Shown piece after piece: positions 1 through 64,000 of a stretch of DNA of 64,000 nucleotides; the first letter of the stretch is position 1; each line of letters begins with the position of its first letter. This stretch comes from Macrostomum lignano. Lineage: Eukaryota. Both the position numbers and the translations under genes were made by a program. The stretch lies in the NCBI GenBank assembly GCA_002269645.1, contig NIVC01002949.1:65006-129005 (forward strand), in the 5' to 3' direction. The notes beneath the pieces were generated by a model, which saw nothing but the letters and a program-made list of their open reading frames with translations, ran no database searches and was not told the DNA's origin.

Positions 1-2
1 TT

Positions 3-3729
<3,727 letters not shown>

Positions 3730-4172
3730 CCTCATAGACGCAGTGCTGTTTGAAATCTAAAAAAATTGACCAGGCCTACTTTTTACTAAGTAGCATGTTT
3801 AGTATATAACACTATTTTTTGTACAAAATGAAATCACAGGAGATTCAGTCTGTTTAGACCGTCTGTGCTTCCGTGTCGCGGCCACTTTTATGCCTAGCAG
3901 CTTGTTACCGCTCTTTAACATTTTACATATACAAGCTTATGTAGTTTTATTAGCTGATTTTCAGCGCGACAACCAAATTAATTGCGCAGTACGCAGTAGA
4001 GAGTGGTAAATTTTTTACTTGTGAACATATAATCCGCATCATTTTCTGATAATTATACTAGGTGTAAAAAATATAATTTTACCGATGCCAAACTCACTGT
4101 GAAGTGAAGTCGTGCCACTTTTAGCGGCATACCGTGATGTTTTAAAATTTATGACCGAGGGCCTGGACCAAA

Positions 4173-4367
4173 GATCGTGCCATTTTGGAGGCCTGTTTCC
4201 TGGAAAAAATACACTGCGGAGATAGGAAAAGTACTTTTTTCATCACAAAATCAATTATTTTATTTGATCTATTCTTTAAATTCTTTCTTAACAATCTTCA
4301 CTGCCCGGATCAAATGCAATCGTTGATTTTATAGCTTAGAAAGAAAGGCCTCCAAAAGTGCACGATC
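4173..4367. mobile_element. Small MITE-like element with 22-bp inverted repeats
   Basis: gatcgtgccattttggaggcct (4173-4194) vs aggcctccaaaagtgcacgatc (4346-4367). Interior shares the aaaaatacact-cggagata motif with the 30232-30924 element. No TSD found. Confidence 0.45.
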
Positions 4368-4512
4368 ATAGTTTGACATTTTATACTACAGTGGTCCTTG
4401 TTTATGACCTTGCGTGGTTTAGATTACTGGTTTGATTACGCTAAGAACTCGGTATGCCTTGCTAGGATATCGTTGGGATATGTTCCTTGGGTGAATTTAT
4501 TATTAAATAATG

Positions 4513-4742
4513 GGCTCACGACTGAAAAGTCGGGGGTTCGATTCTCGACCCAACTCGGAACAATTTGTGTCCTTGAGCAAGACACTTAGCTCTGCATTGC
4601 TTCATTTCACCCAGCTGTAAAATGGGTGCCAGCATTAGCTGGGGTAATTGAGGGTGGGTGGCGACCCCACCCCTCCCCCCGGTCCTTGGACTGAACAGAC
4701 GTACGCAGCCTTCAGATGCGCCGCACAATGGCTGCGGCTGGG
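4513..4742 (+). mobile_element. tRNA-derived CORE-SINE, 5'-degenerate copy
   Basis: B box ggttcgattctc, then tgtgtccttgagcaagacactt...gctgtaaaatggg (MIR/CORE-like); near-identical to 52390-52630. Confidence 0.8.
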
Positions 4743-6007
4743 TTTCCATTGAAGCAGATTAAACCACATCTCCCTATGTATAGTGAAGCTGGCCCCCCAG
4801 CAGACAGTTACCAGATTTAGGCTAGGAAAAGCTCGAAATTCCCATTTCAACTAAGACTTTTGAAGCTCTGCTCTTGGAGCACGGGGAATTTCATGGCCTG
4901 CAACTCTACAGGTGAGAGACTGGCCAAGCCAGCTCATGCAGTGTTGATCCTGCCTTCGATGCTTTCGCTTTTCTCACTGTCTCCCTCTTTGCTCTGCTGT
5001 CTCTGTTCTTTGTCGTTCTTCTTTCAATTGCCACACACGTAGTTTTTGCGCCACGAGCCAGCGCTTCATTGCCTGCGCCCAGCAACCCCCCCCCGCCGCT
5101 GCCTTGCTGTGGAACTTGCAGCCAGTAATACTGGGCAAACACTGATTCTCTTTGTAGGCGAGACTTCAAGCAAGAATTGTATAAAAATGCTATCTGTACT
5201 CTACCGAAACTGCAACAGTCCTATAGCTATGAATTAAGTGGAATTCATTTTATGTCAGTTCATAGCTGCAATTTTAGAATTGGAAATGGTGAGTTACGAT
5301 AAAATATCTTGCTATTGAATGATTTGGGCATTGCATGTGCTCAATTAGACTCGTTGAATTTCAGGTTAAGACCGTGCTCAAATCCGAAATACCCCCTTCG
5401 CAATGCAGATAAGAGTCAGATAGCAGTGTTGCGCATGGACAGCTGTACGATTTTCAACTAAATAAGTAACTGAAAAAGAATTGCGTTTTTTATCGCATAG
5501 AGCTACTGAATCCGCAGAAGAATAGCAAATTAGTATTGCCTCGGATTATTTATTAGCTGATGGGAAGATTATGGAGAGCATAGAGGAGTGGCAGAGGAAG
5601 AGAGGTTGGGACAGAGAGAGAGAGAGGCTACAGCTCCCTGTAGACCAATAGCAGTTTAGACTTCAAGGCCTTGCACGTGCCTTGACTGTACACTGTTCTT
5701 GTTGTTGGGCGGAGACTATACTCAGCCTGCCAGCACGGAGTGTGCGCTTATTGCTCATGCGGACACTGAAGTTCCTCAGTGCAGCGACCGAGGTACAGTG
5801 CCGGATCAATACCACTGGCTGTACAGTTACTGATGGCGACTGCGAGGGGGGATTTTTCAGTCTTTGCGACAGCTATAGTATATTATAGCGTTGCTCCTCC
5901 TCCCAATGCGGTTAGCGCCGCCAGCCAGCTAACTAAATTGGCGTTTGGGGAAGCCTTGGAATAGCTACGCTAGTATTTCGTATCAAGTTCATCCATCTCT
6001 GTCGGCC

Positions 6008-6101
6008 TATATAAGGACCCGGCTTCTAATTAGCTGCTCTAATACTTTTTCATCTATACTCCCAGTCGCGGCCCTCACACGCAGCTCATACAGGCGTAAG
6101 T
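6008..6101 (+). promoter_or_regulatory. TATA box and probable non-coding first exon of the CAP gene
   Basis: TATATAA at 6008-6014; donor c|GTAAGT at 6096; matching acceptor atgcag|a at 8209, 12 nt before the ATG. Confidence 0.5.
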
Positions 6102-6204
6102 GACCGAAATTTAATTTATTTTGGGTTTGTGTCAAAATATTTGATTGAATTCTATTGATTTTTTGGATTTGAGTAGTTGAGTATTTATGAGTGAGGCTCA
6201 CTGT

Positions 6205-8140
6205 CCCTCGGTTTGAGTACCGCATGTAGAGTTACCTCTCAGTTTGAGTATCGCATGAAGAGTTACCTCTCGGTTTGAGTATCGCATGTAGAGTTACCTC
6301 TCGGTTTGAGTACCGCATGTAGAGTTACCTCTCAGTTTGAGTATCGCATGAAGAGTTACCTCTCGGTTTGAGTATCGCATGTAGAGTTACCTCTCGGTTT
6401 GAGTACCGCATGTAGAGTTACCTCTCGGTTTGAGTATCGCATGAAGAGTTACCTCTCGGTTTGAGTATCGCATGTAGAGTTACCTCTCGGTTTGAGTATC
6501 GCATGTAGAGTTACCTCTCGGTTTGAGTACCGCATGTAGAGTTACCTCTCGGTTTGAGTATCGCATGAAGAGTTACCTCTCGGTTTGAGTATCGCATGTA
6601 GAGTTACCTCTCGGTTTGAGTATCGCATGAAGAGTTACCTCTCAGTTTGAGTATCGCATGTAGAGTTACCTCTCGGTTTGAGTACCGCATGTAGAGTTAC
6701 CTCTCGGTTTGAGTATCGCATGAAGAGTTACCTCTCGGTTTGAGTATCGCATGTAGAGTTACCTCTCGGTTTGAGTGCCACATGTAGAGTTACCTCTCGG
6801 TTTGAGTATCGCATGTAGAGTTACCTCTCGGTTTGAGTACCGCATGTAGAGTTACCTCTCGGTTTGAGTATCGCATGTAGAGTTACCTCTCGGTTTGAGT
6901 ACCGCATGTAGAGTTACCTCTCGGTTTGAGTATCGCATGAAGAGTTACCTCTCGGTTTGAGTATCGCATGTAGAGTTACCTCTCGGTTTGAGTGCCACAT
7001 GTAGAGTTACCTCTCGGTTTGAGTATCGCATGTAGAGTTACCTCTCGGTTTGAGTATCGCATGAAGAGTTACCTCTCGGTTTGAGTATCGCATGTAGAGT
7101 TACCTCTCGGTTTGAGTATCGCATGAAGAGTTACCTCTCAGTTTGAGTATCGCATGTAGAGTTACCTCTCGGTTTGAGTACCGCATGTAGAGTTACCTCT
7201 CGGTTTGAGTATCGCATGAAGAGTTACCTCTCGGTTTGAGTATCGCATGTAGAGTTACCTCTCGGTTTGAGTGCCACATGTAGAGTTACCTCTCGGTTTG
7301 AGTATCGCATGAAGAGTTACCTCTCGGTTTGAGTATCGCATGTAGAGTTACCTCTCGGTTTGAGTGCCACATGTAGAGTTACCTCTCGGTTTGAGTGCCA
7401 CATGTAGAGTTACCTCTCGGTTTGAGTATCGCATGTAGAGTTACCTCTCGGTTTGAGTACCGCATGTAGAGTTACCTCTCGGTTTGAGTATCGCATGTAG
7501 AGTTACCTCTCGGTTTGAGTACCGCATGTAGAGTTACCTCTCGGTTTGAGTATCGCATGAAGAGTTACCTCTCGGTTTGAGTATCGCATGTAGAGTTACC
7601 TCTCGGTTTGAGTATCGCATGAAGAGTTACCTCTCAGTTTGAGTATCGCATGTAGAGTTACCTCTCGGTTTGAGTACCGCATGTAGAGTTACCTCTCGGT
7701 TTGAGTATCGCATGAAGAGTTACCTCTCGGTTTGAGTATCGCATGTAGAGTTACCTCTCGGTTTGAGTGCCACATGTAGAGTTACCTCTCGGTTTGAGTA
7801 TCGCATGTAGAGTTACCTCTCGGTTTGAGTACCGCATGTAGAGTTACCTCTCGGTTTGAGTATCGCATGTAGAGTTACCTCTCGGTTTGAGTACCGCATG
7901 TAGAGTTACCTCTCGTTTGAGTATCGCATGAAGAGTTACCTCTCGGTTTGAGTATCGCATGTAGAGTTACCTCTCGGTTTGAGTGCCACATGTAGAGTTA
8001 CCTCTCGGTTTGAGTATCGCATGAAGAGTTACCTCTCGGTTTGAGTATCGCATGTAGAGTTACCTCTCGGTTTGAGTATCGCATGAAGAGTTACCTCTCG
8101 GTTTGAGTACCGCATGTAGAGTTACCTCTCGGTTTGAGTA
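6205..8140. repeat. 31-bp minisatellite in 5'-UTR intron of the CAP gene
   Basis: About 62 copies of gagttacctctcggtttgagtatcgcatgta with a few recurring variants. Confidence 0.97.
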
Positions 8141-8221
8141 TCATGTGGGCACTTGACATCTCACTTTTATTATCACATCGCCTTCCACCTGGTACTTTCC
8201 AATATGCAGACCAAAGCCAGG

Positions 8222-10542
8222 ATGGAGCAGTTCATCAAGGAGATCCTGGACTCGCACAATGCTTACCGGAAGCGGCACCAGGCGCCGGCTCTGCGACTCA
8301 GCCAGGACCTGACCGAGTCCGCCCAGAGCTGGGCTGAGCATATTGCCGGCAACGACAAGCTCGAGCACGATACCCAGTGCCAGAAGGACAAAATTGGCGA
8401 GAATGTGGCCATGAAGTACAGCTCCGTACACAGCGACTTTCCGGGTTAGTTAACCTGCGCTGATAGCTACTAACAATAGTAGAGTGTGTGCTAGATTCAT
8501 ATGACTTTCTATGCGAGCAAATGTTACCATTCTCAGGCAACCTGTTTACCGACTATTGGTACCGAGAAATTGAGGACTACAATTTTGAGGGGAATGTCGA
8601 GGACCAGATTCAGTGCGGTGAGTGCTCGGAGGCTGGGAGGGAGGATCTGGGAGGGCGGCAGCGGCCCAGCAACTGAGGATCTGGGAGGGCGGCAGAGGCC
8701 CAGCAACTGAGGATCTGGTAGGCTGGCCCAACAACTAAGAATCTGGGAGGCTGGCCCAGAAACTGAGGATCTGGGATGTTGGCGGTGGTCCAGAAACTGA
8801 GGATCTGGGATGTTGGCGGTGGTCCAGAAACTGAGGATCTGGGATGTTGGCGGTGGTCCAAAAACTGAGGATCTGGGATGTTGGCGGTGGTCCAGAAACT
8901 GAGGATCTGGGATGTTGGCGGTAGTCCAGAAACTGAGGATCTGGGATGTTGGCGGTGGTCCAGAAACTGAGGATCTGGGATGTTGGCGGTGGTCAAGAAA
9001 CTGAGGATCTGGGATGTTGGCGGTGGTCCAGAAACTGAGGATCTGGGATGTTGGCGGTGGTCCAGAAACTGAGGATCTGGGAGGTTGGCGGTGGTCCAGA
9101 AACTGAGGATCTGGGATGTTGGCGGTGGTCCAGAAACTGAGGATCTGGGATGTTGGCGGTGGTCAAGAAACTGAGGATCTGGGATGTTGGCGGTGGTCCA
9201 AAAACTGAGGATCTGGGATGTTGGCGGTGGTCAAGAAACTGAGGATATGGGATGTTGGCGGTGGTACAAAAACTGAGGATCTGGTATGTTGGCGGTGGTC
9301 CAGAAACTGAGGATCTGGGAGGTTGGCGGTGGGATGGTGTCACATTTAATCACAACCGGCTGCTCTCCATTCTTACGACAGGCCACTTCACCCAGGTGGT
9401 GTGGAAAGCCTCAGAGGAGGTCGGCTTTGGCCGGGCCGTGTCCAAATCTGGCCGAGTGTACGTGGTTAGCCGCTACCGGCCGGCCGGAAATTACATGGGC
9501 GAGTTCGGCAAGAACGTCCTGCCGCCGGCTGATGGCAAGATCGTGCTGCCCGAGACGGAACAGGGTTAGTGCGGTCAGCCTGTTGGCTGTCAGCAGTGAA
9601 CCAGCATTGTTCCCCTCTCAGCATCCCCTATACTCTCTCAGCATCCCCTATCCCCTCTCAGCATCCCCTATCCCCTCTCAGCATCCCCTATCCTCTCTTA
9701 GCATCCCCTATCCCCTCTTAGCATCCCCTATCCCCTCTCAGCATCCCCTATCCCCTCTCAGCATCCCCTATCCCCTCTCAGCATCCCCTATCCCCTCTCA
9801 GCATCCCCTATCCCCTCTCAGCATCCCCTTTCCCCTCTCAGCATCCCCTATCCCCTCTTAGCATCCCCTATCCCCTCTCAGCATCCCCTTTCCCCTCTCA
9901 GCATCCCCTATCCCCTCTTAGCATCCCCTATCCCCTCTCAGCATCCCCTATCCCCTCTCAGCATCCCCTATCCCCTCTCAGCATCCCCTATCCCCTCTCA
10001 GCATCCCCTATCCCCTCTCAGCATCCCCTATCCCCTCTTAGCATCCCCTATCCCCTCTCAGCATCCCCTATCCCTCTCAGCATCCCCTATCCCCTCTCAG
10101 CATCCCCTATCCTCTCTCAGCATCCCCTATCCCCTCTCAGCATCCCCTATCCCCTCTCAGCATCCCCTATCCCCTCTCAGCATCCCCTATCCCCTCTCAG
10201 CATCCCCTATCCCCTCTTAGCATCCCCTATCCCCTCTCAGCATCCCCTATCCCCTCTCAGCATCCTTCAGCCTCTCAACATCTCACTATTTAGACGAAAC
10301 ACTGCGCAGCCCGAAAATCCAACTGAATTCCCCGAGCAGGAAAAACTGCTCCAATGCCCGGCGCCAAGCTGGAGGCTGTGATTGGGCCCAATGACCCTGC
10401 CGATCAGCTGGTGGGCACCCGGATGTCTACAAAGACTTCCGGAAACAAAAAGACAGTGGTGCACACGGAGACCTATCGCACTCCAGAGGGCAACACCTAC
10501 ACTAAGGAGCGAGAGACAACCAGCACTGTGCAAGATGAATAA
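8222..10542 (+). CDS. GLIPR2: GAPR-1/GLIPR2-like CAP (SCP/PR-1) domain protein with C-terminal extension
   Basis: Exons 8222-8444, 8537-8617, 9382-9564, probably 10340-10542 (229 aa). [44 protein letters not shown]. His/Glu/Glu/His tetrad intact; no signal peptide. Last-exon acceptor is ambiguous. Confidence 0.85.
8640..9330. repeat. 34-bp intronic minisatellite
   Basis: Unit gaaactgaggatctgggatgttggcggtggtcca inside intron 8618-9381. Confidence 0.95.
9615..10270. repeat. 20-bp intronic minisatellite
   Basis: Unit cagcatcccctatcccctct, about 32 copies. Confidence 0.97.
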
Positions 10543-10864
10543 AGGCAATTTGGCAACCATACTGATTCAAGAGTATTTGTCATTTAAATTGGCGCCGAAA
10601 ATTTGTTAGAAGTTAACCAGCTTATTTGGGCATGGGCGATGCTGACTATTATATTGGATAAAATTTCCTACATAAAATTACTTTACTATAGTATACGAGC
10701 TAGCAACCGCTTTTACTGCCTTGCTTTTTACCTAGATATTTTTCGTAGCCAAAATATTGATTATGGCTTAGTCTACATTAGTGAATTGGCCTTTCAATAG
10801 AGTTAGGATTTTTACCATAAACTGTTAAAATACGTATAGGATTCATTTAGTGTGTATCTAAGGT

Positions 10865-11220
10865 GTGGTTAGAGTTTAAGTTAGGGTTTAGGTTAAGGTT
10901 TAGGTTAGGGTTTAGGTTAGGGTTTAGGTTAGGGTTTATGCTAGGGTTTATGCTAGGGTTTAGGTTAGGGTTTATGCTAGGGTTTATGCTAGGGTTTAGG
11001 TTAGGGTTTAGGTTTAGGTTAGGGTTTAGGTTTAGGTTAGGGTTTAGGTTTAGGTTAGGGTTTAGGTTCAGGTTAGGGTTTAGGTTTAGATAAGGGTTTA
11101 GGTTTAGGTTAGGGTTTAGGTTTAGATAAGGGTTTAGGTTTAGGTTAGGGTTTAGGTTTAGATAAGGGTTTAGGTTTAGATAAGGGTTTAGGTTTAGGTT
11201 AGGCTTTAGGTTAGGATTGG
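10865..11220 (+). repeat. Interstitial telomere-like repeat (TTAGGG/TTTAGG/CTAGGG mix)
   Basis: Alternating ttaggg and tttagg hexamers with atgctaggg and agataaggg variants. Confidence 0.85.
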
Positions 11221-11879
11221 GGTCGGCAGTGTGGCTGACAGTAAATTGCCGCAGACCCATATTTTAATTTTGTGTCTATCAATAGTTTAGGTTTTTTCAA
11301 ATTTGATTTATTTTATTTTATTCTAACTGCACGAATATAATCCCTTATTTATATGTGCTTTATTAGTGGCCTTGCTTTGATGGTGTACCTTTCAGTAATT
11401 AAGTTTCTATGAGGTGTGAAATCTACTAATTTTACAACTCTTATTCCCACGCAGATATGGCAACGATTAGGATTTCCGATATTCGCAACGAATCGCTTAC
11501 CAACTGACTCTGCCAAGTTTTTCCACTCGTTTATCTCTATTATTGCTCCGATGTAAAAACTGTTTATCACCGACAAACATTTTTTTGCCAAAGACACATT
11601 TTTGCGTTCCAGCTAAATAGAACTGCAAGTAGTCTTTTGATTGATAGTTAATATTTTAAATCTGCAAGCTCAGCAATTAGTTGCAAAAAATAAATATGAC
11701 AGTCACAAGTTTATTGCTTAGTGGCTGGCTATCTTAAAACTGTGAATTATCATGGCATGTGAGCAGTTGTGTTATTGATCTTATTGGCCTTAGCACTAGC
11801 AATTTAAATTTTTATTATACACTAATTTCCGGAGCACGAGACTTTCCTACAGCCGAGTTTCCTGTGAAATATTCCCCAG

Positions 11880-12300
11880 GAGGGTTTCCCCACATGAGGC
11901 TTTCTTCGTAGGAGGGTTTCCCCGCAGGGAGGGTTTCCTCGCAGGGAGGGTTTCCCTGCAGCAGGGTTTCCCCGCATGGAGGGTTTCCCCGCAGGGAGGG
12001 TTTCTCGGCAGAGAGGGTTTCCCCCAGGGAGGGTTTCCCCGCAGGGAGGGTTTCTCGGCAGGGAGGGTTTTTTGGCAGGGAGGGTTTCTCGGCAGGGAGG
12101 GTTTCTCGGCAGGGAGGGTTTCTCGGCAGGGAGGGTTTCTCGGCAGGGAGGGTTTCTCGGCAGGGAGGGTTTCTCGGCAGGGAGGGTTTCTCGGCAGGGA
12201 GGGTTTCTCGGCAGGGAGGGTTTCTCGGCAGGGAGGGTTTCTCGGCAGGGAGGGTTTCTCGGCAGGGAGGGTTTCTCGGCAGGGAGGGTTGCACAGGGGT
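11880..12300. repeat. 17-bp G-rich minisatellite
   Basis: Unit cggcagggagggtttct, homogeneous 12080-12290, degenerate to the left. Confidence 0.95.
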
Positions 12301-12817
12301 TTCCGCAGGAATATTTTCTTTATTTGCCTGCGATTTGGACCAAACACGCATTGGTTTAAAAGCTTAAACGTTGAAAACAAATTAATCTCAATGAACTGAA
12401 TCTTCAACATCAAACTTCAAAACCTTTGCCCATCGCCGTCCTTTCGCTGTCGGCGACCCCTGTTGCCAAACAAATTCAGAAAATTCTCAGTTCACCTGAA
12501 AAAATCAATTCCTGCAATCTCAGCAATTTTACCTGCAGTATTCGCGGTTGAGCCAGCTGAAACTCTGCGAGCAAAGTCAAGCAAACAAAGGGTTGGATTG
12601 TCACAATGTAAAATTCAACAGAAACTTTCTGGCGCCGTGTTCAGAGCGCTATGGAATCGGCAAGCAGAAAAGCGGTGTTCAAGTCAGCTGACCATCGATC
12701 CCCGAGCAAACACCGGCAGTAGCCATGAGCATCAATTTGCGCACCTGCTGGTTGCCAACAAATTCTGTTGCCAAATGTTTGAACGCCGAGTTGCCAGGTG
12801 GTCAAGCAGTCCAGGTG

Positions 12818-12824
12818 CATAAAA
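12818..12824 (+). promoter_or_regulatory. TATA-like box (CATAAAA) upstream of the ependymin-related gene
   Basis: gtgCATAAAAagc about 85 nt before ATG 12904. Confidence 0.4.
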
Positions 12825-12903
12825 AGCACCCCTGGCCAGCGACCAGAGTCCATCAAGTCCACTCGATTTCTTACTGCCGGACATCCAGACTCTCTGACTC
12901 AAG

Positions 12904-13572
12904 ATGAAGCTGCTGCTGCTGCTCACCGCCCTTGTGGCCACCGCCCTGGCCTGCGAGAACCCGCCCAGAGAGGGAGCCATCGGAGTGGCCGGTCTCGGCT
13001 ACCACAACGGCACCTACCTCAAGCTGCTGGGAGGCATCGCCGGCTCCAAGGAGAAGAAGAAGGTGGCCGCCTACTTCAAGGTGAAGTCCCAGAACTACTC
13101 CGGACACCACTACACCATGTTCGACTTCGAGGCCGGCGTCGGCTACTACGCCTGGGGCACCAGCGCCGCCAACGCCCGGTGCGTGAAGATCCCCGTGAGC
13201 CACGCCAAGTACTTCCTCACCCTGTGCCCCAAGATGTGGCCGAACAACCGCGTGGTGGCCCGGTCCACCGTCACCAGCCGCAAGGTGCCCATCAGCGTGC
13301 ACTGCGGCCGCATGACCAAGGGCGACCTCTCCATCAAGCTGGGCGGCGTCATCGATGACCGCTGCGTGCCGATCCTCATCAAGAAGAAGTACAGGAAGAA
13401 CGGCCAGTGCTCCGGCGGTATTCTCTTCTTCTTCGGCTTCCACCAGCCCAAGGACAAGTACTTCGAGCTGCCCGAGCTGTGCGCCAGCGCCAAGTTCTAC
13501 AAGCCGAAGCGCGGAGAGGGCAGAAAGCCGTGCAGCGAGAAGACCAAGGGCCTGCCGACCCCCGACAGCTAA
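12904..13572 (+). CDS. Secreted ependymin-related protein (EPDR family), intronless, 222 aa
   Basis: Signal peptide MKLLLLLTALVATALA. Ependymin-type pattern C-x-x-P, DF-x-x-G-x-x-Y...C-x-K-x-P, C-P, D-x-x-C-V-P, F-x-L-P-x-x-C. 8 Cys, sequons NGT and NYS, very strong GC3 codon bias. Family call is by motif recall only. Confidence 0.72.
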   Translation: MKLLLLLTALVATALACENPPREGAIGVAGLGYHNGTYLKLLGGIAGSKEKKKVAAYFKVKSQNYSGHHYTMFDFEAGVGYYAWGTSAANARCVKIPVSHAKYFLTLCPKMWPNNRVVARSTVTSRKVPISVHCGRMTKGDLSIKLGGVIDDRCVPILIKKKYRKNGQCSGGILFFFGFHQPKDKYFELPELCASAKFYKPKRGEGRKPCSEKTKGLPTPDS

Positions 13573-15187
13573 ACTGCTGGACTGACCTTGGACTGGGGAT
13601 TTTCCACTGCAGCAATGCTGAGTACCGGCGTATGGCTGGTTAAATAGCAGAAATACACGAGACCTGCTGCTGCAGCTGCGAACCGCATTTGCACCATCGT
13701 GTTGCCTGAGTTGTCTTTGCCTCATTTTGCTCAACTGTGCTGGATATCATATGGCAGTGTTTTGGGATTGCTTGAATCTGACAGAGCATAGTCGAAAAGT
13801 TTTACTGCTAAAAATTTCTTCTACATATCCCTGATGTACATTTCCGACCGACAAGTTGATTTCAAAGCCTTTTCAAAGCAAACTGGATCGCTGTCTCTCT
13901 CTTTCGGTCTTCTTCTGCGTATGAAAGGTCTAGCACATGTCCTCTTACATGTAGTACAGATAATTCTTTTCGAGCGAAGCGGTTGGGATCATATGTAGGT
14001 CTGGCCATAGACACTTTGGCTCTGACTGAATTCAAAAGGTTCTGTTAAATAGAAAAGGGAGTGTCTTAATTGAATCTCTGCAAGCCTTGCAGGTGCAGCA
14101 CAGACATGTCACTCAGCAGCATACATAATCTGTGTTGCATTTTGCTTGCAGAAAATTAATCGAGGCAAACAAACACCCTTACGTCTGAATCAGTGTCTGA
14201 ATTGGTGTGTCCGCTGTTTGAATAAAAAGGGAGTTTGTTCAAAAAGGAGGTAAAAAGGTGTACACAAAGGCATCGTAGTGCAGTCTTCAATTGTATTGTC
14301 CATGCAAAAACTTGTCAAGGTCTCGACTGTGGCGCATCGACAAATGCAGTCAATACAGAACCACGTTGATGGTCGTTTAAACTAATCTCGGATAAATAGC
14401 TCTAATTTATGATTACTACCGTAGATACTCTGTTGAGACTGTTTACAGGTAGATGCGACCATTTGATTAGAACCATAGCTGTGTAGTGTGTTAAAAACTT
14501 ATATAGAATTTACGTGTAATAAAAGTACTTTTAAGCTTTTTTAAGGCTTTAAATTCCCTAAAAAGTTCTAGAAAACAGTGAAACACGACTGTTTCATATT
14601 AGTCTATGGTATTCACCCAGACAGTCCATGCAGACGGAAGGACTAACTTGTTCCTTTTTGTTTGATCTATTTCATTAACACCTGCCGTTTAGTCCAGGAA
14701 ACATCTATAGAGAATATTTAGTATACGTTTTTGCTTCCAATGTGGTTTTTACTGCGTCCAATTTGGTGCGTCGCAATTAAGTGCTCAGCAGAGTTCATGT
14801 TTACCATAGACAAAGAACTGAAATCACCATTTGGTTCATTTCATGAACTTTAAACTTCAAACCAACAGTCAGGTATGCATTCACTGTCCTCTCTCTGTCC
14901 CTGCACCAGACTATAATTCTAGCGCATGGTCCTCTCTGCTGCGCTATTCTTTACAGCTATACCTTCCAGCTGTACATATGTAGCTCCAGCTGTAGTTAAA
15001 ACTAGATTGATTCCGGTGTCTGTGGCTTTTTGTGATTTGTCTAGATGTACGAGTATTCTAAAATCTCTGTTACGCTGCTACGTCAACGGCCACACACCCA
15101 TTGAAATGAAAAAAGCCATGCAACTGGCCGAAATATCTCAACCACCATTACATGTAGACATACGAGCGTATCCTTAGACATGCGGCT

Positions 15188-15291
15188 CCGGGATTTATAA
15201 ACAAGAATCGCCTGATACGAGGAGATGAGCCTCGGAGATTTTTTACGGCTCATCTCCTCGTATTAGGCGATTCTTTGAATGTAATCCACGG
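15188..15291. other. Fold-back hairpin (29-bp stem, one G-T pair, 15-nt loop)
   Basis: aagaatcgcctgatacgaggagatgagcc (15203-15231) / ggctcatctcctcgtattaggcgattctt (15247-15275), imperfect extension outward. Confidence 0.8.
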
Positions 15292-16912
15292 CCTGTGCGA
15301 CTCGAATATAATGAGTTATCTCCGCTTTCCATGTCTGGCGCGGCTGTCTATGGTGCAAACCCTCTTCGGATTCCAAGGGTGCCTAGTAGAATAGGCGCGA
15401 TTGTTATATCGCTGAGACTGAGGCTTACGATGGTCTCAAGGCGAGCTCGAGTCACGGCCGAGTCGGCATAGTCGAGTCATAAAATCCAGATTTAGATTAG
15501 CTTTGGTTGAAGCTAATTGATCAAACTGTTATTTGCTATTATCTTAATTATTTGCTATTTTTGTACGAGCTATTAAATACATGTTTGCCTTCTGAAGACA
15601 CTTTTGCTTTACGTTACTTAAATTTACGAAATGGTGCATCATATATGCCAACAAGCCTGCATTATCTATATAATGGTCCTGACAGCAAGCCCATTTTCTA
15701 GATAATGGTCCAGTGATACTTGAGTGTGGTCATAGACAAGCCCATTCCCGAAAAATGTGGACCATTATAATACGAGCTTTTAATTTTGGCGTAAGTGGGG
15801 TTTACAGTAGTTTAATAGGTTAGTCTTTGGTTTTTTGGTCGGTAGATTTAATCAGCACCGAATTTAAACCTATAGAATTTTTTCTCTATCTCGCTAAAAT
15901 AGTCTATAGCCTAATCCGAGTCAACACATATCTCCAAGAACCAAAGCTCCACCTTGTTAGTGTAGCGAAAAAGCCCTTTGGTGAAAAGCCTCGTTCTTCT
16001 GCTAAAGTAATATTACATGTAATTCATATAATTTAATTCAATTTCAAATTCATGTAATTCTACTTCACCAGATCTGGGAGCAGCCAAAGTTCTAAGCACT
16101 GTTGGGAGCTGTTATAGCTGGTATTTGAGGATTGAAGAAGCAAATGAAATCAGTCTCAATCCCCAGGCAATAATTTTCCAGTCTTTTTGGATATTCTATC
16201 GTATAATATTCTGTAAAGAAGCTTGCTAAAATATGATAAATATCTATGCTACTGTATCTCTCCAAGTAATGTCTTTAATTAAAAAGTTTATTTTATCACA
16301 GCGAAAACTTAAAATGATGTGAAGGAATGGATTCAAAAAACTAGAAGACACCGATTTTTCTTAGAACTGCGCTTTAAAGTTTCGTTGTCCTATCCTATCG
16401 CTTACCGCTATCGGTTGATTGACGTTTGTTTATTATTACTGGTAAGCCTAATCCTGATAACATTAACCTGCTTCACACAAGCTTAGGCCTATAGAGATCG
16501 CTCACTGAAGTTTAGGCTTACGAGTATTATCCTTTTAGAAACATGACTAAATTGGTATGACTGGTTAGAATGTAAATGTAACAATCGATAGGTCCATTTT
16601 TATTTAAAGCTTTCACTCACTCACTAGTAGGATTTTAATAATCAAGAATTAGGCCTAACGCCTAACATGCAAAGAACACATGCAAACACCCACCTCAGTT
16701 GCGACTTGCCCAAGAACAAAACCGAGATAAGATTGATTTGTTGATTGATTGATTGATTGAAATGTAAATTGATTTTAAATTAATAATAGAATGTTTGTTA
16801 CTGTATATTATACTGTATAAGTGGTCAGCAAAAAATCTTAATAATAGACAGTAGACCATTTAATACTAGGGCCTAATACTATTAGTTAATACACTTATGG
16901 TAGACAATGGAT

Positions 16913-17953
16913 GGGTGCAGCCGAAATCGTCATATTCAAAATCGTCATATGATGATGACAACTTGAACAAATCTCGAAGACTTAAACATTTAAATATGAC
17001 AACTTTGACCAAAGGCAAGGGTGTATTAATTTTGGATTTTTCTACCTTCAGGCAAAAATCCCTTGCATATGCACCTGTAATTTTTATATTAACTGTGTCA
17101 ATTAATGCTGATTCACCCCTGATTGCTACATCAGCAATCAGGGTCGGCATTGCGTTCACGCGAATTAATCTGGAGAAATCACGCAGACGAATCACAATGT
17201 AATTTTCTTTCTCCTGCTTACTCCAACAGCCGGGTTCTCAAGTCTAATAAATCTAATAAAACTATAAAATAAAACTAACAAGTCTAAAGTGCGCAAAACT
17301 AATAAATAAATTTGAACTAAACTGTCAAATGCAAAAGGAAAAAGACAAGAAAAAGAAAAAGGAAAAGGGGGTTGAAAATTAGGCGGCACATCAAGGCAGT
17401 ATAAATATTAAAAAAAGGAGGTTACAATCAACGGGTGGAGGTGCCGCTGGACACACTACTGGACCAAAAATCCCATGCGTGGAGACTATCAATGGAATGG
17501 CTCACAAACATGCAAGCAACAAAATTAAAACAAAAGTTTTGACCAAGACCTACTTTTCCAACCAAAGGAAGAACAGAACAATTTCTGGAATCTCCAGTCA
17601 ACGGAAATGTGACAAAAATTGAACAATGAGCGGACAAAAATTAAACGTTTGTAGCAGTTTTCCTTTTAAATGAGTTATTAAAGTAATGGTTATTAGTTCA
17701 AATATCAATTAAGTGGCACCCGACTGCCATACATGACTACTGAGAATACACTGTAAATTGTTTTAATTTGTTGGCAAACAAGAACACACTGCCACCATGA
17801 GCTAAGATCCTTTCGCAGCCAATGCAACACAATATGAGGATTTAGTGAATGCAGCATTGTCCAATACTGAGATGATGATGATTTAGATAATTTAGTTGTT
17901 TTTCTCGTAAGCCGCAGATGACGATCTCAAATATGACGACTTCGGCTGGAACC
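16913..17953. mobile_element. Non-autonomous DNA transposon, about 36-bp TIRs, 8-bp TSD (Merlin- or Mutator-like)
   Basis: Left gggtgcagccgaaatcgtcatattcaaaatcgtcat; right reverse complement ggttccagccgaagtcgtcatatttgagatcgtcat; caatggat at 16905-16912 and 17954-17961. Confidence 0.75.
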
Positions 17954-19503
17954 CAATGGATGACATATATGACTTATCAATGCATTGCATATAGGACCTT
18001 TAAGTTTAAGTGGCAATGATACTATGACTAAAAGGCCAAGTTTTGTTTTAAAAGTTATATAATTACCTTTATAATGTTATATTATTGCTACAGTTTAAAA
18101 AATTGGCTACCTTCTAATAGCTAAGCTAGGCCCCACTGTTACTTTTGGCCTTATCTTTATGTTTTATTAAATCTACAAAGATTCATTGCTATCATAATCA
18201 TACATGCCTAACTTCAAAGTTTCACCTAGTCTTAGCTGTGTGACTTACTTTTTTGACCAAAAATGCAACTTAATTACCTATCAAAGAACCTTAAAGCAAA
18301 GATTAACATAAATTTAAGTAAATAGAAAGATTAATAATAATTTTATTGCAAAGGCTAAATCAAATGTTTTGTTATCTAAGTAGTACTATGCATGTATTTT
18401 TTGGTCAGTAACTTGCAACTTACCTTGGCTAGACCTTTTGCCACCTAGTCAAATTGGTTAGGTTAGCTGGTTGTTAAGCATAGGGCCTATATGATTGCTA
18501 TTGATAATTTTTTAGATATATAAATAAATTAGCTAGGCTATCTTGTAGCATTTTGCATAAATCTTTCTTGTTTAAAATTTTATTTAAATAATCTAAAAAG
18601 CTTACTAGAGAACTATTAAAGCATTCAAACAGAAGAACAGAATTCACCATCTCAGTATATTATAACATTATAAATATATTATAATTTAGCCTATTTTTGT
18701 TCCCAGGTTAGTTGATAAGGTACCCACTATCTAATAGGCTAAAATCTTGCTTAGATAAAGCTAAACCATAGCTAGCCTTTGTAAGCCTAGTTGGGAAAGT
18801 GGCTTAGCACATGTTGAAAAAATTTAAGAGGATAATGTTTATAGTCTCACATTAGTATTTAGTCTATTACATTAAAATAACTATATAGTATGATATAACC
18901 CTTGACTATAATTGATAATTAGTATAAAACAGTCTAGTGCATAGCATAAACTCAATTTTATAGAGCCTAAAGAATTGTTCTAATGCATATTTTAATTTTT
19001 AACTTTAAAAAATGCTAGCTGGTATCCTAAATTTGGACTCAGGGTACCAAATTGCTCTATTATTTTGATTTTTGGAAACAATATATTGAATTCTATATAT
19101 CACAACTTGGGAAAATAGGTTAAATATACTATCAAGCATTTTTATATAGTACTGACTATATAAAAGTTGTATTAGCAAAAAGTTATATAACCACTTATGG
19201 CAAGATCATGTCTATCATATTTCTGGGTATATCTTTAATAAAAACATTTCAAAAATTGATTTGAGTATACATTATGTTTTTATAAGTCAAAGTTGTGAAT
19301 CTATATTCATCTAAATATAGAGCATACTGTTTTAAAGTATGGTCTCATTAATGTTATACAAGCATATGCAGTGCAAAGCAAAAGCTTGATCTGTCTGTCA
19401 TTTGTTGATATTTTTGGCAGAAACTCAGACAATTCAAATGGATTATTTAACTTAGACTCTATTCACTGTACCAAACTTGCAGTAGCCAGCAGCTAAGGGG
19501 CTA

Positions 19504-22500
19504 ATGGACGCATTCTCAGTTGACCTGGATGCCGCCCTGGACCAGCTTGAGGCTGAAATGGCTGGAGCCAATCAACAGCCTATGCAATCAATGCTACTAG
19601 ATAGTAGTACAAGCCGCGAATTGTCTTCTGATGCATCAAAGTTTCCGACTGCTTCCAGTTCAAATTCTGCTAGCGCAGCCAATGGAGACTGCAATGGACA
19701 GGCCCACAGTGCAACCAGTGTCACCATAGTTTACGCCCAGCAACCAACAGGTAAATTTTCTTGTGGGCTTAAGAGCTCTTTGTTTGTCAGTGTAGCGGAA
19801 AGATGGTTTCCATCCTTTTTACAGCGTAGCTTAAGCGGTGGAAGCCTTTGTATGCACAGTGCAATATTCTCAATCCTTTTTGCCATCTTATTTTCAGCCT
19901 TGCCAAACAGCAGTGACAATAGTGTACAGCAATGGCAACCTGAACTTAGATGGCCTCAAGCCGTGCATTCGCAGTCTAATACATTCGACAGTTTTTTAGT
20001 GGACTCAGCACCGGTTAGTGAGCCTGTGGATTCAGCACCAGTCAGTGAGCCTGTGGACTCAGCACCGGTCAGTGAGCCTGTGGATTCAGCACCAGTCAGT
20101 GAGCCTGTGGATTCAGCACCGGTCAGTGAGTCTGTGGATTCAGCACCGGTCAGTGAGTCTGTGGATTCAGCACCGGTCAGTGAGCATGTGGGTGTGGATT
20201 CAGCACCGGTCAGTGAGTCTGTGGATTCAGCACCAGTCAGTGAGCCTGTGGATTCAGCACCAGTCAGTGAGCCTGTGGATTCAGCACCAGTCAGTGAGCC
20301 TGTGGATTCAGCACCAGTCAGTGAGCCTGTAGAGTCAGCACCGGTCAGTGAGCCTGTGGATTCAGCACCGGTCAGTGAGCATGTGGGTGTGGATTCAGCA
20401 CCGGTCAGTGAGCCTGTGGACTCAGCACCAGTCAGTGAGTCTGTGGATTCAGTACCGGTCAGTGAGCCTGTGGATTCAGCACCGGTCAGTGAGCATGTGG
20501 GTGTGGATTCAGCACCGGTCAGTGAGCATGTGGGTGTGGATTCAGCACCAGTCAGTGAGCCTGTGGATTCAGCACCGGTCAGTGAGCCTGTGGATTCAGC
20601 ACCAGTCAGTGAGCCTGTGGATTCAGCACCAGTCAGTGAGCCTGTGGATTCAGCACCAGTCAGTGAGCCTGTGGATTCAGCACCAGTCAGTGAGCATGTG
20701 GATGTGGATTCAGCACCGGTCAGTGAGCCTGTGGACTCAGCACCAGTCAGTGAGCATGTGGATTCAGCACCGGTCATTGAGCGTGTGGATGTGGACTCAG
20801 CACCGGTCAGTGAGTCTGTGGGCTTAGCACCGGTCAGTGCTCTAACCAGTGACATAGCTCCAGTGGATTCAGCACCGGTCAGTGCTCCTGCCTATTCAGC
20901 ACCGGTCAGTGCTCCTGCCTATTCAGCACCGGTCAGTGCTCCTGCCTATTCAGCACCGGTCAGTGCTCCTGCTTATTCAGCACCGGTCAGTGCTCCTGCC
21001 TATTCAGCACCGGTCAGTGCTCCTGCCTATTCAGCACCGGTCAGTGCTCCTGCCTATTCAGCACCGGTCAGTGCTCCTGCCTATTCAGCACCGGTCAGTG
21101 CTCCTGCCTATTCAGCACCGGTCAGTGCTCCTGCCTATTCAGCACCGGTCAGTGCTCCTGCTTATTCAGCACCGGTCAGTGCTCCTGCCTATTCAGCACC
21201 GGTCAGTGCTCCTGCCTATTCAGCACCGGTCAGTGCTCCTGCCTATTCAGCACCGGTCAGTGCTCCTGCCTATTCAGCACCGGTCAGTGCTCCTGCTTAT
21301 TCAGCACCAGTCAGTGCTCCTGCCTATTCAGCACCGGTCAGTGCTCCTGCCTATTCAGCACCGGTCAGTCTTGCGAATTCAACAGCCGTCAATGCCTTAT
21401 TGAGTGCTCCAATGGATTCCTCACTGCTCAGTGATCCTGTGTCTACATCAGTGCCAAATGCTTCAGCCGGCGCACCTGCCGAGGAAGAATCAGCATTAAA
21501 CAATAATTTGGCAGCCCCAGCGAATACCAGCAAGGCAATTAATAACCTGGCGAACTCTGCAGCTGTTGCCAGTCCTTCCACCAGTGCTTCTAACAGTCTG
21601 GCTGAAGCATCGTCGAATCCAACTTCGCTAGTGTCTTCTATTCGATTTGCCGACCTGGCCAAGGGCCTGCCGGAGCTCACCGAGGCCGATCTTGAGCTGA
21701 TACTCGAGCAGGAGCCTGCGCAACCTACTCAGCAATCAGCAGTTCTGCAGTCTCAATGGTCTATATCTAACTACCAAGACTACGCGGAACAAGACGAGCA
21801 GACTAGCAGCTTCAATCCAATGTACGGTCTAGTTGGCGGCGCCGGTTGCTTAGCAACTGAGGCCGCCGTTTCGTCGTCTCAAATTGCCGATTCGAACCCC
21901 GGCACTGTTGTCGGCGGAGGCGGTTTGAACCCGATGTACAGTCTGCAGGAGGAGCGGCAGCAGCCGGCCAGTCTGGGCGCCACTGGCGGCGGTGTGACGT
22001 CGCCTCCCAGTCCGCCGCCGCCGCCGCAGCAGCTGACGGACGCCGCGGAGTCGGACGCGGAGGCCGAGCTGCAGACTGACTTGCCGTCTCAGAATGACGT
22101 CGCGGAGGACGTCGCGGAATCCGAGACTCCGCCGCAGCAGCAGCCGCTTGGCTCGGTAAAGCCGGCTTGGATTCCCGACAGCGAAGCGCCAGTTTGCATG
22201 CAGTGCGAAGCTCGCTTCACCGTGCTGCGCCGGCGGCACCACTGCCGCGCCTGCGGCCGCGTGTTCTGCGCTAACTGCGCTGCCTACACTGCCAGGCTGG
22301 CCTTCTTAGACAACGACAAGGCGCGAGTGTGCGCCGTCTGCTACCAGGAGCTGATCAGGCTGGAGTCCAATCCGGAGGCTCGGTCCGTCAGTCAGCAGCC
22401 GCCAGTCAGTGTGCTGAAGTCGACGAGGTCGCAGGGTGAGACCAAAATACTTTGGCCTGTTTTTAATATGGACGAAAGTTTTTCTATCAGATGCTTGATT

Positions 22501-25500
22501 TTTAGATAAGGCTCAGTTGCTTCCAAGGAAACGCCTGATTTCCTAAACAAGGCTGTCTCCTAGAAAATGATTGTTTAGAAAGGGTTGGCTGTTTCCTAGA
22601 AAATTGTTAATTGAAGAGGCTTAGCTGTTTCCTAGACTACGATTGATTGAAAACGCTTGGCTATTTCCTAGAAAACGTTTGCTTTCCTAAACAAGGCTTG
22701 GTTGTCTCTTAGAAAATGGTTAATTGGAAGGCTTGTCTGTTTCCTAGAAAATGGTAAATGGAAGAGGCTTGGCTGTTTCCTAGAAAATGGTTATTGGAAG
22801 AGGCTTGGCAGTTTCCTAGAAATGGTTATTGGAAGAGGCTTGGCTGTTTCCTAGAAAATGGTAAATGGAAGAGGCTTGGCTGTTTCCTAGAAAATGGTTA
22901 TTGGAAGAGGCTTGGCTGTTTCCTAGAAATGGTTATTGGAAGAGGCTTGGCTGTTTCCTATAAAATGGTTATTGGAAGAGGCTAGGCTGTTTCCTAGAAA
23001 TGTTTATTGGAAGAGGCTAGGCTGTTTCCTAGAAATAGTTAACAGAAAAGGCTAGGCTTTTTCCTAGAAATGGTTAACAGAAGAGGCTTGGTTGTTTCCA
23101 AGAAATGGTTATTTGAAGAGGCTTGGCTGTTTCCTAGAAATGGTTAACAGAAGAGGCTTGGCTGTTTCCTAGAAATGGTTAACAGAAGAGGCTTGGCTGT
23201 TTCCTAGAAATAATTAACAGAAGAGGCTTGGTTGTTTCCTAGAAATGGTTATTTGAAGAGGCTTGGCTGTTTCCTAGAAATGGTTATTGGAAGAGGCTTG
23301 GCTGTTTCCTAGAAATGGTTATTGGAAGAGGCTTGGCTGTTTCCTAGAAATGGTTATTGGAAGAGGCTTGGCTGTTTCCTAGAAATGGTTAATTGAAAAG
23401 GCTTGATTGTTTTCTAGAAAACGATTGATTGAAAACGCTTTGTTTTTCCTAGAAATCAGTTGATTGACAATGCTTAGTTGTTTCCTAGAAAATGGTTGAT
23501 CGACAATGCTGATTTCCCAGACAAGATCACAGATAGTTCACTCTTGTTTAGATTTTTGCAACTACTCTTTGGTTAGTAGCGTGAACGAACATGGATGCGT
23601 CAAACAGCAGTGCCTTGCGACAAAATTAATTTTTGGAGCAACTAGCAATTTTTTCTTGCCATGCGCACGCTGACGCTCACCCAAAGAGTAGACACTTTTT
23701 TAAGCCATAGACTATAATACAAAAATGGCTTAACTCAATGCAGAGTGAAATATCTAGTGTTTTATTATCTGTGGACAAGATTTAGTTGCTTCCTAGAAAA
23801 AGATTCTTTTTCTTTGGTTTCTTTAAAAGTTTTTTAACCTAGTTTTTGTTTTATTTTTGTTAAGGCATGCTTTTTTCTATACAATCAGAGTCAAAGCACA
23901 TTACTCTTCTATATATGAAGTTCTCATGTACATAATTAACCCGCAAAGCTATATAGCAGATATATAATCTGTTTGAGAATTTTAGCTGGAAGTCCAGGAA
24001 AAAGAAAGGGCCTTTCGCAGCTACGTAGTCTTAAAGTCACTAACAAATAGGTCATTTTCATTTCAGAAATCAATGTATTTTTCTTTTACTAAGTTGGGTT
24101 CCTTAGTAAGGAACGAATATGGGTTAGGATTTTCTTAGAACTACATGTAGATACAGATTTCCTAGAAATAGACTCGAACTTCCTCACTCCGCAGTTGTTC
24201 GCAGTCGATCGGTCGTATTCAGCGACGGCATCCGTCCTGGCGGCGATCTTCTCGAAGATAACGCGGGTGACGCCGACGATTTTCAAGTCAACGACAGCAC
24301 AGTCGGAGGAGTCGCCGCCGCCGCCGCGGTCTCGTCTTTTCCTGCCGAGTCGTCTTCGTCGTCATCCTCGCTTGAGCCGAGCCTGCTACCGGCCGACTGG
24401 GAGAGCTACCCGCCGCACGAGCCTCTGCCAACCGACGATAGCAACTCCGGCGCCGTCGCTCTGTCGCCTGAAGCTGCTCTGCGGAACGGTGGATCGGTCA
24501 GTGTGTTCGTTTTTAGTGGAGGGGATCTAGAAGGGATATCACAATCCCCCTGCGGGACTGTGATCCCTTCTAGATCCCCGTATGGGACTGTGGTCCCTTC
24601 TAGATCCCCGTGTGGGACTGTGATCCCTTCTAGATCCCCGTGTGGGACTGTGATCCCTTCTAGATCCCCGTATGGGACTGTGGTCCCTTCTAGATCCCCG
24701 TATGGGACTGTGGTCCCTTCTAGATCCCCGTGTGAGACTGTGATCCCTTCTAGATCCCCGTGTGAGACTGTGATCCGTTCTAGATCCCCGTGTGAGACTG
24801 TGATCCCTTCTAGATCCCCGTGTGGGTCTGTGATCCCTTCTAGATCCCCGTGTGAGACTGTGATCCCTTCTAGATCCCTGTGTGAGACTGTGATCCCTTC
24901 TAGATCCCCGTTTGAGACTGTGATCCCTTCTAGATCCCCCTGTGGGCCCCCTGTGCGACTGTGATCCCTTCCAGATTCTGTAGTACGACTGGGTAGTGGT
25001 TAGGACGATGTGGCCTGCCAGCTGGGTGTCGCCGACGGCGCGACGGACCAGGCCGGCGCAGCGATATAGCGCCGTGTTTAGACACTGGACCTCGTTGTCG
25101 ATCTTGAAAGCGGCGCGCAGCCTTCGACACACCCTATACCAGTGTCTAACACTTCTGTGTTGCTGTTTAAGTACTAGTGATCCAACTATTGCCATAGTAG
25201 TCTATCCCACCATCAACAGGTAACCTACCAGGTGACGATGAACATCTCTGCTCAATGCCGCTTAGTCAGTCTGCCCTGCTGCGGCCATCCGTCAGCCTGG
25301 CTGCTGGTCACCCGCGGCCTGGACTCGGTTGGTCAAACCGATTTGCTGCTGCTGCTCAGCCGCCGGCCCCCGGCCATTGACGGCACCGACGAATCCATTC
25401 TGCCACCGTTGCACCTGTTGCACCTGGTCTACGCCGTGTACGAACGCGCCTACGCCGGCTCCTGGGCTCGGCACCTGTCATTTGTTGGCTGGCACGCCGG

Positions 25501-27912
25501 CCGGCCGTTGCTAGGCGACCGTAGCAACGCCGGCTGGTTATTCTTCCGGCCAAGCCGGCTGCACTGCCTCCAGAATTTGGGCATGGAGGCTGACTTGGTC
25601 TGTCGGCAGCTTCTCTGCGGATTGCTAGTGCTCAGGTATGCGGCTGTTATTGTGGGCCACTTGCCACACTGGCAAGTCCATACAGATCCCCATGTTAGAC
25701 TGTGATCCCATCCAGATCCCCACGTTAGTCTTTGACCCCATCCAGATCCCCACGTTAGTCTTTGACCTCATCCAGATCCCCACGTTAGTCTTTGACGCCA
25801 TCCAGATCCCCACGTTAGTCTTTGACCCCATCCAGATCCCCATGTTAGACATTGATTCCACCCAGATCCCCATGTTAAACTGTGATCCCATTCAGATCCC
25901 CATGTTAGACTGTGATCCCATCCAGATTCCCATGTTAGACTGTCATCCCATCCAGATTTCCATGTTAGACTGTCATCCCATCCAGATTCCCATGTTAGAC
26001 TTTTATCTCATCCAGATCCCCTTGTTAGACTGTGATCCATCCCATCCCAATGTTAATCGATTAGGTCTATCTACGAGTAGATCCTCAATTTCCATTCGAT
26101 TTCCATCTCAATTCAACAACAAATCGCAGATGGGAAGCGCCCTGGGCCGAGCTGTTCCCGAGCGCCTGTTGCTGCGCCTTGGCTCCGAGAGCCGCCTCTA
26201 CCCATCGCCGCTGGTCTCCGTGCGCGACCGGGCGCCTGTGTTTGGCGAACTCGGCCGCTCTCTGATTGGCCTGCTGGCCGATTTCCGCAACTTCACTTAC
26301 ACCCTGCCTGCCCCGCCCGGCCTGCGCGTCCATCTGCGCGCCGGCTGCACCTCGGTGCTGTGCCCGACCGCCTCCTACGCCGCCGTGCAGAAGGCGCTGG
26401 CCCAGTGCCAGCCGGACGCCAAGGTGCTGGCATTCGGCGCCGAGTTCAGTCCCTCTGCCGACGCCCATCTGGTGTGCCATCAGAATATGGAAACTGGTGC
26501 GGGTGCCGCGGTTTTGTGAACTTTACTTTGGGTATTAGGGTATTCTTGGGAATTTACATTGCGAATCTCATCTATTTATGGAATGTCTCATGTAGATTTA
26601 AAGATCCAAGACATATTTAGATATTATAGATCCCAAGTAGATCATTGAGATCCCATGTAGATCATAGAGATCCCGTGTAGATCATAGAGATCCCGTGTAG
26701 ATTATTGAGATCCCGTGTAGATTATTGAGATCCCGTGTATATCATTGAGATACCATATAGATCATTGAGATCCCACGTAGATCATTGACATCTCGTTTAG
26801 ATCATTGAGATACCATATAGATCATTGAGATCTTGTGTGGATCATTGAGATCCCATGTAGATCATTGAGATCCCATGTAGATCATTGAGATACCATATAG
26901 ATCATTGAGATTCTGTGTGGATCATTGAGATCCCATGTAGATCATTGAGATCCCATGTAGATCATTGAGATACCATATAGATCATTGAGATTCTGTGTGG
27001 ATCATTGAGATCCCGTGTCGATCATTGAGATCCCGTGTCGATCATTGAGATCCCATGTATATCATCTACAGATATCGGCTATCCTGTTTATTTACCCGTA
27101 GATGTTCAGAATCCGTAGTATGCCCCACACGCCCGTCCCGAATCCCAGGCGACTACTCAACCGAGGCTGTCAGCGCGGAGAGCCGCCAGCTGGCCACCAC
27201 GGCCGGCCTGTTTGTTGTGTTCAACGCTGGTGGCTTCGCAGCCAGCAGGGCCAGCATTGTCGAAGACGGCGTCATGGTGCAGCTGACGGACGCCCAGCTG
27301 ACCCAGCTGATGGACTCGCTGAAGGCCATGCGCAACTGGTCGGCCGTCTGCCAGCAGCCGCAGGCGCAGGCCTCGCTCGGATTCTCGGCTGTACCCGACG
27401 GCAGCGAATTGATCGAATTCCGCTGGCTAGACGACGACGAGACGGACTTCGACGGCGATGACGCCGATGTCAGTCCGATTGATGGCGCCCCGCTGACTGG
27501 CGCCGGGCGCCAGGCGATGCCCATAGCGGCCGGCCAGCAGCAGCGGCAGCGGCAGTCCTGCAGGCGGATCCGGTGGACCCTGGCCAGCCTGCTGCGCGAC
27601 GCCGACCAGACCGATGGCACCCCGGCCGACAGTCTGCGCATTGCGGGACACCTGGCCGGTGCCGTCTGTCAAGCTCTAGATGGGTGCGCCCCGGAGCTCC
27701 TGGCCTACGGTCAGCGGATTCTGGCCGTCCGAGCTCGCCTTGGCCCGGACAGCCTGCACTACGAGGCGGCAGCCAGCGGCGGTGCCACCCTGCTGGCCGA
27801 AGGAGCCGCCGAACGGCTCGACCAGGCGCTTGTGCCGGCGCTCAGCGAGCTGGGCCGCGGCCTGCGATCCGAGCTGGCGCTGGAGCTGCGCTTTGTCTGC
27901 CTGTACGCGTGA
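19504..27912 (+). CDS. ZFYVE9: SARA/endofin-type FYVE-domain protein (ZFYVE9/ZFYVE16 family) with DUF3480 C-terminus; one frameshift
   Basis: Exons 19504-19750, 19898-22435, 24195-24496, 25232-25635, 26130-26496, 27149-27912. N-terminal DLDAALDQLE, FYVE (WIPD...RRRHHCRACGRVFC...RVC), SVVFSDGIRPGG, RLLLRLGSESRLYPSP, LLADFRNFTYTLP, HLVC, SIVEDGVMVQ, SPIDG. A -1 frameshift lies near 26157. Confidence 0.9.
20000..21370 (+). repeat. Coding 27-bp minisatellites: (VDSAPVSEP)~30 then (SAPVSAPAY)~18
   Basis: In frame in exon 2; all unit-length variants are multiples of 3; most substitutions are synonymous (gac/gat, ccg/cca, gcc/gct). Confidence 0.85.
22560..23500. repeat. 35-bp intronic minisatellite
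   Basis: Unit gaagaggcttggctgtttcctagaaatggttattg in intron 22436-24194. Confidence 0.93.
24530..24975. repeat. 30-bp intronic minisatellite
   Basis: Unit tagatccccgtgtgagactgtgatcccttc. Confidence 0.95.
25680..26040. repeat. 30-bp intronic minisatellite homologous to 24530-24975
   Basis: Unit cagatccccatgttagactgtgatcccatc. Confidence 0.93.
26620..27065. repeat. 20-bp intronic minisatellite
   Basis: Unit atcattgagatcccatgtag. Confidence 0.95.
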
Positions 27913-28059
27913 TGGACTATCGTTGGATGTCTTTGTTAATGGCTGCTAGCCATCTCGAACCCGAAATTTCTTATCCCAGATTGTCATTCTGATCCTTGCT
28001 ATCAACCTGATCATAGATTGTAATTATCATCTCATATTCCTACCCAGTCCTTCAGATTC

Positions 28060-28900
28060 TGACTTAGATCCCAGATGCCGATCCAGATCCCAGATTCTGA
28101 CCCAGATCCCAGATTCTGACCCAGATCCCAGATTCTGAATTTCTGGCCCAGATCCCAGATTCTGACCCAGATCCCAGATGCTGATCCAGATCCCAGATTC
28201 TGACCCAGATCCCAGATGCTGATCCAGATCCCAGATTCTGACCCAGATCCCAGATTCTGAATTTCTGACCCAGATCCCAGATTCTGACCCAGATCCCAGA
28301 TGCCGATCCAGATCCCAGATTCTGACCCAGATCCCAGATTCTGACCCAGATCCCAGATTCTGACCCAGATCCCAGATTCTGAATTTCTGGCCCAGATCCC
28401 AGATTCTGACCCAGATCCCAGATGCTGATCCAGATCCCAGATTCTGATCCAGATCCCAGATTCTGACCCAGATCCCAGATTCTGACCCAAATCCCAGATT
28501 CTGAATTTCTGACCCAGATCCCAGATTCTGACCCAGATCCCAGATTCTGAATTTCTGACCCAGATCCCAGATTCTGACCCAGATCCCAGATGCTGATCCA
28601 GATCCCAGAATATGATCCAGATCCCAGATTATGATCCAGATCCCAGATTCTGATCCAGATCCCAGATTCTGATCCAGATCCCAGATTCTGACCCAGATCC
28701 CAGATTCTGACCCAGATCCCAGATTATGATTCAGATCCCAGATTCTGTTCCAGATCCCAAATTCTGACCCAGATCCCAGATTATGATTCAGATCCCAGAT
28801 TGTGATCCAGATCCCAAATTCTGACCGAGATCTCAGATTCTGACCCAGATTCAAAATTCTGACCCAGATTACAGATTCTGACCCAGTTCTCAGATTCGAG
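28060..28900. repeat. 19-bp minisatellite downstream of SARA stop
   Basis: Unit cagatcccagattctgacc with ctgaattt insertion variants. Confidence 0.95.
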
Positions 28901-30231
28901 AGATTTATCCTATGTCAAGTAACACTGACCTCGAAACTTAAAAGAGATTTTTTTCGTTTTTCTTTTGTTTCTTTCACTTTTCCTTTGCTATTGCCTGTTG
29001 ATTTTGATGTCTTTTTAAAACCATAAAAATTATCATAAATCAGTTATATTTACCCTGTGTCTTGCAAAATTAGGATCACATGTACAAGATCATTGGTCTC
29101 ACTGTATTCTAGCATTGACTAGATGAATGACCTAATTAACTCATTCAAATTAATTAACCATCGCATCCTTCCACTTTTTAGGTATACGCGTCATTTTTGT
29201 TTTATTTATTTATACGGGCTGGATAATTTATTTTTATAACGGTGACAATGGTTATAACGATGCTAAGATAACAATTTTGAAGTACAAGTACACTGCGTCA
29301 TTCTATTCCGACACTGAAATAGATAATAGGTTGACTTGACACATCTCTAATGACAAATTATTTGACTTAGGGAATCATTAATTTATTTCCATGCTTTGTT
29401 TTAATTGCCAGCCAACCTTCTTCGACATCATGTACATGCACATGCGCAGTATGATCGGGAATTTACACTTGCTCAATTATGTTAGGTCTAGATATTGTAT
29501 TATTTATTTACTATCTATGTCTTGTGTTGTCCTTTACAGTGTAGAAATGATTATTTTGGTCGCGGTATTACATGTATGTAGACTTTGTCGATCAGTGGGT
29601 TTGTAAATTTTTGTAAATTTAATTCGGTTATCATTACGTACATTTAATAATCAAGCGTTTTGAAATATTTTTCCAAATACATATGATTGCCACACTTTAG
29701 CTAACAGATTATTAAAGCGGAAATTTCTTAACTGCGCGTCACTTGCGTTTATTTTTACTACACTGGATCGATCTTTAGCATCCAACTAAAGTGGGTCGTT
29801 TTTGTTTAATTAATTTGACGTCATGGTTCTTATTTTTTTCGCTCTAGGAAAGTGTGATTCATAATCTTATTAAATCCATCAAATCGATCCGACCCCTCAC
29901 CCCTGTTTACAACTAGTTTATTTATTTTTATCAGGATACTTTCAAATGATTAATTTATTAATGTTGACAGACATGAGTCATTAAGTTATTTTCGAATCTT
30001 GATTTATTGACAATCGAGTGCACTTACTGACATTAATTAATGTTGGTGCCTTGCATTATAACTTGAATCTGTGACCCAGAAGTCGCAGATTTATTTTTAA
30101 TGAGTATCAAATAAAATCCAAATATACTAAATATCTAAGGTTTGTACAAAGTATGTTTGAATGTCCATAACGCTCTAGTCAAACATTCTAAATGCAAATT
30201 TTAGTAACGGATATAAGAAGCGAATTATACG

Positions 30232-30924
30232 CAAGGACGACTTAAGTAGAAGGACGGGAAATCTCGCTTCTTAGAAAAGTTTTGAAGGCACTTTTTTCCC
30301 GAAAAAAATACACTACGGAGATAGTTTTCATTTTTTCAGCACAAAAATTGTTATTGCGTTTGATAGGAGGCAGATCCTGTGTTAATCTTTTGATATGTTG
30401 TGCCTTTTTTATTGCTCTATCGATATTTATAAAGCTTTTCGTTCAGAAAATTAGGATTCTATGTTAATTTTTTATTCTACGTATATTTCCTGTATCTACA
30501 AAATCACAAAAATGCATGACACAGCTCCAATATTTGGTTTTATGAACCTATTTTATCATCTCTGTTACAAATGTTTGCTACACAGTCGGGTAAGAATGAT
30601 AAAATAGACTCATGAAACCAAAGAGCCGAGCCGTGGCATTCTAATGTATTTCAAGCACAAGACACGCGAAAATATACGGAAAATAAAAAATTAACATAGA
30701 ATCCTAATTTTCTGAACGAAAAGCTTTATAAATATCGATAGAGCAATAAAAAAGGCACAACATATCAAAAGATGAACACTCCTGTCTCCTATCAAACGCA
30801 ATAACAATTTTTGTGCTGAAAAAATGAAAACTTCCTATCTCCGTAGTGTTTTTTTTCGGGAAAAGTGCCTTCAAAACTTTTCTAAGAAACGAGGTTTCCC
30901 GTCCTTCTACTTAAGTCGTCCTTG
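30232..30924. mobile_element. MITE with about 245-bp TIRs and 8-bp TSD (P-element- or hAT-like)
   Basis: Ends caaggacgacttaag ... cttaagtcgtccttg; attatacg at 30224-30231 and 30925-30932; 30232-30475 is the near-perfect reverse complement of about 30680-30924. Confidence 0.9.
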
Positions 30925-31257
30925 ATTATACGATGCAAGATATTTAGATCGTGTAAGCCTTTAATAAATGCGATTCTACTAATTATGAATGTGTTTAAAA
31001 TAGGCATTTTTATTTTAAAATTACACTAAAGCAGTAATATTACATTAACTGCTTAAGTAAATGCTATTTAGTTCAAACTATTGTTTTATTTTATTTTCCA
31101 CGACTTTTGACGAGTATGAACTTCCTATCATTTCTTGGAAAAATCAAAAGATCGACCGACCACCAAAGAGGATCAACTTGTAATTGATACTTGGTCACAG
31201 CACTTGAGCCTACTCATTTTTTTATAATTAATTATTATTTATATTGTCATTCAGAGA

Positions 31258-34200
31258 ATGGAAGCCCTTTTTAGTTTGCCTTTCCAAGTTTTCATATGCC
31301 CAAATCTAAAATTACGCAAGCCATCATGGCTTAAAACGCCATCTCCAATGTTTGTCTTCGCGCTTATCTTGGTGTCATACTTTCTTGTAACTGGAGGTAA
31401 GTTTGTAACTTTTCAGTGCATATTTAATTGCTGAGACAATGGCATAAAGGGTTTTAAGATGTTTCAGTGCTCGATTTTTTTGTTGTGCGAATGTGTGCGT
31501 TTTCATTCGTTTTGTATTATTAATTTATTAAATTTAGTTTTAGCCTAGGCAATGATTAGGCAATGTCAGAATGCTAGCTAGTCCCATGCCGAAAAGCTCT
31601 GAAACGGAAACCATATAATTCTCATTTAATATCTTAGCAGTCAACCAAAAGGTAGATCTAAACTCATTGAATAACTAAAATACAGTGTTGGGCACCGTTA
31701 ATGAAAATCTTAACTTCCGTTAATAGCAAAAGCGTTAGCGTTAAAACAAAAAAATCTTAACTTTTTAACTCCTAATTTCGTTAAGTTAACTGAAAGTTAA
31801 CTGATAATCATTAATAAGTGTTAATCCATTAAAGTTAACATAGAAAATATGGAAATCTTGCACATTTTTTCCAAAACAGACTTCGTATTGCATGTCTTTG
31901 CTATTCCATCTTTTTAGCGAAACACAGAAGTCATCTAAGCAATCCTATATACTAAAAATGAAATGTCTGTAACTAACTAGCTATGCGATAGATTTCAGAA
32001 AAAATGGCTCAACCGATTTTCTTCAAACTAGCACCATTCGATCAGAAATTTTCCTGGGACGGTACATGCATCTTGGCTAAGAAATTGCTCAATGTTAAAG
32101 GGATTAAATATTCGAAAAACATGCTTTTTTGCAAAGGTCAAGCCAAATTTTTGACTTGAAATGAATTGTAAGAATGCTAGAGAAAAAACTGACTGGCTGA
32201 ATTACGATTGTGATAAAGATTGCATCACAACAAGTTGAAAACAGTGCCACAGAAACGCACACAAGACTTCATTGAAATTGCGTAACCATATTGCTAACTT
32301 GAATTGAGACTGATACTGGCTGACTGAGAAATTGATTATGTCATAACTTTTTACTCTAACTGACTTGCTATAAGAATTTATTATAAGGGCCACAATTCAA
32401 GTTCTCCAATTGAAAAGAGATAGCTGGATGCAAACAGACTGGAATGCTAATGTAGCGACCTTGGTTCGAATCTTAGTAGTGAAAAATGTTTTTTTTATTA
32501 AAACACCTTAAAAACACAAAATTCTAAACATTAAAGAGCCACCATTTCAAACATTAAAGAGCCACAATGTCAAACATTAAAGAGCCACCATTTCAAACCT
32601 AAAAGAGCCACCATGTCGAACATTAAAGAGCCACCATGTCGAACATAAAAGAGCCACCATATCAAACATAAAAGAGTTACCATGTCAAACATTAAAGAGC
32701 CACCATGTCGAACATTAAAGAGCCACAATGTCAAACATTAAAGAGCCACCATTTCAAACCTAAAAGAGCCACCATGTCGAACAATAAAAAGCCACCATGT
32801 CAAACATTAAAAAGCCACCATGTCAAACATTAAAGAGACACCATTTCAAACCTAAAAGAGTTACCATGTCAAACATTAAAGAGCCGCCATGTCAAACATA
32901 AAACAGACACCATTAAGAACATTAAAGAGCCACCATGTCGAACATTAAAGAGCCACCATGTCAAACATAAAACAGCCACCATTTCGAAAATTAAAGAGCC
33001 ACCATTTTAAACATTAAAGAGCCACCTTATCAAACATTAAAGAGCCACCATGTCGAATATAAAAGAGCCACCATGTAGAACATAAAAGAGTCACCATGTC
33101 AAACATTAAAGAGCCACCATGTAAAACATTAAAGAGCCACCATGTCGAACATAAAAGAGGTACCATGTCAAACATTAAAGACCCACCAGGTCAAACATGA
33201 AAGTGCCACCATGTCAAATATTAAAAAGCCACCATGTCAAACATTAAAGAGCCACCAGGTCAAACATGAAAGTGCCACCATATAAAACATTAAAGAGCCA
33301 CCATGTCAAACATTAAAGAGCCACCAGGTCAAACATATACATGACTCCATGTCAAACATTAAAGAGCCACCATGTCGAACATAAAAGGGCCACCATGTCA
33401 AATATTAAAGAGCCACCATGTCAAACATTAAAGAGCCACCAGGTCAAACATGAAAGTGCCACCATGTAAAACATTAAAGAGCCACCATGTAAAACATTAA
33501 AGAGCCACCATGTAAAACATTAAAGAGCCACCATGTAAAACATTAAAGAGCTACCATATCAGACATATACATGACTCCATGTCAAACATATACGTGACTC
33601 CATGTTAGACATTAAATAGCCACCATGTCGAACATTAAAGAGCCAACGTGTTAAAAATACAAGAGCCACCATGTCAAACATATACATGACTCCATGTCAA
33701 ACATTGAAGAGACACCATGTCGAACATAAAAGAGCCACCATGCAAAACATAAAAGAGCCACCAGGTCTAACATTAAAGAGCCACCATGGCAAACATATAC
33801 ATGACTCTATGTCGAACAATCAAGAGCCACCATGTCAAACATATACATGACTCCATGTCAAACGTTAAAGAGACACCATGTCAAACATTAAAGAGCCACC
33901 ATGTCAAACATTTAAGAGCCACCAGGTCAAACATGAAAGTGCCACCATGTCAAACATATACGTAACTCCATGTCAAACATTGAAGAGACCCCATGTCAAA
34001 CATTAAAGAGCCACCACGTCGAACATAAAAGAGCCACCATGTAAAACATATATGTAACTCCATGTCAAACATTGAAGCAACACCATGTCGAACATAAAAG
34101 AGCCACCATGTCGAACATTAAAGAGCCACCATGTCGAACATAAAAGAGCTACCATGTCAAACATTAAAGAGCCACCATGTCGAACATTAAAGAGCCACCA

Positions 34201-37200
34201 TGTCAAAAATTAAAGAGCCACCATGTCTATCATTGAAGAGCCATCATGTCAAACATTAAAGAGCTACTTTGTCTAACATTAAAGAGCCACCATGTCAAAC
34301 ATTAAAGAGCCACCATGTCAAACATTAAAGAGCCACCATGTCAAACATAAAAGAGCCACCTTTTTGAACATTAAAGAGCCACCATTTCGAACATTAAAGA
34401 GCCACCATGTCAAACATAATAGAGCCACCATGTCAAACATTAAAAAGCCACTTTGTCAAACATAGAAGAGCCCCCATGTCAAACATAGAAGAGCCCCCAT
34501 GTCAAACATAGAAGAGCCCCCATGTCAAACATAGAAGAGCCACTATGTCAGACATTGAAAAGCCACCGTATCAAACATAAAAGAGTTACCATGTACGAGC
34601 GTAGAACATAAAAGAGCCACCCTGTTAAACATAAAAGATACACAATTTCAAACGTAAAAGTAAGCGAATTTTAAAGGAGCCGCTACAATGCTAAGGAAAT
34701 TGTCGCACTAGCTACTTATTGTCTGGTGGATGCTTGCTATTTGGGGATGCTATCTATCTTGGGGATGCTTGCTATCTGGGGGATGCTTGCTATCTGGGGG
34801 ATGCTTGCTATCTGGGGGATGCTTGCTATCTGGGGGATGCTTGCTATCTGAGGGATGCTTGCTATCTTGGGGATGCTTGCTATCTGGGGATGCTTGCAAT
34901 CTGGGGGATGCTTGCTATCTTGGGGATGCTTGCTATCTTGGGGATGCTTGCTATCTGGGGGATGCTTGCTATCTGAGGGATGCTTGCTATCTTGGGGATG
35001 CTTGCTATCTGGGGGATGCTTGCAATCTGGGGGATGCTTGCTATCTTGGGGATGCTTGCTATCTGGGGGATGCTTGCTATCTTGGGGATGCTTGCTATCT
35101 GGGGGATGCTTGCTATCTGGGGGATGCTTGCTATCTGGGGGATGCTTGCAGTCTTGGGATGATTTCTTTTTGCAATGCACTTCATTTGAGCAGTTTGTCT
35201 GTTGTCTTTTTGAAGGATTTTTGGCTGTCTTTTTGTTACTTGTAGAAAACAGAGATTCTATCCAGATGTCCCCCATCGGGGGGCGAAGATTGCTAGTTTG
35301 AAAGCTAAAAAAGTAATAAATAATAATTTTAAAAACTTGCATGCATAATACTACTATAAGTAAAGCATATGGTAAAAAAAGTAACTACTTTTATTTGAAA
35401 CTTAAGAGCTAATAATGAGAAATTCATAAGTAAATATGCATAAGGTTGTTTCAGTACCATTAGCAGGCGCAGCAGAAAGTTGCGAAAGATTGGGACAGAA
35501 GTGAATCAAAGCGATTGATGCTCACACGCAAGAAAAAAAGTTTCACACTATTTTAATTCATTATTTTAAAGTTTATTTCTAAGAAGTTGTTAATTACATG
35601 TACATCTGTATGATCATCGTCATAAATAAAGAGATTATATTTAGGCATATAGGTAAGCTCAAATACGTTCGTACTGTTTAAACTTCTTGTAAGACTTCTA
35701 TTTTTTTGTTCCTTCTTTGTGTCTTTGGTCATTGACATAAACATTACCGTTAACAATGAATTTATCATTAATTCACAAATTTTTAACACAAATTCATTAA
35801 TTCGTTAGTTCAAAAAAATCTTAACGATAGTCCATTAATGTTAATGAAAAATCTTAATACTTATTAACGCTTATTAACAGACTGGTGCCCAACACAGCTA
35901 AAATAGATAATATCTTATAATTATAGGATGTAGACTGGCGAAATCCAAAATTGTTGGCAAGTTTTTAGAAAATTTGTTTTTTGGCAATTTGAAATCAATA
36001 AAGCTATAGAATTAATTTATTTGAGCTTAAAAAGTTAGAAGTATCTATAAAAGCACAAATTATTAATGTATAGCCTAAGGGTTTAGGCCTATTTGTTTAT
36101 CACTTATTACTATTAACAATGTGTATTTTATAGAGTTAATTTGCAATTAATACTGTATTTAACATTAAGTTTATTATTTAAGCATACAAATTCCCATAAG
36201 GATTGGAAAATTACATTTTACTTAGGTCTTAGCTTTTACTGAAACAATTTGGAAAAAAAAATTTCCTGTATATATGCCGCAATGATACATATTTTTATAG
36301 TATAATTTTGTTGTTCTTTATTGCTTAATAAACATATGGTAAACATCTAATTTGGAAGCCAGGTAACACATTGGAACCATAAGGATCTGAAAATTGCATT
36401 TTACTTAGCTTCTACTAAAGCAATTTGGAAAATTCTTTTTTTCTTGTATATGCCCTGCAATGAAATATATTAAGTGTAATTTCATTGTTTCAGTGTAATT
36501 GCCTCATAAGCCTACAGAAAGGATTTGATTTGGATGCCGGGTTCATATTTTGTGGTACCATTTTTACCCAAAAATTTTAAGTCTAAATATAGGCATATTA
36601 TAGCCTATATACTAATACCATACAAGTTGATATTTAAATGAAAGAAAACAACTTAAATATTATTTTGCAACAAGGAATTAGCAGTATATTTACTTTTAGA
36701 GAAAGATGTTTGCTGGCAAACTTTGCACTTTAAATTAGTATGAATTTTTGCAACTTTATATGATTTTAGAAAAACTTAGAAATCCTTAGAAATACTTAAT
36801 CTTTTTGAATAAAATAAAAAGTAAAACACTGAATACTTTCTGTTTTGTAAGTAGTGAAAAAGTTAGCCTTCTCTAAGGTCTACAAGTCTGAAAATTAATT
36901 GTTTATAAATTAAAAATGAAACAAAAAATTGCAAATTGGTTAACTCAGACTTTTAAAATACTTTTTTGTGTTTTTTTTACTCATGTATTCAGTAATGTAA
37001 AGCATGAAAACAATAGTTTTTATCCAGAACTTTTTTTCAAAGTCTAATCTATCTTTCAAAAAGCTTTTTTTAGATACATTACCTTCCATCAAATGTCCAC
37101 AGATTTGTTTTACCATTTTATCCCATGTTTTTGGATTTTGCCAGACTGTATAATTATTTTTTGTAAAAATATAGAATGAAATTTAAATAAACTATAGAAT

Positions 37201-40200
37201 GAAATCATTATGCACTAAGAAGAAACTGTATAATATATAGCTTTTTTGTTATTAGGTAATGCAAGCTTTTATGGGCTAAAAGTAAAATAAATGATGTCAC
37301 TAATACTATTTTTATATAGTTTAAGCTTTGCCTTAGGTTAAATGGTACAAAACAATTAATTATTTTTAGAAGACCCTAAAGACTGTTTAAAATTTATTTT
37401 TAGCAATTATTATTATTCAATAATAGAAGTTTAAATCTTTTTCAAGTTCAAAGTTATTTTTTTAGAATTTAAAGAATTTGAACCATTTTTTACTTTGAAT
37501 TAACAATAAATAAATAATAGTGCAATAGGGGCCTATGCATAAAACTTAGTATTTTATATACAAAAAGCATTTTAAAAATAATTTTAGCTGACAAAGGTGT
37601 TCTTTATATATTAAAATTATAAGCATTTTCTAAATCTAAATTGTACAAAACATTGTAATTTTTCTAGATTTTTTATGAAGCAGTTTTGTAATTAATTATT
37701 AATTACAAATGTATATGCAGTGCCATAGACAGAAAAATGACCTTTTTCATAGAAAAATTATAGTGCAAAAAGGTGTTGCACATGCATTTTGCTAGTACAT
37801 TTTTGCATATTAGCATGTAGGCCAAGTTTGGAACACTATATATATCTTAGAAAAAAAGAGGACCTAAATTTTTCTATATGCCAATATAGTACCTTATGCA
37901 AAGCTGTAAATTTGTCAGTCTTGAAATGTTTATATTAGGCTAGTGATTTTTATATTCAATTTCAATTAGACAAAGTCTATATACTAAAAATTGGTTTGTC
38001 AATATCTAGGTAGGTAAAGGTATATGATTGATTTCAGAAAGAAACTGTTCAACCAATTTTCTTTGAACCTTAGAAACTAAAATAGTAGTTATATTTATAT
38101 AATGTTTCATGTATATAAAGAACAAAAATCAAAATTTATATTTTTGTTAGAAATCCATACCTTTACCTTGTAAAAAACAAAGAAATTAGTTTTGCATTAA
38201 TTAGTTATCAAAATTTATGATTATAAATGCATAGACAACTGTTGTGACAATTATTTATAATGTAATTGGCCAATAACTAGCCAATATAATTGGTAAATGT
38301 ATATACCAAATACTTAAATATACCCTAGAGATTTTTAGCATATATGCATTTTTCTTGACTATGGCATGCAAAGAAAAAAATCAACACCGTATGGAACAAG
38401 ACAAAAAATCAGTGAAATTTGGTATAGGATAAGATATTTTAATTTGACATTATTTTTGCTAATAGAAAATATATTGACTGCTTTTTTTAATTAAAATATA
38501 TCAGTATTGTAGCTTCTATAAAACATATTAAAAAAACAAAAAAAAAATAAATTTAGGCTTTAGCTTTTATTATTAAAGTTGACAATTTCTCTTACACTTA
38601 TAGTTACACAAGTTATACTTGCAAGATTATTGTAAAAATTGGTGGTATGTTGTAGTTTTTTCTGACAAAGAATAGTTTAATACATAGTATAAGCAAACTT
38701 GTTTGATAAGAATAGCTCCAAAACACAGCACAAGCTAACTTTTTTATAGGATTTGTTCTGGTACAGGTGTTGCCATGATCCTAACTATAGAAGCAATGTA
38801 CATAGGAAATGAACAGAAAAATATATCCACAATTGTTTTTTGTTTTTTTAAATAGGAATTATATTAAAATATGTTTGCTAAGATTTGCAAAAACTTGTAG
38901 TACCTCCTTTGCAATAGCTTTGGCACTTGTGAAAATGCAAGTCTATAGTATATCATTCCTTGATAGCATTCTTTGAAAATACTAGTCCAAAAATGTACCC
39001 TTGCTATGGTGCTATTTAGATAACATTGAAGTCCCTTTAAATGATAGTCCCTTTAAAAAGTCCCTTTATATTCTTATTGTTTTATTGATAGATTTTAATC
39101 TAATTTACAAGCATAATGTTACCAATGTTTATTGTTTGAGAACTGAAGATTTGTTAGTAGAAAAAAACCTTGATGCTTAGTAAATAGTAATGCTTATTAT
39201 TGAACTAATACTTATTAACAGACTATTTTTATGGCTAATTATTTTATTAGTTTTGTTAGTTAAACCTTAGATAACAAATTTGCTTAATTGCAAGTCTATA
39301 AAAACTAAATCATAATAAATCAACTACAATTATGTGAAAATATAATCACTATTTGCTACCAAATCTATACCTTAGAAGGTTTTAGTATGGGCTTAAATAT
39401 GGGCTATATTACAGTAATCTAATCTATGTCACTATTTGTACTATCTGTAGGTGTCATCTATGATGTAATTGTTGAGCCGCCATCAATTGGATCAACTACA
39501 GATGCCAATGGCAAGAGCAAGCCTGTAAGTTAAAATCTAATGCATCAGTTATCTGCTTAAAGATTAATACTTTTTACTCTTAAATTACTTCTCATTATTA
39601 TTTATCCAGGTTGCCTTCATGGCTTACCGTATCAATGGCCAATACATCATGGAGGGCCTGGCCTCCAGCTTCATGTTTCTGCTTGGCGGCTGCGGCTTCA
39701 TCATTCTGGATCAGACTAACAAGCCTAGCCTGCCTAAGCTGAACCGGATTATCCTATTGGCTATTGGCCTATTGGCCATCCTAGTTGGATTCTTTGTTAG
39801 CCGGGTGTTTATCAAGTTCAAGCTGCCGTAAGTTTATTGAGGCTTGTTGAGCTTGGCATTGGTAGGATTAAGGCTAGGATTATGACAATAAACTGAAAGA
39901 AGCTTTTACTGGCAAAGACCCATAAAGATCCCAGTTATCCTAATATGGAATCAAAATATCCTATTCGTAATCTAGCATCCCAATATTCTAATCTAGAATC
40001 CCAGTATCCTAATCTAGAATCCCAGTATCCTAATCTAGAATCCCAATATCCTAATCTAGAATCCCAGTATCCTAATCTAGAATCCCAATATCCTAATCTA
40101 GAATAATAATGCCCTAATCTAGAATTCCAATCCTTATCTAGAATACTAATATCCTAATCTAGAATCCCAATATCCTAATCTAGAATCCACCATCCTAATC

Positions 40201-40544
40201 TAGAATCCTACGAGTAATATTCTAATCTGGAGTCTAATATCCAAATCTAGAATCCTAATACCCAAATCTGTTCTAATATCCTAATCTGGAAATTTAATAT
40301 CCTATTCTAGAATCCTAATATCCTAATTTGGAATCATAATATCCTAATCTGTTATTCTAATATCCTAATCTGGAAATTTAATGTCCTAATCTAGAATCCC
40401 ATCATCCTAATCTGTTATGCTAATAAACTAATCTGGGATCTTTAATCTCCTTATCTGGAATCTCAATATACTCTAATATAAAAAAGAAAACCATTTTTAC
40501 AATATTTACCTCATCAAATTTCCAGATCGTACCTGGGCAACTGA
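31258..40544 (+). CDS. OSTC: Oligosaccharyltransferase complex subunit OSTC (DC2), 149 aa
   Basis: Exons 31258-31396, 39451-39524, 39610-39827, 40526-40544: [24 protein letters not shown]...[21 protein letters not shown]...[17 protein letters not shown]...KLPSYLGN. Exon 1 is not in the ORF track. Confidence 0.95.
32530..34640. repeat. 23-bp degenerate minisatellite inside the Helitron
   Basis: Unit gccaccatgtcaaacattaaaga, roughly 90 copies. Confidence 0.95.
34720..35160. repeat. 18-bp minisatellite inside the Helitron
   Basis: Unit atgcttgctatctggggg. Confidence 0.95.
37976..38070 (+). mobile_element. Decayed second copy of the Helitron 5' end
   Basis: tctatatactaaaaat...gatttcagaaagaaactgttcaaccaattttctttgaac aligns with 31943-32030. 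Confidence 0.6.
39950..40450. repeat. 21-bp degenerate minisatellite in OSTC intron 3
   Basis: Unit aatcccagtatcctaatctag. Confidence 0.9.
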
Positions 40545-41329
40545 TTCATGCTTGGCTGCACCAGCATCATTATTTGCATCCTATGGATCAAAATTTCCGA
40601 CAATTGCTCTGCTTTAAGACTTCAAACTAACTAGTTGGTTATCTTTATATTTAACTTCAATAGTTTCCATTGCTATTGCAGATTTGCAAACTTTAATTTA
40701 ATCTGCATATTACTTGTCAGTGGCGGACTAGCAGCGGTTTCGGGTCATTGTTATCACAAAAGTAGCAGATCACATTGCAGTCACAATAGAGTTTTTCTTC
40801 TGTTTGTTGAGTTTTTTTAATCATTTTGCAATTCGGTGTATTTCCTGTGTCAACATTTTCCTCTCTCCTGCTCTGAATGATTGTACTATTCTCAAGCCCT
40901 TTTTGATTTATTATTCGCGTTATCAGTTAAAAATGCTATTTGGGTATTTGTATTTCTCTAGCCTTTTTGTCAAATTAGCCCATTAGTTTTGCGTACATAG
41001 AATTGTTGCTGTGTCTCAGACGTTAAAAATAACAATAAATGAAGCCACGATTTTGTGTGTCCCTGGACTGCCACTACTTAACAGTCTGGGCATGAAGTAA
41101 TTTAAATAATTTCAATGCTTCTCAAGTTACTTACTACAGGAATTCAGTTGCTCGAAATAAGAACTCAAATTAGAGAAAGTTGTTGCAAGCCTCTTGACCT
41201 CTTGACGCACGAACTTGCGAAGGCCGTCCAATAAGAAGCTTATCATGCGTATCATGCGAAGTCATGCGTTCAGCTTGTGTTTCACCTCAGTCAGGTAGGT
41301 AAAATAGTGACCGAAGGGATCCAGACGAT

Positions 41330-41830
41330 CGGTTGAGGCCGGGCATTGTCACTGTGGAGAAGCTGCCCCGATCATGCATGAGCCCGAGCTTTCCAGGCCG
41401 TTTCTCAGCTATAGTTTTTGTGGCGAATTGGCCCACCTGAGTAGGTCAGCGTAATAGACGGCGTTTGATCGATCTGTCTGATACGCGGAAGTCAATGTGG
41501 ATCACCCAGGGAACAGTATGGGCCTTGACTGGGTAGCCTGGGTAGTCTCCGGGAGAGCTGACAACCTACTGGGCTAGCTGACAACCTACCGAGCTAGCGG
41601 GATTGTTCATTTTTGGTTCTGGTTGGCGACCATACTGCAACCATCGGGTAAAATCTTTTATTACATGTAAGACAATTACTAAGCATGGGGGCAATGCAGA
41701 CAAGATCTGCCGCGTGGCTAATGCGCTACAGGAAAAAGCATTGCGGGCAAATCTCGGCTGGAAAAGCTGGGCGGACAAATCTCGACGGGCAATTCTCATG
41801 GACCCCTTCCTGGCTTGGTCCCTTCCTGTC
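41330..41830 (-). mobile_element. Degenerate mariner/Tc1 transposase remnant
   Basis: Across frameshifts: VIKDFTRWLQY..PEPK (like IVTGDETW...PExK), VIHIDF, SINAVYYADLLR, TIAEKRPGKL, MHD (like LHHDN). Confidence 0.55.
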
Positions 41831-42570
41831 AGAGAAAGAACGTGCACATGATGGCTTCGTTGGGTATTGTTAGCAGTTTGCATTTCATATAAAAATGAAG
41901 CTTACAGAATAGATAGAACGTAATTAGCCAGATGGATTCAAAAAATGAATCTATACTCGGCAACATTGAAAAGTCGCCACTCTATGCGCCCGTGAGCAAT
42001 TTCTCTTGGACTATTCTGAACTAAAAGATGCCAGAAAACTGATCGGGGTAGCTTTTATCAGTTCAACCCTGGCACACCGCTCTCCGCCCAACTTCATTCT
42101 TCAACCCAAGTAGCTAAGTTGCGTCACTCGCAAAGATTGAGAGACTTTACCTGCACTCTCAATAGTGGCGACCACAGACGAAATCTTTTGTGATGGCGAC
42201 TTTTCGATGTTGCTGAGTGTACTCGTTAATAATTGTGTTCGAAATTTCTATGCAAAGGGCCGGGAAAAAGTACTCGTAATATGGCTAAAGGTCTCGGAAA
42301 CACCCTCCTACATTGTACATGTAGTCTACAGAAGGGATCTTTTGGGCACCGCCAAAAATCGAGCTGCGATCGACAGTCGCATTATCCCAAATGAAATTAC
42401 TGTCTACATATGTTTATATATGCTAGCTTGCTGATAAGAGTAATGAATGATGCAACTGCAGTGCACTTTGTTTGGCCGAGGGCGTCTGCGTACATGGAGC
42501 GTATCGTGCGTGTGCGACGTGCGTGCATGATCGGGTATCATGCAGCGGAATTGGGCATAAAAACTGCTTT

Positions 42571-42752
42571 GCAACCTCGGTGGCGGCGCGCACCCATGGC
42601 CGATGAATTACACGATGCAACCTCGGTGGCGGCGCGCACCCATGGCCGATGAATTACACGATGCAACCTCGGTGGCGGCGCGCACCCATGGCCGATGAAT
42701 TACACGATGCAACCTCGGTGGCGGCGCGCACCCATGGCCGATGAATTACACG
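42571..42752. repeat. 46-bp tandem repeat, 4 copies
   Basis: gcaacctcggtggcggcgcgcacccatggccgatgaattacacgat at 42571, 42617, 42663, 42709. Confidence 0.95.
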
Positions 42753-43309
42753 ACAATATTAAGCCCCAGCAGGACAATTTTCGTGTAAGAGGCAAATATT
42801 AATGTTGCCGCGAACGGAATCGAATCCATCAACTTAATTCGGTACGTGTGAGAGTCGTTCAGTAAATCGTTGTTCAATACAAAGCGTGTGTACGAATTCC
42901 GCCTCCAGGGGCTTAGAGAATATTTTCTAATGGGAGGTTTCGATGCGCAACTAAAACCGCTTATTGTGTACTCTCATATTTTGCATCTATACATGTAGAA
43001 AGTAGCTAAGATTTAGTCGTACATCGCTCTGTTTGTAAATCAATCGTCCGTATAGTTCATCGGATAGTAAAAAAGCTGCAATACGCTCGACGCTCGTACA
43101 CTGATAGGAGCTAATTAATTACATGTACCATGCACAATCATCTTTGATAATTTTTGGGGACCAACTATAGATACGACTACTGGGGAAAGTTAAAGTAGTG
43201 ATTTATAAAAAAGCTAAGAGATTGATTCTCTAGATTTTTTGCTGATGTGATACAAGGACTACTCAAGTAGTAACATATATATAGGACGCAACACTCGAAA
43301 TCTATGGTA

Positions 43310-43560
43310 AATGTTTTGAAGGCAACTTTTCGCCGAAAAATACACTACAGAGATAGGAGGTTTTAATTTTTTCAGCACAAAAATTGTTATTGCTTTTGAT
43401 AGGAGGCAGATCCAGTGTTCATCTTTTGATATGTTGTGCCTTTCTTATTGCTCTATCGATATTCATAAAGCTTTTCGTTCAGAAATAGTTTTAAAGGCAG
43501 GTTTCACCGGAAAAATACACTACGGAGATTGGAAATTTCACGATTTTCAACACTAAAACA
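43310..43560 (+). mobile_element. Partial copy of the 30232-30924 MITE TIR
   Basis: gttttgaaggca...aatacactac...ttttcagcacaaaaattgttattgc...gataggaggcagatcc...gcttttcgttcagaaa matches 30280-30450. Confidence 0.85.
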
Positions 43561-44799
43561 GTGATTGGGTCTCTTAACAGTGTCAGAGAAAGTCCTAATC
43601 ACACTATTTTGTGTCTCACATGCTGCTCTAACAACGCATTGATTGATTTTTCATGTTAAATTGGTCTTGTCATTATTTTAGACGTTTTTTTTCAAGTAAA
43701 TCGATTATTTCGCATAAATCACAACTTTGCAATCACGATTAGTTTACCTTTCTCAGCATTCCGTTTTCCCTGGATATTTTACCGCTGACATCGACGCGCA
43801 TGTAAATTGCGACTCATTAGGAATTAGGGTACATTGAAGACCGAAATCACCTAATACGCCTTGCCATCCGTTATTATGCCGTCTTCACTGTTAACAATAA
43901 AAATATAACTTAAATAATATTTAAAGCATATCGAAATAAAATTCGCTGTACGTGTTTTACAAAGGTAATTTAGTTAAGCATGCCTACAAAGGTTGGTTCA
44001 AACTTTGTTATAATTTTCATCGATAAGATGTAAAGGACTTTTTTCAACTTTCTCGATACATCCTTGCATTAAGTCTACAAGTACGTAGAAGCAGCAATGC
44101 TCCCTTGCCTAAAAAGATATTTGACAGAAAACGAGAAGGAAGCACTCAATTTTTTTCTAATTGCAAAGAACGGTTTGCTGCGCAAATGTCAATGTGACAG
44201 TCAATACAGTGGAGGCAGATAGTAACATAATTTCATTGTAGAATTTGTTCATACGACCTAAAGTTTTTTGCAACGGTATAAAAAAGCATCATAGGATAAC
44301 AATACTAAAAAAATTCAAACAACAAGACATCTCACTGTTTCCCCAGGAATTGGAGTCTGGTAAGTTGCATTTAAAAATGCATGTACATTGTAGCATTTAC
44401 ATGTATAGCATGCAGATTATATGTAACTAACTTTTGAATGGCCGAAACAGAAATGTATTCATTCCTGGGTGAAAAAACAGTTTAAATAAAATGTCAGTTG
44501 TTGAATATTGAGGTGCTACTTATAGAGTTTGTGAGTTTTGAGAAATATTTTCATGGAAATTTTTTCTTAAAATTGCTGCTTAAGTAAGATATGTTCATAG
44601 TATATATTATTGTATGGTTTCCATTTTAAACTATAGAATTTAGCAATTATTATTTTACTGTTTAGTTTTTATAAAAAAATTAAATGAAGAATAATGCACA
44701 CAAAGAATAATATACTGGCATTTTATTAGTTTATTTTAGCGGTATAATTCTATATAATTTTAGACAAATTATCCGGCTTGCATCAGCCCCCATCGGCCC

Positions 44800-46794
<1,995 letters not shown>

Positions 46795-46929
46795 CGACCT
46801 GGTGCATCGGTCATAATTCAAGCTGTATTTCTGCAAGGACTACTAAATAACAAGGACGCTGAACTCCAAAACTTTGTTTTTATAGTGGAGTCGTTTTTTG
46901 TTTCTTAAATGCAATAGCAGGAAAGCGCT

Positions 46930-47330
46930 GTTGTTGGGGACGGGTGTTTGTGGGGTGTGCGTTGTTGGGGGACGGGTGTTTGTGGGGTGTGCGTTGTTGG
47001 GGGACGGGTGTTTGTGGGGTGTGCGTTGTTGGGGGACGGGTGTTTGTGGGGTGTGCGTTGTTGGGGGACGGGTGTTTGTGGGGTGTGCGTTGTTGGGGGA
47101 TGGGTGTTTGTGGGGTATGCGTTGTTGGGGGATGGGTGTTTGTGGGGTATGCGTTGTTGGGGGATGGGTGTTTGTGGGGTGTGAATTTTTGGGGGATAGG
47201 TGTTTGTGGGGTGTGCGTTGATGGGGGATGAGTGTTTGTGGGGTGTGCGTTGATGGGGAATGGGTGTTTGTGGGGTGTGCGTTAAGTTGGGAAACGGGTG
47301 ATTGTGGGGGTTGGTGTTTGTGGGAGTGGG
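46930..47330. repeat. 32-bp GT-rich minisatellite downstream of neurocalcin
   Basis: Unit cgggtgtttgtggggtgtgcgttgttggggga. Confidence 0.93.
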
Positions 47331-48809
47331 TGTTCTTGGGGTGAAGTTTTTGGGGGTGGGTGTCCTTCTGCGTGTCGGTCTGTTTTAAAATTTAAATTTA
47401 AAATGGTCCAAATTCCATGAACTGCGGTAGTCCACGACAGGCATGCTTAAAATAAAATTACAAGAGTTTTGTGAACATTTATGACAGTCCTTCATAAACT
47501 TTTTCACGATTTTAGAACCTCGCACTCATCGATTTTGTAATGATATTTTCATAGTTTCGAAAAGCTTTGCAATTAGAAATTAACATTTAACATTTTAAAG
47601 TTTCAATTCTGTCATAATCATTGATGCCGTCAAATGGAATGCTGTCTCGTTTAATTTACATTTAATACTGAGTTCTGTGTCCCATATTCTTGCTTGTGTT
47701 GTGTATAAAATTATCTGTTCTAACTTTCATCTGTGCATTTTCATTTTTCACTATTGTGCATATGGTAAACGTGCTCCTTGTTTGTAATCAATTGTTTTAC
47801 TGATTTGTGCACTTTCAGAATGTTCTTGTCTATTAGGAACCAATATTATTTCTGATAAATTCTAAATGTGCAAATCAGAGTCCATCTCCAGATTCTGTGA
47901 TTAGAGCTCCATATTTTCTGCGCCCAGGTAACCTCTCCAGATTCTATGATTAGAGCTCCATAATTGTTTATGCGCCAGTTGGCCTCTCCAGATTCTGTGA
48001 TTAGAGCTCCATAATGATTTATGCGCAGTTTACTTCTTCAGAATCATCATGGCTTCTTAGGGCATCGCCACTTCTTCTCTCCAGAATCGATGACTTGAGC
48101 TCCATGATTTCAGAGATTAGACTAGCTCTCCTCTCCAGATATACTGTCATTATCAGTTGTCGGAGCATAAATCCTGAGAATAGTAAATTCATTTTTAAAT
48201 TCAATCTTTAGAAGTACAGGCAACTCTTTAAAGAAGAACTCTTAAAAAATTGATTGTTGTAAATCATTAATTGACTTATATTGTATTTTAAAAATATATT
48301 TCCCTATATTATCATTTATAAATTCTACTAAAATAGCTTCACTTAGTACTAACTCTTAGTTTTGTCAATTTTTACATTAGTTAAAATTTATATGATCGAA
48401 AAGTGCATAGCAGTACGGTATTTCTATTGCAGAGCTTGGCCACAGGTAGGCATTGACAAGCATTTCGCTACCCATTAACACGCACGCGGGATGCGTGCTA
48501 TTGTACATAGAAAAAAACATTAGTTTAACGAGTTTTTAGATGACCCAAATATTAATTATTAGATGATTAATTTTTTATTTATACGGTTTATAATTGTAAA
48601 TTATAAACAACAACTACTTATAGCATGAAAATGAGGGGGAAATGTCTAAAGCCATAGTTTCTCTCGAAGAATTAGTATTTTTGATAGATACGCCCTACTC
48701 AAACACAGTGTTAATAAAATTGTTGTTGCCGTCAATGCAAACACGCATATTCTTGGTCGGACGTACAGGCCTCGATATGAACTGGCCGAGGAACCGGCTC
48801 GTCAATTGA

Positions 48810-49430
48810 TTGTGGGGTGGCATTGCAACTGGTGATCCGTCATCACTTGCGTGCAGACAGTAGAACTGATAGAGCCGCTCGCATTAGCAGAGAAAGACGC
48901 CTCATTGGACGGCATTGTGCTTGTGCTTGGAATTTGCCGGCTTAGTGCACAGTTCACTGCCTTGGAACTCCTGAACAGACTGTGGTCCCGGCACCTGGTT
49001 AAATACCTTTTGACCGTCTTCTCACATTTCTGACCGGTAATAAGCATTATGTCTTGCAGCGAATGGCCAGCGGCGTCTAGATCGCACACTCTAGTGACTC
49101 TGTGGGAGAATCAAAGGAAAGTAATTTTACATGAACTAGTTAAAACTATTATTTATAAATATACTATTTATATACTATTTATATACCATATCGGAAAACG
49201 AAATTTACTTACCTAATACAGTGATTAGTGTAGACCTTGCTTAGACCGGCCCTCGCACTAAGTTTCTTCATAAATTCTTGAAGGAATCGATATCCTCGAG
49301 CGGTCTTCTCGGAGAAACGGTACGGTTTTAAAGATTGGCCTTGGAGAGGCTTCGGAAAAAAACGATAGCGAAGCGCAGGGCCTAAACGGGTATATTTATT
49401 CAAATATACTGGAGGGGGTGTAAGATAAGA
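48810..49430 (-). mobile_element. Crypton-type tyrosine recombinase C-terminal remnant with a spliceosomal intron
   Basis: 49430-49213 gives KY..LGP...FFPKP...FMKKLSARAGLSKVYTNHCI(R); donor ag|GTAAGT at 49212, acceptor cccacag|a at 49100; then (R)VTRVCDLDAAGHSLQDIMLITGQKCEKTVKRY. Confidence 0.72.
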
Positions 49431-49611
49431 CAGGGGGTGGGGTGGAGTCCGCAACCGAGGAAAGAGGCGAGAACTGAGAGCCAATCAGAAGGCAGCGAGG
49501 GAGAGAGATAAATGACATAACAAAATTGAACTAGACAGATTCTACTGAGACTGCGTTGTCTTTCTCGATCATAAACAACTAGCCTATTTGGAAACACTAG
49601 TCAATGCACTT

Positions 49612-49704
49612 TTCTGCAGTCGGGATGCATGATATTGGAATACCACGACTCGCGCCTACCGGCGCTCGCGTGTTATACCGATATCATGCATCCCGACTGC
49701 AGAA
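49612..49704. other. Fold-back hairpin (31-bp outer stem, 2 imperfect pairs, GC-rich inner stem)
   Basis: ttctgcagtcgggatgcatgatattggaata (49612-49642) / tataccgatatcatgcatcccgactgcagaa (49674-49704). Confidence 0.8.
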
Positions 49705-50029
49705 GAATATACCAGTGATGACGCAAAGTGCTCGATCTGTGCTGGCTAGAGCTTCTGAGTCTATACTATTGACTCTGTTTGAGCTGAGCACGGATAAACT
49801 GAGATTTGCTGGCTGCACACATTAGCTAAAGCCCTCCCATCCATGCCTGCTTAAAGCAAACAGTTAGAGCTACAGGCACTGATAAGACTTGGCAGTAAGC
49901 CTTTTAAGCCTTCAGCCTTGGCCCGTTCAGTCAAATTCGCGTACAACATCATGCTCGGTGGAGTTGTCACGCGGCCTCTCATTGGCCTGATTTTAGTCTC
50001 TCTAGAGTCTCTCTTCATGAGAACACCAT

Positions 50030-50390
50030 CCCTGAGAGTCTCTCTTCATGAGAACACCATCCCTGAGAGTCTCTCTTCATGAGAACACCATCCCTGAGAG
50101 TCTCTCTTCATGAGAACACCATCCCTGAGAGTCTCTCTTCATGAGAACACCACCCCTGAGAGTCTCTCTTCATGAGAACACCACCCCTGAGAGTCTCTCC
50201 TCATGAGAACACCACCCCTGAGAGTCTCTCCTCATGAGAACACCACCCCTGAGAGTCTCTCCTCATGAGAACACCACCCCTGAGAGTCTCTCCTCATGAG
50301 AACACCATCCTTGAGAATCTCTCTTCATGAGAACACCATCCCTGAGAGTCTCTCTTCATGATAACACCACCCCTGAGAGTCTCTCTTCAT
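50030..50390. repeat. 31-bp minisatellite
   Basis: Unit ccctgagagtctctcttcatgagaacaccat. Confidence 0.95.
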
Positions 50391-51129
50391 GAGAATTATT
50401 GACGAAAAGTCTCAACCTGAGAATTTCGTACTTTCATCGTCCTGGGAGAATATTTATATTGATAATCTCATCCTGAGAATATGTGCGGCAGCAGTTGTTA
50501 TATTTTAAGATTGCGCCCTCAGCATTAACCAGGTTCAGTCGCATAACTGCTGAGGTTCCAGCGGTTTGAATGGAAAAGATCCGATCAAAGAAAAGGCTGA
50601 CAGATTTCCATACAGAAGCAACCGATTGACAGGCCAGATGTCTGAAAACTGCGCTGGCCTACATACGGGATACGAGATTAGCATAGCTGAGTAAGGTAAG
50701 ACTGTCCTATTAACTGCACAATACTGACTCATTTATCCTGTTTGCCGGGTGCGCCTGCGGACGCATAAATAATCAGTCTTAATCGAGCCTCTACATGCGT
50801 TTGCACTGGAAAGATTTAGGGCCAGTGAGAGAAATATGCCTGTAGTCAGCAGCATGAGCCTGCGGGCCTGAACTCAACCCAGATTCCCATACCGGTTAAT
50901 TTCATAATGAAATGGAGGGAACGATCGCGTATGGAAATTTCATTAGCTTAGGTAGCTGCTGGTCATAATCAGTAGGGTTGGAGTCCTATGAGACTATAAA
51001 ACTGTCGCTGACTCAAACACCGCCATATATCAGTTTTCTAAACGGATTTTGCAAAGATCTGTGCTTTTGTTTAACCTAAAAATTTTTGGTATGATAAGAA
51101 TTGAGATGCGTCTTAGGATATCCTCAACC

Positions 51130-51825
51130 TCAGCCTTGAGGCACCCTCCACCTCAGCCTTGGGGCACCCTCCACCTCAGCCTTGGGGCACCCTCCACCTC
51201 AGCCTTGAGGCACCCTCCACCTCAGCCTTGAGACACCCTCCACCTCAGCCTTGAGGCACCCTCCACCTCAGTCTGGAGACACCCTCCACCTCAGTCTGGA
51301 GACACTCTCCACCTCAGCCTTGAGACACCCTCCACCTCAGTCTGGAGACACCCTCCACCTCAGCCTTGAGACACCCTCCACCTCAGTCTGGAGACACCCT
51401 CCACCTCAGCCTTGAGACACCCTCCACCTCAGTCTGGAGACACCCTCCACCTCAGCCTTGAGACACCCTCCACCTCAGTCTGAAGACACCCTCCACCTCA
51501 GCCTTGGGGCACCCTCCACCTCAGCCTTGAGGCACCCTCCACCTCAGCCTTGCGACACCCTCCACCTCAGCCTTGGGGCACCCTCCACCTCAGCCTTGAG
51601 ACACCCTCCACCTCAGCCTTGAGGCACCCTCCACCTCAGCCTTGAGGCACCCTCCACCTCAGCCTTGAGGCACCCTCCACCTCAGCCTTGGGGCACCCTC
51701 CACCTCAGCCTTGAGGCACCCTCCACCTCAGCCTTGAGACACCCTCCACCTCAGCCTTGAGACACCCTCCACCTCAGACTTGAGACACCCTCCACCTCAG
51801 TATGGAGACACCCTCCACCTCAGCA
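51130..51825. repeat. 23-bp minisatellite, array 1
   Basis: Unit ccctccacctcagccttgagaca. Confidence 0.96.
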
Positions 51826-52389
51826 CATAACTACGACTTTAGTTGCTTGTTTGTCACAGCGTGCCAAAAATGGAAAAGCTTTAATGGCGACAAGGGATAT
51901 TCAGTCAGCCGCTTGCAAAGCTTGCGAGTGCTTTAGCTGTCCATGCCGGGACAAGCTCTCATTCAATACACGTTTATGCAACACCAATAAATGGAGCTGT
52001 CACGTGACTTTTGAAAGTACACAGGTGCTTGAGCTGGCTGATAGAGCAGTTTACTTGGCAGTGCGGAGGTTCTAGATGGATCAGTCTTGTGTCATATGCG
52101 GGTACCAGCACTTTGATGGGGTATTTATCAGTCTCTGGAAATTTCTAGAAAAGCCTGTTTGCCTGTTTACAATTGAAAACAATTTTTGAGTACTAATAGT
52201 AAAAAGAGTATTTTAAGTACTGAAATCAATAAGTAAAATAAATATTATCTAGATATTATAGAAAAAATGAGGCAGGGCAACTTAGTGGTAAACGCGTCTG
52301 ACTTGTGCCACACCAAGGCACACAGAGTGTACATGCCTGACCAATTGGAAAGTCAGGGCCGCGGTACACCCTGTGTGAGCGTGTGTTTA

Positions 52390-52630
52390 TAGCCTAGTGG
52401 TTAGAGCGTCGGACTTACGACTTGATGGTCAGGGGTTCGATTCCCGATCCCACTGGAACAATTTGTGTCCTTGAGCAAGACACTTAACTCTGCATTGCTT
52501 CAGTTCACCCAGCTGTAAAATGGGTGCCAGCATTAGCTGGGGTAATTGAGGGTGTGTGGCGACCCCCCAGTCCTTGGACTGAACAGCCGTACGCAGCCTT
52601 CAGATGCGCCGCGCAATAGCTGCGGCTGAG
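52390..52630 (+). mobile_element. tRNA-derived CORE-SINE with intact A and B boxes
   Basis: A box tagcctagtgg (52390), B box ggttcgattccc (52434), CORE-like tgtgtccttgagcaagacacttaac...gctgtaaaatggg; second copy at 4513-4742. Confidence 0.85.
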
Positions 52631-53624
52631 CTGTCGGTTGCACATGTGTCCATTAGGGCAGGTGTAATCAATTATTATTATTGATTAATAATTAATTAAG
52701 TGAGTGCGTACAGTATTGGCACGCTTGCAGGTGCTCAGGAGTCAGCGGAATGGGCAGAATTGCTCAGCGCTGGTTGCGGAACCACGTCGCCAAGGCGTTG
52801 CGCCAGGGTGCCCGCAGCCCTCCGCAGGAAAAAAGGTGTTTATAAGGCCAAAGATTCAAAACTCGTCTTCAATTCTGTCTGTTTAAAACTTAAGTTCTAT
52901 TGTAAAAAATAAATAAACAGAAGTGGGAGATGGCATTTAAACATGTGAGTTAAGGAGCTCCGTTGATTTTTCATAAAAATCATTTATTATTCAAAGCCAA
53001 CTTTTATTTTAACGTCATCAAGTGGATACAAAAATTTTATATTAAAAACCTTTTATGATCTACGCTACTGAAAGTAGCGCTCTCGCATATTGTTGCGAAA
53101 CAAATGAAACAAGCGAAAACAGCTTAGAGACAGTTTTCACCATAGATTAAATTTTTCGAGGTGAGCACACCCGTGTCTATCCAGCAAGTAGGGGCAGGTT
53201 ACTTCATACATGTACATGGATCTTTGCACTATAAAAATGTGTAGAGCTAAATTGTTATCACAAAATTTGATGGCAAATAATTGGCTGATGAAAGTTTATG
53301 CATGTACCAATAGGCAATCAAGCTAATAGGTTTATAAAAACAGATTACGTTAAGGGGTTAGAACAAAAATATTAATAAATTCCAGTATCAATAGTTGTCT
53401 TGAAATATCACTTCAGACTGTGGTTTCTGCCACTATTCATTAACTTTCTGCGTTGGCTCCAGCAGACTTAGGAGGTGATTTTGATGTCGTCTGAAATAAT
53501 GAAGTAATGCCTCAACTTCAAGATACACATAATAAACGAAATGAGACACCTGCTTCAGAATTTGGACACATTCAGGCTCGATAGACGAACTAATCTTTTA
53601 AGCCTGTGAGGCACCTTTGGATTC

Positions 53625-54535
53625 AGCCTTAAGACACCCTCCACCTCAGCCTTAAGACACCCTCCACCTCAGCCTTGAGACACCCTCCACCTTAGCCTTG
53701 AGACACCCTCCACCTCAGCCTTGAGACACCCTCCACCTCAGCCTTAAGACACCCTCCACCTCAGCCTTGAGACACCCTCCACCTCAGCCTTAAGACACCC
53801 TCCACCTCAGCCTTGAGACACCCTCCACCTTAGCCTTGAGACACCCTCCACCTCAGCCTTGAGACACCCTCCACCTCAGCCTTGAGACACCCTCCACCTC
53901 AGCCTTAAGACACCCTCCACCTCAGCCTTAAGACACCCTCCACCTCAGCCTTAAGACACCCTCCACCTCAGCCTTGAGACACCCTCCACCTTAGCCTTGA
54001 GACACCCTCAACCTCAGTCTGGAGACACCCTCCACCTCAGCCTTGAGACACCCTCCACCTTAGCCTTGAGACACCCTCCACCTCAGCCTTAAGACACCCT
54101 CCACCTCAGCCTTGAGACACCCTCCACCTTAGCCTTGAGACACCCTCCACCTTAGCCTTGAGACACCCTCCACCTCAGTCTGGAGACACCCTCCACCTCA
54201 GCCTTGAGACACCCTCCACCTCAGCCTTGAGACACCCTCCACCTCAGCCTTGAGACACCCTCCACCTCAGTCTGGAGACACCCTCCACCTCAGCCTTGAG
54301 ACACCCTCCACCTCAGCCTTGAGACACCCTCCACCTCAGCCTTGAGACGCCCTCCACCTCAGCCTTGAGACACCCTCCACCTCAGCCTTGAGACACCCTC
54401 CACCTCAACCTTGAGACACCCTCCACCTCAGTCTGGAGACACCCTCCACCTCAGCCTTGAGACACCCTCCACCTCAGCCTTGAGACACCCTCCACCTCAG
54501 CCTTGAGACACCCTCCACCTCAGCCTTGAGACGCC
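53625..54535. repeat. 23-bp minisatellite, array 2 (same family as 51130-51825)
   Basis: Unit ccctccacctcagccttgagaca, about 39 copies. Confidence 0.96.
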
Positions 54536-54629
54536 TCTTCTTTAGCCATCGAGCACCCTCGGCCCTTCGTCTTATCAAGAGACACGACCCATCACCCAGA
54601 TACCAAGCAGAACACCCGCCGCAACCTAC

Positions 54630-57064
54630 CCATGCTGATGCTCTTAGTCGGATATCCGCCAGACGCGATGTTCTGATCCTCAGCAGATGAAGATTTCTCC
54701 CTGCTCACCCGGCAGACTTGCACCACTTTGCGCACATACAGACACAGCAGCACTGCCCCGGCGGCTACCAGGTTAGCAACGAAGATGGCCGGATCGCGCC
54801 ACTTATAGCCGGTGAGGGTGGACACGCAGCCCCAGCACAGCTGAGCCCCTGCGCAGAACAGCAGGCCGAGGGCCACCTGACGCGAGTCGGTCAAATCGGC
54901 GTCCCAGCTGAGCAGCGAGTACACCACGGCAGCCACCAGCAGGCCGGCCGGGTACAGGCAGCTGAGCGCCAGGCCTTCGTCGTAGAAACTCGACGGGCTG
55001 CAACGGCTCCAGGCGACGCCTTCGTAGGCGACCAGCTCGACGCTGTCCGGCCGCTGCAGGATCAGCCACTCGGTGCCGAGCATGGCCGACACCAGGCAGA
55101 TGCAGATGGACAGTCCCAGCAGGCTGACCGGGTGGCTCAGGCCGGTGAAGGATGGACCTTCGCCTGGGGAGCCGGCCGCCCTGTAGATGGTCCAGTTCAC
55201 CACGCTGCGCACCAGCAGGCTGGCGTAGACGATGCAGTAGACCAGGGAGAGGCCGAACCGCCGGATGGTGCACACCACCGGGGTGGCGTGGGCGATGAAC
55301 GCGATGTTGATGGCGAAGATGAGCAGGATGCCGACTAGGCACGCGAAGCCGAGATAGTTGGTGCCGGCCGTGCCCTGCACTTTGCGGGGAAACGCGTAGG
55401 CCAAGAAGCCGATGGCGACCAGGGTCACAAGGGCGCCAAGGGTGGTCAGCGCCAGCAGCACGGCGCCCCACGGGGTTCGAGCCCGGTCCCACACGTCCGG
55501 CTTGGGCAGCAGGGCCAGTGGGTCGCCTGAGTCGCCCGGACAGCCGCAGTCAACGCCGGTCGGACAGGCGGACGACGGAGTGGCAGCCAGCTGGCTGCCA
55601 TCGGGACCGTAGGTGGCCAGGCTGAAGAGTGCGATGAGGGCGCCGATATGTAGTGATGCTGATAGTGTGTCTCAATAGGCTGATAATGTGTCTCAATAGG
55701 CTGATAGTGTGTCTTAATATGCTGATAGTGTGTCTCAATAGGCTGATAATGTGTCTCAATATGCTGATAGTGTGTCTCAATAGGCTGATAATGTGTCTCA
55801 ATAGGCTGATAGTGTGTCTTAATATGCTGATAGTGTGTCTCAATATGCTGATAGTGTGTCTCAATATGCTGATAATGTGTCTCAATATGCTGATAGTGTG
55901 TCTCAATATGCTGATAGTGTGTCTCAATATGCTGATAATGTGTCTCAATATGCTGATAGTGTGTCTCAATATGCTGATAATGTGTCTCAATATGCTGATA
56001 GTGTGTCTCAATATGCTGATAATGTATAATGGCAGGGGGTGTTTGCTGGGACGGGAAATTCCGATTCGAGTTAAACCAGTTAGCCAATCAGAGTCTAGAT
56101 AAAGGGAGTGAGGTGGGTGAATGTACAGGGTAGGGAGGGGCATAATGTGGAAGTGACGGAATTCTAAAAATAGAATCGTACTCACCTCTGGCCAGCTTGA
56201 GGCACGTATCTATTGCGCCAATAGCCAATTTTATTATAGACATATCCGGAGCCCGACCGGACAAAATTGAGCACATCGTAGCCCCGATCTCCGTAGCCAT
56301 CTGTAGTGAACCGGAACAGCAGGCTGTCGTTGCCTAGCCGGCCCTGCAGCACCCGCCACTGCGCGTTGCTAATATAGCGGTAGATAGTTGCCAGGCGAGT
56401 GGCCGCCGGCATCCGGTACAGGCACACATCCGTTGCCGTGGTGCCGCATTCGGCCCGCTGGAAATCGGCGACACCTTTGGCGGCGATGAATGCGGACAGG
56501 ATGGTGGAGTAGGTGCCGCCGTTCTGGGTCAGCGCGCCCGCTGGCAGGCTGCCGCTCGGGTCGCAGACGGTGGCGTACTGAGTCTGGATCACCGAGCTGC
56601 CCGTGAGACGGCACTTCAGCGTGTGCTGCCAGAATTCCTGTGGTGAGCGAGAGAGTTCAGTGTGGGCGTTAGGGTTAGGATTCTCCAAGATTGACAGAGC
56701 TCATTAATATATACTCATGGCGATTGAGGAGAAAAAATTGCCATTTAATACTAGTTGGGATTTTGGCTCTCAATGAGCTCTGCCTCTCCCCTATCAGCCT
56801 CTCTTTTTCCTCCCTCCCTCTCCCCTCTCTCCCTCTCCCCTATCTACTTCTCTCTTTCTCTCTCCCCTCTCTCTCTCCCGTCAGCCAATTAGAATCAAGA
56901 TTGATGGAGTGAGGTGGGTGAATGTACAGGGCAGGGAGGAGCATGGCAGGGAGAGGCATAGCCCCTCTCTTCCTCTCTCCCTCTCTCCTCTCTTCCTCTC
57001 TCCTTCTCTCTCATCATTTTCTTCTGTATAACCCTACACCTATCCCCTGTAAGTTCTCACTTCT

Positions 57065-57103
<39 letters not shown>

Positions 57104-60100
57104 GTAGAGACCCCACACGCTTGAAACCGGATGCCTTTAAAAATTCAATCAACTTTGACACATCGTGACCTCCTCCCTCACCTCCAGCCAGTCCACCGGG
57201 ATGCCCTTCCGTCTGGCCGGCGCCAGTCCGATCTCGGCCACCCAGCGGTCCAGATCGGGTACAGTGAAGTAGGTCTGGCGCAGGGTCACGGCTCCCAGTG
57301 CCGCCGACTCCAGTCCCTGCACCACGGACATCTTGTCCGCCCAGCTGTCCAAGCCGAGCAGCACAAATCGGCCCTGCAGGCCGAGTTCGCGCACCGCGGT
57401 CAGCAGGGTGCGCAGGTCCTGCTCGGGCAGGTAGGCGATCAGCGCGTTGACGTACGCCATCCGGCTTGCCGACTGCAGCGCCGCTTTGGCCTCGGCCAGG
57501 CTGATCGCCGATCCGGCAGCGCCGGCGCCGATGTACTTCATGCAGACCGACTGGCTGCCGTTGCGACGGGCGATCGCCGCTTCGAAGGCCGCCTTGCCGG
57601 CCAAGCCGAACGGGGTGGTATCGTGGATGAGGGACACCACCGACCAGTTGTAGCTGCTGGCCACGTCTAGGAGGGCGTCGATCTGGCGGTTGGCATTGGG
57701 GATGTGGGTGAGCAAGTGGTTGAATGTGGGTGAGCAGGTGGTTGGATGTGGGTGAGCAGGTTGTTGGATGTGAGTGAGCTGGTTGTTAATGTGGGTAAGC
57801 AGTGGTTGGATGTGGGTGAGCAGGTGGTAGATTTTGAGACAGAGGTTAATGAAAGTGCTTATGTAGACTACTTTATCGCTAATCTCGACTACTTCTAGTA
57901 TAAGAATACGAATATTATGACCCGAAAAAATCGCTCCTTACCTGCACACTATCCGGCGGCACCACCCGCAGGAATCTCGGGTAAAATGCTCGACTGCTCA
58001 ATGAAATCGCGGTGGCATCCGGCGACACCACGGTGGAGTCTGGCACGACGGTTGCCAGTCTGGCGCTGACCGCCGAACCGTCGGTGAGGTAAGCGACGGC
58101 GGTCAGCGGGCCGACAAGGTCGGTGAAGCCGGCGTAGCCGCAGATGCCGGTGCCGGACGTGTAGGAGAAGGCGAAGGTGGCCGCCCGAGCCTCCGACTGG
58201 CAGACATCGATGCTGAGGCCGCCGAATTTGAAGCCGGAGACGTCGGGGTCGCTGTTGTTGTTGATGAGGTCGATGGCGTAGTGGAAGGCCAGGAGGTTGT
58301 TGAAGCCGGACTGCAGGTTCATGGGCCGCACAGGGATGCGGACCGGCTGCCGTGGACTGACAGGAACTGCACGAGGTTCAGGTCCATGCTGCTGGAGTTC
58401 ACCTGCATGTACACGGAGCTGGCGGCGGGGTGAGGGTTGGTCTGAATAAGATGGGCGTGATTCAGATAGCGGTAGATATCCAGATTGACATCTGATGGCA
58501 TAAGGTGTCTGCCGGTTTTTCAAGATGTCAGTTTGGCGGTGTATGATATCAGTGGGGGTGTATGATGTCAGTGGGGGTGTATGATGTCAGTGGGTGGTGT
58601 ATGATGTCAGTGGGTGGTGTAAGATGTCAGTGGGTGGTGTATGATATCAGTGGGTGGTGTATGATGTCAGTGGGGGTGTATGATGTCAGTGGGTGGTGTA
58701 TGATGTCAGTGGGTGGTGTATGATGTCAGTTGGTGATGTAGGATGTCAGTGGGTGTGTATGATGTCAGTGGGTGGTGTATGATGTCAGTGGGGGTGTATG
58801 ATGTCAGTTGGTGATGTAGGATGTCAGTGGGTGGTGTATGATGTCAGTGGGGGTGTATGATGTCAGTGGGGGTGTATGATGTCAGTGGGTGGTGTATGAT
58901 GTCAGTGGGTGGTGTATGATGTCAGTGGGGGTGTATGATGTCAGTGGTGATGTAGGATGTCAGTGGGGGTGTATGATGTCAGTGGGTGGTGTATGATGTC
59001 AGTGGGGGTGTATGATGTCAGTGGGTGGTGTATGATGTCAGTGGGTGGTGTATGATGTCAGTTGGTGATGTAGGATGTCAGTGGGTGGTGTATGATGTCA
59101 GTGGTGGTGTATGATGTCAGTGGGGGTGGTATGATGTCAGTGGGTGTGTATGATGTCAGTGGGGGTGTATGATGTCAGTGGGGTGTATGATGTCAGTGGG
59201 GGTGTATGATGTCAGTGGGTGGTGTATGATGTCAGTGGGTGGTGTATGATGTCAGTGGGTGGTGTATGATATCAGTGGGTGGTGTATGATGTCAGTGGGG
59301 GTGTATGATGTCAGTGGGTGGTGTATGATGTCAGTGGGTGGTGTATGATGTCAGTTGGTGATGTAGGATGTCAGTGGGTGGTGTATGATGTCAGTGGGTG
59401 GTGTATGATGTCAGTGGGGGTGTATGATGTCAGTTGGTGATGTAGGATGTCAGTGGGTGGTGTATGATGTCAGTGGTGGTGTATGATGTCAGTGGGTGGT
59501 GTATGATGTCAGTGGGTGGTGTATGATGTCAGTGGGTGGTGTATGATATCAGTGGGGGGTGTATGATGTCAGTTGGTGATGTAGGATGTCAGTGGGTGGT
59601 GTATGATGTCAGTGGGTGGTGTATGATGTCAGTGGGGGTGTATGATGTCAGTGGGTGGTGTATGATGTCAGTGGGTGGTGTATGATGTCAGTTGGTGATG
59701 TAGGATGTCAGTGGGTGGTGTATGATGTCAGTGGGTGGTGTATGATGTCAGTGGGGGTGTATGATGTCAGTGGGGGTGTATGATGTCAGTGGGGGTGTAT
59801 GATGTCAGTGGGGTGTATGATGTCAGTGGGGGTGTATGATGTCAGTGGGTGGTGTATGATGTCAGTGGGGGTGTATGATGTCAGTGGGGGTGTATGATGT
59901 CATTAGGAGTTGTATGATGTCAGAGAGTGATGTAGGATGTCAGTGGGTGTTGTAGGATGACAATGAGTCGTGTATGCTATCAGTGGTGATGTAGGATGTC
60001 AGTGGGTGGTTTATGATGTCAGTGGGTGGTGTATGATGTCAGTGGGTGGTGTATGATGTCAGTGGGTGGTGTATGATGTCAGTGGGTGGTCTATCCACAT

Positions 60101-63100
60101 TCTAATAAATTCCCCATAGCAACCAATTAGACGGGAGCACTCACAGGTTGCGCCCCAGATTCGGGCAGACGGTGTCGCAGGAGCCGGCCAGGCTGCAGTT
60201 GCTGGTCCAGGCCAGGCTGAAGTCGCTGCGCAGTTTTAGCAGTGCCGTATCGTTGTAGGCGCCGACGCTGGAATAGAAGAAGTTGGTCGTTGAGCCCGAT
60301 GATGTGGTGCGCAGCTCGTAGATGTGGTAGCCCCGGTTGCTGTCGCCGGCCGCGTTGACGGAGAAGTTCAAATTGGTGGCGTCGACGAACACGGCCGACC
60401 GGATGCCGCTCTGCACCCACTGGCGCTTCTCGCCGGAGCCGTAGAAGTCGCTGCAGATGCCGTTGTAGTCCGGACCGCAGATGCGCAGCAGAGCCGTGTG
60501 GATGCCCAGCGCGGTGGAGTAGACAGCGTTCACAACATAGAGGGCCAGTGAGTCCTGCAGGTGTCCACGGCGGGGCGGGGATTCTTTTATTTCTTTTATT
60601 CGCAATTCCTTTCAATCAAAAAAGTTTACAGCTCTTTCAAAATGGCATCAGTTTCTTTCAATTTGTTTTCGGTAAATAAAAAATTTGAAAATGAGCCGAC
60701 AATTGGATGTTGTCGACATCATACACAGTTTAACGTGTTAAAGATCAGACACAGAACTCCAAATTCTCCTAAGCTTTTGAAGACAAGATCATAAACTGTA
60801 TGTTTTAAAAACTTTCTCTAGGACTGCCGTCTAGATTAATGAGCTGCAGTTCCAAGAAATCTGTTAATTCAATCGCTCTTTAGACTTTGAGGAGGAGGAA
60901 GATGACGTGATGGAGGGCTGTCACTGACTATTAAACTTCAACTCACCTTGTGCCCTGCTTAACGCGCCAAACGTGCATCTCACTTATGCATACATCATGT
61001 ACTTTCTACCCAAACTTTTACCAATCGCTCAAATATCGTTTTATACCATTTAGTATTTAAATACTTGTACGAGTATCTCTCTAAAACAAGTCTAAACGGT
61101 GTCGCGTCACCTTTTTCGAACAAACGTTCAATTGCAGATCCAGGAGAGGGTCACAAAAGGTCAGCTGACCCCCTTGCCGGGAAAAATCCTAGATCAGCCC
61201 CTACAAACTTTGAAAGATTAATCGAATGAAACTTTGGGTTAGATATCAATATATGACACTAGAATGACAGAATGGGTCGTTGTGTTGAGCAGGGCTGAAC
61301 ACCTGCATGAAAGAGGCCCTAGTTACAAGATTTTTACAGCATCTCATGTGCTCTTATGAAGCTGCCTTGGTTCTAGCGCTCACCTGTGAATAGTTTGCAG
61401 AATCCGTGAGCGACATTGTAGACGAGCTGCATCTTTTACTGTAGTAGGGCGAACTGCTGGACAGGGTGCACTGAAACAGGTGCTCATAGTACTCATTGAA
61501 CCAGGGATTCACCGAAGCGTAACTTGTTGGATTCTTTGACAGCAGGTAGCTTCGCTCGAAGTCAGTGAGGTCGGCGGTCTCGAAGCCGAACGTGATGGCT
61601 CGAGGATAGCGGCCGTTGGTGATTTTGCTCAGCACAGTCTTGCTGTTGCCCCAGTAGGTCGTGCCTGGTTTGCGAGTGAGGTGGGGTTGGTAATGTTGGA
61701 GAGCTGGTGTAAGCTGGAGACTGAGATGAGCGACTGGGAGATGCTGCAGGCAATGTTTTTTTCTAGTGTATCTCCTTTGCAGACCAACACTAATCCTGTT
61801 GCTTCCGGCATACTAACTTCTTCCAGTACTATCGGTGCTTCCTGTACTACCAGGTGCTTCCGGCACTACTAACTTCTTCCAGTACTATCGGTGCTTCCTG
61901 TACTACCAGGTGCTTCCGGCACTACTAACTTCTTCCAGTACTATCGGTGCTTCCTGTACTACCAGGTGCTTCCGGCACTACTAACTTCTTCCAGTACTAT
62001 CGGTGCTTCCGCTAACTACAGTTATTCCCTGTACTTGCAAGTTTTACAACCACTTATTTTCGGCTAGTTTTACTTGCTTGAACTACTTGTAATAATGTTC
62101 TACTGTCTGTCTGACTGTCTCAATTCTTCTCACCCTGGCCTCAACTAGGCAAGCACCTGAATGACCTTGTTGTCAACGAATTTCGCTTACCAATAAACAG
62201 GAACCGATCGTATGTAAGATTATTTCGCGACACGGCGCCGAGAAGTTCAGCGAGGTCGTTAGACTGCAGGAAGGTGACAATCACAGTTGACTGGGGCCTC
62301 TCAGCAGCTCGGAGGCCACTTGATCGGGCGTTAACAGCGGTAAGACCGGTGCGGTTCACCTGTGAGAGTCAATGGCAGGGCCCAGTTGAAACTGGTATTT
62401 AGATTTAATTGGCTTTTTCCTTGCTTGTACAGTTCTGAGATTTAACATTTAGTATATGGACTAGCATTCAATGACCCCCCTGTGGGGGCACCTTTTAAGC
62501 TCCCCGAGCTACATATGCACGTACAGTATACATGTACGAGACACCCCGTGTCATCTTGATCCCATCTCTGTTTGAGCAGAAAATCTACCTGTAGAGTGTG
62601 ACTGATGCAGATGCCTTCGTTAGCGATGGCTCGCTGAACAGACTGCAATCCGCTAGATCCGTAGGCGCCGCGGGAGACAGCACGAATTGTACATTGGTGA
62701 GGCCGTAGCGCTTCAGGAAATCCACAATAGCGTAGGCCACCTTGTCGTCGCTGGGCACCGTGCGCGAGAAATACGGATAGAGCTGCTTGTTGCTAAGGGA
62801 GCTCATGGTGGCCGCGTAGGAGATCACGGGCACCTGCACCACGTTGCGTTACCTGTAAAGGTGGGCAGGGGCGAGTTGAGTTGGTAAAGAAACCACGTCG
62901 TAAACTTTTGTACCAACGTAGCCGGATGACCTATGCTCGATTCCTGGAGACTACTCATATGAGTGATTCTGTGGCTGGCCTGTGAGAGCATCGAGTCTCG
63001 AAATAAAATGAAGGATTCACTGATTACCTAATATACCGGTACATATGAACACCGTTAAGGAGTCCCTAGTTCTAGAAGCATAAAGTAGCTAGTGAATTTA

Positions 63101-63651
63101 GTATATGGACAAGTAATCTACGACCCCCCTGGGACGGCAATTAACAAAAGTCCAAAAATTGCTTAACTCGATACTCATACTTTCGGGCAATAGCCGAAAA
63201 ATCACACCATACTACTCCAGGTACTTAGCATTTATCACTAAACACCAATGGGCTGTCGGTTTAACAATTCCCCTATCACCGCCAAGCGTGGGATGAACAG
63301 GTAATTAAACTAAGTAAAAACCACCCTAGACAGTTGATCTGCCATCTCGGATGTGGAGGCAGCCACGTAAGCCATGACATTTCTGGGTCAATTCGGTTCA
63401 AGCTGGAGTCCCTGAGCACGATGGAGCCCGAGTGCAGATTGGCCACCAGGCTGTCCGTGCGCACAGCTGACGAGCAGGTGTCCATGACAATGCCGCCAAC
63501 CTTAACGCCGCGAAGTTTTCCAGAGAATATCGGACTGGTTTGGATGGATTCAATGGCGTATTTGAACACCTCCGTCAGGAGGAAGCCGTTCTGGCGTTGA
63601 CTCTGCCGCAGCTGAACGGCACAGAGCCGGAATAGTGCACATCGAAGAGGC
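54630..63651 (-). CDS. Class C (mGluR-like) GPCR with at least two tandem Venus-flytrap domains and a 7TM domain; 5' end outside window; several frameshifts
   Basis: Exons (-): 63651-63325, 62852 or 62833-62589, 62359-62191, 61664-61384, 60554-60145 (VFT A); 58418-57942, 57682-57182, 56637-56186 (VFT B); 55621-54630 (7TM); possible terminal exon 53603-53590. Motifs GLFDVH..CG, FKYAI, DTCS, VISYAAT, FSRTVPSD, NPWFNEYYE, VVNAVY; second set FLSVH..CG, FHYAID, DVC, FLRVVPPD, YNWSVVS, GLDSW; 7TM CTIRRFG, YASLLVRS. Confidence 0.88.
55655..56025. repeat. 21-bp intronic minisatellite
   Basis: Unit gatagtgtgtctcaatatgct in intron 56185-55622. Confidence 0.96.
56780..57100. repeat. CT-rich low-complexity tract and (GA)n microsatellite
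   Basis: Pyrimidine runs 56780-57030; (ag)n about 57068-57098. Confidence 0.85.
57715..57830. repeat. About 22-bp short intronic tandem repeat
   Basis: About 5 copies of ggatgtgggtgagcaggtggtt. Confidence 0.8.
58530..60090. repeat. 20-bp intronic minisatellite between VFT A and VFT B exons
   Basis: Unit gtatgatgtcagtgggtggt with 18-20-bp variants. Confidence 0.96.
61795..62010. repeat. About 56-bp intronic tandem repeat, about 3.5 copies
   Basis: gcttccggcactactaacttcttccagtactatcggtgcttcctgtactaccaggt. Confidence 0.9.
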
Positions 63652-64000
63652 CTGCGGGTGAGGAGTGAAAGTATATCTTCTCTCTAACTTTATTTTTTCT
63701 TCATCCTCTCTCAAATAAGTCCTTTTTTGTTCATCGATTTCTTAGCCTACTGGGCGCCCACCTCACTCCGTTTCTATTTATTTTGCCCCATTGGCTGTCA
63801 GCAGCTTTCCTGCCCCACTGGGCACCCACCTCACTCCATTTCTATTCACTTCACCCCATTGGCTGCCTCAGCGGGTTTCCTACGCCACTGGGCGCCCACC
63901 TCACTACATTTCTATCACCTCGCACATTCATTATTACGAGTAGAATTTAGACAAATTGCTTTCGCTAGCTAAATTCTCACCACCAATCAGCAGCTGGCCG

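What the first reader, a model, noticed from the sequence alone, without database searches (positions are those of the whole stretch)
54630..63651. Class C GPCR with tandem Venus-flytrap domains
Seen: a complete VFT A (63651-60145) splices directly in frame into a second complete VFT B (58418-56186), then the 7TM exon. VFT A starts at a splice acceptor, so further upstream exons, possibly more VFTs, lie outside the window. Known: mGluR, CaSR, T1R, GPRC6A and GABA-B each have one VFT per chain and signal as dimers. Inference: a multi-sensor receptor able to integrate two or more ligands or mimic a dimeric ectodomain in one chain; I know of no functional characterisation of this architecture.
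Basis: partly seen in the sequence, partly recalled or inferred. Interest (0 to 1): 0.82.

Follow-up and report, generated by a model that had tools for sequence, protein, structure and literature searches.

The report
Five-flytrap class C receptor gene
The window holds the 3' half of a flatworm (Macrostomum lignano) gene for a giant glutamate-receptor-like GPCR with five ligand-binding "Venus flytrap" domains in one chain instead of the usual one; the same layout is conserved in nemerteans, molluscs and brachiopods, and I found no paper describing it.

Summary
On the minus strand, two complete ANF_receptor (VFT) domains and one 7tm_3 domain are joined by GT..AG introns at exactly the stated coordinates (60145|58418, 56186|55621, 54630). 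The window is the end of Macrostomum lignano contig NIVC01002949.1.

Sister contigs and RNA-seq-derived GenBank models show one about 2,816-aa protein: signal peptide, five VFTs, 7TM. VFT A and B are numbers 4 and 5. One 764-codon exon spans the VFT1-2 and VFT2-3 junctions. In the nemertean Tubulanus, one exon spans the VFT4-5 junction.

The window's raw sequence has seven 1-2-nt indels that break the frame. Against contig NIVC01004834.1 the exons show 0 substitutions and 7 indels, so these are assembly errors, not decay.

Proteins with five VFTs plus a 7TM, in the same module order, occur in Nemertea and Mollusca. A brachiopod model, truncated at both ends, keeps the same module order. Relatives with 3-4 VFTs occur in chelicerates, a hemichordate and amphioxus. 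All are "uncharacterized", and I found no paper on this architecture.

Every module is followed by a conserved three-cysteine mini-linker instead of a cysteine-rich domain. The membrane-proximal VFT5 keeps the loop cysteine that canonical class C receptors use for covalent dimers. The mechanism is inferred, not tested.

The parts
63981..64000 (-). Last 20 nt of the upstream exon (…GQLLIG, end of the VFT3-VFT4 linker and beta-1 of VFT4), with donor G|GTGAGA. Position 64000 is the end of contig NIVC01002949.1.
63325..63651 (-). Carries two 1-nt deletions, at 63595 and 63382, which are assembly errors.
62589..62852 (-). VFT4 exon 2. Carries an inserted G at 62847 and an inserted CG at 62672.
62191..62359 (-). 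VFT4 exon 3. Carries an inserted C at 62328 and a deleted A at 62301, which compensate each other.
61384..61664 (-). VFT4 exon 4 (NPWF…C…C region).
60145..60554 (-). VFT4 exon 5. Ends with the three-Cys linker NCSLAGSCDTVCPNLGRN and a phase-2 donor CT|GTGAGT. The unspliced stop TGA lies at 60143-60141.
58419..60144 (-). Intron between VFT4 and VFT5. It is almost wholly a 20-bp x 80 minisatellite (58524-60094).
57942..58418 (-). A 1-nt deletion at 58323-58325 creates the TGA at 58322-58320.
57182..57682 (-). VFT5 exon 2.
56186..56637 (-). VFT5 exon 3, with a phase-2 donor AG|GTGAGT.
55622..56185 (-). Intron between VFT5 and the 7TM exon. It holds a 21-bp x 17.6 minisatellite (55656-56025).
54630..55621 (-). 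Exon with the three-Cys linker (ACPTGVDCGCP), the whole 7tm_3 domain and the start of the C-tail. Donor G|GTAGGT.
53468..53490 (-). Last coding exon (DDIKITS, TAA at 53470-53468). The preceding intron holds a 23-bp x 39.6 minisatellite (53623-54532).

Best explanation
Shown: window 64000-53468 (minus strand) is the 3' part of one Macrostomum lignano gene, locus family Mlig025303/Mlig023709. It encodes an about 2,816-aa class C (glutamate-family) GPCR laid out as signal peptide, VFT1, VFT2, VFT3, VFT4, VFT5, 7TM, short tail. The contig ends inside the gene.

The seven frame-breaking indels in the window are consensus errors at a PacBio contig end, not mutations. Each VFT is followed by a conserved three-cysteine mini-linker, not a nine-cysteine CRD. 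The five modules are only 21-28% identical to each other. Their order is shared with nemertean and mollusc proteins, so the arrangement is old and under purifying selection.

Inferred mechanism (about 40% for the full picture):
- VFT5 plays the role of the single VFT in ordinary class C receptors. It sits on the 7TM through a short disulfide-stapled stalk and carries one unpaired loop cysteine where mGluR and CaSR form their intersubunit disulfide. The receptor is therefore probably still a covalent homodimer, with ten VFTs in all.
- VFT1-4 are additional ligand-binding modules. In M. lignano, VFT1, VFT4 and VFT5 keep most of the alpha-amino-acid-binding residues (Ser/Thr, Thr/Ser, Asp, Tyr/Phe, Asp). 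VFT3 is partly degenerate and VFT2 fully degenerate. No module keeps the Arg/Lys that bind glutamate's side chain, so the ligands are likely amino acids or similar small molecules other than glutamate.
- In each module the lobe-2 cysteine that in mGluRs bonds to the CRD is conserved. Together with the three linker cysteines this makes an even set, so closure of one flytrap could be passed mechanically to the next.
For: Identity and gene models:
- Homolog search and cluster listing name M. lignano proteins.
- L002 equals the reverse complement of the window end.
- PAA70592.1 and PAA46492.1 read …GRNLSVYMQ… and …AGQSLATYG… and carry 4 ANF_receptor plus 7tm_3 although 5'-truncated.
- A0A1I8I0J7 supplies the signal peptide and VFT1-4.
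- Contig NIVC01004834.1 carries aa 1-2813 colinearly.
- The annotation is purely transcript-based.

Evidence that needs no splicing inference:
- A 764-codon open exon in three contigs spans the VFT1/2 and VFT2/3 junctions.
- One Tubulanus exon spans VFT4/5.
- A 9,030-nt Logan contig holds one uninterrupted 2,812-codon ORF with 5 ANF plus 7tm_3.

Assembly error rather than decay:
- Window exons versus L003 show 0 mismatches and 7 indels in 3,873 nt.
- Over the whole 10.8 kb there are 3 mismatches versus 47 gap openings.
- Divergent copies L001 and L003 differ by 26 synonymous and 7 nonsynonymous changes, pN/pS 0.09.

Conservation:
- About 28 representative clusters are longer than 1,800 aa, nearly all with 3 or more matched stretches.
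- Named members come from Nemertea, Mollusca, Brachiopoda, Chelicerata, Crustacea, Hemichordata and Cephalochordata. The ones scanned with Pfam (nemertean, bivalve, one unidentified transcript contig, two chelicerates, hemichordate, amphioxus) have 3-5 ANF plus 7tm_3.
- Module-by-module positional orthology.
- Three-Cys linkers are conserved at all five positions in 9 species.
- The five binding residues are tabulated per module.
- Structural cysteines are conserved in about 45 of 45 modules, and the loop Cys occurs only in VFT1 and VFT5.
- The closest solved relatives are mGluRs.
Against: - No experiment or long-read cDNA for M. lignano was available to me. Transcript support comes through a StringTie/TACO assembly that its authors say sometimes merges neighbouring genes into one transcriptional unit.
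- An older annotation (ML2, UniProt A0A1I8I0J7 and A0A1I8IJG1) splits the gene exactly at the minisatellite intron.
- The mechanism rests on sequence only. The binding residues were read from a MAFFT alignment at 20-30% identity.
- The cysteine-pairing scheme rests on counts, not on a structure.
- VFT1 has a second extra cysteine that may simply pair with its loop cysteine.
- AlphaFold2 on the nemertean VFT4-VFT5 pair (5-sequence alignment) gave pTM 0.49 and pLDDT 30-35 in the linker, which does not support a rigid relay. With so shallow an alignment it does not exclude one either.
- G-protein coupling is untested, and the 7TM is divergent (best PDB E-value 5e-10).
Confidence: 0.8

Rival explanations
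1. There are two genes. VFT A is the end of a secreted four-VFT protein that stops at the unspliced TGA (60143-60141), and VFT B plus the 7TM is an ordinary single-VFT class C receptor starting in or after the minisatellite.
For: The ML2-based UniProt models are split exactly this way: A0A1I8I0J7 has 2,001 aa and no 7TM, and A0A1I8IJG1 has 842 aa and starts MPSDVNLDIY…. The TGA directly overlaps the donor. M. lignano transcriptional units can contain several genes.
Against: - A0A1I8I0J7 ends at …GRN without the Leu-stop, so it is a truncated model, not a terminated one.
- The 842-aa model begins with 30 non-hydrophobic residues read from intron sequence and has no signal peptide.
- RNA-seq-based models join A and B in one ORF in the two intact copies read (PAA70592.1, PAA46492.1), and the window's own frame-damaged model uses the same junction.
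- The spliced linker is colinear with orthologs, CP…RYM.
- In Tubulanus the same junction is inside one exon.
- A Logan contig has one 2,812-codon ORF with all six domains.
Confidence: 0.03
2. The copy in this window is a decaying pseudogene: one of several homeologous copies that has picked up real frameshifts.
For: Seven frame-breaking indels lie in 3.9 kb of coding sequence. The genome is a recent polyploid with redundant copies. The annotated product here (PAA54223.1) reads VFT A out of frame.
Against: - Against contig NIVC01004834.1 the same exons have no substitutions at all. The flanking 10.8 kb, including the minisatellite, has 3 mismatches versus 47 gap openings. That is the signature of the same haplotype assembled twice with long-read indel errors.
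- The damaged stretch is the last 10 kb of a Canu contig that was polished only with Pilon.
- Other contigs carry their own private frameshifts elsewhere in the gene.
Confidence: 0.07
3. The long proteins are gene-prediction fusions of tandemly duplicated single-VFT receptors, as happens in vertebrate OlfC/CaSR clusters.
For: Such fusions exist in the same search results: the Polypterus 'CASR, partial' models of 2,496-3,927 aa with 7-11 matched stretches.
Against: - There is only one 7tm_3 for every 3-5 ANF domains, and no 7TM remnants between VFTs.
- VFT-VFT junctions lie inside single exons.
- Modules are 21-28% identical to each other but match the same ordinal module across phyla.
- The three-Cys linkers are conserved.
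Confidence: 0.01
4. The five-VFT mRNA exists, but shorter isoforms are also made. The VFT4 and VFT5 blocks both end in phase-2 donors compatible with the 7TM acceptor. Exon skipping (VFT4 directly to 7TM) or SL trans-splicing at 58418 could therefore give receptors with different sensor sets.
For: Both donors are phase 2 and the 7TM acceptor accepts either. 38.8% of M. lignano genes are trans-spliced. Amphioxus, Limulus and crayfish relatives are listed with several isoforms.
Against: No model with such a junction was seen among the nine cluster members. A B-only product would lack a signal peptide.
Confidence: 0.12

Closest known systems
Metabotropic glutamate receptors (class C GPCRs, groups I-III, and invertebrate 'class IV' mGluR-like receptors)
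   Same: - They are the best sequence matches for every part: VFT4 to mGluR3 at 4e-56, VFT5 to mGluR5/4 at about 1e-33, and the 7TM to mGluR2/3 at about 5e-10.
- All mGluR VFT structural cysteines are conserved, including the lobe-2 Cys that bonds to the CRD.
- The backbone-binding Ser/Thr/Asp/Tyr/Asp set is partly kept.
- Like class IV mGluRs (PMC6307864), it lacks the Arg78/Lys409 equivalents.
   Different: - Five VFTs per chain instead of one.
- No NCD3G cysteine-rich domain, only a three-Cys stub homologous to the first residues of the CRD.
- A divergent 7TM.
GABA-B receptors
   Same: Class C receptors whose VFT joins the 7TM without a cysteine-rich domain.
   Different: They have one VFT per chain and act as obligate heterodimers. 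There is no detectable closer sequence relationship: no GABA-B chain appears among the 30 PDB hits to the 7TM. The flatworm linker keeps three conserved cysteines.
BvgS-family bacterial sensor kinases
   Same: They are a receptor with tandem VFT domains in one chain. The membrane-proximal VFT transmits to the transmembrane segment, and the whole works as a dimer (PMC4352136, found). This is the nearest functional precedent for 'works like'.
   Different: They are bacterial and use a different periplasmic-binding-protein subfamily. They have two VFTs and signal through a histidine kinase rather than a 7TM/G protein. They are not homologous as an architecture.
Ionotropic glutamate receptors (ATD + LBD)
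   Same: Two clamshell domains in series in one eukaryotic receptor chain. The distal one (ATD, also ANF_receptor-like) is modulatory and the proximal one gates the membrane domain.
   Different: The output is an ion channel. The two clamshells belong to different subfamilies, and there are two layers, not five.
Fused gene models of tandem OlfC/CaSR clusters (e.g. Polypterus 'CASR, partial')
   Same: Very long predicted proteins with many ANF_receptor hits.
   Different: They are recognisable artefacts. They were not analysed further here.

Membership tests
Class C (glutamate-family) GPCR | 7tm_3 heptahelical domain | tested here: met
   Pfam PF00003 at E 2.2e-24 on the window exon, covering 244 of 251 profile positions. 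The same result holds in the full-length models.
Class C (glutamate-family) GPCR | Extracellular ANF_receptor/VFT domain N-terminal to the 7TM | tested here: met
   PF01094 in A and B. Both align end to end with mGluR VFTs.
Class C (glutamate-family) GPCR | One VFT per chain | tested here: not met
   Five ANF_receptor stretches plus one 7tm_3 in the composite protein and in orthologs.
mGluR/CaSR/T1R-type class C receptor | Nine-cysteine CRD (NCD3G) between VFT and 7TM | tested here: not met
   No NCD3G hit in any Pfam scan at E <= 0.01-0.1. Only C-x2-6-C-x1-2-C is present.
mGluR/CaSR/T1R-type class C receptor | Conserved VFT disulfide cysteines and the lobe-2 Cys that links to the CRD | tested here: met
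   The mGluR3 C57, C99, C240, C361, C373, C412 and C419 columns are Cys in 42-45 of 45 modules.
mGluR/CaSR/T1R-type class C receptor | Loop cysteine forming the intersubunit disulfide of the VFT dimer | tested here: inconclusive
   A Cys is present in the equivalent loop of VFT1 and VFT5 in 9 of 9 species and absent from VFT2-4. Whether it forms an intermolecular bond cannot be told from sequence.
Glutamate-binding mGluR | Residues contacting glutamate's distal carboxylate (mGluR3 R68, K389) plus the backbone-binding set S151, T174, D194, Y222, D301 | tested here: not met
   R68 and K389 are absent in essentially every module of all 9 species (a single Arg at the R68 column in Tubulanus VFT5; K389 in none). 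The backbone set is kept conservatively in full in VFT1, at 4 of 5 positions in VFT4 and VFT5 (in VFT5 the fifth is a conservative Tyr-to-Phe change), at 2 of 5 in VFT3 and at 0 of 5 in VFT2 of M. lignano.
Class C (glutamate-family) GPCR | Couples to heterotrimeric G proteins | not testable with these tools
   This needs heterologous expression.
BvgS-type tandem-VFT sensor | Bacterial type-2 periplasmic-binding-protein VFTs fused to a histidine kinase | tested here: not met
   The domains are ANF_receptor/Peripla_BP_6 and 7tm_3. The resemblance is functional only.

The most novel reading that the evidence does not exclude
An ancient bilaterian family of class C GPCRs has been overlooked. It has five VFTs in spiralians and three to four in the chelicerate, hemichordate and amphioxus models scanned. 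Up to five separately evolving flytraps are chained by disulfide-stapled three-cysteine linkers onto one 7TM. The receptor, probably a dimer with ten flytraps, reads several different small ligands at once and relays their closure mechanically down the chain. That would make it a combinatorial chemosensor unlike any characterised GPCR.
Probability: 0.3. Interest if true: 0.9.

Novelty: new variant of a known kind. Interest (0 to 1): 0.78.

Why it matters
Models of class C activation (mGluR, CaSR, GABA-B, T1R) assume one flytrap per subunit and a flytrap dimer that re-orients to switch the 7TM dimer. A conserved receptor family with five flytraps per chain raises three questions:
- How is closure of a distal flytrap sensed at the membrane?
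- Can several ligands be integrated in one molecule?
- What replaces the cysteine-rich domain as the lever?

The family spans flatworms, nemerteans, molluscs, brachiopods, chelicerates, crustaceans, hemichordates and amphioxus. Its absence from the usual model animals (vertebrates, Drosophila, C. elegans) was not tested here, but I found no paper on it. That gap would help explain why it has been missed, and it means a whole branch of metazoan chemoreception or neuromodulation is uncharacterised.

M. lignano is transgenic-tractable and RNAi-tractable, so function can be tested directly.

There is also a practical lesson. The gene is mis-annotated in this contig through assembly indels, and it is split in two in another annotation through the minisatellite intron.

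Tried and rejected
1. Pseudogene reading of the frameshifts. Rejected after the comparison with L003 (0 substitutions, 7 indels).
2. An in-frame 93-nt mini-intron (58402..58310, CAG|GTGAAC…CTGCAG|) that would bypass the TGA in B1. Rejected because it removes beta-1, which is homologous to orthologs. The intact copies simply have one more base there.
3. My first choice of acceptor for exon A2 (GTGCAG|GTGCCC). Replaced by TTTACAG|GTAAC once the intact copies showed that an inserted G in the window creates the apparent TAA.
4. Translating whole frames for Pfam.
5. The look-up of encoding contigs for A0A1I8I0J7. Nothing on record.
6. Testing whether the Logan transcript contig is the Tubulanus neighbour gene. 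No nucleotide match, so its organism remains unknown.
7. First pN/pS attempt. It was misframed because of approximate exon ends and was redone. The L004 extraction stayed misframed by 1 nt, so it was ignored.
8. AlphaFold on the M. lignano VFT4+VFT5 composite. It was run on the Tubulanus ortholog instead, and the inter-domain geometry came out unresolved.
9. Literature. Eight searches covered multi- or tandem-VFT class C receptors, ANF_receptor plus 7tm_3 architectures and the locus names, and two likely papers were read (PMC6307864, PMC12716839). No description of this architecture turned up. Subscription-only literature was not searchable.
Full report
**What is in the window**

On the minus strand between 63651 and 54595 there are stop-free segments that translate to class C receptor sequence.
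- Pfam gives ANF_receptor for the block 63651-60145 (E 3.9e-28).
- It gives ANF_receptor for 58418-56186 (E 4.4e-18).
- It gives 7tm_3 for the 359-codon open segment 55671-54595 (E 2.2e-24).
- Both flytraps are complete. VFT A aligns with the mGluR3 flytrap from its first strand to the first two CRD cysteines (E 4e-56). VFT B aligns with mGluR4 over 13-470 of 510 residues (E 5.5e-32).

Reading the junctions base by base gives these exons, all with GT..AG introns:

| Exon | Window coordinates |
|---|---|
| A1 | 63651-63325 |
| A2 | 62852-62589 |
| A3 | 62359-62191 |
| A4 | 61664-61384 |
| A5 | 60554-60145 |
| B1 | 58418-57942 |
| B2 | 57682-57182 |
| B3 | 56637-56186 |
| 7TM | 55621-54630 |
| last | 53490-53468 |

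- The A5 donor (CT|GTGAGT) is phase 2 and overlaps an unspliced TGA. Joined to 58418 it reads …CPNLGRN-L-SVYMQVN…, in frame.
- The A-B intron is essentially one 20-bp x 80 minisatellite.

**The frames are broken in this window, and why**

The raw sequence needs seven corrections. Four are frame-breaking indels in VFT A. Two more, at 62328 and 62301, compensate each other. One sits in VFT B, 32 codons after the junction, and produces a TGA.

I first considered a pseudogene. The window is the reverse complement of the last 64 kb of M. lignano contig NIVC01002949.1, assembly Mlig_3_7.

Against another contig of the same assembly, NIVC01004834.1 (L003):
- The 3,873 nt of exons differ by 0 substitutions and 7 indels.
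- The whole terminal 10.8 kb, minisatellite included, differs by 3 substitutions and 47 gap openings.

That is the same haplotype assembled twice with long-read indel errors. The assembly is Canu plus Pilon only and is known to be highly redundant. The other contigs have private frameshifts at other places in the gene.

Two truly divergent copies (L001 and L003) differ by 26 synonymous and 7 nonsynonymous changes, pN/pS 0.09. The gene is therefore under purifying selection. The GenBank product annotated on this window, PAA54223.1 (967 aa), reads exons A4-A5 out of frame but uses the 60145->58418 junction.

**One gene, five flytraps**

- Cluster members of the homolog hits include PAA70592.1 (2,394 aa) and PAA46492.1 (2,429 aa). 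Both are 5'-truncated. Each has four ANF_receptor stretches plus 7tm_3 and contains …CPNLGRNLSVYMQVN…, …VPQAGQSLATYGPDG… and …KSISMDDIK(I/V)TS.
- UniProt A0A1I8I0J7 (2,001 aa) supplies a signal peptide and four flytraps and stops, without a stop-codon residue, at …CPNLGRN.
- The composite is 2,816 aa. tblastn places residues 1-2813 colinearly on the single contig NIVC01004834.1.
- The Mlig_3_7 GenBank annotation is built only from RNA-seq (StringTie/TACO plus a de novo transcriptome, ORFs by TransDecoder). These junctions are therefore transcript-supported.

Three observations need no splicing inference:
1. A 764-codon open exon, present in three contigs, runs from the end of VFT1 through the linker, all of VFT2, the next linker and half of VFT3.
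2. In the Tubulanus polymorphus genome one exon (aa 1933-2430) spans the end of VFT4, the linker and most of VFT5.
3. A 9,030-nt Logan contig (SRR25726911) carries one uninterrupted 2,812-codon ORF with five ANF_receptor plus 7tm_3.

The older ML2 annotation splits the gene at the minisatellite intron, into A0A1I8I0J7 and 836-842-aa models that start in intron sequence without a signal peptide. I regard that as an artefact.

**An old, conserved family**

An exhaustive HMMER search with VFT5+7TM found 1,580 relatives. The best are not ordinary mGluRs. They are 2,200-2,870-aa proteins matched in 5-6 stretches, with the query aligning to their C-terminal 750 residues at 25-29% identity.

Named members, all 'uncharacterized' or 'hypothetical':

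| Group | Species |
|---|---|
| Nemertea | Tubulanus polymorphus |
| Bivalvia | Sinanodonta, Argopecten |
| Gastropoda | Babylonia, Physella, Bulinus |
| Cephalopoda | Octopus |
| Brachiopoda | Lingula |
| Chelicerata | Limulus, Centruroides, Dinothrombium |
| Crustacea | Procambarus |
| Hemichordata | Saccoglossus |
| Cephalochordata | Branchiostoma |

- Pfam gives 5 ANF + 7tm_3 for Tubulanus, Sinanodonta and the Logan protein; 4 + 1 for Saccoglossus, Limulus and Centruroides; and 3 + 1 for an N-terminally truncated amphioxus model.
- The five M. lignano modules are only 21-28% identical to each other.
- Each module best matches the module at the same ordinal position in Tubulanus, the Logan protein, Babylonia and Physella. 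VFT1 and VFT4 do so in all eight proteins tested. Lingula keeps the order too.
- The five-module order therefore predates the split of flatworms, nemerteans, molluscs and brachiopods.
- Giant Polypterus 'CASR' models in the same list are ordinary fusion artefacts and a different matter.

**Anatomy relevant to mechanism**

- All five positions after a flytrap, in all nine aligned species, carry C-x2-6-C-x1-2-C. About ten residues later comes the next beta-1 strand (Y-x-P-G-D-x-x-I-x-G-x-F-x-V-H). The last linker (CP-x-GVDCGC in flatworm and nemertean) leads to TM1.
- No NCD3G domain is detected. HMMER aligns the last two linker cysteines with the first two CRD cysteines of mGluR3.
- The mGluR structural cysteines, including the lobe-2 Cys (mGluR3 C240) that bonds to the CRD, are Cys in about 45 of 45 modules. 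VFT4 has exactly 10 cysteines, an even number if C240 and the three linker cysteines form two disulfides. This pairing is inference.
- A cysteine in the loop where mGluR and CaSR make their intersubunit disulfide is present only in VFT1 and VFT5, in 9 of 9 species. VFT5 then has an odd count of 11. I take this as a sign that the receptor still dimerises through its membrane-proximal flytrap.

Binding residues were mapped through mGluR3, with numbering checked against the 8tqb alignment:

| Module (M. lignano) | S151, T174, D194, Y222, D301 equivalents |
|---|---|
| VFT1 | T, S, D, Y, D |
| VFT2 | A, A, A, A, V |
| VFT3 | D, S, S, Y, N |
| VFT4 | S, T, D, Y, T |
| VFT5 | S, T, D, F, D |

- Tubulanus keeps S, T/S, D, Y, D/E in all five modules.
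- The glutamate side-chain binders R68 and K389 are absent throughout, apart from a single Arg at the R68 column in Tubulanus VFT5.
- The likely ligands are therefore amino acids or similar molecules other than glutamate, at several sites per chain.

AlphaFold2 on the Tubulanus VFT4-VFT5 pair folded both flytraps (mean pLDDT 71). It left the linker at pLDDT 30-35 with pTM 0.49. With a five-sequence alignment this neither supports nor excludes a fixed inter-flytrap geometry.

**Comparison with what is known**

- By sequence this is an mGluR-like class C receptor. It fails two defining features of that group: one VFT per chain and a CRD. It also fails the glutamate-specific residues.
- Lack of a CRD resembles GABA-B, but there is no closer sequence tie.
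- Functionally the nearest precedents for flytraps in series are bacterial BvgS and the ATD-LBD layers of ionotropic glutamate receptors.
- Eight literature searches and two targeted readings, one a metazoan mGluR phylogeny and one a 2025 survey of glutamate-family domain architectures, mention only single-ANF architectures.
- The sequences are public but unnamed. I rate it a new variant of a known kind.

**Verdict**

The mechanism is inferred only.

Noticed in passing
window 53623-54532, 55656-56025, 57700-57828, 58524-60094, 61800-62010, 63738-63915: Six of the gene's ten introns in the window hold a different minisatellite (units of 23, 21, 22, 20, 56 and 68 bp). The A-B one has about 80 copies here, and that intron is about half as long in the homeologous contig L001. 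The rest of the window is similarly full of 15-70-bp tandem arrays.
   Followed up: partly
window 53207-64000 versus L003 (NIVC01004834.1) 15568-26432: The last 10.8 kb of this contig duplicates part of another contig of the same assembly, with 3 substitutions and 47 indels. The same haplotype has been assembled twice, and this contig end is poorly polished, which corrupts the annotated protein PAA54223.1.
   Followed up: yes
window 60283-60294 (exon A5): A 12-nt in-frame insertion (…SSG-STTN-FFYSS…) is shared by the window and L003 and absent from L001 and L004. It is a real allele or homeolog difference, unlike the 1-2-nt indels.
   Followed up: partly
UniProt A0A1I8I0J7 (P0001) and A0A1I8IJG1 (P0010): The ML2-based annotation splits this gene into a 4-VFT protein without a 7TM and a 1-VFT receptor that starts in intron sequence. 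The split falls exactly at the minisatellite intron.
   Followed up: yes
L007 (Tubulanus polymorphus OZ123227.1) 1-1531 and 3001-12556: The nemertean has two multi-VFT receptor genes in tandem, with products of 2,802 and 2,787 aa. The M. lignano protein matched two groups of mollusc proteins differently in the module comparison. The family has therefore duplicated in several lineages.
   Followed up: partly
window 44764-46800 (+): An EF-hand, neuronal-calcium-sensor-like gene lies here. The corresponding 191-aa gene sits on the opposite strand downstream of the receptor in three fetched copies: L001, L004 and L002 (L002 is this window's own contig end). That is conserved local synteny among homeologs.
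   Followed up: partly
window 3-4000 (+), 8138-9566 (+), 19486-27909 (+): Other genes in the window are an SH3-SH2-tyrosine-kinase (Src-like) gene, a CAP/SCP-domain gene and a FYVE + SARA_C (ZFYVE9/SARA-like) gene. The last has a 1,007-codon exon that contains a long internal repeat.
   Followed up: partly
window 54700-54790 (TM7 of the 7TM exon): By eye, TM7 lacks the class C P-K-x-Y motif (…LLCLYVRKVV…). Molluscan orthologs have (I/G)P(L/I/V)RK and the nemertean has FFRK. The TM3 basic residue is Arg here and Lys in orthologs.
   Followed up: no
P0035, P0039, P0056 (Polypterus senegalus 'CASR protein, partial'): These 2,496-3,927-aa fish models have 7-11 flytrap matches and look like fused tandem OlfC/CaSR genes. 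They are a reminder that long multi-ANF models need exon-level checks.
   Followed up: no
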